Assembly (NCBI GenBank): GCA_965248235.1
Contig: CBDFIU010000004.1
Coordinates: 1,175,112-1,239,111, forward strand
Source: Bryobacterales bacterium
GTDB taxonomy: Bacteria > Acidobacteriota > Terriglobia > Bryobacterales > UBA6623
DNA length: 64,000 nucleotides
Direction: 5' to 3'
Part shown: in pieces, positions 1 to 64,000 of the stretch
How positions within the stretch are numbered: the stretch's first letter is position 1
Layout of the letters: the number at the start of each line of letters is the position of its first letter
Notes under the pieces: generated by a model
Database searches by the model: none
What the model was told of the DNA's origin: nothing
What the model saw: only the letters and a program-made list of their open reading frames with translations
Translations under genes and position numbers: made by a program

Positions 1-1944
1 GCGAACTCCGGCTGAACACAGCAGCACCACGGGCCCGCGTGGTGTTTCCACCGTTTTTTGAATGCGTTCGACGATGTCGGTAGTCGTGGCGGGCGCGAGC
101 GCGATTCGCGAAGTCACCTCGGTGTGTTCGATGGCGCTTTGTACCGACTGTTCGATGCGCGGGTCGAGATAGTAGACCGGCAGTTCTCCTTTTTCGTTGA
201 GGTAGGGTTTCACGACCGTACGGGGCAGCGCCTGACGAACGAACTCGGTGAGCAAGGTCGGGTTCTTGGTGGCCGCTCCGCCTTCCGCCAAAGCCTCGAG
301 AATCGAAACGGCGTCGCGGGTGGAGACGCGTTCGCGCAGCAAGCTCTGTAAGACGCGCTGCACGATGGAGAGACTGAGCAACTTCGGAACGAGGTCCTCG
401 ATCAGCTTGGGATGGTCCTCGCGAATGCGGTCGAGGAAGCGGTTGGTGTCTTGGCGCGTCAGCAATTCGTGAGCGTGGGCGCGAACCAACTCGGTTAGAT
501 GGGTGGCGACGACATTGGCGGGGTCGACGACGGTGGAGCCCATCACGCGCGCCTTGTCGACTTGGTCGGGTGCGATCCAGGTTGCCGGCAGCCCGAACGC
601 CGGTTCGTGAGTGGGCGTGCCGTCAAGGCGGCCTTGCGCTTCGCCGGGGTTAATCGCCAGTTCGGAATTAAGCTGTAGCTCGAAGCGGGCGATTTCGGCA
701 CCCTTCAGTTGTACGACGTACTCGCGCGCCTGTAGCGAGAGGTTGTCGGTGACGCGCACCGGAGGCAGCACGAAACCCAGTTCGGAGGCCAGCTGCTTGC
801 GCACTCCGCTGATCCGCTGCAACAACGTTCCGCCCTGCGATGCATCCACAAGCTTGACGAGACCCAGCCCGACCTCCACCGCGATCGGCTCGACGCGCAA
901 GAGACGGTTGATGTTCTCGCCTTCAGCCGGCAAGGCGGGAGTCTGAGAGCTTGGAGGCTCGGCAGGAGGCTGTTGCATCAAGTTCCAGCCGATGCCCCCG
1001 ACGCCGAGGCCGAGCAACAGGAAAGGCAGGGTCGGCAGCCCGGGAATGACAGCCATCGTCGTGAGCACGCCGGAAGCGATGAGCAGCGGCCGCGGCTGCG
1101 AAAACATTTGCTTGCCGAAGTCGGCTCCAAGCTGCGCTTCCCCGGCCGCGCGGGTCGTGATCATGGCGCCGGAAACCGAGATCAGCAGCGCCGGGACGAT
1201 CGTCACGAGTCCGTCGCCGACCGTCAAGACGGTGTAGGTTTCGAGCGCCTCTCCCAAGGCCAACCCATGCTGCAGAGCGCCCGTCAGAAAGCCCGCCATG
1301 ATGTTGACGGCGGTGATGATGATGCTCGCGATCGCGTCGCGCTGTGTGAATCGCACCGCGCCGTCCATCGCGCCGTAGAACTCGGCCTCTCGAGTTACTT
1401 CTTGACGCCGCCGCCGGGCTTCGTGCTCGTCAATCAATCCGGCGTTCAGATCCGAATCGATGCTCATTTGCTTGCCGGGCAGCGCGTCGAGCGTAAAGCG
1501 CGCGGTGACTTCGGAGATGCGAACGGCACCGTGGTTGATGACGACATATTGGATCGCCACGAGCAAAACGAAGATCACCACGCCGACGACGAAGTTTCCG
1601 CCCACGACGAAATTGCCGAATGCCTCGATCACGTCGCCGGCGGCCTGAGTTCCCTCATGACCGCCGGTCAGAATCAGCCGCGTGCTTGAGATATTCAGTG
1701 ACAAACGCAACAGAGTAAGCAGCAACAGCAAAGAGGGATAGACGCTGAACTCGACCGGCCGAGTGATATACATCGTCGCGATCAGCGTGATGACGGACAG
1801 CGTGATGTTGAGTGAAATGAGTAAATCCAGCGCGAACGGCGGGATCGGCAACACCATCATCAAGACGACCATCATGACCGCCAGAGGTAGGGCCACGTTC
1901 AGGCGTGCCGCTGTCGGCGCGGTAATGGCTTGTTCGCTCGTCAC
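1..1944 (-). CDS. flhA: Flagellar type III export gate protein FlhA (C-terminal end runs off the window start)
   Basis: Absent from the ORF track because it is open to the window edge. My minus-strand translation from GTG 1944 gives 648 codons with no stop. It includes FVVGGNFVVGVVIF and RFTLDALPGKQMSIDSDLNAG (1441-1500), hallmark FlhA motifs. It lies directly downstream of flhB. Confidence 0.9.
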   Translation of the reverse strand, partial: MTSEQAITAPTAARLNVALPLAVMMVVLMMVLPIPPFALDLLISLNITLSVITLIATMYITRPVEFSVYPSLLLLLTLLRLSLNISSTRLILTGGHEGTQAAGDVIEAFGNFVVGGNFVVGVVIFVLLVAIQYVVINHGAVRISEVTARFTLDALPGKQMSIDSDLNAGLIDEHEARRRRQEVTREAEFYGAMDGAVRFTQRDAIASIIITAVNIMAGFLTGALQHGLALGEALETYTVLTVGDGLVTIVPALLISVSGAMITTRAAGEAQLGADFGKQMFSQPRPLLIASGVLTTMAVIPGLPTLPFLLLGLGVGGIGWNLMQQPPAEPPSSQTPALPAEGENINRLLRVEPIAVEVGLGLVKLVDASQGGTLLQRISGVRKQLASELGFVLPPVRVTDNLSLQAREYVVQLKGAEIARFELQLNSELAINPGEAQGRLDGTPTHEPAFGLPATWIAPDQVDKARVMGSTVVDPANVVATHLTELVRAHAHELLTRQDTNRFLDRIREDHPKLIEDLVPKLLSLSIVQRVLQSLLRERVSTRDAVSILEALAEGGAATKNPTLLTEFVRQALPRTVVKPYLNEKGELPVYYLDPRIEQSVQSAIEHTEVTSRIALAPATTTDIVERIQKTVETPRGPVVLLCSAGVR

Positions 1945-1982
1945 GAGAAATCCAGCTCAGACCCGTGAAACCGGATCAACGG

Positions 1983-3044
1983 TTAGAAGGCCTCTCGACT
2001 TAATCGGTAGATGTAAGCCAAAATTTCAGCCACCGCGCGGTAAAGATGAGGAGAGATTTCGCTTCCCACCTCGGCACTCTTATAGAGAGCCTGGGCCAGC
2101 GGCGGGTTCTCGACGATTGGGATACCGTGTTCCTCGGCCTTGTCGCGGATGCGCAAGGCCAAGTAATCGAGCCCCTTGGCCACGATGACGGGGGCCGGCA
2201 TGTCTTCGGGCAAGTACTTGAGCGCGACGGCGTAGTGCGTCGGGTTGGTGACGACGACGGTGGCTTCGGGGACCTGTGACATCATCCGTTGACGAATCAT
2301 GTCGCGCTGCAGTTTGCGCAGGCGGGCCTTGATTTGCGGATTGCCCTCGAGGTCTTTCTGCTCTTGCTTGACCTCCTGCTTGGTCATCATGAGCTTCTTG
2401 AAGGTCTTGCGGCGCTGTCGATAGAGATCAAACGTCCCGAGAAACAACAAGACGACGGCGGCCTTCATCAGCAGCTCGCCGAGTACGTCCCCGACTCTTG
2501 CCACGCCGGCGGCGAGGGGCATTTTCGGGAGTTCGAGAAGCCCGCCGAGTTCTTCGGAGAGCAGCCACCAAAAAACGATTCCGGCGACGGGAATGAGGAT
2601 GAATGCCTTGAGCGTCTGCGACAGATTGTCGCCGGGTAGTTGAGAGAGTTTCGGACGCGGGTTGAGGCGTTTGATATCCGGCTGCAAGCGTTTCGGGGAC
2701 AAGGCGAAGCCGGTTTGCGCCAACTGGGTCAGCAGACCGATTGTCAGCAACACGCCGGCGTAGATCCCCAGAAACGCCATCGGTTTGAAGGCCACCGTCA
2801 CGAACAGAACGCGAAATTCCTCTATGGTGATCGAAGGTCGAAACGCATAGGCGACCAGGCCCCGCATGGCGAGACGGAGAGATTCGAGGACATCGCCGCC
2901 ATAGATGACGACCAGCGCGACCGCCGCGGCGAACTGGAGCGCGGAGGTGAATTCACGACTGGAGGCAACTTGACCCTCTTCACGCGCCTTTTGCTTGCGT
3001 CGCGGAGTCGGTTGCTCGCTGCGTTGCGATTTGTCGGCGGGCAT
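1983..3044 (-). CDS. flhB: Flagellar export switch protein FlhB
   Basis: 353-aa ORF with a basic N-terminus (KSQRSEQPTPRRKQKAREEGQVASSRE), TM segments and the NPTH autocleavage motif (VVVTNPTHYAVAL). Confidence 0.92.
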   Translation of the reverse strand: MPADKSQRSEQPTPRRKQKAREEGQVASSREFTSALQFAAAVALVVIYGGDVLESLRLAMRGLVAYAFRPSITIEEFRVLFVTVAFKPMAFLGIYAGVLLTIGLLTQLAQTGFALSPKRLQPDIKRLNPRPKLSQLPGDNLSQTLKAFILIPVAGIVFWWLLSEELGGLLELPKMPLAAGVARVGDVLGELLMKAAVVLLFLGTFDLYRQRRKTFKKLMMTKQEVKQEQKDLEGNPQIKARLRKLQRDMIRQRMMSQVPEATVVVTNPTHYAVALKYLPEDMPAPVIVAKGLDYLALRIRDKAEEHGIPIVENPPLAQALYKSAEVGSEISPHLYRAVAEILAYIYRLSREAF

Positions 3045-3105
3045 GGCGAAGACTCAAAAGCGTATTGACGGCGGCGAGGCGGGGCTATCTCATTTGCGTA
3101 ACCCT

Positions 3106-3839
3106 CTACGGTTGGACAAGCGCCTCGATCACAGCCCGAGTTCGTTCGGCCAAGCTGTAAAAGAGCCGCGGCGCAAGCAGCGTCACGGGATAGAGGATGG
3201 CGACAGCGCCGACGATCTTCGCGGGAAACGCCAGGGTCAGTAGTTGAAGGCGGCTGTTCACCTGGTTGAGCAGCCCCAGAGTGAGATCGATGAGCAACAG
3301 CACCGCCATCACGGGCAAGGCAGAGCGGACGGCGGTCTCAAAGACCGAGCCTCCGAGGCGCACCATCATCAAGGCGTCCGCCGGCCGGGTTTGGAAATGG
3401 CCCAGCGGCCACGATTCCAAGCTTGCGGCGAATGCCCGAACCAAGTAGAGGTGCAGGTCGAAGGAGAAGAACAGCAAGCTGCCCAGCAGGGCGAACAAGA
3501 CGTTGAGAATCGAGGCGTCAACCTGTGTCGTCGGGTCGACCATATTGACATAGGAATAGCCGGCTTGGAATCCGAGAATCTGTGCCGCCAAGCCGAAGAC
3601 CTCCAGGAGTAACGCCACCGCGACGCCAACCGCGAGTCCGAAGATGGCTTCGGAAAGGATCAGGCCGGTCAACGTAAGCAGAGCCGCAGGAGCAAGACAG
3701 CCAGCGTCAACGCCAAGACCGCCTTGGGGAGGGCCGGGAACTGACGGCTCCCGGGCAGGGGCACAAAAGTCACGAGACCGGCCGTACGCGCAAGCAGGAG
3801 AACAGCGTTGATGACCCAGGGGAGAGGGATGTCGATCAT
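3106..3839 (-). pseudogene. fliR: Flagellar export protein FliR, split by an apparent 1-nt indel
   Basis: ATG 3839 opens 56 codons (MIDIPLPWVINAVLLLARTAGLVTFVPLPGSRQFPALPKAVLALTLAV...) that end at TGA 3671-3669. The remaining 188 codons (LTGLILSEAIFGLAVG...GFQAGYSYVNMVDPTTQ...) are in the -1 frame from 3672. Both parts look like FliR, and the shift maps to about 3685-3700. Confidence 0.75.
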
Positions 3840-3840
3840 T

Positions 3841-4010
3841 TTGCGTGTCGCCGGGGTACGTGTCGTCGGGGTACGTTTCCGCGAATCAGCCCGCGCCCAA
3901 TCAGGTTGTGCCGAGGTATGGCTACGCCGAGAAGTTCGCTACCCGTCGCCCATCGCGTGCCCTGTAGCCGGCAGTCCGTACCTTGGCGACACGTGATTCG
4001 GCGACACGGA
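3841..4010. repeat. Family-1 short dispersed repeats (CGGCGACACG core) filling the fliQ-fliR spacer
   Basis: A tandem cgtgtcgccggggtacg / cgtgtcgtcggggtacg sits at 3845-3877. ggcgacacgtgattcggcgacacgga sits at 3985-4010. The same strings recur at 5447-5483 and, inverted, at 14285-14303. Confidence 0.7.
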
Positions 4011-4013
4011 CCC

Positions 4014-4283
4014 CTACCGCGCAAATTTCTCCAGACCGCCTAGTAGCTCTGTTGTGTATCCGATCAATCTGTCCGCCATCCACGGTCCCAACAGCATGGC
4101 GGCGACCAGGAAAACGACGAGTCTCGGCACGGTGGTGAAGGCGGGGTCCTGCATCGACGTGAGGATTTGCACGACGCTGACGAGAATCCCGGCGAAAAAT
4201 CCGGCCAACAATAGCGGACCGCCGACGACCAGGGTGATCCAAAACGCGCCTCGGATGACTTCAACAGCGGTATCGGGGGTCAT
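4014..4283 (-). CDS. fliQ: Flagellar export protein FliQ
   Basis: 89-aa two-TM ORF (MTPDTAVEVIRGAFWITLVVGGPLLLAGFFAGILVSVVQILTSMQDPAF...) of typical FliQ size and sequence, in flagellar context. Confidence 0.9.
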   Translation of the reverse strand: MTPDTAVEVIRGAFWITLVVGGPLLLAGFFAGILVSVVQILTSMQDPAFTTVPRLVVFLVAAMLLGPWMADRLIGYTTELLGGLEKFAR

Positions 4284-4354
4284 ATTTCGTGTCGCCGATC
4301 CACGTAACGCCGGATTACGTTAACGGCCATGTTCTCCGTCGTATTTCCCGCGTT

Positions 4355-5390
4355 GATGGGTATTTACTTGACTCAGGTGACCACAAGATGTAGGATCGGG
4401 GAAATGGAAGATTATCCTCGGAATCTGGCCGAGTTCGAGGCGCGTTTCGCCACCGAGCAGGCCTGTCGAGAGTATCTGTGTCAACTCCGCTGGCCGGAGG
4501 GTTTTCGTTGTCCGCGATGCGGGCACGACAAAGCGTGGGCGGTGCGGACAGCGCTGCTGGAGTGCGCCGGCTGCGGGCATCAAGCTTCTCCAACGGCGGG
4601 CACAATATTTCAAGACACCCGCCAACCCCTCCAGAGTTGGTTTCGAGCCATGTGGTGGCTCACGAGCCAGAAGAACGGGGCGAGCGCGCTGGGCTTGCAG
4701 CGGGTGTTGGGCCTGGGCAGCTACAAAACGGCCTGGACTTGGTTGCATAAGCTCCGGCGCGCCATGGTGCGGCCCGGACGCGATCGGCTCAGCGGGCGCG
4801 TGGAGGTTGACGAGACTTACTTAGGAGGCTTGGAGGAGGGCGTGCGCGGTCGCCAAACCGACGCTAAGGCGCTGATTGTAGTAGCGGCCGAGGAAGATGG
4901 TGCCGGCATCGGGCGGGTTCGGATACGCACCATTCCCAACGCCTCCGGGGACAGCTTGATGGCCTTCGTCGGCGAGTCGATCGAACCCGGCAGCGTGGTC
5001 CATACCGACGGTTGGCTGGGATACGAACCGCTCGAAGGCGACGGCTATCGCCACGAGGTGAGCTACCTGGAGGGGCAACCGGCGCGCGCCTCGAAACTGC
5101 TCCCCCGGGTGCACCGCGTGGTGTCGTTAGTGAAGCGCTGGATACTGGGCACGCATCAAGGAGCGGTCAGTCACGAGCATCTCGACTCCTACCTCGACGA
5201 ATTCGCCTTCCGCTTCAACCGCCGCAAGTCCAGAAGTCGAGGCAAGCTCTTTTACCGCCTGGTTCAACAGGCCGTCGCCGTGCCACCGGCACCCTACAAA
5301 TCGCTGGTCGGAGGCACCGCGACACGCGCTACGGACGACCACAACATGTAGGGGCTATTTCCCAATACCTGAGTCAAGTAAATACCCATC
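4355..5390 (+). mobile_element. IS1595-family insertion sequence, copy 1 (1036 bp), in the fliP-fliQ spacer
   Basis: Perfect 24-bp terminal inverted repeats (GATGGGTATTTACTTGACTCAGGT). Perfect 8-bp direct repeat cccgcgtt at 4347-4354 and 5391-5398. It carries one transposase ORF. Confidence 0.92.
4404..5351 (+). CDS. IS1595/ISXO2-like DDE transposase with N-terminal zinc ribbon
   Basis: MEDYPRNLAEFEARFATEQACREYLCQLRWPEGFRCPRCGH...CAGCGH, then a DDE-type core (VEVDETY...VHTDGW...SYLDEFAFRFNRR). The start is chosen at ATG 4404 inside the longer track ORF. Confidence 0.88.
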   Translation: MEDYPRNLAEFEARFATEQACREYLCQLRWPEGFRCPRCGHDKAWAVRTALLECAGCGHQASPTAGTIFQDTRQPLQSWFRAMWWLTSQKNGASALGLQRVLGLGSYKTAWTWLHKLRRAMVRPGRDRLSGRVEVDETYLGGLEEGVRGRQTDAKALIVVAAEEDGAGIGRVRIRTIPNASGDSLMAFVGESIEPGSVVHTDGWLGYEPLEGDGYRHEVSYLEGQPARASKLLPRVHRVVSLVKRWILGTHQGAVSHEHLDSYLDEFAFRFNRRKSRSRGKLFYRLVQQAVAVPPAPYKSLVGGTATRATDDHNM

Positions 5391-5446
5391 CCCGCGTTAT
5401 ACTTCAACGCTCCCGAGAGCAACATCGACGGAGGTGCTTTCGTGGG

Positions 5447-5483
5447 CGCGTACCCCGGCGACACGTGAATCGGCGACACGGAA
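5447..5483. repeat. Family-1 short repeat copy
   Basis: cgtaccccggcgacacgtgaatcggcgacacgga. It matches 3985-4010 (25 of 26 nt) and the reverse complement of 3845-3860 (17 of 17 nt). Confidence 0.7.
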
Positions 5484-5484
5484 T

Positions 5485-6327
5485 TCAGAACCCTCTTACC
5501 AGCGATCCCACGACTAGATTCCAGCCGTCCACCAGGACGAACAGGAGTAGTTTGAACGGTGCGGAAATCATGATCGGCGGGAGTTGGATCATGCCGAGCG
5601 ACAAGGTTACCGAGGCGACTAACAGATCGATGACCAAGAACGGCAAGAACAACACCGCCCCGATCTGAAAGGCGGTCTTCAGTTCCGAAAGCACATACGC
5701 GGGCATCAAAACCGTCAGCTCGATATCGTCCAAGTTCTTTGGTCGAGGCTTGTCGGTGATATCAAGAAACAGCGCCACATCCTTGTCGCGCACGTATTTC
5801 GCCAAGAACTTCTTCAACGGACGTCCGGCACGCTCCAGCGCCTCGATGTGTCCGATTTCCTGCTTCTGTAAAGGCACGATCGCCTCGACATGGATTTGAT
5901 CGGCAACCGGGCGCATCAACACCACGGTCAGAAACAACGTCAGGCCGATCAAGTTCTGGTTGCTCGGCGCGGTTTGCGTGCCGACCGCTTGACGCAAGAA
6001 ATGCAAGACGATGAGAATCCGCAAGAACGGCGTCAACGACGCGATGGCGGCGGGCAACAGCGTCAGCAGCGTCAGCAAGAGCAGAATCTGTAACGTGGTT
6101 CCCAATTGATCGGGGTTGTCGCCGAACGAAATGCCGAGTTGCGGGGCTGTGGGCGGCGCGGGCGGTGTCGGGTTCTGCGCCGGCGCAACGCTCGCGCTGA
6201 TCAGAAAGAGCGTGATAAAGCATAGGACGGCTGGAAGATGGAGAGTTCGTCGCCGAGCGTTTGATTGATCGAGGCCAACCTGGAGCGACGAAAGCTCGGC
6301 TCGTCCCGCGTACGCCCGAAGCGTCAC
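5485..6327 (-). CDS. fliP: Flagellar export protein FliP
   Basis: The conserved FliP core is present (LTPFLRILIVLHFLRQAVGTQTAPSNQNLIGLTLFLT...MPAYVLSELKTAFQIGAVLFLPFLVIDLLVASVTLSLGMIQLPP). I propose a start at GTG 6327, overlapping the fliO stop as GTGA. The track ORF extends further upstream. Confidence 0.88.
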   Translation of the reverse strand: MTLRAYAGRAELSSLQVGLDQSNARRRTLHLPAVLCFITLFLISASVAPAQNPTPPAPPTAPQLGISFGDNPDQLGTTLQILLLLTLLTLLPAAIASLTPFLRILIVLHFLRQAVGTQTAPSNQNLIGLTLFLTVVLMRPVADQIHVEAIVPLQKQEIGHIEALERAGRPLKKFLAKYVRDKDVALFLDITDKPRPKNLDDIELTVLMPAYVLSELKTAFQIGAVLFLPFLVIDLLVASVTLSLGMIQLPPIMISAPFKLLLFVLVDGWNLVVGSLVRGF

Positions 6328-6659
6328 GAAGGCTCCGATATCCCTTCGGATGGTCGCCGCAAACGATTCGACAACAGCCCCGACAGCAGAGAAGCTTTGG
6401 TTTCCGGCGCCGGGCAATCCGCCAACTCGTCAGGGTTTAGCTCGCTGACCAGCGACACGCGCTCATTCGTCGCCGCGAGCAAGAATAAGCGCGGCCCGAC
6501 ACGCACGAGCGAAAGCGTCTTATTCGGCCCGATGGCGAGGGTTTCGACCACCGCGAGGTTGCCTCCGCCTGCTTGCTTCGAACCCCATTGCCTCAGCAGC
6601 CACAAGCACCCGGCCAGCAGCGCGAAGACGAACAAAAGGGCCAGTACGGAGTCGAGCAT
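6324..6659 (-). CDS. fliO: Flagellar biosynthesis protein FliO
   Basis: 111 aa with a single N-terminal TM (MLDSVLALLFVFALLAGCLWLL), then VVETLAIGPNKTLSLVRVGPRLFLLAATNERVSLVSEL. Position is immediately upstream of fliP. Confidence 0.65.
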   Translation of the reverse strand: MLDSVLALLFVFALLAGCLWLLRQWGSKQAGGGNLAVVETLAIGPNKTLSLVRVGPRLFLLAATNERVSLVSELNPDELADCPAPETKASLLSGLLSNRLRRPSEGISEPS

Positions 6660-6706
6660 CTTGAGTTGAAGGTCGATTTCGCGAATGGGTTGGCGAGGGA
6701 TGTTTG

Positions 6707-7078
6707 TTAATCGTCGCCCCTGTCGTCGGGAATCCGCAGATCGGTGATACGAAGGCCCATGGTGTCTTCTATGACGACGATTTCTCCGTTGCCTACCGTC
6801 ATCCCTTCCATCAATAGATCCACGTTCTCTCCCGCTGATCTCGACAACTCGATAACGGAACCGACTCTAAAATCCAACACGTTGGCGACCCTGACTCTTT
6901 TGCGGTCCAGTTGGACGGAGATCTTGACGGGTATCTCGCGAAACGAGTCGATCGCATCGGGAGGAGCGCCGAGGGCCGCCAGCTCCGGGTTGGGAGCGGC
7001 AACCGGAGTTGGAACCCTGCCATATTGCCACCCTCCGTGTCCGGTCTGCTGATTGGCGACTCGCCGAACGGCTCTCAA
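6707..7078 (-). CDS. fliN: Flagellar motor switch protein FliN
   Basis: The C-terminal SpoA/FliN domain is present (IPVKISVQLDRKRVRVANVLDFRVGSVIELSRSAGENVDLLMEGMTVGNGEIVVIEDTMGLRITDL). The exact start is uncertain. Confidence 0.85.
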   Translation of the reverse strand: MRAVRRVANQQTGHGGWQYGRVPTPVAAPNPELAALGAPPDAIDSFREIPVKISVQLDRKRVRVANVLDFRVGSVIELSRSAGENVDLLMEGMTVGNGEIVVIEDTMGLRITDLRIPDDRGDD

Positions 7079-7106
7079 TCAACGCTCGGGAACCGCCTGT
7101 TGCCGT

Positions 7107-8424
7107 CTATCGCTTCAAGTTCAGCGCCTCTTGGTTCAACTCGTCGGCCGTGGTAATCACCCGCGAGTTGGCCTGGAAGCCTCGCTGAAACGTCAACAAA
7201 TTCGTGAACTCTTGGGCAATATCGACATTCGAGAACTCAAGCGATAGTCCGAGCACCGACCCGAGTCCTCCCGTGTTCGCCGGCCCGGTTACCGGGAGCC
7301 CTGAAGCCGAGGTCGGGACGTAGTTGTTGTTGCCGACCGAGAGAAGCGTCTGCGGGTTTGTAAAGCGCGCCAGTGAGAGCTGTGCCAAGGTCAAGGTTCT
7401 GCCGTCGCTGTCGAGGCCGTTGATTTTGCCGCCGTCGGCGATCGAAATCGAGGTCAACTGCGCGGGTGGCGAGCCGTCTTGCGCCAGGTCGGAGACCGAC
7501 GAATCGGTCGCGAAGTTCGTCAGTGTCGGTTGCAGCAACGAATCGAGCAGGCTCCAATCAATCTGCAAAGGGTCGGCGCCGTTGGCGAACGTGTAGCCGG
7601 CGGTCGTGGTATTGATGTCTTAATTGATAGGGATTCCCCGCACCATTGGGGTTGATGAGGATTCCCTTGCCATCGAACTCCATCGAAACAGCCGCGGGTA
7701 CGCCGCCGTCGATCAGAATGTTCGGATCGGTCGCGGGCGTGGCGTTCGATCCGTCGAGAACGTCATCCGCGGGGATCGTCACGGTTACGCTGAATTCCCC
7801 GGCGGCGCTAGTGGGCGGAATAACGGGAGTAAAGGTCAGCGTTAGAATGTGCGACTCGCCGAGCGAATCGAACACCTGCAGCGGCACGGTGAAGTCTGTC
7901 GTAAGGTTTTTCGACAGGTTCGCGGTGATACTGATTTCGGATGTAGTGTCCGGCTCGAGCGTGTCGTTGCCGGCCAAGCTGATGTCCGCAATGGGTAGGT
8001 TGGTGTTGACGACCTCGGTTGTTGGATTGCGGTTCCAGCCCTGCACGACTTCGCCGTTAATGGTGACCAACACACGTTCGGTGTTGAGTTGGAAGTTGCC
8101 GGCGCGGCTGTATTGGGTTAGATCGTTGTCCTTGACGATAAAGAAGCCCTCGCCTTGGATCGCGGCGTCGAGAAGGCCGCCGGTGTTTTGGACGGTACCT
8201 TGTTCGAAACGACGAGAGACGGTGATCGGCGCGACCCCGAGGCCCGCCTGCGAGGCAACGCCGGACCGACTCAAGCCGATTGTTTGATAAAAAAGGTCGC
8301 GAAACTCAGCTCGGCTTCCCTTGAAAGCGAATGTGTTGAGGTTGGCGAGGTTATTCGCGATCACCTCCACGGCTCGGGCATGAGAGCGAAGACCGGATAG
8401 AGCGGTTAGAAATGCACTGGGCAT
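7107..8424 (-). pseudogene. flgE: Flagellar hook protein FlgE, split by an apparent +1 frameshift
   Basis: ATG 8424 has AAGGAG 7 nt upstream and opens MPSAFLTALSGLRSHARAVEVIANNLANLNTFAFKG. This frame degenerates after ...NPNGAGNPYQL and stops at 7558. The hook C-terminus (DINTTTAGYTFANGADPLQIDW...FTNLLTFQRGFQANSRVITTADELNQEALNLKR) continues in the +1 frame from 7619. A TAA at 7622-7620 in that frame pins the shift to 7620-7623. Confidence 0.8.
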
Positions 8425-8533
8425 GGGAAGAAATCTCCTTACTTCAAATCTTCGGTTTGGTCTGTGTCTTATTGTTTGGATCGTTGCTATGTCAGCTGAA
8501 AGGAGGCGGCCCGCGATGACTTGCTCATTGGTT

Positions 8534-8836
8534 TCAGGCTTCGCTGTCAAGCGGAGCGGCCCGCGCTTCAGCCAAGGCGGCTTCGGCTTGGAGCAGGCCG
8601 TGAATGCCTTCCAGCGTCTTGCGCATCGCCAGCGTCTGCTCCATCTCGGAAAACTGGGCGAGCTGGGAGACGAACTGGGTTGGATCCATCGGGCTGAGCG
8701 GGTCCTGGTTTTGGATCTGCGCGATGAGCAGTTGCAAGAACATGTCGCGAGTAGTGTCGTTCGATGCGAGCGGGCGTCGAATCTGTTCCGTGTCGACGCT
8801 CGCCGCGGCGGTGGTGTCGGTTACCGAGCCTGTCAT
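8534..8836 (-). CDS. flgD: Hook capping/assembly protein FlgD (short form, N-terminal domain only)
   Basis: 100 aa carrying the FlgD N-domain motif (DMFLQLLIAQIQNQDPLSPMDPTQFVSQLAQFSEMEQ). AGGAGG lies upstream. It sits between fliK and flgE. Confidence 0.8.
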   Translation of the reverse strand: MTGSVTDTTAAASVDTEQIRRPLASNDTTRDMFLQLLIAQIQNQDPLSPMDPTQFVSQLAQFSEMEQTLAMRKTLEGIHGLLQAEAALAEARAAPLDSEA

Positions 8837-9150
8837 TAGTCAATCCTCCTGTTGGAATCTTTCACGGACGAGCGGCGGTCGAGCGGGCGGCGTTGCCGAA
8901 AATGTTTGTCGGCAACCCCCTCTTCCGTCCGAACGGGTTGTTGGGGTTCGAAGTGTTCCCCCGCGGCCGCGGCCGCTACAGCGGGGGATTGCCGCCGCGG
9001 GCTCGCTTCGGGCGCCGATGTGGACGCATCCGCCGCAGCGCCGGCTGAGAGAGGGGCTTGCGGCCCGGAAGGGGAAGCTGTGCGGTCGAGAATCTTCAAC
9101 CAGACCGAGCTGGGAGTTCCTTGGTCGGTGCGAGACGTTGTTTTCGGCAT
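8836..9150 (-). CDS. Hypothetical low-complexity protein between fliK and flgD
   Basis: ATG 9150 is preceded by AGGAGAAGGAAA. The stop TAA overlaps the flgD ATG (TAATG at 8834-8838). The sequence is Ala/Pro/Ser-rich with no recognisable domain. Confidence 0.3.
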   Translation of the reverse strand: MPKTTSRTDQGTPSSVWLKILDRTASPSGPQAPLSAGAAADASTSAPEASPRRQSPAVAAAAAGEHFEPQQPVRTEEGVADKHFRQRRPLDRRSSVKDSNRRID

Positions 9151-9182
9151 AGGTTTCCTTCTCCTAGGAGGCCGGCGCGTCA

Positions 9183-10813
9183 TCAGACGGAGCGCTCGAC
9201 CTCCAATTGAAACGACCGGGCTTGGCGACCGGTCGGTTGCCTAGACCGGAAAGATCGCTGTTGGCGGCGTCCGCCTTGCTGCTGATGGTGCGTATCTCCA
9301 TACCCGGCCGACCCATTGGAGGGGGCCGCCTGGGCCTGCAGCCCCCGGTCGGCGAGCGATTCGAAGAGCCGCGGCAATGTGTCGTTGATCAGGTTTCCCG
9401 TGCGCCCCCTGTCTGTGCGCACGATGGTGTCGATGAACCCGGCTCGTTCGACCAAACGTAGAGAGAGTCGCCCGAGACGGCTGTCACGCAAGAGGATATT
9501 CATTTGCGTGGATGAGGATTGGCGCTGAAGAGCCGCCATTTCGACGAACCGCTCAACAGCCTCGGCCCCTTCGTTGGCGGACGGAGGAGCCGTAGCGGCG
9601 CGCGACATTGGCAGAGGGTCTTGGCCGGGCTTTGGCGCGGGTTGCGAAAGCACGGCCTCTCCGCCGGCGGGCCGTGATTCCAAGTAATTCGTGGGAGAAC
9701 CGGAGTTGTGCCCTGGGAGCACGGTTGCGGGCGATCGATCGGGCCGAGGCGATTGGGGGCGCTGGCGAGGCTGCCCGCATCTTCGGCTCGACCGGCGGAA
9801 AGATCGTCGGACTCTCCAGGAGTGAGGCGGTGACTGGTACTGAGTTTTCCACAAGAAGCGATCCCGGCCTTTGATGGGTGATCGAGTCTGGAGGAAGAGA
9901 TCCGCGGGAGCCGGAGACCGCCTCTTCAATCTGCTCGAAACGGGTCGGCACGGAAGACGCCGTAGCGGACGAGACCGGGGCGGACGGGGCCGGCGCGGAC
10001 GCGGCCGGGGCCGGGGCGGATGGGGCCGGGGCCGGCGCGGATGGGGCCGCGGCCCGGGGCGGATGGGGCCGCGGCGGACGGGGCCGGCGCGGACCGAATC
10101 ACCGGGGGGGGCAGGCGCCCCTTTCGGTCCGATCGAGTTTTGGTCCCGTCTCCAACCATCTGAAAGCTCGAATCGACGCGGTTGGGGAGAGGAACATCCC
10201 CCTTCCCGGACCACAACCCGGCCGGAATAGCGGTTTCGTCGAAGCGTAGTCGCGGAAGCGCAACAGCGCCCCGCCCCGGCGGGGTTTCACTCGTTTCGGC
10301 GGCGCCGTCCTCCCCGAGGCTGGGGACGGCCACGGGGTCTAATGCAGGTTGCCGGTTGATCGAATTCGCGCTTCGCGTCCTCGGCGTTGGGCGCTCGGCT
10401 TCTTCGATGAGCTTCCTGGCTGTTTCGACAGCATTATGAAATGCGGAGTTGGATTCAGGTTCGGTTTCCGTCTCACGCGGCGCTTCGTCGCCGACGGCTT
10501 GAGCGCTAGCCGGTTGCTCGACTGCCCGACGATCCGTTGACCGGCCACGCGTGGGGGTACGGGTAGCCGCGTCGCTCTTATCCGCGTGTCGGTCCGGGAC
10601 CCGCTGTTTCGATGCCGTTGCCGAACCGCCGCGCTCCGGATCGGAGGCCGACGCTCCGCCGAATGACAGCGCATCTCGCGAAGTCGAGCGTCGAGCCGAG
10701 GCGGGCGAGGAGGCGTTCCCCGGCGGACGGCTTGGCGGAGGCGCCGCGGAAGCAGGGACGCCGACTGGGAGGGATAGCGGCAACGCCGCGAGATTGGGCA
10801 CGCCAACGGCCAA
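9183..10813 (-). pseudogene. fliK: Hook-length control protein FliK, readable only across three frames
   Basis: The C-terminal Flg_hook-type domain is clear (AVERFVEMAALQRQSSSTQMNILLRDSRLGRLSLRLVERAGFIDTIVRTD). The protein-like sequence runs in frame X from 10813 to about 10055. It continues in frame Y to about 9745 (AAAPSAPAPAPSAPAPAASAPAPSAPVSSATASSVPTRFEQIEEAV) and in frame Z to 9183. Low complexity limits certainty. Confidence 0.6.
9971..10095. repeat. Degenerate coding tandem repeat inside fliK (units of 15, 15, 21, 21, 22, 15, 15 nt)
   Basis: Units end in gcgga(c/t), e.g. ggggccggcgcggac and ggggccggggccggcgcggat. They encode (S/A)APAP-type repeats on the minus strand. One unit (10043-10064) is 22 nt. 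Confidence 0.8.
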
Positions 10814-10947
10814 ACGTCGAGCGTTGAAGAATCAAGTGGTTAGCCGACCCTGGGAGCGACGAAATCCTGTCAACAGACAAGATTTCCACACTTTGGTTTT
10901 GCCCCGCGTGTTGAAACTACAGCAACTTGCGGTGATCCCAAGACGGC

Positions 10948-11712
10948 ATGGCGATTGCATTCGTCGCTGCAATGGATCAAGCACTATTGACGGTTGCGGC
11001 CGGAATGAAGGCGCGTCTCGAGACGCTCGACGTTCTGGGTAACAACATTGCCAATGCCTCGACGAATGCGTTCAAGGCCGATCGAGAGTTCTATCGTCTG
11101 TTCACGACCGAGCGGACCCGCTTTGGAGGCGAAGACGACCTATTAAGTCTCATGCCGGTGGTCGAGGCGTCTATCGTCGATTTTTCGCAGGGGCCGCTGA
11201 TGGCGACGGAATCTCCGCTTGACGTCGCTTTGTCGGGTCCGGGTTTCCTGGCGGTTCGTTCACCTGGGGGGACTCTCTACACGCGCAATGGAAGTCTGCG
11301 GCGATTAGTGAGTGGCCAACTGGCGACGGTTGATGGTTATGCGGTATTGGGAACCGACCAAAAAGGGATCGTGCTGCCGGAAAACGGCGAGGTACGGATC
11401 GAGCCCGACGGGCGGGTGCTTGTGGACGGGCTGGAAGCCGGCCAACTACGAGTAGTCGAATTCGAGGCGCCGAGGGCGCTTTCGAAGTCAGGGAATAACT
11501 ATTTCACCGCGGGCGAAGCCGCGGCGCCAAAACTGGCCGAGAGCACGGGCGTTCTGCAAGGGAGGCTTGAGGCCTCGAACATCAACGCCTCGGAAGAAGC
11601 GATCAACTTGATTACCGCCGGCCGTCACTTCGAGATGATGCGGCACATCGCGTCGCTGATCGGAGAGCAGATGAACGGTCGAGCGGTCGATGAATTGGGC
11701 CGAACGTCGTAG
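10948..11712 (+). CDS. flgF: Flagellar proximal rod protein FlgF
   Basis: The N-terminal rod motif (LETLDVLGNNIANASTNAFKADRE) and C-terminal motif (LQGRLEASNINASEEAINLITAGRHFEMM) are present. It lies immediately upstream of flgG. An alternative start is ATG 10972. Confidence 0.85.
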   Translation: MAIAFVAAMDQALLTVAAGMKARLETLDVLGNNIANASTNAFKADREFYRLFTTERTRFGGEDDLLSLMPVVEASIVDFSQGPLMATESPLDVALSGPGFLAVRSPGGTLYTRNGSLRRLVSGQLATVDGYAVLGTDQKGIVLPENGEVRIEPDGRVLVDGLEAGQLRVVEFEAPRALSKSGNNYFTAGEAAAPKLAESTGVLQGRLEASNINASEEAINLITAGRHFEMMRHIASLIGEQMNGRAVDELGRTS

Positions 11713-11774
11713 CGGAAACCGACGCGACAACTTGCGATTATCGACTCGCGGCCCATCGCAACAAAGGAGTTTTC

Positions 11775-12566
11775 ATGATTCGAGCACTTTTCAGCGCCGC
11801 CAGCGGCATGATCGCTCAGCAGATGAGCATTGACAATATCGCGAATAATCTCGCGAACGCCAACACCACTGGTTTCAAGCAGCGGCGCGTGCAGTTTCAA
11901 GATTTGCTTTATCAGAATTTGGTGGCGCCGGGTACGCAAGCCGGTCAACAGACGGTAGTGCCGTCGGGATTGCAGCTCGGTTTGGGGACACGCGTGGTTT
12001 CGAACGAAGTCATCTTCAAGCAGGGTGATTTCGTATCGACCACCAACCCGCTCGATGTCGTCATTCAGGGCAAGGGATTCTTTCAAGTAAGGCTGCCGAG
12101 TGGTGAATTGGCCTATACGCGGGCGGGGGCATTTCATGTCGACCGCGATGGGAACTTCGTGACTCCGAACGGCGACCCCCTCGAGCCGAACATCACGATT
12201 CCTCGAGAGGCTCTTGACATAATGATCGCCTCCGACGGCACCGTTAGCTATACGCAAGTCGGGCAGATCGAAGCGCAGCAGGGCGGCATCATTCAGCTAG
12301 CCGGTTTCCAAAACCCGGCCGGGCTGCTGGCGTTGGGAAAGAATCTGTTTCAGCCGACGCAGGCATTGGGCGATCCGGCGGTCGGATTGCCCGGCGGACA
12401 GGACGGACTGGGCAGTTTGCAGCAGGGGTTTCTTGAGAATTCCAACGTCAGCGTGGTCGAGGAATTCATCGCCATGATCATGAGCCAGCGCGCTTATGAA
12501 GCCAATGCCCGTGTTGTTCGTACGGCGGATGAGATGTACCAGGAAGCCAATTCGTTGAGCCGCTAG
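11775..12566 (+). CDS. flgG: Flagellar distal rod protein FlgG
   Basis: 263 aa: MIRALFSAASGMIAQQMSIDNIANNLANANTTGFKQRR...GFLENSNVSVVEEFIAMIMSQRAYEANARVVRTADEMYQEANSL. Confidence 0.93.
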   Translation: MIRALFSAASGMIAQQMSIDNIANNLANANTTGFKQRRVQFQDLLYQNLVAPGTQAGQQTVVPSGLQLGLGTRVVSNEVIFKQGDFVSTTNPLDVVIQGKGFFQVRLPSGELAYTRAGAFHVDRDGNFVTPNGDPLEPNITIPREALDIMIASDGTVSYTQVGQIEAQQGGIIQLAGFQNPAGLLALGKNLFQPTQALGDPAVGLPGGQDGLGSLQQGFLENSNVSVVEEFIAMIMSQRAYEANARVVRTADEMYQEANSLSR

Positions 12567-12580
12567 CTCAAGGAGGGGTC

Positions 12581-13570
12581 GTGAGTAAATTGATTTCCTT
12601 GACGAAAGCATCGGTGAGGTTTTTTGGCCGGCAGCGAAAATGGATTCGCCCCACGAGGGCGGTGTTTCTTGCCTTATTGACGTGCGGCGTCGTGTCGGCG
12701 TCGGAAACGGTTCGTCTGGCTCTTGACCACGACCGTGTAACGGCGGGCGACCTGGCTTCGGTTCTGCCGGGTTGGGGTGAGGTCGAACCCGCCCAGATGA
12801 TCGCCTATGCTCCGCTGCCCGGCATCGAACGGCGAGTGGGCGCAAGCCGCCTGATGGGCTGGGGGCGTCGCTTCGGCGTTGATCTGACCAGGGATGAAAT
12901 GCCCGAGGTGCTTTTGATCTCCCGTCACATGAGGACACTCGGACCGGCCGAGGCGGAGGAGCGGCTGCGTGAAGCCGTGGCCTCTTACTATCGCATCGAG
13001 CCGGGGACTGTCGAAGTAGTGCTCGTGGGATTCGAGGAGCTTCGCGTGCCTTCCGGTGATCTGAGCTTCGAAGCCGCCGGTTCATTCCAACGGTTGAATC
13101 GGCCCTCGTCGGTGGCGCTGCGATGGCGCGAGGAAGGTGGTCGCGGGGGAACACTCTGGCTACACGCGACGATTTCGATTGTCGGGCGATATGCCATAGC
13201 CCGGGAGAAGCTTCACGCCAAGGTCCCGCTGCGCTCCGAGGACTTCGAGTTTCGCGAAGGCCCCTTGCCGGGTAATCCTGAGAAATTTCTCATTTCACAT
13301 GAAGCAGTTGACGGAATGTCCTTGAAGTATTCATTGAATCGCGGAGACGCCTTAAGGACCGATCTATTGGTCAAGAATCGGGCGGTTCGCCGCGGGGATT
13401 TAATCGAGCTCCAGCTACGCTCGGGCCTGATTATGCTGCGGGTGCCGGGGCGCGCCGAGGAGGCCGCCGCCGTGGGTGACGTCATCGCGTGCCGCAACCT
13501 GGAGTCGGGTAGCCGGGTGTCGGCGCGTGTGTTGGATTCCAATCACGCCGAAGTGGAGTGGGCCCGATGA
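12581..13570 (+). CDS. flgA: P-ring assembly chaperone FlgA
   Basis: Signal/TM N-terminus plus a C-terminal FlgA-type beta domain (RGDLIELQLRSGLIMLRVPGRAEEAAAVGDVIACRNLESGSRVSARV). Position is between flgG and flgH. Confidence 0.78.
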   Translation: MSKLISLTKASVRFFGRQRKWIRPTRAVFLALLTCGVVSASETVRLALDHDRVTAGDLASVLPGWGEVEPAQMIAYAPLPGIERRVGASRLMGWGRRFGVDLTRDEMPEVLLISRHMRTLGPAEAEERLREAVASYYRIEPGTVEVVLVGFEELRVPSGDLSFEAAGSFQRLNRPSSVALRWREEGGRGGTLWLHATISIVGRYAIAREKLHAKVPLRSEDFEFREGPLPGNPEKFLISHEAVDGMSLKYSLNRGDALRTDLLVKNRAVRRGDLIELQLRSGLIMLRVPGRAEEAAAVGDVIACRNLESGSRVSARVLDSNHAEVEWAR

Positions 13571-14283
13571 GGGAGAGAAGTCGGGGGGCTAACTCGCGGA
13601 TCCGTGGGCGGTCGGCGGCTTGGATCGTGGTTTTGTGCGGAGTCGCGGCCGGCGTTTGCGCTGGGCAGTCGAGCGAGCAGACCCTGGAGCGGCACATTCA
13701 AGAATCGTTGAACTCGTCGGGCGGCGGGCGCTCTTCGAAAGGGTCGCTCTTCAACAGCCGGTCTTATCTGGCCGAATTGGGAAGGGACCCCAAAGCGGCG
13801 GTCGCTGGAGACTTGATCACGATTCGCGTCATCGAGCAAGCCAGCGCGTTGAGCAGCGGGTCGACATCATCTTCGCGGACGTCGGATGCGTCGAGTAGCG
13901 TTTCATCGTTGTTTGGGGTGCTGAATCCGGCGGGGGCGTTGGCGAATCTGGCACAGCACTCCGGGGAATCGACCCTTGACGGACGGGGAAGCACGACCCG
14001 GCAAACCAGCGTGACGGCGACGATCACAGCCCACGTTACGCATGTCATGCCCAGCGGAAACTTGGTGATTGAAGGCATTAAGGAAGTGATCGTAAATTCT
14101 GAAAAACAAACTGTTTGGATGAGAGGAATAGTCCGTCCCACCGATCTGGCCGCCGACAACAGCGTGCGGTCGGACCGAGTAGCGATGATGGAACTCCGCA
14201 TCAACGGCAAGGGTATTGTGAACGACGCTATACGCCGGCCGAACATATTGATGCGCGTCCTGAAAAAGATATTGCCGTTTTAG
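13558..14283 (+). CDS. flgH: Flagellar L-ring protein FlgH
   Basis: DLITIRVIEQASALSSG...ITAHVTHVMPSGNLVIEGIKEVIVNSEKQTVWMRGIVRPTDLAADNSV. An N-terminal signal with Cys is present. The start is uncertain (overlaps the flgA end). Confidence 0.87.
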   Translation: MGPMRERSRGANSRIRGRSAAWIVVLCGVAAGVCAGQSSEQTLERHIQESLNSSGGGRSSKGSLFNSRSYLAELGRDPKAAVAGDLITIRVIEQASALSSGSTSSSRTSDASSSVSSLFGVLNPAGALANLAQHSGESTLDGRGSTTRQTSVTATITAHVTHVMPSGNLVIEGIKEVIVNSEKQTVWMRGIVRPTDLAADNSVRSDRVAMMELRINGKGIVNDAIRRPNILMRVLKKILPF

Positions 14284-14284
14284 C

Positions 14285-14395
14285 TCCGTGTCGCCGAATC
14301 ACGTTTTGGCCGGGCTGAGCCGTGATTCGGAGCAACGTAATTCGGCGGCACGGCGACACGTAATTCGGCGAAACGTACCCAGTCGACACGAAAAA
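14285..14395. repeat. Family-1 short repeats plus hairpin in the flgH-flgI spacer
   Basis: 14285-14303 is the exact reverse complement of cgtgattcggcgacacgga at 3992-4010. A perfect 10-bp inverted repeat (ccgaatcacg 14294-14303 / cgtgattcgg 14321-14330) has a 17-nt loop. Degenerate ~15-nt units follow (attcggcggcacgg, cgacacgtaattcggcgaaacgtaccc). Confidence 0.7.
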
Positions 14396-14397
14396 CC

Positions 14398-15495
14398 ATG
14401 ACTTTGCTCAAACCGATGATTCCACTGCTTCTGCTGGCGACGCTTGCGCTGCCGGCTCCGGCCGCTCGCCTCAAGGATCTGGTATCCATTGAGGGTGTGC
14501 GTGACAACATGTTGATTGGATACGGGTTGGTCGTTGGACTCAATGGGACGGGTGACCGCCAGCAGACCGTTTTTTCAGCACAGAATTTGTCCAACCTATT
14601 ACAGAAAATGGGCGTCAACGTCGCACCTACCGCCCTGCGGGTCAACAACGTGGCCGCGGTGATGGTGACGGCCAACCTGCCGCCGTTTGCCACGCCGGGA
14701 ACGAAGATCGACTTGACCGTTTCCTCGATCGGCGACGCCGCGACATTGCAGGGCGGCACGCTGTTGCTGACTTCGATGAAGGCCGCGAATGGCGAAGTCT
14801 ACGCCGTCGGTCAGGGACCAGTGTCGATCGGAGGTTTCAGCGCGGGAACCGGCGGAACCGGAGTGCAGGTCAATCATCCGACCGTAGGACGCGTTCCCAT
14901 GGGTGCGACGGTCGAGAGGCCCGCCCCAACGGTTGAGCCGAATCCCGCCGGTTTCCGTTTGCAATTGCGGCGGCCTGATTTCGTGACAGCTTCGCGGTTG
15001 ACCGAAGTGTTGAACGGAAAGTTCGCCGGCACGGTGGCGAAGGCCGAAAACTCCGCCACGGTGTTGGTGACGATGCCCCAGGACTTCCGCGCTTACCCGG
15101 TCGAATTCATCGCGGCCATCGACGGCCTCGACGTGCCGACCGACAGGACGGCCGCGGTTGTGCTCAACGAGCGGACCGGAACGGTCGTCATCGGCAGCGA
15201 CGTGAGGGTCGCGCCCGTGGCGGTATTGCACGGGAATCTCACCGTCCAAGTCGTAACCGACTACGCCGTGTCGCAACCGGGACCGCTGTCGGGCGGACAA
15301 ACCGCGATCACACCGCAAGTCGGCGTGGAGGTGACCGAGGAGCAGGCGAGGCAAGTTTCGTTAAGAGAAGGAGCGAACGTCGAAGAGCTCGTCAAAGCCT
15401 TGATGTCGATCGGCTCGACGCCGCGCGACATCATCGCCATCATGCAGAGCATCGCCGCCGCAGGGGCGCTTGATGCCCGGCTGGAGGTGATCTGA
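14398..15495 (+). CDS. flgI: Flagellar P-ring protein FlgI
   Basis: 365 aa with a signal peptide, then RLKDLVSIEGVRDNMLIGYGLVVGLNGTGD...ANVEELVKALMSIGSTPRDIIAIMQSIAAAGALDARLEVI. Confidence 0.93.
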   Translation: MTLLKPMIPLLLLATLALPAPAARLKDLVSIEGVRDNMLIGYGLVVGLNGTGDRQQTVFSAQNLSNLLQKMGVNVAPTALRVNNVAAVMVTANLPPFATPGTKIDLTVSSIGDAATLQGGTLLLTSMKAANGEVYAVGQGPVSIGGFSAGTGGTGVQVNHPTVGRVPMGATVERPAPTVEPNPAGFRLQLRRPDFVTASRLTEVLNGKFAGTVAKAENSATVLVTMPQDFRAYPVEFIAAIDGLDVPTDRTAAVVLNERTGTVVIGSDVRVAPVAVLHGNLTVQVVTDYAVSQPGPLSGGQTAITPQVGVEVTEEQARQVSLREGANVEELVKALMSIGSTPRDIIAIMQSIAAAGALDARLEVI

Positions 15496-15499
15496 TTGG

Positions 15500-15530
15500 C
15501 CGTGAGCCGTGAGCGGTGAACCGTGAACCG
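15500..15530. repeat. Family-2 short repeat (CGTGARC heptamers) just 3' of flgI
   Basis: ccgtgagccgtgagcggtgaaccgtgaaccg. Related strings occur at 16007-16035 and 25206-25229, and inverted at 15641-15700. Confidence 0.65.
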
Positions 15531-15640
15531 AAGATGCTGCTGATCGGTTCCGGTATGGAATTCCGGGAAGCGTCGAGGTTACAGCGTCCGGGGCTCACCA
15601 CAACGGCAGGCACCACGCCGCGGCCGGAAGCGAGCGCTAG

Positions 15641-15700
15641 GTCGGCTGACGGTTAACGACTCACTGGTAATGGTTCACGATTAACCGCTAATCGCTCACG
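15641..15700. repeat. Family-2 short repeat, inverted orientation
   Basis: gtcggctgacggttaacgactcac (15641-15664) matches the reverse complement of 25206-25229 at 21 of 24 nt. It is followed by ggttcacg, ttaaccg and gctcacg, the complements of the heptamers at 15500-15530. Confidence 0.6.
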
Positions 15701-15709
15701 ACGCAAGCC

Positions 15710-16012
15710 ATGTCCATAATCGTCAACATTCCGAACCCAGCTGTCTCCTTATCCCCGCAAGGGGCGAAAAACTCTTCCGACCAGAGCCGCCAACGACTTG
15801 AAGCCGCCGCGAAGGAATTCGAGGCGATGATGATTCAGCAGTTGCTCAAGACGGCTCGCCAAGCCGGACGCCTCTACGAAAGCGCAGACGAAATGACCGA
15901 AGGCGAAGGCTACCTTGAGCTCGCCGAGCAGCAATTCGCCAAGGTCCTTGCCGAGAAGGGAACCTTCGGTTTCGCTCGCCTGCTGGTGAAAGATGTTCCG
16001 ATGGAACGGTGA
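15710..16012 (+). CDS. Rod-binding protein (FlgJ N-terminal domain only, no muramidase domain)
   Basis: 100 aa with the AAKEFEAMMIQQLLKTARQ motif typical of the FlgJ rod-binding domain. It is the last gene of the flgF-I operon. Confidence 0.7.
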   Translation: MSIIVNIPNPAVSLSPQGAKNSSDQSRQRLEAAAKEFEAMMIQQLLKTARQAGRLYESADEMTEGEGYLELAEQQFAKVLAEKGTFGFARLLVKDVPMER

Positions 16013-16035
16013 ACCCTTAACCGTGAGCCGATCGG
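16007..16035. repeat. Family-2 short repeat overlapping the stop of the rod-binding gene
   Basis: cggtgaacccttaaccgtgagccgatcgg, preceded by gatgttccg as at 25198-25206. Confidence 0.55.
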
Positions 16036-16142
16036 CGGCGGCTCCGCATGCCGGCGCGCCGCATTGGAGACTGGTCTAAGAACTTCGGCTCATGGCTCGC
16101 GGCCACACCCAACGGGCCGCGCGGTAAAATGTTCTTAATTCA

Positions 16143-19100
16143 GTGCCAACCTCTTCCGTCAAGGCCGCGGCCGTTGTCGCCGAGAAGCCTTCTGTTGCTC
16201 GTGATCTTGCTGACATCCTCGGCGCCCACAAACGCGGCGATGGATACCGTCACGGCAATGGCTACATCGTAACCTGGGCCATCGGCCATCTAGTCGCCCT
16301 CGCCGAGCCGCATGAGATGAATGCGGACTGGCGCGTTTGGCGACGCGACACGCTGCCGCTGTTGCCAAGCGAGTGGCCGCTGGTCGTCTACGAACAGAGC
16401 CGCGACCAGTTCGAGGTCGTGCGCAGAATTCTCACGAGCCCCAAGGTCGGCCGTGTCGTCGCCGCCACGGACGCCGGCCGCGAGGGCGAACTGATTTTTC
16501 GCTACATCTACGAAGCCGCCGGTTGCAACAAAGAAGTCGACCGCTTGTGGATCTCGTCACTGACACCCGACGCGATTCGAGAAGGTTTACGCACTCTGCG
16601 GCCTTCGAGCGCCTATGACCGCCTAGCCGACGCCGCGCGCGCCCGCAGTCGCGCCGATTGGCTGGTCGGGATGAACCTCTCGCGAGCCTATACCCTTGAC
16701 TGCAATGTGAATCTTTCCGTTGGGCGTGTACAAACACCGACGCTGGCGATGTTGGTCGAGCGGGAGCTGGCGATTCGGAATTTCTTAACTGAAGATTATT
16801 TGGAAGTTTTGGCGACGTTCGAGCCAGCCGAGAAAGCTGCCGAGGACGGCGCTTATCGCGGCACGTATTTTCAGCAAGGCGCCGAGAGCGAAACGGGGAC
16901 AGAGGCGGCCTCGGAGAAACTCACCCCGGCTGAAGGTCAAGACGCGAAGTCATCCCACGAGGCGAAACGCGATACGCGGCTCCCCGCCGACGGGGAGCTT
17001 GCGCAACAGATCATCGGGCGCGCGCGGGCCGGTGATGCGCGCATCGAGTCGATCGAGCGCGAGACGAAGCGCATTGGCCCGCCGCGTTTCTACGACCTCA
17101 CCGAGTTGCAACGTCACGCGAATCGGCTCTACGGTTTCAGCGCGAAACGAACTCTCGAATTGGCACAGACGCTTTACGAAAAGCACAAGCTGCTGACCTA
17201 CCCGCGTACCGACAGCCGACATTTGTCCAAGGATGTGGCGGCGACCCTCGACCAAGTCGTCGCGGCCGTCGCCGAGCCCTATCAGGATGCGCTCGCCCCC
17301 GGGACCGGCAGCCGACCGCTGAACCGGCGCTTCGTCGACGACGCCAAGGTCAGCGATCACCACGCCATTATTCCCACGACGGTGCGGTCGTCGCTCCCGG
17401 CGGGCGGCGACGAGGCGAAGATCTACGATCTGGTTTGCCGACGTCTGCTGAGCGCTTGGCACAAGGACCACATTCTCGCGGTGACTAATGTGATCACCTC
17501 CGTGACGTCACCGGGTGAAGACGGGTCGGAACTGATGGTTGACCGCTTTTTCAGCTCCGGCACGTCGGTCGAGCAGGCGGGCTGGAAAGTGCTGGACGCT
17601 CCGTTCCCGAGAACAGGCGTTTCGTCTCGCGGGTCCGGACAGGAACCGCAACAGCAACTGCCCGCCGGACTTGCCGAAGGGCAACCGCGACTTGTGAGCG
17701 ACGCCGAGGCTGTGACGAAGAAAACTCGGCCGCCGCGGCGTTTCACGGAAGGCACGTTGCTGACGGCGATGGAATCCGCCGGGAAGACCCTCGAGGAAAA
17801 GGAGCTTTCCGACGCGATGAAAGATCGCGGGCTGGGCACCCCCGCCACGCGCGCCGCGATTATTGAAACGTTACTGCGGCGCGAATACATCGCCCGAAAG
17901 GGCAAGTCTCTCGAAGCATTGGAGAAAGGGATTCAGTTGATCGGCTCGGTGCACCCGGCGGTTAAGAGTCCGGCCATGACGGGGGAATGGGAAGCCGAAT
18001 TGCGCAAGATGGAACGCGGCGAGGTGGAGTTTGACAGCTTTATGAGGCGCATCGAAGACTATGTCCGAGAGGTTGTCGGCGGTCCGAGAGCTAAACCCTT
18101 CGAGGGCCTTCCCGCCAAGGCGATGCGTGAGCCACAAGCGGCCGCGGCGGCGCATGTGGGAACCCGCGGGGCAGCCGGTTTCGAGCAAGCGCCGGCGATT
18201 ACCGCTCCGATTCCCTCTGTCGGCCCGGGCCCGCCCGCCGACGCGAGTAACGGCCACGTTGTGCAAGCATCCGCGGGCGGGAATGTGCCTGCCCGCAATG
18301 GGAAGTGGACCGGCGATCTACTCGACCTGTTGCAATCGGCCTTCGGTTTTGAAGGGTTTCGGAAGTATCAACAGGATGTGTGCGAGGCCGTGCGGGGCGG
18401 GAGGGACGTCCTGCTGGTGATGCCGACCGGGGCCGGAAAATCGCTCTGCTACCAGCTACCCGGGTATGCCCGCGAGGGGGTGACGCTTGTAGTCAGCCCG
18501 TTGATCGCGCTGATGGAAGACCAAGTCGGGAAGCTGAAGCAGATGGGCTTTCGCGCCGAGCGCATTCATTCGGGGCGTGACCGTGAGGCGAGCCGTGAAG
18601 TTTGCTTTCGCTACCTGGCGGGTGATCTCGATTTTCTCTTTATTGCCCCGGAGCGGCTGGCGGTGCCCGGCTTTCCCGAAATGCTCGCTAAGCGCACTCC
18701 GGCGCTGATCGCCATCGACGAAGCCCATTGCATTTCCCAATGGGGACATGATTTTCGCCCCGAGTACCGGCGACTTGGGGAGCGGCTGCCGATGCTGCGG
18801 CCCGCGCCTGTGATCGCCATGACGGCGACGGCGACGCCTCTGGTCCAAGACGACATCGCCGAACAATTGGCGTTGGAAAACGGGCTGCGATCGATTCACG
18901 GTTTTCGCCGTGAAAACATCGCGGTGGAAGTGGTTGAACTGACGCCGAGTCAGCGGCCCCCGGCGGTGGCAAAATTGCTGGAGGATGCCGCGCGGCGTCC
19001 GGCGATCGTTTATGCGCCGACCAGAAAGTCGGCCGAGGCGGTGGCGGCGGAGCTATCCGCGCTGTTTCCCGCCGCCGCCTATCACGCCGGGATGCTGCCG

Positions 19101-20363
19101 CGGGTGCGCGACCAAGTGCAGGCGGGCTTTCTGGGGGGCGGGTATGAAGTGATTGTCGCGACGATCGCTTTCGGGATGGGGATTGACAAACCCGATGTCC
19201 GCACGGTTGCTCATACGGGTTTGCCGGGCAGTATCGAAGCCTACTATCAGGAAATCGGCCGCGCCGGCCGCGACGGCAAGCCTTCCCGGGCCGTGCTGAT
19301 GTATTCTTGGTCGGACCGCAAGACCCACGAATTTTTTCACGAACGTGACTACCCGCCGATCGCCGAGCTGGAGGAGATCTACAAACAACTTCGCGCCGAG
19401 CCCGAACCGCGACGCAATATCGAGCGTCGCTTGAAGATGGACCCGATTGTCTTTGAAAAGGCGATCGAGAAATTGTGGATTCAAGGTGGCGCGCTGATCG
19501 ATCCGGAGGAAAATATTCAACGCGGCCGCGACGGTTGGAAGCCGGGCTATCAGAGACAGTCCGACCACAAGCTGGGTCAGCTCGATCATATTGTTCACTT
19601 CGCCGAGGCGAATGAGTGTCGGATGTTGGAGCTGGTACGACACTTCGGCGACCAAGAAGACTCGCAAAAGCCGTGCGGCGTGTGTGACATCTGCGCTCCC
19701 GAGGCGTGCGTCGTACAGCGCTACCGTTCACCGAGCGCCGAGGAAAAGATCGCTATTGACGACATGGTCAAGACCCTCAAGGCGCGCGACGGCCTCTCCG
19801 TCGGCCGCCTCCACGAGCAGGCGCTGTCGGCGGCGCTGCTGGAGCGTAAGGCGTTCGAAAAATTGCTGGCGGGAGCGGCCCGCGCCGGTCTTGTCAAGAC
19901 GGTTGTCGACGCCTTCGAGAAAGAGGGTCGTCGCATTGAATACCGGCGCGTTTTCTTGAGCGAGGAGGGCCGAAGTCTGACGACGTCGGCGGGGGATTTC
20001 GTGACCTTGGCCGCCGAGGCCCCTCGGGCGCCGCGCAAGAGAAAGAAGAAGGCGGCGAAGCGGAAGGTTGCCGCGACGGGCAAACGCCGAGCGAAGGCCG
20101 CGGCGGGGGCGGCGGCTCCTGATGGGATGTCGGAAGCGCGCGCCGACGCTGATTTGATCGAGCGGCTGCGGAATTGGCGTTTGATCCAAGCGAGAGTGCA
20201 ACGCACGCCGGCGTTTCGGGTGTTTCCCGATCGTACTCTCCACGCCATTGCCCGCTACCACCCCGCGAACGAGGCGGAGTTGTTGCAAGTTCCTGGCATT
20301 GGTCCGCGCCTGGCGGGCAAGTTCGGGAAGACGATTCTTGCGATTGTGGCTGGTAAGAAGTAG
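16143..20363 (+). CDS. Fusion protein: type IA DNA topoisomerase (Topo III-like) + RecQ helicase (with zinc-binding, RQC-like and HRDC regions)
   Basis: One 1406-codon ORF. Topo IA part: VAEKPSVARD, ATDAGREGELIFRYIY, LLTYPRTDSRHL (Tyr353 at 17199-17201). An Ala/Pro/Gly-rich linker covers about 18060-18300. RecQ part: FGFEGFRKYQ, MPTGAGKS, DEAHCISQWGHDFRPEY, CRM...CGVCDIC, and a C-terminal HRDC (RTPAFRVFPDRTLHAIARYHPANEAELLQVPGIG). Confidence 0.9.
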   Translation: MPTSSVKAAAVVAEKPSVARDLADILGAHKRGDGYRHGNGYIVTWAIGHLVALAEPHEMNADWRVWRRDTLPLLPSEWPLVVYEQSRDQFEVVRRILTSPKVGRVVAATDAGREGELIFRYIYEAAGCNKEVDRLWISSLTPDAIREGLRTLRPSSAYDRLADAARARSRADWLVGMNLSRAYTLDCNVNLSVGRVQTPTLAMLVERELAIRNFLTEDYLEVLATFEPAEKAAEDGAYRGTYFQQGAESETGTEAASEKLTPAEGQDAKSSHEAKRDTRLPADGELAQQIIGRARAGDARIESIERETKRIGPPRFYDLTELQRHANRLYGFSAKRTLELAQTLYEKHKLLTYPRTDSRHLSKDVAATLDQVVAAVAEPYQDALAPGTGSRPLNRRFVDDAKVSDHHAIIPTTVRSSLPAGGDEAKIYDLVCRRLLSAWHKDHILAVTNVITSVTSPGEDGSELMVDRFFSSGTSVEQAGWKVLDAPFPRTGVSSRGSGQEPQQQLPAGLAEGQPRLVSDAEAVTKKTRPPRRFTEGTLLTAMESAGKTLEEKELSDAMKDRGLGTPATRAAIIETLLRREYIARKGKSLEALEKGIQLIGSVHPAVKSPAMTGEWEAELRKMERGEVEFDSFMRRIEDYVREVVGGPRAKPFEGLPAKAMREPQAAAAAHVGTRGAAGFEQAPAITAPIPSVGPGPPADASNGHVVQASAGGNVPARNGKWTGDLLDLLQSAFGFEGFRKYQQDVCEAVRGGRDVLLVMPTGAGKSLCYQLPGYAREGVTLVVSPLIALMEDQVGKLKQMGFRAERIHSGRDREASREVCFRYLAGDLDFLFIAPERLAVPGFPEMLAKRTPALIAIDEAHCISQWGHDFRPEYRRLGERLPMLRPAPVIAMTATATPLVQDDIAEQLALENGLRSIHGFRRENIAVEVVELTPSQRPPAVAKLLEDAARRPAIVYAPTRKSAEAVAAELSALFPAAAYHAGMLPRVRDQVQAGFLGGGYEVIVATIAFGMGIDKPDVRTVAHTGLPGSIEAYYQEIGRAGRDGKPSRAVLMYSWSDRKTHEFFHERDYPPIAELEEIYKQLRAEPEPRRNIERRLKMDPIVFEKAIEKLWIQGGALIDPEENIQRGRDGWKPGYQRQSDHKLGQLDHIVHFAEANECRMLELVRHFGDQEDSQKPCGVCDICAPEACVVQRYRSPSAEEKIAIDDMVKTLKARDGLSVGRLHEQALSAALLERKAFEKLLAGAARAGLVKTVVDAFEKEGRRIEYRRVFLSEEGRSLTTSAGDFVTLAAEAPRAPRKRKKKAAKRKVAATGKRRAKAAAGAAAPDGMSEARADADLIERLRNWRLIQARVQRTPAFRVFPDRTLHAIARYHPANEAELLQVPGIGPRLAGKFGKTILAIVAGKK

Positions 20364-20419
20364 GGAGCGATGGGGCTCCGCCGCTATCCGCCGCTGACAC
20401 CATCCGACGTGAGGGCATC

Positions 20420-20635
20420 TTGCTGAAGCTCGGATTCAAGATGAAACGACAGGAAGGTTCCCACTCGCACTATGAAAGGCCTCCAGACGAGGTGGTTAAT
20501 CAACGGCGAATCGTAACGGTGGACACGGCGCACGCACAGTTCAGTCGCCGATTGATAAAGAGCATGATCGAGCAGTCGGGATTCACGAGGCGGGAATTCT
20601 ACTCGGCCACCAAGCGAACGGCCAAGAAGATCTAG
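20420..20635 (+). CDS. hicA: HicA-like mRNA interferase toxin (possibly 5'-frameshifted)
   Basis: LKLGFKMKRQEGSHSHYERP...VTVDTAH matches the HicA GSH core. The expected N-terminal helix (MGLRRYPPLTPSDVRA) is encoded from ATG 20372 in another frame that stops at 20426-20428. That implies a 1-nt indel near 20415-20420, or use of TTG 20420. Confidence 0.6.
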   Translation: MLKLGFKMKRQEGSHSHYERPPDEVVNQRRIVTVDTAHAQFSRRLIKSMIEQSGFTRREFYSATKRTAKKI

Positions 20636-20712
20636 CCCGCATTTCTCATCGCCTGACGGCCTCTCATGCACTTTGCCTCGCCACGCGATAAGAAAAGCGG
20701 GCCAGGGAAGGG

Positions 20713-21117
20713 CTAGGGACAGTGCTGCAAGCGCCCGCTGGGTTCGTAGGTCAAGGAGTGGTTGTGCGATTCGTGGCGGCGGATTTTTCGTTTCAAGGAG
20801 TGCCAATAATAACGGATCCATCGACTTGCCGGCGCGGGACGCAACACTAACCCGTTTGCGTCTCCCTCAAATGCGATCGAGAGATACCCGGACATGGCTT
20901 CCTGGAGACGCTGAATTGCGTTTTCAGGGGTGGGGCCCTCCGAAATGAGGTTCAGATCGAGACACTCCGCAACGTAGGTCGAGCCGGATTTGTAGTAGAA
21001 GGCGCGAAGAGGATGAGCCGTACCGCAGTCCGCGCATTGCAAGGTGGGCACCTTGATAAGCAAAGCTCCACAGCTGGAACAACGATGTGCCACGCGAGTG
21101 CTCGCCTCCTGCGTCAT
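20713..21117 (-). CDS. Zinc-ribbon + HicB-like (UPF0150-type) domain protein
   Basis: From ATG 21117: MTQEASTRVAHRCSSCGALLIKVPTLQCADCG, then YYKSGSTYVAECLDLNLISEGPTPENAIQRLQEAMSGYL, which resembles the HicB N-terminal fold. It is convergent with hicA, not co-oriented. Confidence 0.4.
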   Translation of the reverse strand: MTQEASTRVAHRCSSCGALLIKVPTLQCADCGTAHPLRAFYYKSGSTYVAECLDLNLISEGPTPENAIQRLQEAMSGYLSIAFEGDANGLVLRPAPASRWIRYYWHSLKRKIRRHESHNHSLTYEPSGRLQHCP

Positions 21118-21326
21118 GAGCCACTTCCCCTGTATCTCATTATGCCTGTGTGCAACCCTCGACAAGCTCCGCCCATCTGGTGTATCGACCGAATTGGCCG
21201 GAAGTTCCGCCCAACACTCCACAAAAGGCGGCCGGCCGAGGCCCCGAAATTGGAGGGTCGTTTTTTCGGGGCAGTAGCGTCGGCCTTCTCACTGCGGTAG
21301 AATCGACAAGTTCCCGGAGGACCGCC

Positions 21327-22334
21327 ATGTATAGATTGATTTTCGTCTTGACCCTTTCCGTTTTGGCGCTGGGCGCCGAGACCAAGAAGATTCTCGTGAT
21401 GAACCAGTCGGAGGAAGTGATCGCCGACTGGGGGAAAGGCGCGCCGAACGCCAAGCTCGTCGGAGTGACGAAGGATACGGTGATGGATCACATCGCCGAC
21501 GCGCAAGGTTTCATCGGCAACATCAAGCCCGAACACGTTCGCGCGGGCAAGAAACTGGAATGGGCGCAAACCCTCAGTGCCGGCGTTGAGAAGGTGCTGC
21601 ATCTTTCCGGAGGGAATGATCTGCGCGACAGCGACATCGTGTTGACGAACAACCAAATCGTCCAAGGGCCGGAAATCGCCGATCACGCCATGGCTATGTT
21701 GCTGGCCCACACGCGCGACCTGCCGAGGTTCATTGGCGACCGCCAACGCGGCAAGTGGACACGTCGCACCGATAAGCTGATCGAGTTGCGCGGCAAAACG
21801 GCCGTCCTCATCGGAGTGGGCGGCATCGGGATGCAGATCGCCCAGCGCGCCTGGGCCTTCGGGATGAAAGTGATCGGCGTCGATCCCGAGGATGTGCCTT
21901 TTTCGCCCTTCCTTGCCAATGTCGTCAAGCCCGACAGCCTGGACGATGTGCTGCCCGAGGCCGACGTGATCTTCATGGCCGCGCCGCACACGCCGAAGAG
22001 TCACAAGATGATCGGCCCGAGCCAATTCGACCTGATGAAGAAAGGCGCGTTTTTCATCGCCGTCAGCCGGGGCAGCACGTATGATCTGGATTCGCTTGTA
22101 AAGGCGCTCGACAGCCAAAGACTCAGCGCGGCCGGCGTGGACGTGACCGACCCGGAACCGTTGCCCGAGGGCCACGCGCTTTGGCAGTTTGACAACGTCA
22201 TCGTGACCCCTCATATCGCCGGACGGTCTGATCAGGACCGAGGACGGATGTTAGGAATCGCGCGCGACAATATCCGGCGGTTTTCGGAAGGTCTGCCTTT
22301 GCTCAACGTCGTGGATAAGCAGAAGGGGTGGTGA
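21327..22334 (+). CDS. D-isomer-specific 2-hydroxyacid dehydrogenase family protein with a hydrophobic N-terminus
   Basis: ATG 21327 has GGAGG 7 nt upstream. The NAD-binding motif GKTAVLIGVGGIGMQIAQRAWAFGMKVIGVDP and the catalytic region FIAVSRG...VIVTPHIAG are present. The N-terminus is MYRLIFVLTLSVLALGA. Confidence 0.85.
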   Translation: MYRLIFVLTLSVLALGAETKKILVMNQSEEVIADWGKGAPNAKLVGVTKDTVMDHIADAQGFIGNIKPEHVRAGKKLEWAQTLSAGVEKVLHLSGGNDLRDSDIVLTNNQIVQGPEIADHAMAMLLAHTRDLPRFIGDRQRGKWTRRTDKLIELRGKTAVLIGVGGIGMQIAQRAWAFGMKVIGVDPEDVPFSPFLANVVKPDSLDDVLPEADVIFMAAPHTPKSHKMIGPSQFDLMKKGAFFIAVSRGSTYDLDSLVKALDSQRLSAAGVDVTDPEPLPEGHALWQFDNVIVTPHIAGRSDQDRGRMLGIARDNIRRFSEGLPLLNVVDKQKGW

Positions 22335-22377
22335 TGCCGCGAACACGGCTGGGGCGTAGGAGGGCGTGAGAAGAGAT

Positions 22378-22397
22378 GTCGGCACGAGTGCCGACAC
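22378..22397. repeat. Perfect 9-bp inverted repeat related to family 1
   Basis: tgtcggcac-ga-gtgccgaca, followed by a second hairpin gcacgc-tgaaa-gcgtgc (22401-22417), in the spacer upstream of mtaB. Confidence 0.5.
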
Positions 22398-22503
22398 GGC
22401 ACGCTGAAAGCGTGCGCCACGTCGGGGGTGGTTGTCCGTTCAGCCTCTCGGTAGAATGAGTCTTGGTCCGTCAAGAGGCTTCGATCGCCCTCCTCCCGCC
22501 GCC

Positions 22504-23913
22504 ATGCCCAACCCGCGAACATTTTTCGTCCGTAATTTCGGTTGCCGTGCGACGCAGGCCGACGGGGCGGGACTGGAAGCGGAATTGGCGGCGCGTGGGT
22601 TGGAGGCCGGTAGCGCGGCTTCGGCTTCCGACGTTGTCATCGTCAACACCTGTACCGTCACTCACCAGGCCGACCAGGACGCTCGTCAGACAATTCGGCG
22701 CATTCATCGGGAAAATCCCGAGGCCGAGATTCTGGTCACCGGCTGCTACGCCCAGCGCCGGCCCGATGAGTTGGCCGCGCTGGAGGGCGTCAAGTGGGTC
22801 GTCGGCAATTCTCACAAGAGCGCGATCGGCGAGATTGTCGCGCCGCAACTGGTACGGATTGCTTCCGAACTCGCTCCGCGCGGACCGGCGTTCCACGGTG
22901 AGATTCGCGATGGCGGTGTGCTGGTCGGCGAGACTTTCGAGAACGTGTCCCGGCTTGCGGCGCAAGTGGTCGACGCCGGACGCGACCGCAGTCGCCCGAA
23001 CTTGAAAATCCAAGACGGCTGCAACAACCGTTGCGGTTTCTGCATTATTCCGACCGTAAGGGGGCACAGTCGCAGCGCCGAGGCGGAGAGCGTTCTATCG
23101 AGCATTCGCCGCTTGGCTCGGCATTACCCGGAAGTGGTCCTGACGGGCATCAACTTAGGGCGCTGGGGACGCGATTTGGACGGCCGACCGCGGCCGGCGG
23201 CTTTGCTGCGCCGTGTGCTGGACGAGACCGACATTCGCAAGTTGCGCCTCAGTTCAATCGAGCCGATGGACTGGACGAACGACCTGCTCGATCTCACGGC
23301 TTCGTCCGATCGCATCGCCAAGCATGTGCACATTCCCATGCAGTCGGGATCGGATAGGGTTTTGAAAGCGATGCGGCGACGTTATCGAGCGCGCCATTAC
23401 GCCGACCGCGTGGAACGAGCGCGGCGCTTGATGCCCAAGGCCGCCATTGGCGCGGATGTGATGGTCGGTTTCCCTGGGGAGACGGACGAAGATTTCGAGG
23501 CAACGCGCGGGCTTGTCGCCGATCTTCCATTTACGTATCTACACGTGTTTACTTATTCGGCTCGTCCCGACACAGCGGCGCGGGAGATGCCCGGTCACAT
23601 CGCGCCTCCCGTTAAGAAAGAACGTAATCGAATCTTGCGGGAATTGGCGGCCGAGAAGAATCTGGCGTTTCGGCGGTCGCTTGTCGGGAAGCGTTTCGAG
23701 GCTGTCACGCTGGAGCGAGCGGGCGGGACCAAAGTGTTCGCGGTGACCGACAACTACGTGACCGTCGAGCTCGACACCGCGCGGCGAGCAGGCGCGGAGT
23801 TGATTGACGTGGAAATCGGTGTTGTCGACGAGGAATCGACGAAGGCTCGCGAAATCCGCTCAGACATCGGACTGAGGGAGCTTGTGGCCGCGTCGGAGCG
23901 ATTCCGTAGTTGA
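22504..23913 (+). CDS. mtaB: Radical-SAM methylthiotransferase, MtaB-like (MiaB family)
   Basis: MPNPRTFFVRNFGCRATQADG (UPF0004 domain), the radical-SAM CNNRCGFCIIP motif, and a C-terminal TRAM-like region. The MtaB assignment is favoured by the adjacent tsaC. Confidence 0.8.
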   Translation: MPNPRTFFVRNFGCRATQADGAGLEAELAARGLEAGSAASASDVVIVNTCTVTHQADQDARQTIRRIHRENPEAEILVTGCYAQRRPDELAALEGVKWVVGNSHKSAIGEIVAPQLVRIASELAPRGPAFHGEIRDGGVLVGETFENVSRLAAQVVDAGRDRSRPNLKIQDGCNNRCGFCIIPTVRGHSRSAEAESVLSSIRRLARHYPEVVLTGINLGRWGRDLDGRPRPAALLRRVLDETDIRKLRLSSIEPMDWTNDLLDLTASSDRIAKHVHIPMQSGSDRVLKAMRRRYRARHYADRVERARRLMPKAAIGADVMVGFPGETDEDFEATRGLVADLPFTYLHVFTYSARPDTAAREMPGHIAPPVKKERNRILRELAAEKNLAFRRSLVGKRFEAVTLERAGGTKVFAVTDNYVTVELDTARRAGAELIDVEIGVVDEESTKAREIRSDIGLRELVAASERFRS

Positions 23914-23964
23914 AGCCCCGTGAGTGGGGCGGTGAGAATGCCCGTCGGACCCCCTAGAGGCGCG

Positions 23965-24585
23965 ATGATTCGCGTCAACCCGCACCGTCCCCGATGGGCT
24001 GCGGTGCGTCGCGTAGCGGCGGCGATCGGAGCCGGACAAGTCATCGCCGCGCCGACCGATACGGTCTACGGGTTGGTGGCGAACCCGTTTGATCCAGCGG
24101 CGGTTGAACGACTTTTCGCCATCAAGCGGCGCCCCGAGTCAAATCCAATTTTACTCTTGATTGATTCGCGTGAGCAGCTTGCGTTGGTCGCTCAGGATCT
24201 CCCGAAAACGTTTGACCGAATCGCCGCCCGCTTTTGGCCCGGACCGTTGACGATCGTCTTACCGGCGAGTGCGGCCGTACCCAAGACGATCACCGCCGGC
24301 ACGGGAACGGTCGCGGTTCGGTTGCCGGCGTCTCGGCTTGTGCGGTCGTTGATTCGGGCCGCGGGGCGACCGCTGACCGGCACGAGCGCGAATCTTTCCG
24401 GACGTTCGGCGGCGACAACGGCCCGGGAAGTGCAACTTCAGTTGGGCAAACGAGTCTACTATATTGTGGATGGCGGACGGTCCCGTTGGCGGCAGCCGTC
24501 GACGATTCTGAATTTGACGGGCCGAGCGCGCATCCTTCGACCGGGAGCTGTGTCTTGGGCGCAATTGGAGAAACACCTGGTATAG
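23965..24585 (+). CDS. tsaC: L-threonylcarbamoyladenylate synthase (TsaC/YrdC family)
   Basis: GQVIAAPTDTVYGLVANPFDPAAVERLFAIKRRPESNPILLLI...WPGPLTIVLP...VAVRLP...TSANLSG. The start is uncertain (ATG 23965, ATG 23938 or GTG 23920). Confidence 0.82.
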   Translation: MIRVNPHRPRWAAVRRVAAAIGAGQVIAAPTDTVYGLVANPFDPAAVERLFAIKRRPESNPILLLIDSREQLALVAQDLPKTFDRIAARFWPGPLTIVLPASAAVPKTITAGTGTVAVRLPASRLVRSLIRAAGRPLTGTSANLSGRSAATTAREVQLQLGKRVYYIVDGGRSRWRQPSTILNLTGRARILRPGAVSWAQLEKHLV

Positions 24586-25199
24586 ACCCTCCGCCGCCGA
24601 GGTCCAAGCGGCCTTGGGCTGCCGTCGCGCTACTCCTGGCGACCATGATCGCGGCGGGCGCGGGCTATTTCGGGTTTGTCGTTTTCGAAGTTCGGCACTA
24701 CGCGCGCACGGATGAGGCGCGACCGGCCGACGCGATCGTTGTGCTGGGAGCGGCGCAATACCGCGGGCGGCCGTCGCCGGTGTTGAAAGCTCGGCTGGAT
24801 CACGCGCTCGATCTCTACAGGCGCGAACTGGCGCCCCGCATCATCACGACCGGCGGCCATGGCCGCGGCGCCGAGTTTTCCGAAGGCGATGTCAGCCGCG
24901 AGTATCTTTCCGAGCAGGGCGTGCCCGCGGAATTCATCACGGCGGAAACGCAAGGGCAATCGACGATGCACAGCGCCGCGGCGGTGGCGGAGATCATGGA
25001 CCGCATGGAACTCGCGTCCTGCATCGTGGTCAGCGACGGCTATCACATCCACCGCATCAAGCGGATGCTCGAGGAACGCGGACTTACGGTTTACGGCTCG
25101 CCGCGCACGCCGGGCCACGACGACTTCTGGACACGCGGAAAACACTACGCCCGCGAAGCTCTGGGCTACATTGCCTGGCGCTTCGGCATCAGGGTGTGA
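24555..25199 (+). CDS. DUF218 / YdcF-ElyC-like membrane-anchored protein
   Basis: TM helix (WAAVALLLATMIAAGAGYFGFVVF), then ADAIVVLGAAQYRGRPSPVLKARLDHALDLY...IVVSDGYHIHRIKRML. I propose a start at TTG 24555. The long track ORF upstream overlaps tsaC. Confidence 0.7.
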   Translation: MGAIGETPGIDPPPPRSKRPWAAVALLLATMIAAGAGYFGFVVFEVRHYARTDEARPADAIVVLGAAQYRGRPSPVLKARLDHALDLYRRELAPRIITTGGHGRGAEFSEGDVSREYLSEQGVPAEFITAETQGQSTMHSAAAVAEIMDRMELASCIVVSDGYHIHRIKRMLEERGLTVYGSPRTPGHDDFWTRGKHYAREALGYIAWRFGIRV

Positions 25200-25205
25200 T
25201 GTTCC

Positions 25206-25229
25206 GTGAGCCGTGAACCGTTAGCCGAC
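25206..25229. repeat. Family-2 short repeat just 3' of the DUF218 gene
   Basis: gtgagccgtgaaccgttagccgac. Its reverse complement matches 15641-15664 at 21 of 24 nt. Confidence 0.6.
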
Positions 25230-25278
25230 CGCCTGGGGGGCTCGGCAACGCGGAGACTCGGGGCCTCGTACGCGAGTT

Positions 25279-28101
25279 CTATAACCCGCCGCCGATTGGG
25301 GCGGCCGGTCCACCGGTTTGCTGAACCCGCAACCCCGGGGGCAGGTCGACTGTCACATGCTCGTGAATGGGCTGCCGCTCGTTGTTGTCTTCAGGACTGA
25401 GTCGGCGAATGCGGGCGGTGATGGTTTGGGAGGCTTCGTCGGCCTTGAAGCGCCGGAAGAGCGTCTCCTCGCGGTCGGCGCTTTCGGCGTCGCCGAGACC
25501 GCGGTAGCAGAGCATTCGCGTGTAATGCATCTGTAGGTCTTCCGGATCGATGCGCGCCACGCGGTCAAGCACGTCGAGCGCGTCCTGGTATTGGCGCTTG
25601 CGGAAGAGAATCTGCGCGATCTCGTTGAGAACCACGCGATCTTTCGGATACGTACTCTCGGCCTTTCGCAGCGAAGCCAGAGCGCCGTCATAGTCGCCCT
25701 CGGCGCGTTGCACTTTCGAGTGAAAGAAATGAATCCGCCCTAAACTGTCGTCGATGGCCAGGGCGCGTTGAACGAACGGTTTCGCGGCCTCGGTTTGGCC
25801 CTCCTGAATCAAAGCGCGGGCGATATTGAGCCAACCGTCGGCAAAGTCGGGGTTAGCTTCGGTGACGCGTTGGAAGGCGTACTCCGCGCCTTTGAGATCG
25901 CCCTGACGCAGCAGACCGATCCCGTAGTCATTCCAGCGTGTGTAGTCCTCTCGGGTGACCCTCGGTCCCCAGTCGGTTTCCTGACGCCCCAAATGGATTT
26001 CGGCTTCAGCCGCGGCCAGCGCGACGATCGGCAGCGTCGGGATCCTGTCCTTGATCTGCCCGGCAACATTGGCGGGGATGTTTTCGGGCAGGAAAAGAAA
26101 GCGGCGGTCATCGAAATCTTTGCCGAAGGGGGAATCGTCGGCCGGGTCCGGTTGCCCGGCATAGGAAAACTGCGTGTAATAGTGCGAAAATTTGCGGTAG
26201 TTGAGTTTTGCCAAGAGACGAATCGGACCTTGCGCGTCGGGCGGTATTGTCATGCGGAAGTGCGCCGTGTCGGCCGCGCCCGGGGGAATCAACTGCGCGT
26301 AAAGCAGGCTGCGCGCCTGGAAGGCGTTGCGCTTGTTGATCGGGTTGCTGTGTTCGTCGAGCAAGAAGGCGCGGTAAAAGTGCGCGCCCGGCTCGACCGG
26401 TCCGCGGCCGTCGTCCTCGACCTTTCCGCTCCAGTAGATGATGCGTCCGGTTGCGTCGACCGCCTGCAGTTCAACCCAGACGTCAAATGAATCGACCGTA
26501 CCGCCGGGGAAAAAATGCCCGACCTTGCGCGTGCGGACGACGACATCCACCTTGACGTTGTCGCCGGGGGCGAGAACCGGCGCGGCGCGATCAATCGGCG
26601 CGGCGATCTCGCCGACTTCCCGCAGCACAACCGACCGGGCGCCGCTCTCAGCCTCCTCGCCCACCGCGAAACCGGTGGACAACATCGGCGTTTCGCCCGC
26701 CCGCCGGCGCATCGAAACCGAGGCGTCATCCTCTTCGACCGGCGAGACGGCGAAAATATCGACGGTCACGATACCGTCCTGAAGAAACTTCTTCACGACG
26801 TCAAGCTGCACTTGGTCTTGGTTCACGTACGGCACGGCGGTGTTCGCGGCCGGGAAACGATGCGAATGCACGTAGCCGTCGATGTTGCCCGGGTCGCCGG
26901 AAGCGACCAGCGGCATGTGGCAATCGCCGCAGTCGGCGGACTGCTCGGGATAGTAGAACGACCTCGCCCCGAAACCCGAGACGCCGCTCGCCTGCCACGA
27001 GTCGTACTCATTGAAACCGCGGAACCAGCGGTAATTGTTGACCGGCACGTCGAGATGCACTTTGTGGCACGTCGAGCAAAACTCCGACTTATCGAGGCGC
27101 ATGAAGGGCTTCATGAACGCATTGCGATGAGCGGCCGGAGCGGTGTTGATGACGTAATCGTGCAGCGAGCGAATCAGCCAATTGTCGCTCGACATCAGGT
27201 CATGCAGCGGCGGATAGGTCATTGTGAAACCGCCGTTGCCCATGGTGTTGGGGACGTGTGTAATCGAATGGCAGGACATGCAACCGAGCCCGGCTTGAGC
27301 CTCCGGCGTGTCAATTTGATCCTTCGCCGGCTTCTCAAAGCGCCCGTTGAAAAACATCGCGTGGTCGTGGCACCCGGCACACCACTTCGAGGCCTCAATC
27401 CCCGCCGTCTCCTGCATGTACTCAATGGACTTGCGGTAGAACTGATTGTTGAACGACGAGAAATGGTGCATCGAACTGTTCCACTGCTCGTAGATGTCTT
27501 CGTGGCACGCGCCGCAAACCTTCGAGTCCATGAAAAAGCCTGACGGAATCAGGCCGCCGGTGTTGGTGACGGACGCGGAAGGAAAAAAGGGGCTGTCACG
27601 GCCGCCGCCCTCGTAGTCCATGCTGAGGGGCGCGGTGTTGGGATTGATGATGCGGTCTTCGGCGCGCGGGAACCATTCCAGGCGCACCGAACTGATCACG
27701 GGCAGAGCCAGAGCGGCGCCCAACGCGATCGCCAACAAGCGCGCAAAACTTCGCCGGCTCTTCCAAGCCCAAAGGATGACCAGCAACGCCCCGAGGAAGC
27801 CGAAAGCTCCGTGCGCGATAACGATCGATTGGTTGGGCCGCGTGGCGCCGACGACGCACAGCACCGAGCCGAGCGCGGCCGCCGCCGAGACGCTGGCGAG
27901 CGCGAGCCGTCCATTCTTACGCAGCGCCGCGACGGCGTCTTCGCGCAGCACCCAAACGCCGGCGGTGAGGGCCAACCCGAGGCCGATGTGGACCAGAACG
28001 CTCGTCAGGTAGGCGACGCTGGCTTCGGGGAAGGCCCAGATCCAGCCCGAGTTTACGACGAGAAAAAGAAAGCCGACGGCAACTGCTCGAGACTTGCTCA
28101 C
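25279..28101 (-). CDS. Membrane-anchored multihaem c-type cytochrome with C-terminal TPR repeats
   Basis: 940 aa with 4-5 N-terminal TM helices and five CXXCH motifs (CGACH, CAGCH, CMSCH, CSTCH, CGDCH). TPR-like repeats lie in the last ~250 aa. The GTG start overlaps the upstream stop as GTGA at 28098-28101. Confidence 0.8.
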   Translation of the reverse strand: MSKSRAVAVGFLFLVVNSGWIWAFPEASVAYLTSVLVHIGLGLALTAGVWVLREDAVAALRKNGRLALASVSAAAALGSVLCVVGATRPNQSIVIAHGAFGFLGALLVILWAWKSRRSFARLLAIALGAALALPVISSVRLEWFPRAEDRIINPNTAPLSMDYEGGGRDSPFFPSASVTNTGGLIPSGFFMDSKVCGACHEDIYEQWNSSMHHFSSFNNQFYRKSIEYMQETAGIEASKWCAGCHDHAMFFNGRFEKPAKDQIDTPEAQAGLGCMSCHSITHVPNTMGNGGFTMTYPPLHDLMSSDNWLIRSLHDYVINTAPAAHRNAFMKPFMRLDKSEFCSTCHKVHLDVPVNNYRWFRGFNEYDSWQASGVSGFGARSFYYPEQSADCGDCHMPLVASGDPGNIDGYVHSHRFPAANTAVPYVNQDQVQLDVVKKFLQDGIVTVDIFAVSPVEEDDASVSMRRRAGETPMLSTGFAVGEEAESGARSVVLREVGEIAAPIDRAAPVLAPGDNVKVDVVVRTRKVGHFFPGGTVDSFDVWVELQAVDATGRIIYWSGKVEDDGRGPVEPGAHFYRAFLLDEHSNPINKRNAFQARSLLYAQLIPPGAADTAHFRMTIPPDAQGPIRLLAKLNYRKFSHYYTQFSYAGQPDPADDSPFGKDFDDRRFLFLPENIPANVAGQIKDRIPTLPIVALAAAEAEIHLGRQETDWGPRVTREDYTRWNDYGIGLLRQGDLKGAEYAFQRVTEANPDFADGWLNIARALIQEGQTEAAKPFVQRALAIDDSLGRIHFFHSKVQRAEGDYDGALASLRKAESTYPKDRVVLNEIAQILFRKRQYQDALDVLDRVARIDPEDLQMHYTRMLCYRGLGDAESADREETLFRRFKADEASQTITARIRRLSPEDNNERQPIHEHVTVDLPPGLRVQQTGGPAAPIGGGL

Positions 28102-31100
28102 CGTTCCACAAGCGGCCGGATCAATCGAAGCGCGGGCCGCACATTATATTTTCTCAGATACGCCCGATGAAGTTCGCTGTCGGGGTAGTTTTCTTCCCGC
28201 CCATAGGGGTAGCCCGACATGGCATGGAAGGGCAAGGGCTCCACACTGTCTCCAAAAGCGGTGTTGGCCTCGTTCTCTTTGGCCCAGCCGTCGACCATCA
28301 GCAAGAAATCGCGGCGCCAACCGGCGGGCAGTTCGGGCAGCCGGTCGGCGGCGAAGCGCAGGTCGATTTCATCGCCCGCGCCGAGAATCGCGAAACGATC
28401 GTCGATGGTTGTCAACAGTTCCCGCACGTCGCCGTAACGGGTGTAGTTACCCCGCGTGGGATTCCACAACGTCGTGGGGCTAACCGAGGCGTAAATGTAG
28501 CTTTCGGGCTGACGTCGGCGCGGATGAAGGACGACTTGGGCAAAGCCGCGGAAGTCCATGACGGCCGAAGCGGGTTGGAGTTCCGTGAGGCGGGTTTGAC
28601 CCTTGTCGCGCCGTGCCGTTTGTTTCGGCGCCACGAACGCTTCATCCCAATAGACGACCATGTTGGAGGAAATCCGCACTTCGCGCGAATCGGAGAGAAA
28701 CTTCCCGCTCAAATCGAGGGCGATCGTGCGCGGGCCTCCGGCGGGCAGGCCCATATCCGGATCGGCGGTCACCCAGCGCCCTTGGCGGTCTTTGACTTCG
28801 AGCACGGGCATGTGCAGATTGTTTGACTTGCTCTGGGACCCGGCGACAATGCGACTTGCATCGGCCCAATCGACCCAGCCGTGCAGGAACAACACCAAAT
28901 CGCCTTTCGCGCCCGAGAAGTCGAGGGTCAGTGAGTGGTGCTCGGCGAGGTTGGCGAAATTGCGGCGGAAGTCGTCGACATAGCGCCGGTCTAATTTCGT
29001 AACCCGGTCGAGCACGTCATGGCCATGTTCGTCGACGGCGGAAACGGGGTAGGTGCGTTCGCGGACTTCGTAGACCTGAAACTCGGGGAAGGGCGGGCCC
29101 TTGAACTTTTCGCTGGTGAAAACGTCGACCTCGGCCGGATGATCGACGGCCAGTAGTTTGATTTGGTCGAGGTAGGCGACCTCGCGCAATTCCTCGGTGA
29201 TGCGGACGTCGTAGAAACCGTCGCGCGGTTTGAGGCGTTCGCCGCGGATCCATACGTATTCGTCGTGATCGACCGCGAAGAATTGCCCGCCGCCGGCCGC
29301 GGCCCCGAGCGGAGCGACGCCCAGAACTTCGCTGATGAACTCGAATTCCTCGCCGTTCCAGGTGTAGACCATCGGGCACGATCCCGACAGGCGCGGCTTT
29401 TCTTCCAGATTAAGTGCTTGATTGACGCCTTGTTCGGATTCGTTTTGAATCAAGCCGTTAGGCCAGGTGATGCGGACGGTATCGATCTGCTCAGCGCCGC
29501 CAAGTCCGAAGGTCAGTGGATAGCCGGCATAGACAGCCTTGCGGAAGATGCGCCCCGCCTTGACTTCGATGCGGGCGCCCTCGGTCAAGATGTTGTTCTT
29601 GACGCCGTGGAAGCCCAAGGTCACCCAGTTGTTGCCCGCTTCGGTTTCGTTGGAGAGGTAGTGAAGTTTGCCCGAGGTGTCAATGGCCGCCAGGTCGGGG
29701 CGGCCGTCGCCGTTGAAATCGGCGGCCGTCGCGAAGGCGAGGTTTTCGGGAAGGCCCGCAGTTTCGGTCGGTTTGAACTCAAATCGCCCGAGATTGTGCA
29801 GCGCGCCGCCCTCTGAGAGGGCGTCGAGAGATCCTCGGTTGCTCCAATCGGCCCAGGCCGAGGCGACGGGCAATGTGACGCCGGCCCGCAAACGCCCATC
29901 CACGTTGTGGAGAAACCGAGTTCCGGCCGCTCCGGTCATTGCTCCGGTCATTGCTCCGGTCATTGCTCCGGTCATGACTCGGGTCATTGCCACGTCCAAG
30001 AAGCCGTCGTGATTGGCGTCGATAACCTCTAGCTTGAGGGGGCCTTCACCGGGCCTCGCGCCTGAAACGGTTTCAGGACGGAACAGGCCCAGCTTGCGGT
30101 CCTCGTAGACGACGACCTTGTCGGTGTAGGCCACCACGATATTGAAACTGTTGTTCTCCCACAGCTCGAGCCAGGTGGCACCCAGGCCCACGCCTTCGGC
30201 AAACGGGAAGGAATCCGATACATCGGCGAACGTGCCGTCGCCGTTGTTGCGGAGCAAAACTTGATCGGAGCCGACGGCGAGCAGGTCAAGATCGTAGTCG
30301 TGGTCGTAATCGACCCATAGGCAGGCATTGAAATCGCCCTCGGCGAGGGTTTGCGGTGGTCCGAAAGCAGGAGCGTCGCCCGTTGCTCCCGGCAGCAGGC
30401 TTGCCCCCTCGGAACCGGCCAGGCAGAGATCCGAGCGGCCGTCGTTATTCATGTCACCCGCGGCAGCTTGGCGTAGGCCGAGGATGGGAACCGCCAGCGA
30501 TTGATCGTCGGGCGCGTCGAGCAGCAGGCCGTGCCCGGACCAAGCGACAACACGGGGTGGGTTTTCGGCGTTGGCCGGTAGCAGCAGCATCCCCAGCGGC
30601 GCGGCTCCAAGCTGCGCGCCCTCGCCCGTGGTTTGGAACCGAATCTCGTCGGCCTCCCTCGCCGGCGGGGCGGGGGCCGGCGGATCGTGGAGTTCCGAAT
30701 AGAAACTCCAATTGACGTCTTCGCCGACGGCCGCGTCTTCGGTCAATTCCTTGATTTCGCGGAAGCGGTTCAGGTGCTCCCGGGCGCGTTCGTGGTCGCT
30801 ACGGCGCAGGGTGTTGTAGAGCTGGAAATGCGGTGCCGCCAAATTGGGGCCGAGTTCAATGGTGCGCTCAAACGATGCGACGGCGCGATCAAGATCTTCC
30901 CGCAACTTGTAAAGCACGCCGAGGTTGTAGTGCGTCTTCGGCTCGTCGGGAACCAAGCGCGCCATCTGCTCAAGCTCGCGGACGGCCCGCTCGACCTCGT
31001 TGCGTTTCTTGAACTCAATCCCGAGATTGAAATAGGTGTGCGGCAGCTTCGGATTGAGTTCGCGGGCGCGTTCGATTTCGACAATGCCCTCCTCGGCTTG

Positions 31101-31361
31101 ACCGGCGCGCAGCATGGATAGGCCGTAGTTGAGGCGATCTTGCGCCGAGTTGGGATTGAGTTCGGCGGCTTGGCGCAGCGCGTCGACGGCCTGGGTTTGC
31201 GTGCCCGGGTTTTCGTACATCGCCTTGCCGAGATTGCGCAGCTCTTGGAGCTTCTTGGCCGCGGCGGGGTCCATCTGAAAGGCCGAGGGCGGAACGCTGA
31301 CGACCACGATCATCCCGAGGGCGAGCATCGAAGCGGCGGCGGATATATATCGAACATTCAT
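28098..31361 (-). CDS. TPR + FG-GAP/VCBS + ASPIC/UnbV (CRTAC1-family) exported protein
   Basis: 1087 aa with a signal peptide and N-terminal TPRs. FG-GAP-like DxNxDGxxD motifs are present (GDMNNDGRSDL, DANHDGFLDV, ADFNGDGRPDL). The C-terminal region is typical of ASPIC/UnbV proteins. Confidence 0.78.
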   Translation of the reverse strand: MNVRYISAAASMLALGMIVVVSVPPSAFQMDPAAAKKLQELRNLGKAMYENPGTQTQAVDALRQAAELNPNSAQDRLNYGLSMLRAGQAEEGIVEIERARELNPKLPHTYFNLGIEFKKRNEVERAVRELEQMARLVPDEPKTHYNLGVLYKLREDLDRAVASFERTIELGPNLAAPHFQLYNTLRRSDHERAREHLNRFREIKELTEDAAVGEDVNWSFYSELHDPPAPAPPAREADEIRFQTTGEGAQLGAAPLGMLLLPANAENPPRVVAWSGHGLLLDAPDDQSLAVPILGLRQAAAGDMNNDGRSDLCLAGSEGASLLPGATGDAPAFGPPQTLAEGDFNACLWVDYDHDYDLDLLAVGSDQVLLRNNGDGTFADVSDSFPFAEGVGLGATWLELWENNSFNIVVAYTDKVVVYEDRKLGLFRPETVSGARPGEGPLKLEVIDANHDGFLDVAMTRVMTGAMTGAMTGAMTGAAGTRFLHNVDGRLRAGVTLPVASAWADWSNRGSLDALSEGGALHNLGRFEFKPTETAGLPENLAFATAADFNGDGRPDLAAIDTSGKLHYLSNETEAGNNWVTLGFHGVKNNILTEGARIEVKAGRIFRKAVYAGYPLTFGLGGAEQIDTVRITWPNGLIQNESEQGVNQALNLEEKPRLSGSCPMVYTWNGEEFEFISEVLGVAPLGAAAGGGQFFAVDHDEYVWIRGERLKPRDGFYDVRITEELREVAYLDQIKLLAVDHPAEVDVFTSEKFKGPPFPEFQVYEVRERTYPVSAVDEHGHDVLDRVTKLDRRYVDDFRRNFANLAEHHSLTLDFSGAKGDLVLFLHGWVDWADASRIVAGSQSKSNNLHMPVLEVKDRQGRWVTADPDMGLPAGGPRTIALDLSGKFLSDSREVRISSNMVVYWDEAFVAPKQTARRDKGQTRLTELQPASAVMDFRGFAQVVLHPRRRQPESYIYASVSPTTLWNPTRGNYTRYGDVRELLTTIDDRFAILGAGDEIDLRFAADRLPELPAGWRRDFLLMVDGWAKENEANTAFGDSVEPLPFHAMSGYPYGREENYPDSELHRAYLRKYNVRPALRLIRPLVER
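29929..29988. repeat. In-frame 12-nt tandem repeat (about 5 units) inside the CRTAC1-family gene
   Basis: gctccggtcatt occurs three times exactly, plus two degenerate units. It encodes VMTGAMTGAMTGAMTGA on the minus strand. Confidence 0.9.
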
Positions 31362-31457
31362 GGCGGTGGGTTCTTATGGTAGCCGATCCGCCGGGCGAAG
31401 CTCAGCACCGCGGGGCAAGGCAAATGGGAGAAATCGAGCGCCGGTCGCAAAAGCCGT

Positions 31458-32432
31458 TTACTTCCAGGGAATTTGAGCAATGATCTGCAGCTGCATCTTC
31501 ACTTCGCTGTAGGGAACCGGGGTCGTGAAGCGGCGAAAATGCACTTTCACGTTCGACCGCGGCAGGGGGAAATGGAAATTAACCCCAGCGGTGATCCACT
31601 TGCTGGTGGCGGGCCCTTGCAGGAAGGCGTCGTATTCCCCAATCAAGTCGACTCGCTTCCGTAAGTGGACCAAGGCTCGTATCCAGTGGGCGTTTGTGAT
31701 CAGTCGATCGTCAATACCTCGAAGATAAGCTCCTTTCAACGTCAACCGGCGATGCGGGCGCGCTTCGAAATCAGCGACCGTTCGACGTTCGATCGTGAGG
31801 CGCCCGTCGGGCCCCGCTCGGCCTTCATAATGCCCGCCACCGAGCCGAAGCTTGTCGCTCAGAAAGGGAACCTTGATAAAGCCGAAGACATCCTTGTGTG
31901 AATTCTCGTCGGGATGAAATCCGTTTCCCCTCACGACGGAGACGTTATACTCCATGCCCTTGTACTCACCGAGAACGCAGAGACCTCTTTCCCGCGGCGG
32001 CATCAGACTCGATCCCGCCGAAAAGTCGATCGTATCGAGAAAGAAGGGCGCCGTCGTGAAGTCGCCGGTAAACGGCAACCAACTCTGCCCCAGCCGGACT
32101 TCCAGGGCCGCCGAAGGTTCATAGGCCACCCAAGAATCAAGCACGCGTTCGGAGACGAAGTCGTACTGAAATCGCATGCTGACATGGGGGGCGACGAAGC
32201 CGTTCGTCCAAAGTCTTGCCCGCCGCAAAACGTCCTCGCCGCCGCTTCGGCTGTCGTGCAGGGCACGATATTGCATCCGGCCGCGGACCTGCCAATCCCG
32301 CAATTGCGCGGTCGCCGGCGCGCTGAACCAGGGAACAACTAAGAAGCCGACGAGTACCCGGAGCAGGCGAAGGGCCGGGAAACAACTCAAAAAGGGTCGC
32401 CGCATGAGGAACCCGCCGCGCCGGCGCGCCAA
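31458..32432 (-). CDS. Putative outer-membrane porin (phosphate-selective porin O/P-like)
   Basis: Signal peptide ending ATAQ. The composition is beta-rich with alternating aromatic/Gly (RFQYDFVSERVLDSWVAYEP, LEVRLGQSWLPFTGDF). The family assignment is from weak recollection only. Confidence 0.45.
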   Translation of the reverse strand: MARRRGGFLMRRPFLSCFPALRLLRVLVGFLVVPWFSAPATAQLRDWQVRGRMQYRALHDSRSGGEDVLRRARLWTNGFVAPHVSMRFQYDFVSERVLDSWVAYEPSAALEVRLGQSWLPFTGDFTTAPFFLDTIDFSAGSSLMPPRERGLCVLGEYKGMEYNVSVVRGNGFHPDENSHKDVFGFIKVPFLSDKLRLGGGHYEGRAGPDGRLTIERRTVADFEARPHRRLTLKGAYLRGIDDRLITNAHWIRALVHLRKRVDLIGEYDAFLQGPATSKWITAGVNFHFPLPRSNVKVHFRRFTTPVPYSEVKMQLQIIAQIPWK

Positions 32433-32532
32433 CGGAGCCCCTATTGTTACCGATTGGCCCCGCCATCAAGAGTTCGTTGCGCAAGGAGTGATCGGCGGCT
32501 GAAAATGAGATAGTCGGGTAAGAACCGTCTTC

Positions 32533-34707
32533 ATGCCGTCATTCCGATTTTCACCTCGTTGTCGCTCGTCAATCTTTCCCGTGCCGTTGGCGTGCTTGCT
32601 CGTTGCCGCCTTCGCGACTGATCTGCCGGCGCAATTGACGCCGGATTACAATCAGTTCTTTTCCCAAGAGCAAGAGGACATTACGGGCGGAGCCGAGCGC
32701 GGCAATAGTTTTGGCCGCAGCGTCGACGCCGGTGATTTCAACAACGACGGCTTTGCGGACTTGGCGATCGGGATGCCCGGCGAAAACGGGGGCTCGGTCA
32801 TTGTCATCTACGGCTCGGTCGACTTACTGACGAGCCAAGGGAACCAGCGCTTTCGGCAGGGCAAGGACGGGGTCCCCGATGATTCGGAAAGCGAAGACTC
32901 CTTCGGCTTGAAGGTGGCCGCCGGCGATTTCAACGGCGACGGCTTTGACGACTTAGCCGTGGGGGCTCCCGGAGAAAACGGCTTTCGCGGTGCCGTTTTC
33001 GTCATCAACGGGTCGGCGAACGGCCTCAACGGGAACGGGTCGAAACGCTGGCGTCAGGGCAGCGACGACATCCGTGACGACGACGACCCGGGCGACTTTT
33101 TCGGGATTGCCCTGGCCGCGGGCGATTTCAACGGCAACGGTTTTGACGACCTGGCGGTGGGCGTGCCCGGAGAAAACAACAATAAGGGTGTCGTCAATGT
33201 GATCTATGGGTCCGGCGGCGGTCTCAGCGGCAACGGCAACCAACGCTGGCGACAAAACGATGATGGATTAGAAGACAAGCGCGAGGACAATGACGCTTTC
33301 GGAAACGACCTGGTTGCGGGCGATTTCGACGGCGACGGCTTTGACGATTTGGCCGTGGGCGTGCCTGGCGAGAACTCCGGCCGCGGCGCCGTCAATGTCA
33401 TCTACGGTTCAAGCGGGAGTCTGAACGCCAACGGCAACCAACGTTGGTCGCAACAGCAAGATGACATCACCGGCGGAGCGGAGCGCAACAACCGTTTCGG
33501 GAGCGCCGTGGATGCCGCTGACTACAATGCGGACGGCTTCGACGACCTGGCGGTCGGGCTTCCCGGGGAAGACGGCGGCTCGGTGATCGTGATCTATGGT
33601 TCAAGCGGTCGACTCGTAAGCGCGGGTAACCAGCGCTGGCGACAAGGCGACAACGGCATTCTCGATGAGGCCGAATCGAATAACGCCTTCGGGGCGGAGC
33701 TTCGCTCCGGCGATTTCAACGTTGACGGTTTCGCCGATTTGGCGATCGGCGCGCCGGGAGAAGATGACGGCCAGGGAGTGATCCATATCATCCACGGCTC
33801 GGCGGATGATCTGACCAACGAAGGCAACCAACTTTGGCGGCAAGACATCAGCAAGCCTGATGATGGCGACAACTACGGCACGGCCCTTGCCGTCGCGGAT
33901 TACAACGGCGACGGGGGCGACGACATTGCAATCGGCGTGCCGGGTGAAAACGGCGCGAGAGGAGCTGTGAACGTGATTTACGCCGCCGTCCCGATCGCGA
34001 TGACCAACGGCGCGAGCTTCGCGCTCGATCCCGTAGCCCCGGAATCGATTGCGACGGTTTTCGGGATCAACCTTGCGTCGTCGATCGTTGTAGCGCCGGC
34101 CGGCTCCGGGTTGCCGAATGTTTTAGACGACACAAGCGTCGACATTACCGACAGCTCGGGCGTCACCAGGCCGGCGTCGTTGTTCGCCGTCACGCCCACG
34201 CAGATCAATTTGCTAATTCCAGTGGGAACGGCTTTGGGGCCGGCCGATGTGCGAGTGAATCGCGCTTCCGGCGTCCCTTTCCTCGGATCTTTCGAGGTCG
34301 GAAGGATAGGCCCGGGCATTTTTTCGGCGGACGGCAGCGGGCAAGGCGTTGCGTCGGCGGCCTTTCAACGGACCGAAGCGGAAGGTCCCGATACGATCGA
34401 CCTGATCTTCGACCGAACGACGCGGCAGTCCGTCCCGATTGATTTGGGGTCCGGGGAGCAGGAGGTATATCTGCTGCTTTTCGGTACCGGGATTCGGGGC
34501 CGGGCGAGCCGTAGGGACGTCATTGCGACAGTAGGTGGTGCCAACGTGAAGGTGATTGGAGCAATAGCCCAGCCCGAGTTCGTGGGGCTCGACCAGGTCA
34601 ACATTGGCCCATTGGATCGAGATATCTTCCAAGGTCGCGGCGAAGTGGATTTGGTCTTGACTGTTGAGGGCCTGCCGACCAACACCGTCACGGTGAACTT
34701 CCAGTAG
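32533..34707 (+). CDS. Secreted FG-GAP repeat protein with Solibacter-type C-terminal domain
   Basis: At least 8 repeats of GDFNGDGFDDLAVGVPGEN...VIYGS...GNQRWRQ. The C-terminal ~220 aa (ATVFGINLASS...GIFSADGSGQGVASAAF...VTVGGANVKVIGAIAQPEFVGLDQVNIGPL) resembles the TIGR03437-type domain common in Solibacter. Confidence 0.85.
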   Translation: MPSFRFSPRCRSSIFPVPLACLLVAAFATDLPAQLTPDYNQFFSQEQEDITGGAERGNSFGRSVDAGDFNNDGFADLAIGMPGENGGSVIVIYGSVDLLTSQGNQRFRQGKDGVPDDSESEDSFGLKVAAGDFNGDGFDDLAVGAPGENGFRGAVFVINGSANGLNGNGSKRWRQGSDDIRDDDDPGDFFGIALAAGDFNGNGFDDLAVGVPGENNNKGVVNVIYGSGGGLSGNGNQRWRQNDDGLEDKREDNDAFGNDLVAGDFDGDGFDDLAVGVPGENSGRGAVNVIYGSSGSLNANGNQRWSQQQDDITGGAERNNRFGSAVDAADYNADGFDDLAVGLPGEDGGSVIVIYGSSGRLVSAGNQRWRQGDNGILDEAESNNAFGAELRSGDFNVDGFADLAIGAPGEDDGQGVIHIIHGSADDLTNEGNQLWRQDISKPDDGDNYGTALAVADYNGDGGDDIAIGVPGENGARGAVNVIYAAVPIAMTNGASFALDPVAPESIATVFGINLASSIVVAPAGSGLPNVLDDTSVDITDSSGVTRPASLFAVTPTQINLLIPVGTALGPADVRVNRASGVPFLGSFEVGRIGPGIFSADGSGQGVASAAFQRTEAEGPDTIDLIFDRTTRQSVPIDLGSGEQEVYLLLFGTGIRGRASRRDVIATVGGANVKVIGAIAQPEFVGLDQVNIGPLDRDIFQGRGEVDLVLTVEGLPTNTVTVNFQ

Positions 34708-34847
34708 TGCCCGCCGGCTCAGCCCGGATCGAGTGTTCGCACGCAGTTTGGCCGAGACCGGAGGCTTCGCTTGCCTCCGTTGCCCCAGGGTCGGTATGAT
34801 CGTCAACTTACCCCGGTTACTCATCTCCACGGATTGAAAAGGCACGC

Positions 34848-35747
34848 ATGTCTGAAAACGGATCTTCTGTTCTACTTGCAAGCAACCTCCCCGGCGTCGA
34901 GCTCGTCGCGCGCGGCAAAGTCCGCGACGTGTATCAGGCCGGCGAAAACATTCTCTTCATCGCCTCGGACCGAATTTCGGCCTTCGACGTGGTCTTGCCC
35001 AACGGGATTCCCCGCAAGGGCGAAGTGCTCACGAAGCTTTCCGTCTTTTGGTTTGATTTCTTGAAAGACGTGATTCCAACGCATTTCATCACGGCCAACG
35101 TCGATGAATACCCGCGGGAGTTACACCAGTTTCGCGACCAACTCGAAGGCCGCTCGATGCTCGTCAAGAAGCTCGAAATGTTTCCGATCGAGTGCGTCGC
35201 CCGAGGGTACTTGGCCGGGTCGGGGTGGAAGGAATATCAGGCCCAGGGCACGGTCTGCGGTATCCAGTTGCAGCCGGGGCTGCGTTCGAACGCGCTGCTT
35301 CCGGAGCCGATTTTTACCCCCGCGACGAAAGCGGAAGAAGGCCACGACGAGAACATCAGTTTCGAGCAAGCTTGCGACATTGTCGGGACCGAGCTTTGCG
35401 AAAAGTTACGCGACCTGACGTTGGATATCTACTCACGGGCGCAACAACACGCGCTAGCCCGCGGGTTGGTGCTGGCGGATACGAAGTTCGAATTCGGCTT
35501 ATTGGACGGCGAGATCGTTTTGGGCGACGAGGTCTTGACTCCCGACTCCTCGCGATATTGGCCGCTCGAAACCTACCAGCCCGGACGAGACCAGCCTTCC
35601 TACGACAAGCAGTACGTTCGCGATTATCTGGAATCGGTCAAGTTCAATAAACAGCCGCCCGGTCCGGTATTGCCGCCTGAGGTCGTGGCCAATACCTCCG
35701 AGAAGTATCAAGAGGCCTACGTCACCATCACGGGCGAAGAGCTGTAG
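34848..35747 (+). CDS. purC: Phosphoribosylaminoimidazole-succinocarboxamide (SAICAR) synthase
   Basis: 299 aa: GKVRDVYQAGENILFIASDRISAFDVVLPNGIPRKGEVLTKLS...LADTKFEFGL...DEVLTPDSSRYW. Confidence 0.93.
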   Translation: MSENGSSVLLASNLPGVELVARGKVRDVYQAGENILFIASDRISAFDVVLPNGIPRKGEVLTKLSVFWFDFLKDVIPTHFITANVDEYPRELHQFRDQLEGRSMLVKKLEMFPIECVARGYLAGSGWKEYQAQGTVCGIQLQPGLRSNALLPEPIFTPATKAEEGHDENISFEQACDIVGTELCEKLRDLTLDIYSRAQQHALARGLVLADTKFEFGLLDGEIVLGDEVLTPDSSRYWPLETYQPGRDQPSYDKQYVRDYLESVKFNKQPPGPVLPPEVVANTSEKYQEAYVTITGEEL

Positions 35748-35815
35748 GACCCCGCGGCGTAAGTCCGATTACGGGAAGGAAGGGCGCAGCCGCCGAGTTT
35801 CGCTCGTGTCCGCGT

Positions 35816-36856
35816 TCAGAGAACGTGAATTTTCGGAGAGGTCGGGGCGACAACGGCGCCGACCTTCGCGGCCGGGACGCCCCCTTCCACTAGCTCGACC
35901 AATAAGCCCTGAGAGGCTTCCGGGGCGACCGAGATCAGCATGCCGCCCGAAGTTTGCGGATCGTAAAGCAGCCCCTCGATCACATCAGGGACATCCGGGT
36001 CCACCGTCACGGCGCATTCCGCGAAGGCGCGGTTGTTCTTCTGGCCTCCGGGGAACGTGCCCTGTTGGGCGTAGTCGAGCGCCCCGGGCAACCAGGCGAC
36101 CGCTTGGTGATCGATCTCGAGTCCGACATCGCTTCCCTCGGCCAGCTCGCGTGCGTGTCCTAGTAGGCCGAAGCCCGTGACGTCCGTGGCTGCATGGACG
36201 CCTTCGCGGCTGACGGCAGCACCCGCCACGGCATTTAACGCGGTCATCGACTCGATCATAGCCGCGACGTGCTCATCGCTCGCAAGGCCGCGTTTGAGGG
36301 CGGTGGCGATCACACCGGTTCCGAGCTGTTTCGTGAGGATTAACTCATCGCCGACGCGGGCCCCGGCGTTAGTACGGACTTTCTTGGGGTGGACCAGACC
36401 GATGACCGCGTAGCCGAACTTGATTTCGTCGTCGGCGACGCTGTGTCCGCCAATGACGGCGCATCCGGCTTCCCGGATCTTCGCCAACCCGCCCGCCATG
36501 ATTTGTTCGAGCACGTCCGGGTCGCCGTTCGAGGGATAGCAGGCAACGGCCAAGGCGGTGATCGGCTTGCCGCCCATGGCGTAGACGTCGCTTAACGCAT
36601 TGGCGGCCGCAACGGCTCCGAAAGTCGCGGGATCGTCGACGATGGGCGTGAAGAAGTCGACGGTTTCAACAAGAGCGGTGGAGTCGTCGAGTAGATACAC
36701 TCCCGCATCGTCGGATTTATCGAATCCGACAAGCACCTTAGGATTGTCTTGCCGCGGCAACCTGCCGAGGACCCGGTCGAGCAAGGCGGGATTCAGCTTG
36801 CTTGCTCAACCAGCGGTCTTCACGCCGGCTGTCAGGCGGACTTTTTGGTCGGCCAT
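35816..36856 (-). CDS. selD: Selenide, water dikinase SelD with in-frame UGA (selenocysteine) at 36808-36806
   Basis: The track ORF (35816-36784) is SelD lacking its active-site N-terminus. Upstream in the same frame: ATG 36856 MADQKVRLTAGVKTAG-TGA-ASKLNPALLDRVLG. The TGA aligns with Cys17 of E. coli SelD (GAGCGCK) and the Lys with Lys20. Confidence 0.85.
36779..36807 (-). promoter_or_regulatory. Candidate SECIS-like hairpin starting at the selD UGA
   Basis: On the mRNA strand, GAGCAAG (36807-36801) pairs perfectly with CUUGCUC (36785-36779) around a 15-nt loop. It begins within the UGA codon. Confidence 0.45.
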
Positions 36857-36948
36857 AGACCCTTGATTATGTCATAGGGTTTTGCGGACGCCGGGCTGAG
36901 CTGACGTGTTGTGTCCCGCGGCGGGAGCGTCTTTGGTAAGCTCCGACC

Positions 36949-37668
36949 ATGCGGTGTTGGGTTGTTTGGGCGGGACTCGTGTTGCCGGGCTTGCTTGTCT
37001 CGGCCGCGACACAAGAAGACAATGCACACAAACACGGGAAGCACAAAGAGCAGGGCGAACACAAGAAACACTCTCGGCCGATGCACCATCACGAGTGGTC
37101 GGTGGATGAGTGGCTGGAACGTCTGGAGTCGCCGTCGCGCGGGGCTTGGCAAAAACCCGACGAGGTGGTCGGCGCCCTGTCACTGAAAGCCGGCGAGGCG
37201 GTCGCCGATATCGGTGCCGGATCCGGCTATTTTTCGACCCGCTTCGCGCGAGCGGTGGGGACAAACGGCAAGGTTTATGCCGTTGACATCGATCATGGGC
37301 TGATCGGGCATCTTCGCGAACGGGCTTCCAAGGAGAATTTGAAAAACATGGAGGCGGTGCCGGCGGCTCCCGACGATCCGAAATTGGCGGCGGGTTCCGT
37401 GGATCTTGTTTTCATCTGCAATGTGCTGCACCATGTCGAGAATCGCGCGGGCTACTACAAGAAGCTCGCGGCGGCTCTGCGCCCCGGCGGACGTTTGGCC
37501 GTGGTGGACTTTTTCAAGCGTGAATTGCCCGTCGGACCCGGCGTCGAGATGAAGATCGCCCGCGAGGCGATGGTCGCGGAGATGCGCGACGCGGGCTTTC
37601 GGCTCGGGGCGGAGTTCAACTTCTTGCCGCACCAGTATTTCTTGGTGTTTGAGACGGGCGGGCGTTAA
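36949..37668 (+). CDS. Class I SAM-dependent methyltransferase with signal-like N-terminus and His/Lys-rich segment
   Basis: The SAM-binding motif VADIGAGSGYFSTRFA and downstream VDLVFICNVLHHV are present. The N-terminus is MRCWVVWAGLVLPGLLVSAA, followed by NAHKHGKHKEQGEHKKHSRPMHHHEW. Confidence 0.8.
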   Translation: MRCWVVWAGLVLPGLLVSAATQEDNAHKHGKHKEQGEHKKHSRPMHHHEWSVDEWLERLESPSRGAWQKPDEVVGALSLKAGEAVADIGAGSGYFSTRFARAVGTNGKVYAVDIDHGLIGHLRERASKENLKNMEAVPAAPDDPKLAAGSVDLVFICNVLHHVENRAGYYKKLAAALRPGGRLAVVDFFKRELPVGPGVEMKIAREAMVAEMRDAGFRLGAEFNFLPHQYFLVFETGGR

Positions 37669-37734
37669 GGCGAGCGGCCGGGGCTCGGTGCGGCTCCGAA
37701 CTTCTCCTAAACTTCGGTTGGCGTTGGGATCAAA

Positions 37735-38934
37735 GTGTTGCGATATCGATTTGCTCGGTTTTCTGTCGCGGTTAGCGTCGCGTCGATGTGTTTGCTGCTC
37801 GGCTCGACCGGTTGCGGAACGGACGGCGAGTCCGGTGAACCGGCCGCGGTTGAAACGGCCTTCGCGGTCCAACGTCACGTCATTCAGCCGCCCGAGTTCC
37901 CCGTCGGCGGTCCTTTCAGCCCCGGCATCCTGGCCGGTGACACTCTCTATCTGGCGGGACAGGTGGGCCGCGACCCACAGACGCGGGAGGTCCCCGAAGC
38001 GATCGAGGAAGAGACTCGGGTCGCGATGGAGAACGTTGGGCGAATTCTAACGGCCGCCGAGCTTGATTTCGGCCATCTCGTCAAGTGTCATGTCCTGCTT
38101 GACGACATGGACAATTACAAGCCGATGAACGACACCTATGCCGGCTTCTTCCCGGCTGATTATTTTCCGGCGCGGACGACGGTGGAAGTCGCGCGGCTGG
38201 CGGGCGGCTTCCGGGTCGAGGTGAGTTGCATTGCGTTTCGGGACAAATCGCGCATCAGCGTGGTACGGCCGCCGGAGGGGTCGCTCCCGGGAGCCTTGGG
38301 GCCATATTCCCCCGGCGTCATGGCCGCTGACGATCTCTATCTTTCCGGGCAGGGCGGGCGCGACCCGGCCCAGAACGGGCTTCCCGAATCGGTCGAGGCC
38401 CAAGCCGTTCAAGCGCTTGAAAACATCGGGCAAGTCATCGCGGCCGCGGGGCTCTCGGACGACGACGTCGTGTACGCAAATGCCTATTACCTGGGTTGCG
38501 ACAGCGCGCCGGCCGTTGACCGGGCCTTTGCCGCGGCGTTTCCGGAGGGCATCGATTATCCGCGATCGCGAATTTGCCTGCCGCGCCTGCCGGGAGGCAT
38601 CGCGACGGAGATCACTTTGTTCGCCGAGAGGGGTGACGGCGAGGCCGTCTATCTCGCGACACGCTCGGCCCCCGAGGCGGGCGGCGACATCGCATCCCAG
38701 ATGAGCGCGACGCTCGCGAAGTTGGGAGAGGACTTACGCCAAGCGGGGATCGGTTTCGAGCACGTCGTCAACGCCAATGTCTACCTACGCAACGTCGAAG
38801 ACTTCCAAGGGATGAACGGCGAGTTTCGAAAGGTGTTCGCCGAGAGCCCGCCGGCGCGAACGACCGTGGCGACGCTACAGCCCGAACAGGAACAGCCCGT
38901 TATGGTCGAGGTGGCGTTAATCGCGATACGGTGA
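37735..38934 (+). CDS. Lipoprotein with three tandem RidA/YjgF/TdcF-family domains
   Basis: Lipobox-like LLLGSTGC. Three RidA-like units follow: GPFSPGILAGDTLYLAGQVG...ARTTVEVARL; GPYSPGVMAADDLYLSGQGG...; and a third ending PARTTVATLQPEQEQPVMVEVALIAIR. Confidence 0.8.
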   Translation: MLRYRFARFSVAVSVASMCLLLGSTGCGTDGESGEPAAVETAFAVQRHVIQPPEFPVGGPFSPGILAGDTLYLAGQVGRDPQTREVPEAIEEETRVAMENVGRILTAAELDFGHLVKCHVLLDDMDNYKPMNDTYAGFFPADYFPARTTVEVARLAGGFRVEVSCIAFRDKSRISVVRPPEGSLPGALGPYSPGVMAADDLYLSGQGGRDPAQNGLPESVEAQAVQALENIGQVIAAAGLSDDDVVYANAYYLGCDSAPAVDRAFAAAFPEGIDYPRSRICLPRLPGGIATEITLFAERGDGEAVYLATRSAPEAGGDIASQMSATLAKLGEDLRQAGIGFEHVVNANVYLRNVEDFQGMNGEFRKVFAESPPARTTVATLQPEQEQPVMVEVALIAIR

Positions 38935-38961
38935 TCCGAGAGCCATTCCGACCGAGTCTCA

Positions 38962-39477
38962 CTACCGAACAACCTCCCAAGCCAAATGCTCGAGTTCCGC
39001 GCAGAGCAGCTTCTCCCAAGCCAAGCGAACCGCCGCCGGAGATCCGGGCGTGGATACGATCACCTTGCCACGATAAACGCCCGCCGTCGCACGCGACATC
39101 ATCGCGGACGCCCCAATTTCCTCAAAGCTGAGGAGACGGAACAGCTCCCCGAAACCCGGCAGAGTCTTTTCAAGTTTGCCGCTGAGAACGTCAAACGTGG
39201 TGTCGCGGTTGGATATCCCGGTGCCGCCGTTGAAAAGAATGACTTGGGCATCGCCCGCGGCCAGCTCATCCAGGACGGCTTCGAGCCGCCGCGGCTCATC
39301 TTTGAGAATCCGAGCGGAATGGAGCAGGTGCCCCGCCGCCATAATCCGGTCGCAGAGGTAGTTGCCGCTCTTGTCGGTCTCGCGCGTACGAGTGTCGCTG
39401 ACGGTGACGACCGCGACCCGGACCGGCCCGCGCCGAGAGGCTTTGTCCTTATGTTCCTGAGCTGTCGGGGAAGGCAT
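38962..39477 (-). CDS. moaB: Molybdenum cofactor biosynthesis protein B (MoaB/MogA family)
   Basis: VAVVTVSDTRTRETDKSGNYL...VILFNGGTGISNRDTTFDVL...LPGFGELFRLLS...TPGSPAAV. The start is chosen at ATG 39477. Confidence 0.8.
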   Translation of the reverse strand: MPSPTAQEHKDKASRRGPVRVAVVTVSDTRTRETDKSGNYLCDRIMAAGHLLHSARILKDEPRRLEAVLDELAAGDAQVILFNGGTGISNRDTTFDVLSGKLEKTLPGFGELFRLLSFEEIGASAMMSRATAGVYRGKVIVSTPGSPAAVRLAWEKLLCAELEHLAWEVVR

Positions 39478-39607
39478 CACTCCGTGAGTCACATTGTAGC
39501 GAGTCTCCCATAACGCACTCGGCGGCGACGGGCGCTCAGCCGGTAGCCGCCCCAACCGAAAACCGGCGTCCCTCGCCGCAACTCCCGGCCGCGCTAATCT
39601 GTGTCTT

Positions 39608-40513
39608 ATGCCCGCTCAACTTCCCGACCCCCGCAACGCCGACATCCAGGTCTGGGTCGGCGACGGACTCAAACACCGCGACGAGGCCAAGGTCTCGGTT
39701 TTCGACAGCTCGGTCCAAGGCGGTGACGCGGTCTGGGAAGGGTTGCGCGTCTACGACGGCCGTATCGCCGACTTCGACGCTCACCTCGATCGCCTCTTTG
39801 CTTCCGCCCACGCCATGGCCTTCGCGGAGGTTCCCGAGCGCGCCGCGGTTAAAGACGCCGTCTTCGCAACCCTCGAGGCCAACGGCATGCGCGACGGCGC
39901 CCACATTCGTCTGACGCTGACGCGGGGGATGAAAGTGACCTCGGGGATGAGCCCGCATTTCAATCAATACGGCTCCTGTCTGATCGTCTTGGCGGAATGG
40001 AAACTTCCGGTCTACGACGAATCCGGAATCCGCCTGATCACCTCGTCGGTCCGCCGCAATAACCCACAGTGCATTGATTCGAAGATCCACCACAACAATC
40101 TGATCAACAACATCCTGGCCAAGATCGAAGCCAACCATGCCGGCATCGGCGATGCCCTGATGCTCGACCTGAACGGATTCGTCTCCGAGACCAACGCCAC
40201 CAACGTCTTTCTCGTAAAACGGGGAGCGGTCTTGACGCCCCACGCCGACAGCTGCCTGCCCGGCATCACGCGAGGAACGGTAATCGCGATTGCCCGCCGC
40301 GATGAGATTCCGCTCATCGAACGCAACATCTCGCTCTCCGAGGTCTACACCGCCGATGAAATGTTCACGACAGGAACGATGGGCGAGTTGACGCCGGTGC
40401 TTGAAGTCGACGGCCGCCGCATCGGAGACGGCCGAAGCGGCCCCTTGACTACGCGTCTCCGCGAACTCCATCAAGCCTGGGTCAAGCTAAACAGCGAGGC
40501 GCTTCCCTTCTGA
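39608..40513 (+). CDS. Class IV aminotransferase (branched-chain / D-amino-acid aminotransferase family)
   Basis: 301 aa: KVSVFDSSVQGGDAVWEGLRVYDGRIADFDAHLDRLFASA...SKIHHNNLINNILAKIEA...LPGITRGTVI. Confidence 0.82.
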   Translation: MPAQLPDPRNADIQVWVGDGLKHRDEAKVSVFDSSVQGGDAVWEGLRVYDGRIADFDAHLDRLFASAHAMAFAEVPERAAVKDAVFATLEANGMRDGAHIRLTLTRGMKVTSGMSPHFNQYGSCLIVLAEWKLPVYDESGIRLITSSVRRNNPQCIDSKIHHNNLINNILAKIEANHAGIGDALMLDLNGFVSETNATNVFLVKRGAVLTPHADSCLPGITRGTVIAIARRDEIPLIERNISLSEVYTADEMFTTGTMGELTPVLEVDGRRIGDGRSGPLTTRLRELHQAWVKLNSEALPF

Positions 40514-40662
40514 CCCGGAGTACCCGTCGGCGCCTTAACACGGAGGTTGGCGGTCCGTCGAGTTGTCTCACCGGAGTACGCCGAGGTCAGGGAGATCCGC
40601 AAGCTCGGCAAATAGGGTAAAACCACGAGGGCATTCTCACCGCGATCCGATAGACTGGGCGT

Positions 40663-41417
40663 ATGGCGTCGGCGATGCGCACTCAAGGGCTGACGAAGTT
40701 CTACGGCTCCAAACCCGCCCTCCAAGGGCTCGACATCGAGGTCCCCAGGGCAGCTTCTTCGGATTCCTAGGACCGAACGGCGCCGGGAAGACCACTACCA
40801 TCCACATCTTGATCGGACTGCTCGAGGCAACCGCCGGCGAAGTCGAAGTGCTGGGCTTGAAGATCCCCGACCGGCTCTCGGAGTTAAAACGACAAATCGG
40901 CGTCGTACCCGACGAATCCGTTCTCTTCGACCGACTGACGGGGCTCGAATTCCTTGACTTCGTGGGCCGCATGTACGGGCTGCCTCGCGAAACGGCGGCG
41001 GAGCGTTCGCGGGAGTTGATGGGGCTGTTCGAGTTGGACTCGATGGACTCCTCGCTTGTCGCCGGATACTCGAAGGGCATGAAGAAGCGCTTGGCCTTGG
41101 CCGCGGCGCTGATCCATCGTCCGAAGCTGTTTCTGCTCGACGAACCTTTCGAAGGCGTGGACCCGGTGGGGGCGCGCATGATGAAGGAGATACTGCTGCA
41201 GCAGGTCAAGCAAGGCGCCACGGTTTTTCTGACTTCGCATGTACTGGAAGTGGTCGAGCGCCTGTGCGATCGCGTGGCCATCATCGATCAAGGCCGACTC
41301 ATCGTCGAGGGTTCGGTGGACGATCTGAGCGCCGCCGAGGAAACACTTGAAGACGCCTTCGTTCGTGTCGTGGGCGGTGAGCGAGAACTGCAATCGCTTG
41401 CGTGGCTGGAGACGTGA
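40663..41417 (+). pseudogene. ABC transporter ATP-binding protein with a frameshift at a C4 run
   Basis: ATG 40663 opens MASAMRTQGLTKFYGSKPALQGLDIEVP and then runs into TAG. The Walker A part (GSFFGFLGPNGAGKTTT...LLDEPFEGVDP) is in the -1 frame. The junction is at cccc 40743-40746, and one extra C would restore LDIEVPQGSFFGFLGPNGAGKTT. Confidence 0.75.
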
Positions 41418-43051
41418 CGGCTCCGCAGCAAATTTGGGCGCTCGTGCTGGTCCAATTCCGCTCGCTGTGGAACACGATGCGAGGCGAGGGCGGGCGGCCG
41501 CGGCTGACCGGATCAATTCTGTTCGGCGTCTTTTGGTACGGCGTGTGGACGCTGGCGGCGTTCGGAGCGGCGGCCATTCCCAACCTAATCGGGCGCGAGG
41601 ACGTCGAGAACGCGCTGGGCGGCATTCTGCTGTTCACCCTCGCCTACTGGCAACTGGCCCCCTTGATGACGCTGTCGCTGGGCGTCTCGCTCGAAATGTC
41701 GAAGGTCTCGATCTATCCGGTGTCTTCGCTAACACTGTTCGCCGCCGAGTGCCTGTTGCGGCTGGGAACGGGAGCCGAGATCGTGTTGCTGCTGGGCGGC
41801 TTGTTCGTGGGGCTGGTCACGGCGGGCTCTCCGCATGCGATGGCGCTGGGTGCGGCCTTCCTGCTTTTCGGCGCTTTCAACGTCTTCCTCTCAGCGGGCA
41901 TCCGCAATCTTATCGAGAGGCTGTTTCAGCGCCGCCGCGTGCGAGAGATCGCACTGATCGCCTTGATCGCTTGCGCCATTCTGCCGCAGGTTTTGATATG
42001 GAGCAAGGTCGCCCGAGGCTCCATGAGAAGCTTCTTCGAGAACGCGCGAGGCATTCCCTATTGGGTGCTTCCTTCCGGCGTCGCGGGCAAGGCCGGCGGC
42101 GGCGCGGGCGAGTGGGCCGATTGGGCTCTACTTACCGCCATGGTTCTGGCCGCGGCCTTTTTCGGCTATCGCCAGTTTTTGGTCGGCTACCGTCGTGTCC
42201 AAGTCGGCGGCGCCGAGGGAGAATCGATGGGCGGCGGCCAGAGGGTCAAGCTCACTGAAAAGCTGCTGCGGCGTCTGACCGCCTGGTGCGGCGACCCGGT
42301 GGGCGCGCTGGTGGAAAAGGAACTCAAGTATCTTTGGCGCAGCCCGCGCTTTCGACTGCCGTTTTTCATGGGTTTCACGTTTGGGGTGATCGCCTGGGTT
42401 CCCATCATGCGCAAGTGGCACGACTCCTTTGGAGGCTGGTTTGAGCAGAGTGCCGTGACCTTCATCACGCTCTATGCTTTTCTCCTATTGGGTCCGGTGA
42501 TGTTTCTCAACCGCTTTGGGTTTGACCGTCAATCGGCGCGCTTCTATTTTTGGCTCCCCGTGGAGTTCCGGGAACTCTTGATCGCCAAGAACTTGGCCAC
42601 CTTGGTCTTCGCCGCCGCCGAGCTTGTTCTGATCACTTTGGTGTGCGCCATGATCGGGCTTCCAACCGGCCCCAGCGAAGTTCTCGAGGCCGCGGTGGTC
42701 GGCGCGATCGCGATGCTGTACCTGCTATCGGTCGGCAATCACACGTCCGTGCGGTTTCCGACCGCCTCGAACCCGGATCGCGTCTCGCGCGCCGGCATGG
42801 GCCACGGATTAAGCGCCGTCATCCAGTTCCTGCTGTTTCCGCTTTCGCTTGCACCCATCGGAGCGGCCTTTGTCGCGCGTCGTATCGGCTTCGGAGAAGA
42901 GGCCTTCGCGGGCGTATTGGCCCTGGCGGCGATCGGGGGCGCGGGACTCTACCTCCACACGCTGTCGCGGACGGCATTGATCGGGATGCGCGATCGCGAA
43001 TCGTTGATGGCTTACCTTACCGAAGGCGGCGGCCCCGTCTCGGCCGAGTAG
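41402..43051 (+). CDS. Multi-pass ABC exporter permease (ABC-2-like)
   Basis: 549 aa with many TM helices. It overlaps the ATPase 3' end by 16 nt. No specific family motif was recognised. Confidence 0.6.
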   Translation: MAGDVTAPQQIWALVLVQFRSLWNTMRGEGGRPRLTGSILFGVFWYGVWTLAAFGAAAIPNLIGREDVENALGGILLFTLAYWQLAPLMTLSLGVSLEMSKVSIYPVSSLTLFAAECLLRLGTGAEIVLLLGGLFVGLVTAGSPHAMALGAAFLLFGAFNVFLSAGIRNLIERLFQRRRVREIALIALIACAILPQVLIWSKVARGSMRSFFENARGIPYWVLPSGVAGKAGGGAGEWADWALLTAMVLAAAFFGYRQFLVGYRRVQVGGAEGESMGGGQRVKLTEKLLRRLTAWCGDPVGALVEKELKYLWRSPRFRLPFFMGFTFGVIAWVPIMRKWHDSFGGWFEQSAVTFITLYAFLLLGPVMFLNRFGFDRQSARFYFWLPVEFRELLIAKNLATLVFAAAELVLITLVCAMIGLPTGPSEVLEAAVVGAIAMLYLLSVGNHTSVRFPTASNPDRVSRAGMGHGLSAVIQFLLFPLSLAPIGAAFVARRIGFGEEAFAGVLALAAIGGAGLYLHTLSRTALIGMRDRESLMAYLTEGGGPVSAE

Positions 43052-44355
43052 CGTCGTAGAGGGCGGAGCGAGACGTCGTCAATCCACAAGGTTCCGCTCA
43101 GTTGATTGTCGAACTTGAGCGACCGCGCGCGGTGCACTCGGACTTCAAGCAACCGCGTGTCGGGCGGAGCGGCGATCTCGGTTTCGAGGGTCATCCAAGG
43201 AGTCGTTCCTCGAATGTTTCGCGTTCTCACGTCGAACCGATGAGGCGCTTCGGCGTCGACGATCTGAAAGTCGATCCCCTGATCGCCGCCGAGGCCCTCC
43301 GCGCGCACGACGGCGCGGAAGGCGAGGCGATCGCCTCCAACGACGACTCGCCGCGAGACGTGGTGATAATCGGGGTTGCCGGCTTCGCGAAACTCGATCC
43401 GTAGCGCTGTCTTCCCTCGCGCCGGTTGGTGGGCCTCTCGCGCGACTTCCACGCCTTCCATCGGCCGGATCCGCCAATCGAGCGGGGAGCCGCTCGGAGT
43501 GCGTTCAAACCCGGGGTTGAACAGCAGATTCGTAGCGGGCGCCGCGAGGGAGTCATTGCCGGGGCGAGCCAAGCCACGGCCATAGAACGGTGCTTGCGCC
43601 TCGACGGCTTCCTCGTAACGCTTGCGCCGCAGCAACAGGGAGACGTAACGGCTGAGCAGATCGTCGTCGGTGAAACCTCGATCGACCATGGTTTGCCAAC
43701 TTGCCTCAAGAGCGGCATCGTTGCCGGGCGCCGCGCCGGGGCGCATCAGGAAGAGGAACCACGACCGGGCCGCTTCCGGATGCCGCGGCAGACCGTGTTC
43801 GAGGATATCGTCGAGGGGGACCCGCAGACGTTCATATTGCCGAAAGACGGTTGCGTCGTAGTCGCGAGTCCCGGCCAGGCAGCGCGCGCTGAGACCGAGC
43901 GCAATCCGGGTCTCTCCGACAACGAAATAGAAATTCGCCGCCCGCATGAGGATGCGCGGGGCAAACGAGCCCCGCTTGACGGCTTGCTCGAAGTATTGGC
44001 GCGCCTCCAGCTCCCCGCCCATTCGCAGATAGGCCTCGCCGAGGTCGTACCACCGGAAGGGCGAAGCCGGGTCACGGTCGAGCGCCTCACGGAAAGCGGC
44101 GAGCGTGACGGAGTCGTCGATTTGGCCGTTCTTCGAAAGCGCGCCTTGAGCCAGTTCCGGCAGCTCACGAGCACAGGGCAGCAACCCGCAATACTTGAGA
44201 TTCGCGGAAAGGTTCCCGGAGGTCGTCGTCTCACCGAAGATCGAGGCGAGCGAATAGACAAGCAAAAAGCCGGCGAGAGCAAATGGCAACTTAGTCAACA
44301 AAGATCGTCGTGATTCATTACGCGAGCCCGAACGCAAGCGAGGGGCCAAGGGCAC
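43012..44355 (-). CDS. Membrane-anchored TPR protein with C-terminal carbohydrate-binding-like (CBM4/9-type) domain
   Basis: TM segment LLTKLPFALAGFLLVYSLASIF, then TPR-like repeats and NLLFNPGFERTPSGSPLDWRI...LWIDDVSLRP. The track ORF start (44604) is Arg-rich and overlaps the neighbouring gene, so GTG 44355 or TTG 44337 is the likelier start. Confidence 0.55.
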   Translation of the reverse strand: MPLAPRLRSGSRNESRRSLLTKLPFALAGFLLVYSLASIFGETTTSGNLSANLKYCGLLPCARELPELAQGALSKNGQIDDSVTLAAFREALDRDPASPFRWYDLGEAYLRMGGELEARQYFEQAVKRGSFAPRILMRAANFYFVVGETRIALGLSARCLAGTRDYDATVFRQYERLRVPLDDILEHGLPRHPEAARSWFLFLMRPGAAPGNDAALEASWQTMVDRGFTDDDLLSRYVSLLLRRKRYEEAVEAQAPFYGRGLARPGNDSLAAPATNLLFNPGFERTPSGSPLDWRIRPMEGVEVAREAHQPARGKTALRIEFREAGNPDYHHVSRRVVVGGDRLAFRAVVRAEGLGGDQGIDFQIVDAEAPHRFDVRTRNIRGTTPWMTLETEIAAPPDTRLLEVRVHRARSLKFDNQLSGTLWIDDVSLRPLRRYSAETGPPPSVR

Positions 44356-44465
44356 GACAGTTTCGGGTAGATCCGGGCGACGCCGAAATTCGTAGCCGTA
44401 CGGGGACTGGGGCCGGCGGCTTGCGTGCCACCGGCCCGTCGCTCTGATACTCTTCCGGCAGCGGC

Positions 44466-45188
44466 CTAGGGCGCGCTGTCCGAACGCACCGGCGCGATTT
44501 CGTCGTTGCCGGTGAACCCGACCGCGGCTCCGGTAGCGGCGGCCGCGCCCGCTCCGGCGATCACCGCGATGCTGGCCGCGTGACTGAGCGAACCAATGGT
44601 CCACCCGGCCGCCGCGCCCGCCGTGGCGGCGCCCGCCTTCTTACGACGGTCTTTCTTGTCCTTTGCTCCGTCGCCCCCGGCTTTTCCCGAGCCCTCCGGC
44701 GATGCCGGCACCGCGTAGGAGCCCGCCGGCAGCAACAGCGGCGAGACCCCGGCGCCGCGAATCCAAACGTCGCCGCGGTGAGCCGCTATCAGCTGCTGTC
44801 CGGGACGGTTAGCCACAACGAACCAATTCGAAGAGGCGTCGCGATCGCGTGCCTCCACGGTTACTTCGCCGAAGCGCACCGCCAACCGCTGAGAACCAAC
44901 GGCACCCTGCTCCAGCTCGACGTGACCGTCGGCCAAACGAACACTCGAATTCTGCCGAATTTCCACTCGTCCCATTAAGGGCGAGTTGATCGTGGCGACG
45001 CCTCCGGCCTCGGTTGCGACCCGGTCGCCGACAACAACGGGCCACGAGGGAACGCCGGCGGTCGAAAGCCGCGTACCACTGACTGCTACTTCACCGGACG
45101 CGTGAATGGACCCCAGCGGAGAAGCCGCCTGTGCGACGACCATCGTTGCGGCGATCCAGATCGAAAACGTAGAAAAGAAACGATTCAT
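44466..45188 (-). CDS. Hypothetical secreted protein (FecR-like beta region, Gly/Ala-rich C-terminus)
   Basis: GGAGG lies upstream of ATG 45188 and a signal peptide is present (MNRFFSTFSIWIAATMVVAQA). The function is not recognised. Confidence 0.45.
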   Translation of the reverse strand: MNRFFSTFSIWIAATMVVAQAASPLGSIHASGEVAVSGTRLSTAGVPSWPVVVGDRVATEAGGVATINSPLMGRVEIRQNSSVRLADGHVELEQGAVGSQRLAVRFGEVTVEARDRDASSNWFVVANRPGQQLIAAHRGDVWIRGAGVSPLLLPAGSYAVPASPEGSGKAGGDGAKDKKDRRKKAGAATAGAAAGWTIGSLSHAASIAVIAGAGAAAATGAAVGFTGNDEIAPVRSDSAP

Positions 45189-45429
45189 CAGACTACCTCC
45201 AAAGTTTCTCTATCGACAGGGGCGGGGCGGACTCTTACGAAAAAGTGCTTTGGTATCCGAAAAATGTACGGCTGTCGGTGCACCCCAGGACAAGCGGCCG
45301 GGCGTGCACTCCCCCTGGTGGGTCTACGGATTTTCAGCCCGAGAATGCGTCCCGGCCCGACAAGTCATTGGAACCCTGGCGGCGGGTGTTACCTGATTGG
45401 ATTGTTGAACGCCCATGAAAATGGGTTTG

Positions 45430-46465
45430 GATGGGTATTTACTTGACTCAGGTGACCACAAGATGTAGGATCGGGGAAATGGAAGATTATCCTCGGAATC
45501 TGGCCGAGTTCGAGGCGCGTTTCGCCACCGAGCAGGCCTGTCGAGAGTATCTGTGTCAACTCCGCTGGCCGGAGGGTTTTCGTTGTCCGCGATGCGGGCA
45601 CGACAAAGCGTGGGCGGTGCGGACAGCGCTGCTGGAGTGCGCCGGCTGCGGGCATCAAGCTTCTCCAACGGCGGGCACAATATTTCAAGACACCCGCCAA
45701 CCCCTCCAGAGTTGGTTTCGAGCCATGTGGTGGCTCACGAGCCAGAAGAACGGGGCGAGCGCGCTGGGCTTGCAGCGGGTGTTGGGCCTGGGCAGCTACA
45801 AAACGGCCTGGACTTGGTTGCATAAGCTCCGGCGCGCCATGGTGCGGCCCGGACGCGATCGGCTCAGCGGGCGCGTGGAGGTTGACGAGACTTACTTAGG
45901 AGGCTTGGAGGAGGGCGTGCGCGGTCGCCAAACCGACGCTAAGGCGCTGATTGTAGTAGCGGCCGAGGAAGATGGTGCCGGCATCGGGCGGGTTCGGATA
46001 CGCACCATTCCCAACGCCTCCGGGGACAGCTTGATGGCCTTCGTCGGCGAGTCGATCGAACCCGGCAGCGTGGTCCATACCGACGGTTGGCTGGGATACG
46101 AACCGCTCGAAGGCGACGGCTATCGCCACGAGGTGAGCTACCTGGAGGGGCAACCGGCGCGCGCCTCGAAACTGCTCCCCCGGGTGCACCGCGTGGTGTC
46201 GTTAGTGAAGCGCTGGATACTGGGCACGCATCAAGGAGCGGTCAGTCACGAGCATCTCGACTCCTACCTCGACGAATTCGCCTTCCGCTTCAACCGCCGC
46301 AAGTCCAGAAGTCGAGGCAAGCTCTTTTACCGCCTGGTTCAACAGGCCGTCGCCGTGCCACCGGCACCCTACAAATCGCTGGTCGGAGGCACCGCGACAC
46401 GCGCTACGGACGACCACAACATGTAGGGGCTATTTCCCAATACCTGAGTCAAGTAAATACCCATC
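45430..46465 (+). mobile_element. IS1595-family insertion sequence, copy 2
   Basis: Same 1036-bp element and the same 24-bp inverted repeats. Perfect 8-bp direct repeat tgggtttg at 45422-45429 and 46466-46473. Confidence 0.92.
45479..46426 (+). CDS. IS1595-family transposase (copy 2)
   Basis: The translation is identical to copy 1. Confidence 0.88.
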   Translation: MEDYPRNLAEFEARFATEQACREYLCQLRWPEGFRCPRCGHDKAWAVRTALLECAGCGHQASPTAGTIFQDTRQPLQSWFRAMWWLTSQKNGASALGLQRVLGLGSYKTAWTWLHKLRRAMVRPGRDRLSGRVEVDETYLGGLEEGVRGRQTDAKALIVVAAEEDGAGIGRVRIRTIPNASGDSLMAFVGESIEPGSVVHTDGWLGYEPLEGDGYRHEVSYLEGQPARASKLLPRVHRVVSLVKRWILGTHQGAVSHEHLDSYLDEFAFRFNRRKSRSRGKLFYRLVQQAVAVPPAPYKSLVGGTATRATDDHNM

Positions 46466-46534
46466 TGGGTTTGTTTGGACATTTTTCCCGGCTCCGACGG
46501 TAAAGCCAGGCAAATCATTGATTCTATATAACTT

Positions 46535-47862
46535 CACTGCTGTCCGGTTAAAAGTCGAATAGAATCAATTGGTTGGGGTCATAGGGGGATTCGTTTTGGG
46601 AGTCGGATGGCTGGAGTGCCTGTAAAATGGGCATTTTTTCGAATAACGTAAGGCTGAGAATCTGTAGAATCTGGTAAAGACTCGCTTTCAGCCCGAGGCG
46701 TTTCCGGACCACGGCGATGAGCACGTAAATCGAGACAGCGATCCAGATCTGCGTCTTGACGGCGTTCTCGCTGGTGCCGTAAAACGACTTGATTCGCAGA
46801 TGTTGCTTGATCCACTTGAAGAAGAGTTCCACCTGCCAGCGCGATTTGTAGATCTGGGCGATGGTCAGTGCCGGCAGAGTGAAGTTATTGGTCAGGAATT
46901 TCAACCGCTTGTTAGTTTCGGCATCGAAATAACTCACCCGCCGTAGGGAGTCCGGGTACGCTTGGGCGGAGTTGAAGGAAGTCAAAATGACGGTGTGATC
47001 GGATCGCAGGCCTGTGCTCCTATCCACCGGGTGGGAGTAGCGACGCTGCAGCAAAACGTTCTTTTTGGTTCGTACCACGAAGAAGGCCGAACAGAGCGTG
47101 AACACGAAGAGGCGCCGAAAATCGACATAACCCCGATCCATGACGTAGAACGCGCCGGCCTCGGGAAGAAATTCATCCAGGATGTTGACGTCATGCACTT
47201 TGCCTCCAGTAATGCGGATAAACGTGGGAATATTGCCGTGCAGATCCAGCAGCGTGTGCATCTTCACGGCGGCCTTGTGCTGGCGGAATCCGGCCCACGG
47301 AAACAGCGACAGGCAGAGGTCGATTGTTGTCGAGTCGAGAGCGTACAGAGTCTGGTCCAAGTCCACACCGATCGGGTCGTGGGCATATAACGGCCGTGCC
47401 ATGCCAATCAAGACCTGCGCGAAGTCCGCGTAGATCCGCCAGTCGCGCGACTCGTTCGCATCGGCCAGTGTCGAGCGCGCTACCCTGCCGCGGAATCCCA
47501 TGTGGTAGAGTTTGCCGTGCATCGAACGCAGGCACGTCTCGATGTCGCGGAGGCTTTCCCGATAGGTCAGCTGGGCGAATGCCATCGAAAGAAACTGATC
47601 CCAGCAGGAGAAACTTTTCAGATAGGAGTCGCCGCGGTAGCGCAATACACATTTGTGAAACTCTTTGCTCGGCAGGTGCTCGATCAGTTGGGAGAAAACC
47701 GTACGGCCAAAGTTCATCCCCCATTGTGCCGCGTCGGGATGCTCCGCTCAGGCGGCCATTTACGGCCTCGGAATTTCAAATCGTTCCCGGACAAAACAGG
47801 CCATAAGACATTGAGCGGCAGAGACTTACCGTCCGTTGGTGCAACTTTCCCCGGACAGCACT
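46535..47862 (-). mobile_element. IS4-family insertion sequence (1328 bp)
   Basis: Ends are CACTGCTGTCCGG and CCGGACAGCACTG (12 of 13 nt inverted-repeat match, extending imperfectly). Perfect 9-bp direct repeat atataactt at 46526-46534 and 47863-47871. It is visibly less GC-rich than its surroundings. Confidence 0.85.
46548..47717 (-). CDS. IS4-family DDE transposase (DUF4372-type N-terminus)
   Basis: 389 aa: MNFGRTVFSQLIEHLPSKEFHKCV...YVMDRGYVDF...IAQIYKSRWQVELFFKWIKQ (the Y-2-R-3-E-6-K signature). Confidence 0.88.
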   Translation of the reverse strand: MNFGRTVFSQLIEHLPSKEFHKCVLRYRGDSYLKSFSCWDQFLSMAFAQLTYRESLRDIETCLRSMHGKLYHMGFRGRVARSTLADANESRDWRIYADFAQVLIGMARPLYAHDPIGVDLDQTLYALDSTTIDLCLSLFPWAGFRQHKAAVKMHTLLDLHGNIPTFIRITGGKVHDVNILDEFLPEAGAFYVMDRGYVDFRRLFVFTLCSAFFVVRTKKNVLLQRRYSHPVDRSTGLRSDHTVILTSFNSAQAYPDSLRRVSYFDAETNKRLKFLTNNFTLPALTIAQIYKSRWQVELFFKWIKQHLRIKSFYGTSENAVKTQIWIAVSIYVLIAVVRKRLGLKASLYQILQILSLTLFEKMPILQALQPSDSQNESPYDPNQLILFDF

Positions 47863-47942
47863 GATATAACTTATATGGCGTCCGACGATCTCTTCGCGGG
47901 AGCAAGCCATCGACAAGAGGAGGGCACGACAGCGAGCGTGGT

Positions 47943-48227
47943 TCAGGAGCCGCGCGAGGCTTCCTGTTGCCTGCGCATCACCTCATCGGACATGATCAGG
48001 GCCGAAGCGACTTCCTTCATCGAGCGGCGCCTTTGACGGCTTTCCTTTTGCAGCGTGAGATAAGCCTCCTCTTCGGTGATCCCCATTTGCCGTTGCAGAA
48101 TGCCCTTTGCCCGCTCCAGCACCTTACGGGTTTCAAGCTTATCGGCTAGGTCGGAAACCTCGCCCTCAAGCTGCGCCATTTTGATTTCGGCGCCCACAAG
48201 GTGCCCGATCGTGGCAACGAGCCGCAC
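47943..48227 (-). CDS. Small ANTAR-domain RNA-binding regulator
   Basis: Coiled-coil region, then the ANTAR core (LETRKVLERAKGILQRQMGITEEEAYLTLQKESRQRRRSMKEVASALI). The start is GTG 48227 or ATG 48179. No sensor domain was found upstream. Confidence 0.75.
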   Translation of the reverse strand: MRLVATIGHLVGAEIKMAQLEGEVSDLADKLETRKVLERAKGILQRQMGITEEEAYLTLQKESRQRRRSMKEVASALIMSDEVMRRQQEASRGS

Positions 48228-48525
48228 TTCGCGCGGGGTGTCGGCGCGGTACAGAGGTACTCCCAGTTCAAGTCTCCTAAGACCCTATAAATAGGGCTTT
48301 TCGTGTACCGTGTGATTGCCGTCACCCCCGAGCAAGACCAACCGGCTCGATCGAGAAATCGCTCCACGGAGCGCGAGAAAGAGATTTTCGCTTGTTGGAA
48401 AAGGGCTCTTCTCATCACGCCTTCACGGATCGCGCGTCGGCCCGCGCATCGCCGGACGGTCGCTTTCCCGGCCGCGGCCGGAACAGACCGCAACGCCGCG
48501 GCTAAGGGATTTTCCGCGGCTTCCG

Positions 48526-48975
48526 TCAACCCTTTTTTTCAGAAAGAACCGTCGACAAGGCGGCGAAAAACTTCCGAATCATCATCTTCGAGGTCATGTC
48601 CATGAGGCGCTGGCCGACCGAGGCGATCATGCCGCCGACGCGAACGTCACCTTCGTAGTGAACAAGCGTTTCATCGGCGCCGGCTTCCTCCAGACGAAAT
48701 CGCCCGCCGCCGTTGAGGAAGCCGATCTTGCCGGTTCCCTCGACGACCAGCCGATAGCTCTCGGGTGGTTGGGGATCTTCGAGCGCAACCTTGCCGTCGA
48801 ACAAGCCCTGAACCGCCGCCAGGGCCAGCTTCATTTTCATCTTGTATTGGTTCTCGCCGATCGGATCAAGAGACTCGCAGCCGGGAAGCGTGCGCGCCAG
48901 AACCTCGGGGTCGAGCAACGCTTCCCAAACTTGTTGCCGCGGGGCCGCCAGCTTGTGCTGACCCTTGATCTTCAT
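48526..48975 (-). CDS. coxG: CoxG-like SRPBCC-fold protein
   Basis: 149 aa: MKIKGQHKLAAPRQQVWEALLDPEVLARTLPGCESL...GKIGFLNGGGRFRLEE. It overlaps the coxM stop. Confidence 0.8.
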   Translation of the reverse strand: MKIKGQHKLAAPRQQVWEALLDPEVLARTLPGCESLDPIGENQYKMKMKLALAAVQGLFDGKVALEDPQPPESYRLVVEGTGKIGFLNGGGRFRLEEAGADETLVHYEGDVRVGGMIASVGQRLMDMTSKMMIRKFFAALSTVLSEKKG

Positions 48976-49832
48976 TGAGCGCGTCCGGCGGCGGCCGCGA
49001 TCGCCCGACGAGCGAAAACCGTTGCCAGGTGGGCACGGTATTCGGCCGAGGCGTGCAGGTCCTCGAGTGCATCGACGCCCGCGGCCGCGGATTGCGCCGC
49101 CGCCCGATAGGTGTCATCGTTGGCTGGTTGGCCCTCGAGAGCACTTTCCACCGCCGAGGCACGATAAGCCTTCGAGCCCACGCCGGTCATCCCGATGCGC
49201 GCGAATGAAATCGTACCGCCGCTGACGCCGATACGCGCCGCCGCGCCGACAACGGCATAACCCGACGCCGGCTGAACGATGGTCTCGTAGGCCGTGCCGA
49301 CGCCCGCCGACTCAGCCGGGACTTGAATCTCGGTGACGATCTCGCCGGGCTCGAGCGCCGTCGTGAGAGCGTCCACGATGAAGTCGTCAATGGCGACAAT
49401 GCGTTCGCCGCCCGAGCCCACGACCTTGACACTGGCTTCGAGAGCCTGCAAGGCCGCCGGGTAGTCGGCCGCCGGGTCGGCGTGAGCCACCGCGCCGCCG
49501 ATGGTGCCGCGATTGCGTACTTGGACGTCGCCGATACCGGCCGCGGCCGCGGCGAGCATGGGGCACTTCTCGCGTAACAAGTCGGAGTGCTCCACCTGCT
49601 CGTGAGTCGTCATCGATCCGACACGAATGACGCCGCCTTCCTCGACGATGAAGTGCAGATCGGCGATGCCGCCCAGGTCGACGACTTGGGTGGGCGCGGC
49701 GAGCCGCAGCTTCATGATCGGGATCAAGCTCTGTCCGCCGGCGAGAACTTTCGCCTCGGGGTCGTCGGACAAGGCCTTCAGGGCGTCGGAAAGGGTTTCC
49801 GGAGCGGTGTAGTCAAAACTAGAAGCAATCAC
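48972..49832 (-). CDS. coxM: Molybdenum hydroxylase FAD-binding medium subunit (CoxM-like)
   Basis: 286 aa: FDYTAPETLSDALKAL...KVLAGGQSLIPIMKLRLAAP...VRNRGTIGGAVAHADPAADYPA. Confidence 0.88.
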   Translation of the reverse strand: MIASSFDYTAPETLSDALKALSDDPEAKVLAGGQSLIPIMKLRLAAPTQVVDLGGIADLHFIVEEGGVIRVGSMTTHEQVEHSDLLREKCPMLAAAAAGIGDVQVRNRGTIGGAVAHADPAADYPAALQALEASVKVVGSGGERIVAIDDFIVDALTTALEPGEIVTEIQVPAESAGVGTAYETIVQPASGYAVVGAAARIGVSGGTISFARIGMTGVGSKAYRASAVESALEGQPANDDTYRAAAQSAAAGVDALEDLHASAEYRAHLATVFARRAIAAAAGRAQ

Positions 49833-52171
49833 GACTGGCTCCTTTCGTTGATCAGATTCCAGACTTTTTGCGGTGTCATCGGAATGTCGATGTGATCGAC
49901 GCCCATGTGGGACAGCGCATCGACGACGGCGTTAACGAAGGCGGGGAGCGAGCCGATGGTTCCGGCTTCTCCAACGCCCTTGGCGCCGAGCGGATTGACG
50001 GGCGAGGGCGTCACGGTCCTTTCCGATTCGATCCAGGGCATGTCCTTGGCCTTGGGAATCGCATAGTCCATGAAGGTGCCCGTGAGCAGCTGGCCGTCCT
50101 CGCTGAAGACAACCTCTTCGAGAAACGCCGGACCCAGACCTTGCGCTACCCCGCCGTGCAATTGGCCGTCGACCAGCATGGGGTTGATGACGTTACCAAT
50201 GTCGTCGACGGCGACATAGCGCAGGATTTTCACCTGGCCGGTATCGGAGTCGACTTCGACGGTGCAAATATGCGCACCGAAAGGGAAGGCGAAGTTTGGC
50301 GGTTCGAAGAATCGCGTCGCCGAAAGGCCGGGTTCCGTGTCGGGCGGCAACTTCTGCGCCACGGCGGCCTCGAAGGCCAGGGCTTGGAAGGTGAGCGTCG
50401 TCTCGGTTTCACTGGAGGAGAAGACACCTCCCGCGAACTCCACGCTGTCGGGAGAAGTACCGATGATGTGGGCGGCGTATTTCTTGCCCTTGGCGACAAC
50501 GTCCTGGAGCGCGAGGTGAACGGCGGTGCCGCCGATCGCCATGCCGCGACTGCCGAACGTCCCCACACCCCAGTGAACCTTGCCGGTGTCGCCGTGAACC
50601 ACAACGACATCGTCGATGGTGACACCCAGGGCGTCCGCCGCCAGCTGAGCGTAGGCCGTTTCCCCGCCCTGCCCGTGGGGCGAGGCCCCCGACATGACGG
50701 TAACCTTGCCGGTCGGCTCGACGCGGACGGTCGCGCTTTCCCAACCGCCGGCCGGCAGCGCCGGGGAAGGCCCGAAGGCGCAGACTTCGCCGTAGGTCGA
50801 GATGCCGAGGCCGAGCAGGCGGCCCTCCGAACGGGCTTGCTCTTGCTCGGCGAGAAAGTCTTTGTAGCCGACGTTATCGAGCGCGATATTGAAGGCCTTG
50901 GCGTAGTCGCCGCTGTCGTAACTGAGACCCGTCGCTGTTTCGAAGGGGAACTCGTCGGCGGAGGGGAAATTCTTCAGACGCAGTTCGGCGGGGTCCATGC
51001 CCAGCTTGTCGGCGAGCTTATCGACGACGCGCTCAAGCACGTAGGTCGCCTCGGGACGTCCGGCTCCGCGGTAAAGATCAGTCGGGGGCAGATTCGTGAA
51101 GGCCCCGGTGAGATCGGCGGTGAAGTTCTTGATCTTGTAGAGACCCGGGATCATGATGACGGCGAGCGTCGGGATGATCGGGGTCAGCAACTGATGATGG
51201 GCGCCGATGTCCTGCAAGATCTTGAAGCGCAGTGCCGTGATCATGCCGTCGCTGGTTGCCGCCATTTCGAGATGATCGATGTGGCCGCGGCCGTGAGCGA
51301 CTACGTTGATGCTCTCGCGACGATTCTCGATCCACTTGATGGGCTGTTTGAGATCGATCGCCGCGAAGCAAGCCAAGGCTTCCTCGGCCCAGACGTTGCA
51401 TTTGCTGCCGAAGCCGCCGCCGACCTCGGGCGCAATCACGCGAACGTGATTTTCCGGCAGGTTCAACTGCACGGCCAATTGCGTTTTGAGCAGGTGCGGG
51501 ATTTGGGTCGAGGAATAGACCAGCAGATCCTTCGTCCCTTCGTCGTATTCGGCGACGACGCCGCGCGTTTCTATCGGCGAGGGCGCCAGGCGCGGCACCG
51601 TGACCCGTTCGCTGACGACGACGTCGGCGGCTTCAAAAGCCGCGTCGGTGTCGCCGCCCTCGGCGTGGAAGGTAAAGGCGACGTTATCGTCGTATTCCGG
51701 ATGGACTTTGACCGTGCCGTCCTCGAGGGCTTTCTCGGGGTCGGCGACATAGTCGGTCGGCTCGTATTCGACCTCGATTTGGTCGACGGCATCCTGCGCG
51801 ACGTAGCGGTCACTCGCAACGACCGCCGCCACCGGGTGGCCGACGTAATACACGCGGCCTTGCGCCAAGATCGCATGGTGCGGTATGCGCAGCGTAGGCA
51901 TCGAGCCGGCGCAGGGAACCGGGCCGACTTCCTTGATGTCCTCGCCGGTATAGACAGCGGAGACGCCGGGCAGCGACGCGGCTTTCTCGATCGAAATGCT
52001 CGTGATCTTGGCGGCCACGTGAGGACTGCGCAAGACCGCGGCGTAGAGCATGCCGGGGCGAGTGACGTCGTCGACGTAAGTCGCCGTGCCGGTGATCAAA
52101 CGGGGGTCTTCGGTGCGCCGAATGCGCTGCCCCACATAGCCTTTGGTTGTCGGAGTGGTTGTCGTCGCCAT
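49829..52171 (-). CDS. coxL: Molybdopterin-binding large subunit of the xanthine dehydrogenase/CODH family (form-II CoxL-like)
   Basis: 780 aa. The active-site loop reads LYRGAGRPE (YRGAGR at 51056-51073). This is the AYRGAGR-type form-II signature, not the form-I AYRCSFR. Confidence 0.88.
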   Translation of the reverse strand: MATTTTPTTKGYVGQRIRRTEDPRLITGTATYVDDVTRPGMLYAAVLRSPHVAAKITSISIEKAASLPGVSAVYTGEDIKEVGPVPCAGSMPTLRIPHHAILAQGRVYYVGHPVAAVVASDRYVAQDAVDQIEVEYEPTDYVADPEKALEDGTVKVHPEYDDNVAFTFHAEGGDTDAAFEAADVVVSERVTVPRLAPSPIETRGVVAEYDEGTKDLLVYSSTQIPHLLKTQLAVQLNLPENHVRVIAPEVGGGFGSKCNVWAEEALACFAAIDLKQPIKWIENRRESINVVAHGRGHIDHLEMAATSDGMITALRFKILQDIGAHHQLLTPIIPTLAVIMIPGLYKIKNFTADLTGAFTNLPPTDLYRGAGRPEATYVLERVVDKLADKLGMDPAELRLKNFPSADEFPFETATGLSYDSGDYAKAFNIALDNVGYKDFLAEQEQARSEGRLLGLGISTYGEVCAFGPSPALPAGGWESATVRVEPTGKVTVMSGASPHGQGGETAYAQLAADALGVTIDDVVVVHGDTGKVHWGVGTFGSRGMAIGGTAVHLALQDVVAKGKKYAAHIIGTSPDSVEFAGGVFSSSETETTLTFQALAFEAAVAQKLPPDTEPGLSATRFFEPPNFAFPFGAHICTVEVDSDTGQVKILRYVAVDDIGNVINPMLVDGQLHGGVAQGLGPAFLEEVVFSEDGQLLTGTFMDYAIPKAKDMPWIESERTVTPSPVNPLGAKGVGEAGTIGSLPAFVNAVVDALSHMGVDHIDIPMTPQKVWNLINERSQS

Positions 52172-52182
52172 GGTTCTTCCCC

Positions 52183-52656
52183 TTATCCTTGCGCCATGGC
52201 CTTGGCGGCCGATTCAACGGATTTCACAATGTGCTGATAGCCGGTGCAACGGCAAAGATTGCCTTCGATGGCGTGCCGGATTTCGTCGCGCGACGGGTTG
52301 GGATTGTCGCCCAACAACTGCTTGACCGACATGATCATGCCGGGCGTGCAGAAACCGCACTGAAGCCCGTGTTCATTCCAGAACCCTTCTTGAATCGGGT
52401 GCAGGTTGCCATTAGTGGCCAGGCTCTCGATGGTCTCGACGTTCTCGCCGTCGGCCTGGACGGCCAACACCGTGCAGGATTTGACCGTGCGGCCTTCCAG
52501 CATCACCGTGCAGGCGCCGCAGACCGTTGTTTCGCAGCCGATGTGCGTTCCAGTCAGCCCTAATTCTTCTCGTAGAAAGTGGACCAGAAGCGTGCGCGGT
52601 TCGACTTCGCGCTCGTACTCCCGCCCGTTCACAGTCACTTTGATCGCTTTTTGCAT
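52183..52656 (-). CDS. coxS: [2Fe-2S] small subunit (CoxS-like)
   Basis: ATG 52656 has GGAGGGAG upstream. The sequence reads [15 protein letters not shown]...[12 protein letters not shown]...[10 protein letters not shown]...NLCRCTGY. Confidence 0.9.
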
Positions 52657-52822
52657 GCGCGTGGCTCCCTCCGTAGCTTCACAATGATGAACGACTGGGA
52701 AGCGCCGCGTCAAGAGATGGGGGGGAAAACACTTGAAAAGTAGGGTGCAAAGCGATGATTTGTGGATTTCGGGGGAAGGAGGGCCGGCGTGACGTTTTGA
52801 GGATCACCGATTGTCGTGCTTC

Positions 52823-53401
52823 TTAAGTTGCCGCGTCGGATACCGCTTCCTCACGGTCGCGACTTGGTTTGGGATGTTCGAGCCAATAGAGGCCGGCGTA
52901 GACTTTTGGGTCGATTAGAAAACCGTCGTCCTCGCGCAAGCGCAGCCACGAGTCGACCTTGGCGAGGGGCACCAGATGAACCGCGATTTCTTCTCCGCCG
53001 ACTCCCCCGCCCTCGCCGACTCGTTGCAAGCCCTCGGCGCGGAGAAAAGTGACCACTTCGGTCGTTAGCCCGCCCGAGGAAGGCCCCCGGCCAAGCACGG
53101 TGAGTTTGGCGGCACGAAAGCCGGTTTCTTCCACGAGTTCGCGATTGGCGGCTTCGATCAACTGTTCGCCGTCGTCGCCCTCTTCGTCGCCGACCAGGCC
53201 GGCGGCCCATTCGATCATCTTGGCGCGGACCGGCTCTCGGTATTGCTCGACGAAAACGGCTTGGTCGTCGTCGGTGACAGCAATGATCACGGCGACATCA
53301 TCGACGCCGGGACGATTGACGAATTCCCAGCCGTTGCGGCGTTCCAGGGTCAGGAAGCGGCCGGCTCCCAGACGGCCGTCCTCGGGACGAGGCTTGCTCA
53401 C
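52823..53401 (-). CDS. NUDIX hydrolase (ADP-ribose pyrophosphatase-like)
   Basis: Nudix box GLVGDEEGDDGEQLIEAANRELVEETGF. A 4-nt overlap with the pncA stop. Confidence 0.85.
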   Translation of the reverse strand: MSKPRPEDGRLGAGRFLTLERRNGWEFVNRPGVDDVAVIIAVTDDDQAVFVEQYREPVRAKMIEWAAGLVGDEEGDDGEQLIEAANRELVEETGFRAAKLTVLGRGPSSGGLTTEVVTFLRAEGLQRVGEGGGVGGEEIAVHLVPLAKVDSWLRLREDDGFLIDPKVYAGLYWLEHPKPSRDREEAVSDAAT

Positions 53402-54054
53402 GAGGCGGCGGCTCCTCCGGCTGTGAGGCGGGAGAGGGCGTCACGGCTGGAAACCAGCTCGGCGCCGCCGGCCCTCATGGCTTCGAAAGCGCTTTCGACG
53501 TCGCCCGCTTGCAGGTTGATGCCGCGGCAGCCGTCCTCGATCACGCAGGTTTTGAAACCGAGCGACAGCGCGTCGAGGACGCTGAATTTTACGCAGTAGT
53601 CGGTCGCCAATCCCATGATGTAGACCTGATTGACGTTGCTCTCTCGGAGAAAGTCGGCCAGCCCGGTCGACTTGCGGCGGGCGTTATCGAAGAACGTGCT
53701 GTAGCTGTCGATGGCGGGGTCGGAGCCTTTTCGGAAAACGCGCCTGATGTTGTCTTGATCGAGCGCAGGGTGAAACTCGGCGCCGGGGGTCCCCTCGACA
53801 CAGTGATCCGGCCACAACTCTTGACGCAGGCCGTCAAGCTCGATCACGTCGCCGGGCCGAGTGCCGGGATGTTGCGAAGCGAAACTGCCGTGATCGGCCG
53901 GATGCCAATCCTGGGTGGCGACGACTAAGTTGGAAGCCGCGAAGACATCGCCGAGACGGTTGGCGACTGACACAACCTCGTCGCCCCCCGGAACAGCCAG
54001 CGCCCCGCCCGGCATGAAGTCCTCCTGCAAATCTACGAGGATCAAGACCGGCAT
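53398..54054 (-). CDS. pncA: Nicotinamidase/pyrazinamidase (isochorismatase family)
   Basis: MPVLILVDLQEDFMPGGALAVPGGDEVV...ATQDWHPADHGSFA...GLATDYCVKFSVLDA. Confidence 0.88.
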   Translation of the reverse strand: MPVLILVDLQEDFMPGGALAVPGGDEVVSVANRLGDVFAASNLVVATQDWHPADHGSFASQHPGTRPGDVIELDGLRQELWPDHCVEGTPGAEFHPALDQDNIRRVFRKGSDPAIDSYSTFFDNARRKSTGLADFLRESNVNQVYIMGLATDYCVKFSVLDALSLGFKTCVIEDGCRGINLQAGDVESAFEAMRAGGAELVSSRDALSRLTAGGAAAS

Positions 54055-55494
54055 GGTGAATCCTCAGTGTAGCCGTAAGCCCGGTACGCCTTAAGGGCCT
54101 TCCGCCCCGCGCCCGCGGAATTCCTCCGCCCAGTTCTCAACCACACGGATGGTCGGCTTGGGGACCTCGCCCGTCTCGGTGAGCGGCTCGACGAGGATGA
54201 ACCGCTTGCCGTCAGCCGAGACGTCGTATGGTGCGTAATTGAAACCCGGGCGCAGGCCGGGGTGATCAAACAAGCGTGTCGTCTTCCCAATCGAAAATTC
54301 CCCCTCGGTCGAAACCTCGACCGCGATCAAGGTTTCTCCCTCGACGTAGAAAAGCTCCTTGCCGTCGCGACTCCAGCGCATTCTGGTCCCGCCGTTCGTC
54401 GAGACCGTCACCCGTCCGTCGCCTTCGGGAAACGGGCGTACGTATAGCTCAATGCGGCCCGACTCAGTCGAGGTGTAGGCAACGAAGCGGCCGTTTGGGG
54501 AAAGTTTCGGCACGGATTCGGCGGCCTGACTTTTGATGGTCCGATGGGGTTGCCGGCTGCTCCCTTCTTCTTCGAGCTCAACCCATCCGATGTCGTACAC
54601 CCCATCAACGTGAAAAAGCAAATACCTCCCGTCCCTCGACCAGTCCGACAGAATGTCGAAATCGGGCGTCGCCAACAGCGGCGTCGCCTCACCGGCGCCG
54701 TCGGATCGACGAAGATAAATGTCCCCACTGCCCGACCGGAACGTGAGGAAGGCGATTTGTTCCCCGTTGGGCGACCACACCGGTCGCCACTCGGCCGATG
54801 CCGCGTTCGTCAAGCGCGTCTTGACGCCGCGGACCATGTCAAAGACCCAAATATCCTGGTTCCCTCCCTCGGTCAGCGACAGGGCGACGCGACGGCCGTC
54901 CGGGGAAAGCGCAGGGGAGGCAAGCTGCCCCGCGAGGTCTACTTCTCGCAACTTGCGACCGCTTCGATCAACCCATACCAATCGTCCTCTGTCCGTTGGG
55001 GGAGTGTCGAGGTAGACCAGGGTCTCATCGTCGGCTACCGTTGCTTGGAAGGCGTCCTCGGCAATCGGAAACGCCTCACCCTCGGCGCGCTGTGTATCGA
55101 GGGAAAAAGGCATTGCCCAGAGGTCATATTCGGTCAACAGGGAAGCCTGATAAACGAGGTGACCGCTGGCCGAATAGGAGGGGTTCGTGCCCTTGCCGAG
55201 AATTTCTCGACGCCCGGTTTCCAGATCCTGCACGACTAAGGAATGCACGCTCAGGGGACCGGCCGCGAAGACCACGATTCGGCGCCCTGCCGGCGCGGGC
55301 AGGAAATGTGGGCGGCTAAGACTAACCCCTTTGCCCAGCTCATCCTCGAAACCTTCCGGCCGTAGCAACAGCTTAGGGACCCCACCCTGAGCGGGAACCT
55401 CATAAAGGCCAAACACTCCCCCGCCTACATGTGCACTGAAGACAATCGCTTCCCCGTCGGGGCTCCACGCGGAGCCTGCGTTAGTTCCGTCCTT

Positions 55495-56530
55495 GATGGG
55501 TATTTACTTGACTCAGGTGACCACAAGATGTAGGATCGGGGAAATGGAAGATTATCCTCGGAATCTGGCCGAGTTCGAGGCGCGTTTCGCCACCGAGCAG
55601 GCCTGTCGAGAGTATCTGTGTCAACTCCGCTGGCCGGAGGGTTTTCGTTGTCCGCGATGCGGGCACGACAAAGCGTGGGCGGTGCGGACAGCGCTGCTGG
55701 AGTGCGCCGGCTGCGGGCATCAAGCTTCTCCAACGGCGGGCACAATATTTCAAGACACCCGCCAACCCCTCCAGAGTTGGTTTCGAGCCATGTGGTGGCT
55801 CACGAGCCAGAAGAACGGGGCGAGCGCGCTGGGCTTGCAGCGGGTGTTGGGCCTGGGCAGCTACAAAACGGCCTGGACTTGGTTGCATAAGCTCCGGCGC
55901 GCCATGGTGCGGCCCGGACGCGATCGGCTCAGCGGGCGCGTGGAGGTTGACGAGACTTACTTAGGAGGCTTGGAGGAGGGCGTGCGCGGTCGCCAAACCG
56001 ACGCTGAGGCGCTGATTGTAGTAGCGGCCGAGGAAGATGGTGCCGGCATCGGGCGGGTTCGGATACGCACCATTCCCAACGCCTCCGGGGACAGCTTGAT
56101 GGCCTTCGTCGGCGAGTCGATCGAACCCGGCAGCGTGGTCCATACCGACGGTTGGCTGGGATACGAACCGCTCGAAGGCGACGGCTATCGCCACGAGGTG
56201 AGCTACCTGGAGGGGCAACCGGCGCGCGCCTCGAAACTGCTCCCCCGGGTGCACCGCGTGGTGTCGTTAGTGAAGCGCTGGATACTGGGCACGCATCAAG
56301 GAGCGGTCAGTCACGAGCATCTCGACTCCTACCTCGACGAATTCGCCTTCCGCTTCAACCGCCGCAAGTCCAGAAGTCGAGGCAAGCTCTTTTACCGCCT
56401 GGTTCAACAGGCCGTCGCCGTGCCACCGGCACCCTACAAATCGCTGGTCGGAGGCACCGCGACACGCGCTACGGACGACCACAACATGTAGGGGCTATTT
56501 CCCAATACCTGAGTCAAGTAAATACCCATC
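55495..56530 (+). mobile_element. IS1595-family insertion sequence, copy 3 (inside the kinase gene)
   Basis: Same 1036-bp element. The flanking 8-mers are ccgtcctt (55487-55494) and ccgtcctc (56531-56538), matching at 7 of 8. Confidence 0.9.
55544..56491 (+). CDS. IS1595-family transposase (copy 3)
   Basis: Identical to the other copies except one K-to-E change (g at 56006 versus a at the equivalent 4866). Confidence 0.88.
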   Translation: MEDYPRNLAEFEARFATEQACREYLCQLRWPEGFRCPRCGHDKAWAVRTALLECAGCGHQASPTAGTIFQDTRQPLQSWFRAMWWLTSQKNGASALGLQRVLGLGSYKTAWTWLHKLRRAMVRPGRDRLSGRVEVDETYLGGLEEGVRGRQTDAEALIVVAAEEDGAGIGRVRIRTIPNASGDSLMAFVGESIEPGSVVHTDGWLGYEPLEGDGYRHEVSYLEGQPARASKLLPRVHRVVSLVKRWILGTHQGAVSHEHLDSYLDEFAFRFNRRKSRSRGKLFYRLVQQAVAVPPAPYKSLVGGTATRATDDHNM

Positions 56531-58020
56531 CCGTCCTCTAATACCGCACAACGGGATCGAGGGACCGCCAGTGACCGCTACCTTTCTCAGTTCTCCATCG
56601 GCAGCGAACCCTATGAAGTCGCTTCTCGGCGACCAAAAAGGATTGCCCGCGCCTGTTGTCCCTTCAATGGCTCGCGGCTCGCGTTGATCGAGGTCCCACA
56701 CCCAAAGCCCGGCCGAATCCGGTGCGATAAAGGCGATATGCCGACCATTCGGCGAAATGGCCGCATTACGTTGCACCGTGAAGGTTTGCACTCCGACTGA
56801 AGGTGTCAACGCAAATCGGCGCAGAGCGCGCGGCTGTTGTTCCGCGACCGGCTCCCGCACCCATAAGCCCACTACCACGGCAACCAGCAATACAACCGCA
56901 CCCACAAAGCTCCGGTCTTTCCAGCGCCGCCGCCGCTCGGCTTCGCGCGCCGCCGATTCCGGCACGACATTGATCGTCACCGACCGCTTGAGCTGCACGT
57001 CTTCGGCGCGAAACGCAACGCTGTCGCCCACCGAGTCGAGACCCTCGATGACGCGGTACTGGCCAAGCGGGTTGTCGACCGGCGCAAGCTCCTTCGACCA
57101 GGCCGAGCGGACATCCGTCGCGGCGGGCGCGGCGGCCACGCTACGCGACACCCTCGACCGCCCCGACTTGATCTTCTCGGCCAAGTTGCCCAAGTCGACG
57201 CCCAGGTCGGCGACTCGCCCATAGCGCTTGCCCGGGTCCTTTTCCAAGCACTTGTTGACGATGAATTCGAGATCCATCGGCACGCCGGTTCGCAGGCCCG
57301 TGAGCGGCTCGGGTTCCTCGTGGACGATCTCATAGGCCATCACTTGGGGGTATTCGCCTCGAAACGCGCGCCGTCCGGCGACCATTTCATAGAGCACGCA
57401 ACCAAGCGCCCAGACGTCGGTACGGTGGTCCACCTCGAGCGCCTGCATTTGCTCGGGGCTCATGTAGGCGGCCGTGCCGACGGCGGTGTCGAGTTGGGTG
57501 AGCTTCGATTTCTCGGTCAGCAAGGCCAAGCCGAAATCGAGGATCTTTACCCGGCCGTCGGGGGTGATCATCAGGTTACCCGGCTTGATGTCGCGATGAA
57601 CGACGTTCTTCTCGTGGGCGGCGACGAGGCCGTCGGCTGTTTAGCGGGCGATGCCGAGGGCGTCCTCGATCGTGAGCGGCCCCGGTTCGATGCGGGCGTC
57701 GAGGGTTTCGCCCTCGATGTATTCGAGGGCGAGGAAATCGCGTCCCTCGAGATCGCCGATTTCGTGGACGACGCAGACGTTGGGATGGTTGATGCCGGCG
57801 GCCGCCTTGGCTTCGCGCAGAAAGCGCTTGCGGCTTTCCTCGTCGCGGGTGAGTTCCTGGGCGAGGAATTTGAGCGCGACGTGGCGGTCGAGCCGGGTGT
57901 CCTCGGCTTTATAGACAACACCCATCCCGCCCTCGCCGAGTTTGGCGAGTATTTTGTAATGAGAAAAGGATTCGCCGATCACAAAGGTGTAGTTTACTTT
58001 GTTATGCGGACCAAAGGTAA

Positions 58021-58043
58021 ACGCCGGCCCAACCTCGCGGCGT
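58021..58043 (-). terminator. Weak candidate intrinsic terminator after the outer-membrane barrel gene
   Basis: On the minus strand, ACGCCG-11 nt-CGGCGU is followed by UUACCUUUGG. The stem is short and the U tract imperfect. Confidence 0.25.
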
Positions 58044-58047
58044 CCGG

Positions 58048-61044
58048 CTAGAACGCAAAGCGCAGCAGAAAACGGAAGGTGCGGCCGTCGTTAAGGGTGT
58101 TGGTAATCTGCCCGAAGTTTCCGCTGCTTAAATCCGTTCCCGGTTGGGCGAACTGCGCGGTATTAAAGAAATTGATCGACTCGACGCGGAATCGCAGTGT
58201 CTTCTCGCCGCCGACTTTCCAAGCGCGTTCCAGCGAAAGGTTGATATTGCGGATGCCGTCTTTGCGGAAAGTATTGCGGCCAAGCGTGCCGGCGCGCTCC
58301 TCGGGGCGGATAAAGGCGAGTGCCGAGATCGGTAATTGCCGGGCGGAGGTGTCGGGGTGATCGACACTGTTGCCGAGAATCGAAGGGTCCAGAATGTGCG
58401 GGCGATCGCCGCTTGTCCCGTCGACATTGCCCGTGCCGGGGCCGTCGGATCCGGCCGTGAGGGAAAAGGGCGTCCCGGCCTTCAGCAGCAGCACCGAACC
58501 CATCGTCCAGCGCCCGAGCACCGCGCGCGCCAGACGATGCATTCCCGGCAACCGAGGCGTCTCATAGGAAAAACGCCAAAGCGCGGCGTGAGGTTGATCG
58601 AAAACGCTGAGGGCCTTGACGTCCCCATGGACGTCCAATTCGGTTTGGCTGCGGCTCATATGGCCGTCGCGGCGGTCCGCCGTGCTGGAGTAATTTCCGC
58701 CCAGGTCGATGGCCTTGCTAAACCAATAGGAAGCGTCCATCGACAGGCCATGCCAGCGGCGCGCGGTCAACTGGACCTTGGCGGCGTCGTAGTAGCCGCG
58801 CGATCCATTGAGGATGCGGCGCAGGTCGAAGTAGCGCTGGTCGGGACGGCGTTCGTTGACGTTTTCCGTCGTCAAGGGCAGCCCCTCGATCACCCGGGCG
58901 CGATTGAATGCCCAGACCGAAAGCAAACGGTGAGCGCGGCTTCCCAAGTAACCCAGTCGCAAAGTCCAATCTTTCGCGGGGGTCAGCTCCCAACTGAAGT
59001 TATATTGATGCGAGTAAGGGGAAGCCAAGTCGGGAGAAAGGTCATAGAAGGTGCTCTGCGCGCCGGGATCAACGCTCACCCCGGCGAGCGGATCGAGAAC
59101 ATCGGGAGCCGTGATCCGCAATGTAAGGTTGCCGGGCGGGTTGAAGCGGGCGTTCGTGTAGGTCGCGTGCGAGACCTCCCCGTAATGCAACCCGTAAGCA
59201 CCTCGCAGCACGCCCCAACCATCGCCAAGCCGGTAAGCGAAACCGAAGCTTGGCGCGTAGTTGTTGCAGTCGCAATCGTAGGGGACGGAGGAAAGGCCGT
59301 CGACCTCGATGGGGCTCGTGACCGGTTCGTAGCGTAACCCAAAGGTTAAGTTCAGCTTGGCGTTGACGTTCCATTGATCGCCGACGTAGTAGAGCATACG
59401 CCAGTCGCGAAAGCCGCGGTGCGTGTTGCCGATGCCTAGGTGAAAGCCGCTGGGCGTTCCCAAACGCAGGTTGGTGATCGTGTCTCGGGTGTTGCCGAAT
59501 TCATCCTCGAAATCGCTGCTGAACCGCCACATCCCGATGTGCCCGGAACTCTCGGTTCCGTTGATTTGGCCGCGTACGGCCCCCGCGCCGAAGGTCAAAA
59601 GATGACGCCCCCTGGCCTGTCGCACTGAACCCTCGTAACGAAATCGGTTGTGGGCTCTATCGAAGGGGATGCTTGAGGTGCCTCCCAGCGTCTGCAACTG
59701 CCTCCCCGTGTAAACGAGCGGGCCGATCGCGGTTTCGTCTTGGGCCAGCAGCGAAGTGATGCGGTTGTAGCCCACCGAAACATCGGACGTGGTCGTGGCC
59801 GACCAGGTGCGGTTCCAGGTCAGGCGCCCGACATGAGACCTTGTGGTCGTGTTGGGGTTTTGGCCCCTGACGAGTTGGAAGGCGTCAACTTTTTGCGCCT
59901 TGAAGCGGTGGTGTAGAAAGAGGCGGTCCCAGTCGCCAAGCCCCTGGTCGAGGCGCGTGGCGATGGTGTCGTTATTGATGCTCTGGGGAGCGTTGGTGTT
60001 GAGCGCGCGCGGATTAATATCGGTGCGGTTGGGCGCTTCATCGGGGAACGAATCGAGGATGCGGCTGACGAAAGCGAGCCGGCCGGGATCGGTCGCCAGC
60101 GGGATGCGCTCTTCCGGTGTCGGGACCAGGATATTCCCGTTGACACTGCCGCGATTACGCTGTTGGCTCGCGTCGACGGAAAAGTTCGCGCCGCGCCACA
60201 ACGGCAAGCCCACTTGGAAACCGTAGTCGTTCGAGCGGGCAGGCTTAACTCCGCCGACCTGAAAGAAGGAGCGGGCGGAGAAAATACTGTTCCCGTGCGA
60301 TTCGTAAATGCTGCCGTGAAAGCCCGATCCCCTCGTGGGCTTTAGGTGGGCAGGCGCGCTCGGCGCGGCCCCGAACTCGCTGCCGAAATAGCCCTTTTCG
60401 GCACTAAAAGTCCGTACCACCGTGGCCGTTGTCCCCATGCGCCGGTTGAGTTCCTTGAGAACGTTGTTGTCGATAAGCGTGATGTCGACATTCTCGTTGC
60501 GGCGACTCTCGCCCGAGGAAGAATCGACTTCCCCGAGTAGGTTGAGGGCGGTGCGCTCGGCGTTGGCGGAGGTCTCGGGCGTCGACGCGGCTCCGACGGC
60601 GGCGGCCGCCTCGGCGGTTTCAGCGGCGAGTCCCGCGGCAGCTTCAGCAGCGGCTTCCGCGCTCGCGAGCTCGGCCGCGCTCGCGGCATTAGGGGCGGCT
60701 GTTTCCGCTACGACCGCGTTGCCGCCCGAAAGGCCCGGCGCCGAGCCGTTCGCGGGTTGCGTCGGCCTCACGGCGAGTTCAGAGGCGGAGTCGGCCTCTG
60801 CCTCACTCGCCCAAAGGGGTAGGGGGAGCGAGAGAATCGCCGTCGCGGCCGTCAGCACGAGCAGGCGAATTGTGCGTGCAAGGACGGAACGGAAAGCCGG
60901 GACGAGGAAATCCTCGGCGCGACCTTGGCGGACACGTTCGGCGAAATGGGTTTCCCAATAGTCGGAAAGCATCGGATGCTGGGCGGCTTCGAGCTGACAG
61001 CCAAGCCTCCCCACCGAAGCCCATCCGCCGCCGCGACGAAACAA
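58048..61044 (-). CDS. TonB-dependent-receptor-like outer-membrane beta-barrel protein (acidobacterial type)
   Basis: About 1000 aa with signal peptide (LLVLTAATAILSLPLPLWA) and an Ala-rich spacer. GFHGSIYESHGNSIFSARSFFQ is present, and the beta-barrel signature ends in RFLLRFAF. The start may be ATG 60972. Confidence 0.72.
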   Translation of the reverse strand: MFRRGGGWASVGRLGCQLEAAQHPMLSDYWETHFAERVRQGRAEDFLVPAFRSVLARTIRLLVLTAATAILSLPLPLWASEAEADSASELAVRPTQPANGSAPGLSGGNAVVAETAAPNAASAAELASAEAAAEAAAGLAAETAEAAAAVGAASTPETSANAERTALNLLGEVDSSSGESRRNENVDITLIDNNVLKELNRRMGTTATVVRTFSAEKGYFGSEFGAAPSAPAHLKPTRGSGFHGSIYESHGNSIFSARSFFQVGGVKPARSNDYGFQVGLPLWRGANFSVDASQQRNRGSVNGNILVPTPEERIPLATDPGRLAFVSRILDSFPDEAPNRTDINPRALNTNAPQSINNDTIATRLDQGLGDWDRLFLHHRFKAQKVDAFQLVRGQNPNTTTRSHVGRLTWNRTWSATTTSDVSVGYNRITSLLAQDETAIGPLVYTGRQLQTLGGTSSIPFDRAHNRFRYEGSVRQARGRHLLTFGAGAVRGQINGTESSGHIGMWRFSSDFEDEFGNTRDTITNLRLGTPSGFHLGIGNTHRGFRDWRMLYYVGDQWNVNAKLNLTFGLRYEPVTSPIEVDGLSSVPYDCDCNNYAPSFGFAYRLGDGWGVLRGAYGLHYGEVSHATYTNARFNPPGNLTLRITAPDVLDPLAGVSVDPGAQSTFYDLSPDLASPYSHQYNFSWELTPAKDWTLRLGYLGSRAHRLLSVWAFNRARVIEGLPLTTENVNERRPDQRYFDLRRILNGSRGYYDAAKVQLTARRWHGLSMDASYWFSKAIDLGGNYSSTADRRDGHMSRSQTELDVHGDVKALSVFDQPHAALWRFSYETPRLPGMHRLARAVLGRWTMGSVLLLKAGTPFSLTAGSDGPGTGNVDGTSGDRPHILDPSILGNSVDHPDTSARQLPISALAFIRPEERAGTLGRNTFRKDGIRNINLSLERAWKVGGEKTLRFRVESINFFNTAQFAQPGTDLSSGNFGQITNTLNDGRTFRFLLRFAF

Positions 61045-61177
61045 CTGCTCTGGTCATGATATCTCATTGAGTCGGGCCGACCTGTTCCGCGGCGGGCCTT
61101 CGATCGCAAAAACACACAGTAAGCCGGCGCGTCATGCGGCCGTCGACGGTGGACCGGACAACCGGACACGGCAAAAC

Positions 61178-61206
61178 TTGCATTGCGTGGATGTTTGGTC
61201 TATGAT
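61178..61206 (+). promoter_or_regulatory. Near-consensus sigma70-type promoter (TTGCAT-17 nt-TATGAT)
   Basis: TTGCAT at 61178-61183, a 17-nt spacer, TATGAT at 61201-61206. It lies about 75 nt upstream of a GGAGGA-ATG gene start at 61284. Confidence 0.45.
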
Positions 61207-61283
61207 GGGAAGCCCCAATACGGCCTTGGATGGGCCGGCATCAAGGCTGGCATAATAATCGCGAAGGACGGAGGATTTACCTA

Positions 61284-61321
61284 ATGAACTCACCAAAGTA
61301 TGCCAGCAGGTTTTTATTGAT
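61284..61321 (+). pseudogene. Orphan 5' end of a gene (12 codons) truncated by IS copy 4
   Basis: aaggacGGAGGAtttacctaATG opens MNSPKYASRFLL, and then the IS end begins at 61322. No continuation is found on the far side of the IS. Confidence 0.5.
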
Positions 61322-62357
61322 GATGGGTATTTACTTGACTCAGGTATTGGGAAATAGCCCCTACATGTTGTGGTCGTCCGTAGCGCGTGTCGCGGTGCCT
61401 CCGACCAGCGATTTGTAGGGTGCCGGTGGCACGGCGACGGCCTGTTGAACCAGGCGGTAAAAGAGCTTGCCTCGACTTCTGGACTTGCGGCGGTTGAAGC
61501 GGAAGGCGAATTCGTCGAGGTAGGAGTCGAGATGCTCGTGACTGACCGCTCCTTGATGCGTGCCCAGTATCCAGCGCTTCACTAACGACACCACGCGGTG
61601 CACCCGGGGGAGCAGTTTCGAGGCGCGCGCCGGTTGCCCCTCCAGGTAGCTCACCTCGTGGCGATAGCCGTCGCCTTCGAGCGGTTCGTATCCCAGCCAA
61701 CCGTCGGTATGGACCACGCTGCCGGGTTCGATCGACTCGCCGACGAAGGCCATCAAGCTGTCCCCGGAGGCGTTGGGAATGGTGCGTATCCGAACCCGCC
61801 CGATGCCGGCACCATCTTCCTCGGCCGCTACTACAATCAGCGCCTTAGCGTCGGTTTGGCGACCGCGCACGCCCTCCTCCAAGCCTCCTAAGTAAGTCTC
61901 GTCAACCTCCACGCGCCCGCTGAGCCGATCGCGTCCGGGCCGCACCATGGCGCGCCGGAGCTTATGCAACCAAGTCCAGGCCGTTTTGTAGCTGCCCAGG
62001 CCCAACACCCGCTGCAAGCCCAGCGCGCTCGCCCCGTTCTTCTGGCTCGTGAGCCACCACATGGCTCGAAACCAACTCTGGAGGGGTTGGCGGGTGTCTT
62101 GAAATATTGTGCCCGCCGTTGGAGAAGCTTGATGCCCGCAGCCGGCGCACTCCAGCAGCGCTGTCCGCACCGCCCACGCTTTGTCGTGCCCGCATCGCGG
62201 ACAACGAAAACCCTCCGGCCAGCGGAGTTGACACAGATACTCTCGACAGGCCTGCTCGGTGGCGAAACGCGCCTCGAACTCGGCCAGATTCCGAGGATAA
62301 TCTTCCATTTCCCCGATCCTACATCTTGTGGTCACCTGAGTCAAGTAAATACCCATC
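61322..62357 (-). mobile_element. IS1595-family insertion sequence, copy 4 (inverted; no target-site duplication)
   Basis: Same 1036-bp element in reverse orientation. The flanking 8-mers ttattgat (61314-61321) and ccagggat (62358-62365) do not match. Confidence 0.9.
61361..62308 (-). CDS. IS1595-family transposase (copy 4)
   Basis: The translation is identical to copies 1 and 2. Confidence 0.88.
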   Translation of the reverse strand: MEDYPRNLAEFEARFATEQACREYLCQLRWPEGFRCPRCGHDKAWAVRTALLECAGCGHQASPTAGTIFQDTRQPLQSWFRAMWWLTSQKNGASALGLQRVLGLGSYKTAWTWLHKLRRAMVRPGRDRLSGRVEVDETYLGGLEEGVRGRQTDAKALIVVAAEEDGAGIGRVRIRTIPNASGDSLMAFVGESIEPGSVVHTDGWLGYEPLEGDGYRHEVSYLEGQPARASKLLPRVHRVVSLVKRWILGTHQGAVSHEHLDSYLDEFAFRFNRRKSRSRGKLFYRLVQQAVAVPPAPYKSLVGGTATRATDDHNM

Positions 62358-62547
62358 CCAGGGATTTTTGAACGAACCGCCGCAGAACTTAAAATGTACC
62401 GTATCGTTTCAGGGGATACCCGGGGGGCCCTGCGCGAATACGGTCGTCAACGACCTGTCGCAGGCGGATTACGCGGCCTGGGTGTCGTTAGTGAGGGCGG
62501 AATGCCGGGCCGCGGAATGCGAGGCCGGTTTGTAGGTGCCCACCGGC

Positions 62548-63041
62548 TCAGCGATCACACAGGCACATACGATACCATCGGCCGGCTAGGCCCGCACGCG
62601 CCCAACCCGCCCACCGCTGCACGTACGCTCCAAGCCGGGCGCTTACCAAGTTCTCGCCCGGCTCTTGCTCATAAAGCCGGATAGCACGCTCTAGAAAGTT
62701 TAGCATCGTCTGCCGGGCCGGCGTCAGCCCCCGCGGGCTGAAGCGGTAACCCAAGAAGTCAAAGCCCTTTTCAATCCTGCCAATGAATGTCTTGCCGGGG
62801 CGCTTTGCGAGCCGTAGGGCGTGCCCAGTGCTTGGTTGAGTGCCTTGACCGCCGCTCTCAGCTTCCATCGCGTGGGCGCCAAGACTACGATGTCGTCCAT
62901 GAATCGCACGTAGAACAGCCCCCGCTTTCCGAGCGCCTGAACCACGGCCCGCGGGAAAAAAGCCCCCATGACCGGGCTCAGCGGGCAGGCCGGCGCGATT
63001 CCCTTCTCAAACTCCCAAAACAGGGTAGATTCCTCCAACAC
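62548..63041 (-). pseudogene. Reverse transcriptase remnant (N-terminally truncated, internally frameshifted)
   Basis: Two overlapping minus-strand ORFs in different frames. One reads GIAPACPLSPVMGAFF...FYVRFMDDIVVLAPTRWKL (RT motifs 4-5 with an xxDD box). The other reads GKTFIGRIEKGFDFLGYRF...RLYEQ...YVQRWAGWARAGL (motifs 6-7 and C-terminal tail). A TAA lies just upstream of 63041 and RT motifs 1-3 are absent. Confidence 0.65.
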
Positions 63042-63234
63042 TGATTAGGAAACGTCGGTTGGTGCGTGGGGCGGCGCTGTGCAAGAATGGGCTTCACTCA
63101 GGCCCAGGACGGCAGATCGGCCCACCGCGGCGAAAATGATGAGAAACGGAGGCTTTCATTTGCATCGAGGGGGCTTTGGGACCGCAAGTACTCCCCCAGT
63201 GACGGGATTGATGAGGAGTTCCGGCCGGGCCGAC

Positions 63235-64000
63235 ATGAGTGTCGGTCGGTACTTTGGGCGAGGACCGACACGATTGCCGGTTGCTACTGGGCAACGGCGC
63301 CATAGGCGCTCCGGCCGCGGGGTTCGTGGCGGGTCGTTCCTGGCGGCCGGACTTGCGGTTGTGATGCTGTTGTCGGTCGTCGCGACAGCGGCGCCGCAGG
63401 CCGAAACGTCCGAGGCACTGCTCGGGCGGGCTCGCGAGGCCCATCAGGCGGGGCGTCTCGACGAGGCCGTCAGGTTGGCCGATCAGGCTGTCGAGGCTGC
63501 ATCCTCCGATGGAAGCGCCGACACCGCGCGCGCTCGGCTGAGTCGGGCCGTCATATACGAGGGCGCCGGGCGTTGGGCCGACGCCCTAGGCGATTACACG
63601 CACGCGCTCGAAGCTTTCCCACGGATGAGCGAGATTCACAATCGGCGCGGCGCCCTGCACTTCAAGATGGGACGGATCGACAAGTCGATCAGCGATTTCG
63701 ACAAGGCCGTCGAACTCGATCCGCCTAGCGACCCCTATCATTGGCAACGCGGTATTTCCTACTACTACGCCGGGCGACTCGCGGCATGCATCGGGCAGTT
63801 CGAGCGCCACCGGGCGGTCAACGCCGACGATGTCGAAAACGCCTTCTGGCATTTTCTCTGCAAAGCCGCCCAAGACGGCGTCGAGGCGGCCCGCGAGGCG
63901 CTGTTGCCCGTCGGTCCCGACTCGCGAGTCCCCATGATGACGGTCTATGCGTTGTTGCGGGGCGAGGCCCAAGTGGAAGACGTTCTGGCCGCCGCCAAGG
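63235..64000 (+). CDS. Exported TPR-repeat protein (3' end beyond the window)
   Basis: Not in the ORF track because it is open to the window end. My translation from ATG 63235 has no stop. A signal-like region (FLAAGLAVVMLLSVVATAAPQA) is followed by TPR-like repeats (AHQAGRLDEAVRLADQAV, YEGAGRWADALGDYTHALEAFP, HFKMGRIDKSISDFDKAVELDP). Confidence 0.6.
   Translation, partial: MSVGRYFGRGPTRLPVATGQRRHRRSGRGVRGGSFLAAGLAVVMLLSVVATAAPQAETSEALLGRAREAHQAGRLDEAVRLADQAVEAASSDGSADTARARLSRAVIYEGAGRWADALGDYTHALEAFPRMSEIHNRRGALHFKMGRIDKSISDFDKAVELDPPSDPYHWQRGISYYYAGRLAACIGQFERHRAVNADDVENAFWHFLCKAAQDGVEAAREALLPVGPDSRVPMMTVYALLRGEAQVEDVLAAAK

Follow-up and report, generated by a model that had tools for sequence, protein, structure and literature searches.

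A flagellar export/hook operon on the minus strand of the 64-kb stretch of DNA analysed here (the window), which belongs to a soil-type Acidobacteriota genome, is probably under real and recent decay, one early hit having been followed by relaxed selection, in a cell that would be non-flagellated. Relative to intact orthologs, the operon carries six independent lesions: a 46-bp deletion in fliR, a 10-bp deletion in fliN, a 1-bp insertion in flgE, another in fliK, a further break in fliK at a deletion junction, and an insertion sequence (IS). Pseudogenisation of the operon had been claimed in an earlier note on this DNA, and the fliR and fliN deletions, in genes that are intact in relatives, support it.

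The operon has the order flhA-flhB-fliR-fliQ-[IS]-fliP-fliO-fliN-flgE-flgD-fliK. Pfam searches identified FlhB, FliR (in two pieces), FliQ, an IS1595-type transposase, FliP, FlgE (in two pieces), FlgD and the C-terminus of FliK. A scan of the GTDB representative genomes with FliP gave no match above 60% identity, and the close relatives (L081 and others) were found by protein search instead. In these relatives the operon is intact, with an identical gene order and no IS, and FlgE shows 95-98% amino-acid identity. The lesions were mapped by alignment to the intact orthologous loci of L081, L082 and L084; the syntenic orthologs in L081 and L082 are FliR of 259 aa (also in L084), FliN of 110 aa, FlgE of 438 aa and FliK of 694-772 aa. 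The features of the operon and of the divergent operon beside it are as follows.

1..1944, minus strand: flhA, first ~648 of 683 codons, the remainder lying past the window edge; intact
1983..3044, minus strand: flhB, 353 aa, equal in length to its orthologs and gap-free within the gene; intact
3106..3839, minus strand: fliR pseudogene, 46-bp deletion with the junction between 3687 and 3686
4014..4283, minus strand: fliQ, 89 aa as in all relatives, Pfam Bac_export_3; ORF intact
4347..5398, plus strand: IS copy 1 including its target duplications; the IS proper is 4355-5390 (1036 bp), the transposase ORF 4356-5351
5485..6417, minus strand: fliP, longest ORF, FliP domain at residues 114-306 (Pfam FliP 1-191 of 191); intact
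6324..6659, minus strand: fliO, 111 aa as in relatives, near-identical to that of L082; intact
6707..7078, minus strand: fliN, 10-bp deletion between 7019 and 7018, just 3' of the native ATG (7023-7021)
7107..8424, minus strand: flgE pseudogene, extra A at 7620-7621, frame shifted after codon 268 of 438
8534..8836, minus strand: flgD, 100 aa; intact
9183..10813, minus strand: fliK pseudogene, read in three frames, with the Flg_hook domain in the last
10948..15495, plus strand: divergent operon flgF-flgG-flgA-flgH-flgI; all intact

The deletions in fliR and fliN were each seen against three relatives, and both genes are intact in every relative examined. Nucleotide alignment of fliR to L081 and L082 showed a loss of 46 bp (~15 codons) with a net -1 effect on the frame, and the Pfam domain Bac_export_1 is divided between two ORFs. 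The placement of this deletion is ambiguous over 3681-3687, indicating microhomology. The earlier note had described a -1-type shift at 3685-3700; the frame break is there (3681-3687), but its type has to be revised from a single base to a 46-bp deletion. In fliN, the alignment (L081, L082 and L084) reads ATGGCATTGCCTCGTAGGGTTCC in the relatives and ATGGC----------AGGGTTCC in the window. Read from the native ribosome-binding site and ATG, the sequence is now a 70-codon out-of-frame ORF. The sole start in frame with the body of FliN (6707-7039) is a TTG at 7078 whose Shine-Dalgarno sequence is weak; translation might persist from this TTG. This sixth lesion is absent from the list of the earlier note. 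The 46-bp and 10-bp deletions, together with the IS and a nonsense codon in a kinase gene described below, cannot be ordinary long-read consensus errors.

The breaks in flgE and fliK are smaller. Alignment of flgE to four relatives (L081-L084) showed TTAAGAC in the window and TTAGAC in the relatives, placing the extra A at 7620-7621 and bearing out the +1-type shift reported at 7620-7623. The Pfam domains of FlgE are divided between two ORFs, tblastn shows the frame change, and with one A removed the gene again encodes 438 aa, precisely the ortholog length, in a protein 98% identical to P0001. For fliK, we used tblastn and blastn with the FliK of L081 (772 aa) and of L082 (694 aa), together with a three-frame translation. 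The first break is an extra G at 10053-10055, within a PAPSAP-coding repeat (this unit reads CCCCGGGCC, the others CCCCGGCC). The second, at 9754-9755, coincides with the junction left by a deletion of ~822 nt relative to L081, in a protein whose central region differs widely in length from one relative to another (about 541, 694 and 772 aa). Of the two +1-type shifts proposed earlier for this gene, that at about 10053 is upheld, and that at about 9745 only in part: the break is real, ~10 nt away and at a deletion junction. The single-base nature of the breaks, and the repeat around one of them, might recall programmed ribosomal frameshifting or phase variation, but we find a functional role of this kind hardly credible and rejected it: all relatives encode these proteins in one uninterrupted frame, the runs (just 2-3 nt) are not long enough to act as slippage switches, the flgE site matches no known slippery motif, and no read-through could bridge the 46-bp and 10-bp deletions.

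The remaining flagellar genes are intact, as had been claimed for flhA, flhB and flgFGAHI, whose lengths equal those of their orthologs and whose gaps are only multiples of three or compensated pairs. The alignment of flhA to L081 and L082 is gap-free over 1960 nt at 90% identity, with dN/dS of 0.06-0.07, and that of fliP is likewise gap-free. The ORF lengths of the flgFGAHI operon agree with L082 and L083 (263, 329-334, 238 and 365 aa). The 100-aa FlgD is a short form that is normal for the lineage, its length being 100 aa in L081-L084 and 98 aa in L001.

The inserted element is 1036 bp long and, as reported, lies antisense to the operon in the fliP-fliQ spacer, 71 nt upstream of the fliQ ATG, with its transposase on the plus strand. 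It now parts fliQ from fliP, and is flanked by perfect 8-bp target duplications, CCCGCGTT, at 4347-4354 and 5391-5398. The transposase matches Pfam DDE_Tnp_IS1595 over the whole profile (positions 1-153 of 153, E = 2.2e-31) and, at its N-terminus, Zn_ribbon_IS1595 (E = 7e-14). The full-length DDE and zinc ribbon domains, the single transposase ORF, the size of ~1 kb, the inverted ends and the 8-bp duplication all match the IS1595 family (ISXO2-like), to which the element is assigned at the family level. One copy departs from the family in having no duplication, another in having an extra base in one duplication copy. The further copies are as follows.

45430..46465, plus strand: IS copy 2, 100% identical to copy 1, with a perfect 8-bp target duplication TGGGTTTG
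55495..56530, plus strand: IS copy 3, 100% identical, within a kinase/PD40 gene, with target duplication CCGTCCTT; the right-hand duplication has one extra C at 56538
61322..62357, minus strand: IS copy 4, 100% identical, target-site duplication absent

All four 1036-bp copies in the window are thus 100% identical and have perfect 24-bp terminal inverted repeats, GATGGGTATTTACTTGACTCAGGT; target-site duplications flank three of them. A search of 87 retrieved loci gave no occurrence of the IS; the orthologous sites in relatives are empty, and the fliP-fliQ spacer there is 210-224 nt without it. Four identical copies at different sites that are empty in relatives point to transposition activity, in agreement with the IS expansion proposed previously. 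Copy 4 adjoins a reverse-transcriptase remnant. Because the element of the operon sits in a spacer, and a simple scan of the IS found no terminator-like site on the operon strand, a polar effect on the downstream fliQ-fliR-flhB-flhA is one that we only infer, and the insertion may not be polar.

The decay is not confined to flagellar genes, since it also reaches the following kinase gene (nonsense codon and IS) and the reverse-transcriptase remnant.

54091..58000, minus strand: Ser/Thr kinase with a PD40 beta-propeller, pseudogene with three hits

The hits are a CAA-to-TAA change at 57641-57643, IS copy 3 and the 1-nt insertion at 56538. The in-frame stop cuts the Pfam Pkinase domain, and nucleotide alignment to L085-L087 showed CAA at this codon in all three relatives. 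The kinase is 947 aa in L085-L087, and the ortholog P0123 is intact (947 aa, 93% identical). The long non-flagellar ORFs listed in the earlier note are indeed uninterrupted, but the contrast drawn there between flagellar and non-flagellar genes is incomplete, as the kinase is also broken. Several other candidate breaks were rejected. An additional kinase frameshift at about 56545-56560 was dismissed, as the ortholog alignment shows the extra C at 56538 to be the sole discrepancy; 43012-44640 and 44466-45209 are two genes rather than one frameshifted gene, each having its own signal/transmembrane N-terminus; and 23914-24585/24216-25199, 48526-52213 and 52823-54063 are ordinary neighbours with full-length Pfam domains.

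Only reads could tell the four 1-nt insertions (7620, 9754, 10053 and 56538) from consensus errors. In the broken genes, 1-nt insertions occur at 0.34 per kb; at this rate the remaining 41 kb of coding sequence should hold about 14 frameshifts, and none was seen (P about 7e-7). The clustering thus goes far beyond chance, and the indels are not spread as random consensus errors would be, as had been argued. All four lie in genes or an operon already killed by a large lesion, territory that makes up 22% of the coding sequence (chance 0.002). These figures bear on a mixed case, in which the large lesions are real and the operon is still dead, and the four insertions (in flgE, twice in fliK and in the kinase duplication) are errors left over in the long-read consensus. 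Errors that persist in long-read assemblies are typically single-base indels, two of the four sites have a G/C-rich repeat or a short run around them (CCCCGGGCC for the site at 10053, CCCCCAA for that at 9754), and the window lineage has no nonsynonymous excess. Moreover, in L083, L084 and L086, which are long-read metagenome contigs labelled 2x-5x coverage, the FlgE, FliP, FlhB, FliK and OMP genes are fragmented in a way that looks like consensus error, suggesting that such data can produce such breaks. However, errors should have struck the intact coding sequence too, and the sites in flgE (A to AA) and in the kinase duplication (a C between two Ts) are not homopolymer contexts. The 2.8-kb OMP gene between the dead kinase and IS copy 4 is gap-free against L085 over 2529 nt, which speaks against an artefact of locally low coverage. 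Over their total of 4.1 kb, the four IS copies are also free of discrepancies, a gauge of error with weak power (P of zero errors = 0.24). We regard the mixed case as possible, though doubtful.

A chimeric consensus, in which co-existing strains that each carry one different loss-of-function allele were merged, so that no cell has all six lesions, was also considered. The window seems to come from a long-read assembly of metagenome type, in a contig of 1.9 Mb, and every one of its closest sequences is an ENA metagenome contig. The similarity of the relatives to the window is a mosaic (flgE is nearest to L081, with dS of 0.14, and fliO is near-identical to L082, with dS of 0.02), suggesting that related populations recombine or co-occur. 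Lesions that are 0.6-3 kb apart, however, are normally phased by single long reads, the resolution of four identical IS copies implies spanning reads, and the sequence gives no direct evidence of heterogeneity; we consider such merging improbable.

The window-lineage dN/dS is 0.06-0.15 in flgE, fliP, fliR, flhB and flhA, not above that of the relatives. Relaxed selection was thus undetectable by dN/dS on the window lineage, which shows no nonsynonymous excess. Such a result suits very recent inactivation but does not positively support it; the test bounds the age of the decay and does not separate real lesions from artefacts. Because this excess is absent, the decay events seem to include more indels per substitution than neutral decay would lead one to expect. 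The low dN/dS, the lack of a terminator-like site on the operon strand inside the IS and the error-like fragmentation in the low-coverage relatives would also suit an artefact in everything apart from the IS insertion, the operon being intact, functional and possibly still transcribed through the IS. We hold this to be very improbable: the 46-bp and 10-bp deletions and the C-to-T nonsense substitution are atypical of consensus errors, and the lesions are extremely concentrated in two loci. Under real decay, the low dN/dS and the identical IS copies would indicate a recent, indeed very recent, event on this lineage, in line with the recency proposed before.

The course of events that we favour for the real decay of the operon would begin with a single early hit that left the cell with a useless flagellum. 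As FliR belongs to the core of the FliPQR export gate, the strongest candidate for this hit is the fliR deletion. Selection on the remaining pathway would then relax, and slippage-type deletions, single-base insertions and transposition of the active IS would pile up in the dead genes, while still-needed neighbouring genes would remain clean. The outcome would probably be a non-flagellated, non-motile cell. Swimming motility has probably been lost, as judged from a 64-kb window; a second flagellar gene set may be present elsewhere.

Provided that the lesions are real, the lineage stopped making flagella only very recently, with an IS actively spreading, and it captures in nature how gene decay begins in Acidobacteriota. 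Automatic annotation of the MAG would list a near-complete flagellar gene set and wrongly predict motility. The analysis also provides a worked route for distinguishing real decay from long-read consensus error without reads, namely, comparison with intact orthologs, a search for lesions too large to be errors, and an examination of whether small indels are confined to already-dead genes. Acidobacteriota are known mostly from large, free-living soil genomes. A narrow full-text literature search found no case of Acidobacteriota with IS and flagellar pseudogenes, and a broader reading, new for the phylum by that search, is that genome degradation in this lineage is at its earliest stage, of the type seen where bacteria have recently become host-restricted or gone through a bottleneck. 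The bloom of a single IS (here about one copy every 16 kb), the multi-hit decay of motility and signalling genes and the loss of a 3-kb PQQ-dehydrogenase/cytochrome block could be cited as its signs, but we think this reading unlikely.

The protein families of the operon (FlhA, FlhB, FliPQR, FliO, FliN, FlgD, FlgE and FliK) match those of the flagellar type III export apparatus and hook module of Salmonella and E. coli, and the gene order of this module is conserved among the close relatives of the window. In contrast to the Salmonella and E. coli module, fliR, fliN, flgE and fliK are disrupted in the window, and FlgD is the short 100-aa form that is the norm for the lineage. Genome degradation associated with IS expansion, with loss of flagellar or motility genes, is known from Shigella, Yersinia pestis, Bordetella pertussis, Burkholderia mallei and Sodalis-type symbionts. 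In Symbiopectobacterium purcellii MEX, IS proliferation is accompanied by 2,723 pseudogenes, and motility and flagellar genes are missing (PMC12813293). The window differs from these cases in coming from an uncultured Acidobacteriota lineage that is not known to be associated with a host, and in being a 64-kb sample of the genome. Its recent gene decay, clear though ordinary, belongs to a known kind of event, and it resembles these cases in the many identical copies of one IS, the multiple independent hits per pathway with flagellar casualties, the intact adjacent housekeeping genes and the signs of recency.

The ORF listing and the Pfam matches confirmed that the window carries a flagellar operon on the minus strand, with a second flagellar operon divergent from it.

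Flagellar genes in the window
1-1944, minus strand: flhA, cut by the window edge
1983-3044, minus strand: flhB
3106-3839, minus strand: fliR, split over two ORFs
4014-4283, minus strand: fliQ
between fliQ and fliP, strand opposite to the operon: IS1595-type transposase
5485-6417, minus strand: fliP
6324-6659, minus strand: fliO
6707-7078, minus strand: fliN
7107-8424, minus strand: flgE, split over two ORFs
8534-8836, minus strand: flgD
9183-10813, minus strand: fliK, in three frames
10948-15495, divergent from the minus-strand operon: flgF-G-A-H-I operon

The best hits with a name were MAGs of Terriglobia and Bryobacterales, which places the organism in the Acidobacteriota. A scan of the GTDB genomes gave no FliP match above 60% identity. 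A protein search with the repaired FlgE (frame restored) yielded uninterrupted orthologs of 438 aa with 98% and 95% identity, and also returned the window's own FlgE N-terminal fragment (P0044). The relatives' flagellar loci compared were L081 and L082, which are both intact, and L083 and L084, whose contig names are labelled with 5x and 2x coverage. In L081 and L082 each operon gene is one single ORF (FlgD 100, FlgE 438, FliN 110, FliO 111, FliQ 89, FliR 259, FlhB 353 and FlhA 683 aa; FliK 772 and 694 aa, respectively), and the fliP-fliQ spacer is 210-224 nt without an IS. The nucleotide identity between the window and the relatives' loci is 85-90%. Their closeness differs from gene to gene (window 5485-8424): the dS of flgE is 0.14 to L081 and 0.40 to L082, whereas fliO is nearly identical to that of L082 (dS 0.02) and distant from that of L081 (0.28). 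This mosaic indicates recent recombination among these populations.

Alignment to the orthologs located the breaks in the operon. The earlier note had described a -1-type shift in fliR; its place and net frame effect stand, but the event is a deletion of 46 bp (junction 3687/3686, placement ambiguous over 5 nt), which costs about 15 codons in addition to the frame shift. An imperfect CCGCTC/CGGCTC repeat lies on either side, as is characteristic of slippage. A lesion missing from the earlier list was found in fliN, where 10 bp are absent directly after the native ATG (ATGGCATTGCCTCGTAGGGTTCC in the relatives, ATGGC/AGGGTTCC in the window). The conserved GGAGG-ATG start now leads into an out-of-frame ORF of 70 codons, and the FliN body is in frame solely with a TTG at 7078, where the Shine-Dalgarno sequence is poor. 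The shift proposed in flgE was borne out as an extra A at 7620-7621 (TTAAGAC in the window, TTAGAC or TTGAAC in four relatives), the removal of which restores the 438-aa protein. Frame breaks are also present in fliK, at or near both places proposed. The first is an extra G at 10053-10055 within a PAPSAP-coding repeat (CCCCGGGCC, compared with CCCCGGCC in the neighbouring repeat units). At the second (9754-9755), the window skips from about 1530 to about 2347 of L081 and reads CCCCCAATCGCC in place of CCCCC-ATCGC, so that the break may be either an in-frame deletion of 822 nt with one extra A or an out-of-frame deletion. Since L082 has a different, in-frame deletion within this central region of fliK, differences in length there are natural.

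Among the relatives, the central region of FliK differs greatly in length (772, 694 and about 541 aa; compared over window 9740-10110, L081 606-2924 and L082 7155-9239). It holds a GC-rich, PAPSAP-coding repeat with a 15-nt period, and in L081 blocks of the region are duplicated. Differences of this kind in the hook-length ruler could affect how long the hook becomes.

As the earlier note stated, the IS in the fliP-fliQ spacer has a perfect 8-bp duplication and is antisense to the operon. Its ends are perfect inverted repeats of 24 bp, it is placed 71 nt upstream of the fliQ ATG, and it shows all of the defining features of the IS1595 family that were tested. A simple scan of the IS found nothing resembling a terminator on the operon strand, so that a polar effect on the downstream genes can only be presumed. 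The claimed IS expansion is supported by four copies in the window, 100% identical over 1036 bp, and the IS end sequence occurs in none of the 87 loci compared.

Copies of the IS in the window
4355-5390: copy 1, perfect 8-bp duplication
45430-46465: copy 2, perfect 8-bp duplication
55495-56530: copy 3, duplication with one extra C
61322-62357: copy 4, no duplication

Copy 2 is directly adjoined by an intact IS4-like transposase (DUF4372 and DDE_Tnp_1; 46548-47717), and a 94-aa ANTAR-only ORF at 47943-48227 looks 5'-truncated. In this region (46548-48530), synteny with L085, one of three relatives' loci with the kinase region (L085-L087), is lost after coxG, where the relatives go on with an acyl-CoA dehydrogenase.

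The contrast drawn between flagellar genes and all others was incomplete, since decay also extends to a Ser/Thr kinase gene with a PD40 propeller (54091-58000, minus strand) and to a reverse-transcriptase remnant. The kinase, a single intact 947-aa ORF with 93% identity in L085-L087, carries a CAA-to-TAA nonsense change at 57641-57643, IS copy 3, and one extra C at 56538 in the right-hand target-duplication copy of that IS. The remnant (62548-63041; a weak RVT_1 match in two frames) abuts IS copy 4, and the two fill the OMP-TPR intergenic region (61322-63243), which is only 121 nt in L085. This arrangement points to an older retroelement in which the IS brought about a deletion next to itself. 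A more fitting contrast than the one drawn sets genes that are already dead against those still needed. Note that between the kinase and isochorismatase genes a block of about 3 kb in L085-L087 (in L085 13207-16000, with PQQ dehydrogenase, cytochrome c and a HicB-like protein) corresponds to 36 nt in the window (54055-54090); either the window has lost these genes or the relatives have acquired them.

In a mixed reading, the large lesions are real and the four single-base insertions are consensus errors, which the data type, a long-read metagenome assembly, favours. Low-coverage contigs of related populations are indeed broken (FlgE in two to three pieces, FliP in two, FlhB in two, FliK in three, OMP in two), namely L083 (5x), L084 (2x) and L086 (4996-7810), at positions other than those in the window. 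This fragmentation is probably due to consensus errors and calls for caution in calling pseudogenes in such data. The window lineage also lacks an excess of nonsynonymous change. The 46-bp and 10-bp deletions and the C-to-T nonsense change, however, are not errors of the consensus type. Moreover, all four insertions are confined to 22% of the coding sequence, in genes that large lesions had already inactivated (chance 0.002), and the other 41 kb, where 14 frameshifts would be expected at the same rate, has none, in agreement with the earlier view that the small indels are not spread as random errors. Outside the broken genes, every comparable orthologous coding sequence has only gaps that are multiples of three or compensated. 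These are flhA, flhB, fliQ, fliP, fliO, flgD and flgFGAHI (flhA, flhB and flgFGAHI having been judged intact before) and, elsewhere, part of the topoisomerase-RecQ gene, OMP, isochorismatase, NUDIX, Fer2, MoCoBD, FAD and CoxG; the remaining genes have full-length Pfam matches. A local dip in coverage is unlikely to rescue the consensus-error explanation, as the OMP gene, between the dead kinase gene and IS copy 4, is gapless over 2529 nt. Taking together the reading in which all the lesions are real and the mixed reading, we regard it as very likely that the operon is truly dead; that the single-base insertions are real as well is somewhat favoured.

The topoisomerase-RecQ gene (16143-20363, plus strand) is a 1406-aa ORF joining a type IA topoisomerase (Toprim and Topoisom_bac) to a RecQ helicase (DEAD, Helicase_C, RecQ_Zn_bind and HRDC). 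This natural fusion is unusual, and it is kept in L082 (1434 aa). It is followed by a low-coding gap of about 1 kb; within this gap, at 20420-21222, lie a HicA-toxin-like ORF (20420-20635) and then an opposite-strand 169-aa ORF with CxxC pairs, for which there was no Pfam match.

The dN/dS of the window lineage is 0.06-0.15 for flgE, fliP, fliR, flhB and flhA (pairwise and lineage-polarised counts), with a dS to the relatives of 0.14-0.4, indicating that purifying selection lasted through nearly all of the divergence. This late end of selection and the four identical IS copies support the proposed recency of the pseudogenisation. In the flagellar type III apparatus, FliR is a core component of the FliPQR export gate. 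With the lesions established at their positions, loss of FliR, or of FliN translation, would abolish export; FlgE (the hook protein) and FliK would then be functionless, further hits could gather neutrally in such genes, with insertions contributed by the active IS, and the cell would end non-flagellate.

These results are chiefly of value for predicting the phenotype of this MAG correctly, and they may hint at early genome degradation in the Acidobacteriota. An IS bloom with multi-hit pseudogenisation and loss of motility is a familiar pattern, known from Shigella, Y. pestis, Bordetella, B. mallei and Sodalis-type symbionts. The same pattern has been documented for Symbiopectobacterium (PMC12813293). 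The present case is thus a new instance, in an uncultured member of the Acidobacteriota, of a kind of event that is already known.

Follow-up and report, generated by a model that had tools for sequence, protein, structure and literature searches.

A single reading frame in a Bryobacterales genome appears to encode both a topoisomerase III (Topo III) and a RecQ helicase, known partners that act as separate proteins, and thus raises the questions of (i) whether both enzymes are present in complete form; (ii) whether the fusion is genuine or results from an error in sequencing or assembly; and (iii) what such a protein may do. The window that we analyzed is a stretch of 64,000 nucleotides (GCA_965248235.1 CBDFIU010000004.1:1175112-1239111). 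ORF detection and translation of its plus strand bore out the single uninterrupted 1406-codon ORF at 16143-20363 reported in the initial annotation. The GTG at 16143 is the sole start codon ahead of the TOPRIM glutamate, and the sequence holds an in-frame stop upstream of it (16125-16127). Every motif that had been quoted was found in the translation, and the proposal that a complete Topo III is joined to a complete RecQ is supported by curated HMMs, the predicted fold and alignments with solved structures. The features of the locus are the following:

16143..20363, plus strand: whole fused topoisomerase-RecQ gene, 1406 codons plus stop, GTG start constrained by the upstream in-frame stop
16170..16559, plus strand: TOPRIM domain, aa 10-139 (Pfam PF01751 Toprim, 36.7 bits); E14/K15 at 16182-16187, D110-A-G-R-E114 at 16470-16484
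16614..18044, plus strand: type IA topoisomerase core domains II-IV, aa 158-634 (Pfam PF01131 Topoisom_bac, 338.7 bits; Tyr353; NF005829, TIGR01056; Foldseek)
16827..16991, plus strand: variable low-complexity insertion in topoisomerase domain II, aa ~229-283, lacking a counterpart in the alignment with E. coli Topo III
17775..17828, plus strand: segment in the decatenation-loop position, aa ~545-562, aligned to E. coli Topo III residues 502-519 (conservation 0.86)
18081..18314, plus strand: Ala/Pro/Gly-rich disordered linker, aa ~647-724 (low conservation, low pLDDT, no Pfam match)
18324..19319, plus strand: RecQ helicase core, aa 728-1059, with motif 0, Walker A (18420-18443), DEAH (18717-18728) and motif VI (Pfam DEAD, 90.4 bits, and Helicase_C, 68.9 bits; TIGR00614)
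19317..19535, plus strand: winged-helix-like subfamily insertion, aa ~1059-1131, that separates the helicase core from the Zn module
19536..19700, plus strand: RecQ Zn-binding module, aa 1132-1186 (Pfam PF16124 RecQ_Zn_bind, 35.5 > 25 bits), aligned to E. coli RecQ 364-405
19737..19958, plus strand: winged helix and long beta-hairpin at the place of the RQC domain, aa 1199-1272 (predicted structure)
20025..20096, plus strand: Lys/Arg-rich disordered patch, aa ~1295-1318 (sequence; pLDDT 44-56)
20148..20348, plus strand: terminal HRDC domain, aa 1336-1402 (Pfam PF00570 HRDC, 66.0 > 23.8 bits)

All of these Pfam matches exceed their gathering scores.

Residues 10-652 passed the curated Topo III models NF005829 (638 > 597) and TIGR01056 topB (555 > 516), and by sequence this half is placed in the Topo III subfamily NF005829/PRK07726 "DNA topoisomerase 3". 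Over its full length, it aligns with E. coli Topo III (E 4e-89), and the catalytic residues are in register; AF2 predicted a four-domain toroidal fold (pLDDT ~85-90), for which Foldseek retrieved the E. coli Topo III structures 2o59, 1i7d and 1d6m (E ~1e-41, TM 0.72). The TOPRIM glutamate lies within VAEKPSVARD as proposed, at residue 14 rather than 13, and is followed by K15; the two residues align with E7/K8 of E. coli Topo III, with a conservation of at least 90% in the family, E14 being present in 136 of 138 members, with gaps in the remaining two. A lysine after the TOPRIM glutamate is strictly conserved in Topo III (PMC10969213). The acidic cluster ATDAGREGE occupies residues 108-116, D110, G112 and E114 aligning with D103, D105 and E107 of the E. 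coli enzyme, and the second aspartate of the canonical DxDxE triad (E. coli D105) is thus replaced by Gly112. Because the resulting DAGRE sequence is invariant in all 138 members, we regard it as a trait of the subfamily and not as a sign of decay. The predicted catalytic Tyr353 (17199-17201), likewise invariant (138/138), lies inside LLTYPRTDSRHL, in a YPR(T/S)D context as in Topo III, and aligns to Tyr328 of E. coli Topo III.

Outside the active site, the region bracketing the domain II insertion (aa 222-290) ranges from 38 to 103 aa across the family, at a conservation of 0.28, and residues 248-273 of the insertion have pLDDT values below 50. The segment in the decatenation-loop position is conserved and of the right length, but it is acidic or neutral, whereas the loop of E. 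coli Topo III is basic; in the latter enzyme, the decatenation loop is essential for decatenation (PMC8191776). This segment and the DAGRE motif set the topoisomerase half apart from E. coli Topo III.

Residues 728-1402 constitute a complete RecQ-family helicase. Its core aligns to residues 15-345 of E. coli RecQ (1oyw; E 2.8e-92) with the catalytic residues in register, shows ~38% identity in the structural alignment, and was matched by Foldseek to 1oyw with an rmsd of 2.7 A. Motif 0 (FGFEGFRKYQ, 734-743), Walker A (MPTGAGKS, 760-767) and DEAHCISQWGHDFRPEY (859-875) are present as initially described. This half passed the TIGR00614 recQ_fam model (376 > 220) and missed the equivalog cut-offs for canonical bacterial RecQ, TIGR01389 (483 < 640) and NF008279 (386 < 1015). 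Unlike canonical RecQ, it contains an additional winged-helix insertion, and on these comparisons the RecQ half is assigned to a distinct RecQ subfamily that carries it. The insertion adds about 65-70 residues (~84 aa here as against ~19 aa in E. coli RecQ), the region spanning it (aa 1059-1143) varies only between 85 and 90 aa among the 138 members, and AF2 predicts helices and a beta-hairpin (pLDDT 94-98) that fold like a winged helix. Neither this insertion nor the glycine in the acidic triad had been noted in the initial annotation.

Following the insertion, the four Zn-binding cysteines (C1159, C1178, C1181 and C1184) were found where expected and are all invariant in the 138 members. The domain content anticipated in the initial annotation was recovered with Pfam for Toprim, Topoisom_bac, DEAD, Helicase_C and HRDC; the RQC model found no match in the protein, although the RQC position (aa 1199-1272) is predicted by AF2 to hold a winged helix with a beta-hairpin, comprising three helices and two long strands (pLDDT 88-96). 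Foldseek aligned the C-terminal modules with the Zn-WH-HRDC region of BLM over ~297 columns (E 2.7e-6), at a low global TM score. The basic patch that had been noted was located at ~1295-1318, in a region (aa 1290-1336) that varies from 28 to 117 aa across the family, and the terminal HRDC at 1336-1402, whose fold was matched to the HRDC domains of E. coli and D. radiodurans RecQ (1wud, 2rhf; rmsd 1.0 A, TM 0.82-0.86).

The linker, previously put at about 18060-18300, agrees closely with our boundaries. Its conservation is 0.24-0.26, its length ranges from 30 to 398 aa across the family, nothing in it was matched in the Pfam search, and AF2 assigned it pLDDT values of 22-35, with a pTM of 0.52 for the whole model. 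A linker this long and disordered favors tethering over tight coupling, and rigid coupling of the halves in the manner of reverse gyrase is not predicted.

Could the frame have been created by an error that joined adjacent topB and recQ genes, or by a recently lost stop? Each of the 120 best database clusters (56-94% identity) shows the same fused architecture, and of the best 150 clusters at 50% identity, at least 45 have a fused representative. The fusion occurs in cultured Nannocystis and Minicystis (Myxococcota), whose genomes are complete, as well as in MAGs of Bryobacterales, Thermoanaerobaculia, Gemmatimonadales and Zetaproteobacteria; its hosts among the soil Acidobacteriota and Myxococcota are presumably mesophiles. 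In none of the loci examined did the linker contain a genuine stop or frameshift, the finding in related genomes that would have spoken for two genes. The frame breaks seen in a few related loci fall inside domains, in apparent long-read MAG assemblies, the sole linker that seemed to be interrupted contains a masked stretch of N instead, and locus L022 contains the full fused ORF. A lost stop or misassembly, to which we assign a negligible probability, was rejected on the conservation of the fusion. The gene is therefore confirmed as a genuine, conserved bacterial Topo III-RecQ fusion whose halves are joined via a disordered linker.

The active sites are conserved as well: D110, E114, Y353, R355, GxGKS, DEAH, motif VI and the four cysteines are invariant in the 138 members, and 29 divergent representatives, with identities as low as 36%, retain the motifs intact as well. 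The extent to which one half has diverged correlates with that of the other (Mantel r 0.57; 0 of 2000 permutations). Stand-alone RecQs of the same subfamily exist (P0153, P0157 and P0258; 38-54% identity to the RecQ half by BLASTP), sharing the winged-helix insertion, the Zn module and HRDC with the fusion and differing from it in the absence of a topoisomerase half. Other N-terminal modules found in this RecQ subfamily are DUF790 and a Ser/Thr kinase with or without Sel1 repeats. One relative, P0269, has kept the topoisomerase and lost the helicase motifs.

Databases hold the fusion proteins as "DNA topoisomerase 3" or "RecQ family helicase". It had been foreseen that the architecture might turn out to be common and already studied. 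Common it is, being widespread across several phyla of soil bacteria and not at all rare in Acidobacteriota and Myxococcota; however, full-text literature searches and the reviews of type IA topoisomerases that we consulted yielded neither a characterized example nor a description, in keeping with the earlier statement that none was known, and the Topo III-RecQ fusion is apparently uncharacterized.

What might the protein do? At a probability of roughly 0.7, we consider it to be a single-chain, tethered RecQ-Topo III "dissolvasome" in which both halves would be catalytically competent (for background on RecQ-Topo III dissolvasomes, see PMC8191776). With the C terminus of Topo III tethered through the disordered linker to the N terminus of RecQ, the RecQ half, by means of its two winged-helix modules, Zn module and HRDC, would recognize branched or gapped DNA and spend ATP on unwinding or branch migration, thereby exposing ssDNA. 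HRDC is needed for the unwinding of double Holliday junctions (PMC1616949). The tethered Topo III half would then cut the exposed ssDNA via Tyr353, pass a strand and reseal, so that hemicatenanes, double Holliday junctions, precatenanes and converging replication forks might be unlinked without crossovers. Fusion would fix the ratio of the two enzymes at 1:1 and keep the local concentration of topoisomerase high at the sites where ssDNA is generated by the helicase, and would not create a rigid allosteric machine. The enzymatic activities, substrates and cooperation of the halves are those that we infer, and the dissolvase or decatenase activity proposed earlier for the fusion is likewise putative. 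Counting against the dissolvasome model are the glycine at the second aspartate of DxDxE, although it is invariant in the family, and the non-basic segment in the decatenation-loop position, unlike the essential E. coli loop. Nor do the flanks of the fusion loci hold a conserved gene pointing to a pathway.

The closest counterparts are E. coli RecQ with TopB, Sgs1-Top3-Rmi1 and BLM-TOP3A-RMI1/2, which comprise the same two enzyme families and for which the expected chemistry, strand passage through ssDNA made by the helicase, is the same. While these are non-covalent complexes, the fusion is one covalent polypeptide, and no RMI-like OB-fold partner is evident for it. The position of its topoisomerase at the N terminus of the helicase mirrors that of Top3 on Sgs1, whose disordered N terminus binds Top3/Rmi1 (PMC3905885).

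It is unlikely that the halves are mechanistically independent, the fusion securing only the co-expression or co-localization of two repair enzymes with no hand-off between them. Such independence would agree with the disordered, unconserved linker of such variable length, with the lack of a confidently predicted geometry between the halves, with the occurrence of the same RecQ subfamily alone or fused to unrelated modules, and with the retention of the topoisomerase in P0269. However, the fusion has been kept across phyla with both active sites invariant, the halves co-diverge, and mutual stimulation of RecQ and Topo III is seen even when the two are not joined (PMC8191776). Very unlikely is a convergent, reverse-gyrase-like machine of mesophiles with an emergent activity driven by ATP, for instance directional supercoiling. 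Reverse gyrase likewise unites an SF2 ATPase and a type IA topoisomerase in one natural chain, and a translocase together with Topo III-alpha can make positive supercoils (PICH with TRR, PMC8191776). In reverse gyrase, however, the helicase-like module is N-terminal and the topoisomerase C-terminal, and the enzyme is specific to thermophilic microorganisms (PMC2504306). The order is thus reversed in the fusion, as had been stated correctly along with the non-RecQ nature of the reverse gyrase helicase. The fusion's helicase is an unwinding-type RecQ, complete with Zn, WH and HRDC modules, whereas the helicase-like module of reverse gyrase is minimal, bears a latch, lacks these modules and is tightly packed against the topoisomerase. 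The reverse gyrase model TIGR01054 scored 104 bits against a cut-off of 472, matching the topoisomerase part only, no solved reverse gyrase appeared among the top 50 Foldseek matches, and the disorder and length of the linker, together with the low pTM, argue against the rigid interface and latch of reverse gyrase.

Returning to the tethered dissolvasome, it is quite doubtful that the fusion is more than a tether, that is, that it replaces separate TopB and RecQ in these mesophilic phyla as a processive, ATP-driven single-chain dissolvase or decatenase with an emergent property absent from the two-protein system (e.g., translocation-coupled directional strand passage or ATP-dependent supercoiling), the winged-helix insertion serving as an element for junction recognition or communication.

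A role in anti-phage defense, as DpdF of the Dpd 7-deazaguanine DNA-modification/restriction system or as part of another helicase-based system, is highly improbable. The fusion resembles DpdF in containing a RecQ-like SF2 helicase, and PADLOC model PDLC02865 "DpdF" (1499 positions), an uncurated sub-model with the full fused architecture, covers residues 6-1330 at 1669 bits. The curated NCBIfam model NF041063, by contrast, was missed (197 < 550 bits). The neighbors in the window are flagellar and housekeeping genes, a chromosomal context that is neither a defense island nor a plasmid. Matches to Dpd components, TGT or Que proteins were absent from the neighbors in the window and from the 92 flanking ORFs of 11 diverse loci, the junction was found in no plasmid record, and no paper was found that ties DpdF to a topoisomerase fusion. 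With the curated model missed and no Dpd gene context, the DpdF reading is largely refuted for this locus. The PADLOC DpdF models themselves look like homology sub-clusters of RecQ-like helicases.

The fused gene occupies window positions 16143–20363 on the forward strand as one uninterrupted ORF of 1406 codons, in agreement with the initial annotation. GTG at 16143 is its sole possible start, since an in-frame TAA lies at 16125–16127 and no other ATG, GTG or TTG occurs before the TOPRIM glutamate. The motifs previously quoted for both halves were all found where they had been placed; only the number of the TOPRIM glutamate had to be corrected, to E14. Both halves are also recognized by Pfam, six domain models matching above their gathering scores:

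Residues 10–139: Toprim
Residues 158–634: Topoisom_bac (339 bits)
Residues 741–898: DEAD
Residues 941–1045: Helicase_C
Residues 1137–1184: RecQ_Zn_bind
Residues 1336–1402: HRDC

The Pfam RQC model, in contrast, has no match to the protein. Among the NCBIfam models, the protein passes the cut-offs of NF005829 (DNA topoisomerase 3; 638 bits, cut-off 597), TIGR01056 (topB; 555, cut-off 516) and TIGR00614 (RecQ family; 376, cut-off 220), and scores below that of TIGR01389, the canonical RecQ equivalog (483, cut-off 640). A -10-like TAAAAT at 16125–16130 precedes the GTG by only 12 nt, and no Shine-Dalgarno sequence is obvious; this arrangement might indicate a very short leader. The TAAAAT was not flagged by a consensus promoter scan.

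The fusion of Topo III to RecQ is real. In a collection of 5.8 billion proteins, the best 120 clusters are 1312–1533 aa long and 56–94% identical, and precomputed Pfam matches to the topoisomerase and RecQ halves are present in all 120; source names among them are 'DNA topoisomerase 3', from Thermoanaerobaculia, Acidobacteriota and Bryobacteraceae MAGs. When one genome per species was scanned, close relatives were found encoded at 28 loci, which include those of Bryobacterales relatives (80–93% identity), other Acidobacteriota, among them Ca. Multivoradales (Thermoanaerobaculia), a Gemmatimonadales MAG, and the cultured Myxococcota Nannocystis exedens, N. pusilla, N. punicea, N. bainbridge and Minicystis rosea. 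For N. punicea (CP114040) and M. rosea (CP016211) the fused locus lies on a complete chromosome, and a complete Bryobacterales genome (OZ250179) carries the fusion as well. An exhaustive search with residues 207–1406 against 1.84 billion representatives clustered at 50% identity returned, among its best 150 matches, 45 clearly fused representatives and about 19 junction-spanning fragments, with identity down to 32%. One divergent fused member is from a Zetaproteobacteria MAG.

Six loci looked split at first. In four of these (L006, L017, L018 and L028, whose assemblies have the appearance of long-read MAGs) the breaks fall inside domains, in L024 the break is a masked run of N within the linker, and L022 proved to be a complete fused ORF of 1421 aa. 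A genuine linker stop or frameshift was found at none of the 28 loci, so that the earlier claim of a single gene rather than two holds. We rejected a lost stop or misassembly: with the fusion conserved in the best 120 clusters, at the genome loci and in cultured complete genomes, the probability that adjacent genes were joined by error is negligible.

Both halves align closely with solved enzymes. Residues 12–652 align with residues 5–610 of E. coli Topo III (E about 4e-89), an alignment that equates E14/K15 with E7/K8, D110 and E114 with D103 and E107, and Y353 (nt 17199–17201), the predicted catalytic tyrosine, with the catalytic Y328. Two differences from the E. coli enzyme are apparent: the aspartate in the middle of its DxDxE motif is replaced by Gly112, and its decatenation loop (502–519) is basic whereas the aligned segment of the fused protein, which is conserved, is acidic or neutral. 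Residues 728–1059 align with E. coli RecQ 15–345 (E about 3e-92) and residues 1143–1186 with its Zn-binding region (364–405); between these two blocks the fused protein has about 84 residues, as opposed to about 19 in E. coli RecQ.

An AlphaFold2 model of residues 1–1200, built from a 92-sequence alignment (mean pLDDT 80.9), is confident in both halves and has a linker (654–720) with pLDDT values of 22–35; as pTM is only 0.52, the model predicts no fixed arrangement of one half relative to the other. Foldseek ranked E. coli Topo III structures highest for this model (E about 1e-41, TM 0.72), followed by the RecQ catalytic core 1oyw (E 6.5e-30, rmsd 2.7 Å), and returned no solved chain spanning both halves. 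In a second model, of residues 1040–1406 (pLDDT 83.6), the extra segment of the RecQ half is predicted as compact helices and a beta-hairpin resembling a winged helix (1059–1127, pLDDT 94–98). Next come the helices of the Zn module, then another winged helix, which bears a long hairpin and occupies the RQC position (1199–1272), a disordered basic stretch and an HRDC of five helices. Foldseek aligned the second model with the Zn-WH-HRDC region of BLM (E 2.7e-6) and with the HRDC domains of E. coli and D. radiodurans RecQ (1.0 Å rmsd).

In an alignment of 138 sequences (the query, the 120 clusters and 17 genome loci), D110, A111, G112, R113, E114, Y353, P354 and R355 are invariant, as are Walker A (GxGKS), DEAH, TATAT, motif VI (QEIGRxGRD) and the four Zn cysteines; E14 is found in 136 sequences and falls in a gap in the other two. 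A simple pattern search of 29 divergent full-length representatives matched the YPRTD tyrosine context, Walker A and DEAH in all, and the acidic motif in all except P0203, while the E–K pair was missed in six by a narrow search pattern. Judged from these alignments, purifying selection acts strongly on the active sites of both halves. Linker conservation is 0.24–0.26 and linker length ranges from 30 to 398 aa across the family, whereas the region that contains the RecQ insertion is constant in length (85–90 aa) and has a conservation of 0.65–0.76. Pairwise divergences of the two halves correlate (Mantel r = 0.57, a value reached by 0 of 2000 permutations), which fits inheritance as one unit, although a shared species phylogeny alone would give the same result. 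The linkers of two Nannocystis loci (L016 and L023) are 365–398 aa long and consist of at least ten degenerate repeats in which the motif '...PRR...[GSR]DLF[AEDG]' recurs. This motif is reminiscent of the short peptides through which partners dock on the beta-clamp or another hub protein; the window protein has nothing comparable.

From bacteria to humans, RecQ helicases act together with type IA topoisomerases, for instance in the Bloom syndrome complex, and the way in which the two activities are coordinated on DNA remains under debate (PMC8191776). Together, RecQ-family helicases and Topo III make up the 'dissolvasome', in which branch migration and the supply of ssDNA fall to the helicase, and the relief of torsional stress and decatenation to the topoisomerase (PMC8191776); the HRDC domain is required to unwind double Holliday junctions (PMC1616949). 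We consider it probable, at roughly 70%, that the fused protein is a tethered, single-chain dissolvasome and decatenase. This reading is favored because both enzymes are complete, their active sites are under purifying selection, and the tether is long, variable and disordered. Fusion would fix the stoichiometry of helicase and topoisomerase and would raise the local topoisomerase concentration at the ssDNA made by the helicase; here we infer the activities of the protein, its substrates and the hand-off between its halves. The position of the topoisomerase on the N-terminus of the helicase recalls Sgs1, whose disordered N-terminus is bound by Top3 (PMC3905885).

That the two halves act independently of each other seems unlikely. 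Less probable again is an emergent activity like that of reverse gyrase, the other natural helicase–topoisomerase IA fusion: the contrast drawn in the initial annotation is borne out, as the domain order is opposite and the RecQ is complete, and the linker and a TIGR01054 (reverse gyrase) score of 104, far below the cut-off of 472, likewise argue against it. A role in defense, for example as DpdF, the helicase of the Dpd 7-deazaguanine DNA-modification/restriction system, has in its favor that the PADLOC-DB model PDLC02865 'DpdF' (1499 positions) matches residues 6–1330 with 1669 bits and thus spans the whole Topo III–RecQ architecture. However, the curated NCBIfam DpdF model scores 197 bits (cut-off 550), no Dpd, TGT or Que protein is encoded among the window neighbors or by any of 92 flanking ORFs from 11 diverse loci, and a literature search found no link of DpdF to a topoisomerase. 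On gene context and the curated cut-off we rejected a defense-island or Dpd reading, which we regard as very improbable; PDLC02865 seems to represent a homology sub-cluster into which the fused family has fallen, and it could mislabel housekeeping Topo–RecQ genes as defense genes where system-level context is not enforced.

The immediate surroundings of the gene are as follows:

10948–16012, directly upstream: flagellar rod/ring (basal-body) operon, with two FlgF/G-type rod proteins, FlgA, FlgH, FlgI and a weak rod-binding (FlgJ-like) ORF
20384–20821, reverse strand: 145-aa ORF converging on the 3' end of the fused gene, with no Pfam or PADLOC match

Further downstream lie genes for a 2-hydroxyacid dehydrogenase, a MiaB/RimO-like methylthiotransferase and Sua5/YrdC. 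This gene order is common only to close Bryobacterales relatives; the flagellar order is kept in two loci (L001 and L010), and the 145-aa ORF has a counterpart (64% identical) in L001 only. The 64-kb window encodes no second topoisomerase or RecQ, and tRNA and Rfam scans of it gave no match. A plasmid or mobile-element origin was rejected, as no plasmid record spans the Topo–RecQ junction and housekeeping synteny is kept in close relatives. A conserved partner gene was likewise rejected, since no family recurs in the flanks except DUF790, which does so within a single deltaproteobacterial lineage. There, a separate DUF790 gene lies about 1.5 kb upstream of the Topo–RecQ gene, at about 7400–8580 on the reverse strand of loci L006, L012 and L018, which belong to three related 'delta proteobacterium' MAGs.

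Stand-alone proteins of 660–750 aa, with a Met start and only a short leader, share the insertion, the Zn module and the HRDC with the fused protein, to whose RecQ half they are 38–54% identical. The insertion is thus a trait of a RecQ subfamily, and the idea of a docking element peculiar to the fusion, comparable to the latch of reverse gyrase, was rejected. Fused and stand-alone forms are interleaved in a star-like NJ tree of RecQ halves, so that a single clean fusion origin is unsupported and only co-divergence of the halves is supported; repeated fusion and fission, unresolved topology or gene-calling artefacts may equally account for the interleaving. The insertion-bearing subfamily also occurs behind a Ser/Thr kinase, with (P0160) or without (P0173) Sel1 repeats, and fused to DUF790 (P0204). 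A divergent fused relative, P0269 (1193 aa, 30–36% identity by BLASTP), has intact topoisomerase residues and a RecQ half that has lost Walker A and DEAH and has no DEAD or Helicase_C Pfam match; here the topoisomerase seems to retain a helicase that is catalytically dead, likely as a DNA-binding module. Another protein, P0251 (919 aa), combines a Topo III core, a long basic linker and, by inspection of its sequence, a putative HRDC, with no helicase core.

The initial annotation knew of no characterized example of such a fusion. The full-text literature that we searched contains no description or characterization of a natural Topo III–RecQ fusion, a brief mention in subscription-only texts being possible, and none was found in the portions consulted of two type IA topoisomerase reviews (PMC9369019, PMC10969213); the architecture itself is abundant in public data, named after one half only. 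This naming, together with the DpdF label in a defense library that could yield false defense calls, is of consequence for annotation. What appears to be new is that the RecQ–Topo III partnership has been made covalent, in a counterpart of reverse gyrase with the domain order inverted and a complete RecQ. A natural fusion with a fixed 1:1 stoichiometry provides independent evolutionary evidence for a functional bacterial RecQ–Topo III partnership, a second helicase–topoisomerase IA fusion to contrast with reverse gyrase, and, as one protein, a simple system in which dissolution and decatenation can be studied structurally and at the level of single molecules. Since the partnership is already well established, the fusion is attractive as an experimental system rather than startling.

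Three other features of the window were recorded:

25279–28101, reverse strand: 940-aa ORF with cytochrome c554/MtrC-like multihaem signatures (aa about 195–400) and C-terminal TPR repeats
45431–46426, forward strand: IS1595-type transposase (DDE_Tnp_IS1595 and Zn ribbon)
46548–47717, reverse strand: DDE_Tnp_1/DUF4372 transposase, beside the IS1595-type gene

The paired transposases (45431–47717) coincide with the only marked GC dip of the window (0.564 at 46–48 kb, about 0.62 elsewhere).

Follow-up and report, generated by a model that had tools for sequence, protein, structure and literature searches.

A Sec-type selD gene called as truncated, and a candidate SECIS hairpin placed unusually far from its UGA codon

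The selD gene and its neighbours

The stretch of DNA analysed here as a whole, hereafter called the window, is 64,000 nt long and carries on its minus strand a reading frame that is opened by an ATG at 36856-36854, closed by a stop codon at 35818-35816, and comprises 346 codons on translation (Table 1). Its product reads MADQKVRLTAGVKTAG, followed by the in-frame TGA at 36808-36806 and then ASKLNPALLDRVLG, which places the special residue at position 17 of 346 aa; the N-terminal peptide of the full-length protein is MADQKVRLTAGVK. The ORF caller returned only a 322-aa ORF from an internal TTG at 36784. An earlier reading of the same DNA, made without database searches (the original prediction), held that this ORF lacks the catalytic N-terminus of SelD, and that the gene instead starts at ATG 36856 and continues through the TGA to a 346-aa product with selenocysteine (Sec, U) at position 17. 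All of these positions were reproduced here, and the loop encoded upstream of the TTG matches SelD.

The assignment to the SelD family was examined with C put at position 17. In this form, the product matches the TIGR00476 selD equivalog with 373.4 bits (cut-off 125) over residues 7-314 and PRK00943 / NF002098 with 342 bits (cut-off 299) over residues 2-340. Among solved structures, the best relative is E. coli SelD (3u0o), with E = 9.5e-78 over residues 1-337, and close homologues of the window SelD carry PF00586 and PF02769. For the residue-level comparison we used the Cys-type enzyme 3u0o and 2yye/2zod, the Sec13Cys mutant of Aquifex aeolicus SelD. When the extended product is aligned to these Cys- and Sec-type sequences, the TGA falls opposite Cys17 of E. 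coli SelD (3u0o, GAGCGCK) and opposite the Sec13-to-Cys position of Aquifex SelD (2yye). The loop K-T-A-G-U17-A-S-K20 thereby aligns with G-A-G-C17-G-C-K20 of E. coli and S-S-G-C-A-A-K of Aquifex, and the lysine three residues past the TGA, Lys20, is conserved, in agreement with the placement originally proposed. Also conserved relative to 3u0o are the Asp-containing ATP/metal-binding motifs of the AIRS fold (SDDAGVY, TVDFFTPIVDD, SDVYAMGG and TDVTGFGLLGH).

The equivalog match, the Cys/Sec-Lys loop and the Asp motifs, by which membership of the SelD family is judged, are thus all present, and the identification of the gene as a Sec-type SelD (selenide, water dikinase / selenophosphate synthetase) is well supported. 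The protein resembles the Aquifex aeolicus and E. coli enzymes in its family, in the position of Sec/Cys and Lys within the N-terminal glycine-rich loop and in its Asp motifs, and nothing at the protein level sets it apart from them past ordinary divergence. Sec-containing SelD, and its self-dependence on selenium, have long been established, so that the biological gain from one more example is small. Among the selenoprotein families of prokaryotes, only one is more widespread than SelD (PMC13188914), and 19% of prokaryotic SelD genes have the Sec form, always with Sec at this position (PMC4561486). The window gene is thus a further case of a known type, and the finding is real but ordinary.

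Divergent from selD lie a UbiE/COQ5-type SAM methyltransferase gene and a gene for a 399-aa protein with three RidA/L-PSP domains, whose position beside selD is kept in the closest relatives (L081-L089) and not in L090 or L091. The window also encodes a MogA-like molybdopterin protein and a three-subunit molybdenum hydroxylase of the xanthine/CO-dehydrogenase type, with 2Fe-2S, FAD and MoCo subunits; yqeB/yqeC-type markers of selenium-dependent Mo hydroxylases were not seen in the window.

Table 1. Coordinates of the features discussed, in positions of the window
Feature	Position	Strand	Basis or remark
Extended -10-like box TGACATAAT, putative promoter	36866..36874	-	Ends 9 nt before the ATG; clade-A comparison
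Complete selD frame, 346 codons and a stop, UGA read as Sec at codon 17	35816..36856	-	Translation, family models, E. coli SelD match
In-frame UGA (Sec17), loop K-T-A-G-U-A-S-K	36806..36808	-	Opposite Cys17 of E. coli SelD; TGA/TGC/TGT comparison
H1, 13-bp helix with the UGA in its 5' arm and a 15-nt loop	36773..36813	-	RNAfold; -20.8 kcal/mol alone
H1', weak alternative hairpin CCCG...CGGG, +19..+37	36772..36790	-	RNAalifold consensus; shares its 3' half with H1
H2, candidate SelB-binding SECIS, CC-U-CGGCA-GGU-UGCCG-C-GG	36752..36770	-	Loop GGU at 36762-36760; conservation, synonymous constraint
UbiE/COQ5-type methyltransferase and triple-RidA protein	36949-38934	+	Divergent from selD
MogA-like molybdopterin protein	38962-39555	-	
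Three-subunit molybdenum hydroxylase	48972-52713	-	
Type IA topoisomerase-RecQ fusion	16143-20363	+	1406-aa ORF
MiaB/MtaB-like radical-SAM methylthiotransferase	22432-23913	+	Ends in TGA
Sua5/TsaC (t6A synthesis)	23920-24585	+	Same frame, two codons on
IS1595-family copies	4355-5390, 45429-46465, 55495-56530	+	100% identity
IS1595-family copy	61322-62358	-	100% identity

Codon 17 and the start of translation in related loci

We compared codon 17 in 81 loci, consisting of the window and 80 related selD loci taken from a collection with one genome per species, and found TGA in 70, TGC in 9 and TGT in 2 of them. The peptide RLTxxVKxAG-[U/C]-A[SA]K is conserved on either side of this codon in the related loci. 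The locus thus shows the pattern by which bacterial selenoprotein genes are recognised, namely a UGA opposite the Cys of homologues with homology on both flanks. Clade A, to which much of the comparison below refers, comprises 17 distinct sequences, some of its members having been added by searching metagenomes with a degenerate DNA pattern and by three additional look-ups, and codon 17 is TGA in all 17. The same holds for the eleven closest-relative loci (69-88% amino acid identity), which also share the 16-codon N-terminus of the window gene; five of these loci are distinct contigs that share the gene order purC, selD, methyltransferase, triple-RidA, MogA-like. Directly upstream of the ATG, the eleven loci show a stop codon or unconserved sequence. 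A start past the TGA with a different N-terminus in close relatives, which the original prediction had named as evidence that would speak against it, was found in none of them.

A gene that begins past the TGA, at TTG 36784 or at another codon, and encodes a truncated SelD-like protein without Sec is what ORF callers produce, and it is also how close homologues are recorded: the nearest relatives in protein databases (67-87% identity) are all entered at 287-326 aa, and all of the 56 closest homologues in the public protein collection appear there in truncated form. The called starts, however, vary among relatives (322, 314, 294 and 287 aa), and codon 25, which is the internal TTG of the called ORF, is ATT, CTA or CTT in relatives and is not a start codon in most of them, indicating that the TTG is not a conserved start. 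In addition, codons 7-12 (R, L, T, V) keep their amino acids within clade A although the codon differs in 47-69% of the sequence pairs, a pattern of purifying selection that acts on the peptide encoded before the UGA. Such selection has kept these 16 codons and the catalytic Lys20 conserved, a conserved promoter-like box lies just upstream of ATG 36856, and a protein initiated downstream would miss the catalytic Sec/Cys-Lys loop. A downstream start is thus highly improbable, and the uniform database records show that gene callers do miss the N-terminus of SelD, as had been foreseen for the standard annotation of this gene.

The promoter-like sequence is an extended -10-like box located 7-9 nt before the start codon. 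It reads TGNCATAAT in 13 of the 14 clade-A loci displayed, with the variant TGCCATACT in L093, and was seen also in L110 and L112, while L109 is without a clear copy. The remaining upstream sequence around the box is unconserved in clade A. A simple sigma-70 scan that requires a -35 hexamer detected no promoter upstream of selD, and the box becomes visible only by comparison of relatives. This conservation suggests that the box may act as a promoter, and its position only 7-9 nt before the ATG points to an mRNA that is probably leaderless or nearly so.

TGA is the commonest stop codon among the confident genes of the window (13 of 27, including the stop of selD itself), indicating that the genetic code is standard and that TGA has not been reassigned. 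This bears on the possibility that the UGA is read as Trp, Cys or Gly, through code reassignment or near-cognate read-through, and not as Sec. Such a reading is hardly credible, given also that codon 17 alternates solely with Cys codons in homologues and that SECIS-type hairpins accompany TGA and not TGC or TGT. The central claim of the original prediction, that this selD is a selenoprotein gene whose catalytic N-terminus escapes ORF callers, is thus upheld by homology, by the alternation of TGA with TGC, by the conserved upstream peptide together with the promoter-like box, and by the truncated records of all close homologues.

The clade-A selD lineage is probably related to the Acidobacteriota. 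The nearest named homologues of a neighbouring gene are proteins from Thermoanaerobaculia/Acidobacteriota MAGs with 57-58% identity.

Hairpins at and downstream of the UGA

Positions in the RNA are numbered with the U of the UGA as +1. The original prediction had described a hairpin that starts at the UGA, in which GAGCAAG (36807-36801) forms a perfect duplex with CUUGCUC (36785-36779) around a loop of 15 nt, and had proposed it as a plausible bacterial SECIS element. The pairing and the 15-nt loop are as described, and the helix, termed H1, is longer than proposed, extending to 13 bp between 36813-36801 and 36785-36773 (-5..+8 with +24..+36). RNAfold gives -31.8 kcal/mol for 36815-36750 (z = -2.3), with 5 of 200 dinucleotide shuffles being equally stable. 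The mini-apical loop of H1, UGAAUCCC, has a G at its second position. The upper pairs of the helix (alignment columns C17-G39 and A19-U37) hold in 6 of the 17 clade members, namely the window, L081, L086, L089, L109 and L112. The 17-sequence alignment contains no compensatory changes in H1, and the synonymous diversity of codons 18-27, which encode it, is near average.

Several of these features would suit H1 as the functional element bound by SelB. No other local structure is as stable, the helix begins at the UGA and is shared by the nearest relatives of the window and by L109 and L112, and its mini-apical loop has the G in second position. The bacterial SECIS (bSECIS) model of Zhang and Gladyshev, by comparison, calls for a loop of 3-9 nt, an upper stem of 4-16 bp and a distance of 16-37 nt between UGA and loop, with a G in the first two loop positions (usually N1-G-[G/U]-N-N2) and a minimum free energy of -7.5 kcal/mol or lower (PMC13188914). 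H1 departs from this model, having a loop of 15 nt (or of 8 nt above a 2-bp mini-stem) that starts 10 nt past the UGA. Its upper pairs are moreover restricted to the six sequences named above, they lack compensatory changes, and the codons beneath them vary at an ordinary rate, whereas another hairpin, H2, is conserved instead. While the UGA occupies the A site, the ribosome encloses the 5' arm of H1; the helix therefore cannot exist during decoding of the UGA and cannot be what SelB holds at that moment. The proposal that H1 itself is the SECIS is consequently unlikely, and this part of the original prediction is not well supported.

Most clade-A members that lack the full H1 have a shorter UGA-containing helix, Hs, which pairs -3..+5 with +12..+19. 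A G.G mismatch breaks Hs in a set of sequences that contains every one with the full H1, so that H1 and Hs appear to replace each other. The RNAalifold consensus fold of the 17 sequences consists of Hs, H1' and H2. Under this three-hairpin model, we counted four compensatory pairs (three in H1' and one in H2), and 0 of 500 shuffles reached the covariation score, a result that is based on 17 related sequences with few independent events. In the window, H1' has an energy of only -3.1 kcal/mol, and RNAfold favours another fold for +13..+60 (-13.0 kcal/mol) over it. A search of the whole window against Rfam at gathering thresholds returned nothing relevant, and at relaxed thresholds the surroundings of the UGA gave a single match at chance level (E = 1.1).

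H2 spans +39..+57, 24 nt further downstream than H1, and has an energy of -8.6 kcal/mol. It was found in all 17 clade-A sequences, with 90% of the cells paired and one mismatch within the hairpin in L109. Its G-C-rich stem consists of 5 bp plus 2 bp past a 1x1 mismatch and is continuous over 8 bp in L100, L102 and L103. A compensatory change from C-G to U-A is found in L112, where it required two synonymous changes, and L093 has the intermediate U.G. Its loop occurs in the variants AGGUU, AGUUU and AGGCU, each of which conforms to the loop pattern of the bSECIS model. Constraint is also apparent at the codon level, as residues 28-34 (RVLGRLP), which are encoded by H2, form the 7-codon window with the lowest synonymous diversity of the gene (0.108 vs. 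0.434 overall). The Arg codon in H2 is always AGG, a codon that accounts for 5.5% of the Arg codons in the genes of the window. On these grounds, H2 is most likely the element bound by SelB.

One metagenomic clade-A locus, L104 (986-1063), has the TGA and the conserved sequence to approximately +40, after which it diverges fully, encodes another peptide and has no H2. The contig may be chimeric or rearranged, or the copy may have decayed.

H2 agrees with the bSECIS model in loop, stem and energy and departs from it in spacing, with the loop starting 43 nt past the UGA in all clade-A sequences that have H2. The distance would be approximately 24 nt if the 19 nt of H1' are counted as closed. Some putative bSECIS elements are known to deviate from the consensus (PMC13188914). 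Across the compared loci, nearly every distinct Sec-type locus yielded a hairpin with a G[G/U]N loop in a simple scan, compared with only 1 of the 11 Cys-type loci, where it is weak, and the mean folding z-score was -2.1 for Sec-type loci vs. -0.5 for Cys-type loci. The spacing of the SECIS-like hairpins falls into three discrete classes, with most lineages at 16-20 nt, another group at 33 nt and clade A at 43 nt. In the common 16-20-nt class, a single long hairpin comprises the SECIS-like loop and, in its lower stem, the UGA, an arrangement shared with E. coli fdhF. In the 33-nt class (e.g. L098 and L107), the 3' arm of the UGA helix doubles as the 5' arm of the SECIS-like hairpin, suggesting mutually exclusive folds.

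Compared with E. coli fdhF and the bSECIS model, the window thus combines familiar and unfamiliar features. The loop of H2 has 3 nt (5 if the flanking A-U pair is open), with G followed by G/U, and the helix that contains the UGA has to be opened by the ribosome, like the lower helix of fdhF. In contrast, the H2 loop lies at 43 nt and not within 16-37 nt, the UGA helix (H1 or Hs) belongs to a hairpin of its own instead of forming the base of the SECIS stem, and a third small hairpin is located between it and H2. One tentative explanation, to which we give rather less than even weight, is that the SECIS of clade A has been shifted to 43 nt and that melting of H1/Hs lets H1' fold as a spacer, resulting in a three-hairpin SECIS that refolds during translation. 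The unusual placement is a modest lead and not yet a result. It could interest specialists in that a SECIS outside the accepted spacing range, with an intervening hairpin, would widen the rules of SECIS-based predictors if confirmed.

Decoding of the UGA and further candidates in the window

Taken together, we consider it very probable that the locus is a Sec-type selD gene that starts at ATG 36856, is probably transcribed as a leaderless mRNA and encodes an enzyme with Sec17, with H1 burying the UGA and H2 as the likely SelB site. Transcription would start from the extended -10 promoter and yield a leaderless or near-leaderless mRNA that is translated from ATG 36856. Before the ribosome arrives, H1 (or Hs) would hide the UGA, as a counterpart of the UGA-containing lower helix of a classical SECIS, which is unwound by the ribosome (PMC13188914). 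The ribosome would then melt H1 to bring the UGA into the A site, and the freed 3' arm of H1 could refold as H1', which would leave a distance of about 24 nt to H2. Sec-tRNA would be supplied by SelB attached to the loop of H2, so that UGA17 would be read as Sec and the 346-aa enzyme would carry Sec in its catalytic G-x-G-U-x-x-K loop.

No gene for the Sec machinery was seen in the DNA surveyed. ARAGORN predicted no tRNA, including tRNA-Sec, in the 64-kb window or in 22 related loci. Pfam scans of the approximately 55 window ORFs revealed neither SelA nor SelB, tblastn with the E. coli SelA and SelB as queries had no match in the window or the clade-A loci, and the clade-A flanks contain no selA, selB or tRNA-Sec. 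In more distant relatives (e.g. L013), selA and selB flank selD. The conserved UGA and the conserved peptide upstream of it nevertheless suggest that the source organism possesses this machinery, as the original prediction had implied. The lack of visible Sec machinery genes in the 64 kb would fit a TGA that is a true stop, left in a decaying pseudogene after loss of Sec decoding or introduced by a sequencing error. However, independent assemblies contain 17 distinct clade sequences that share the TGA, selD is otherwise intact (69-88% amino acid identity, 346 codons, no indels), and the RNA structure downstream is conserved, which makes a genuine stop very improbable and leaves decoding as Sec as the preferred reading.

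The corrected gene marks the lineage as a user of selenocysteine, and its other selenoprotein genes are thus probably mis-annotated too. Among all genes of the window, no other convincing candidate for read-through of an in-frame TGA was found. A high-GC3 frame with two TGAs at 473-1234 was rejected because its translation is of low complexity and shadow-like; it is most likely the antisense of a minus-strand gene that runs off the left end of the window, possibly flhA judging from the neighbouring flhB. A second candidate, the MiaB/MtaB-like methylthiotransferase gene ending in TGA and the Sua5/TsaC gene that continues in the same frame, is probably just a pair of adjacent genes. The two are functionally linked, as both act in tRNA modification.

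Two further observations concern other parts of the window. An IS1595-family element of approximately 1036 nt (DDE_Tnp_IS1595 plus zinc ribbon) is present in four copies within 64 kb that are 100% identical, suggesting that it was probably active recently. One of these copies lies inside a flagellar export cluster, adjoining a FliR ORF (3106-3672) that matches only profile positions 58-226, and fliR may thus be disrupted. Elsewhere, a single ORF combines a type IA topoisomerase (Toprim and Topoisom_bac) with a RecQ helicase (DEAD, Helicase_C, RecQ_Zn_bind and HRDC). Both the topoisomerase and the RecQ domains are found in all of at least 120 homologues (1312-1533 aa), and most of the homologues listed align end to end. 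Among the matches listed, the named ones are entered as 'DNA topoisomerase 3' and come from Thermoanaerobaculia, Acidobacteriota or Bryobacteraceae MAGs. Since the listed homologues all carry both domains under this name, the TopoIII-RecQ fusion appears to be common in the phylum and hidden by its annotation.
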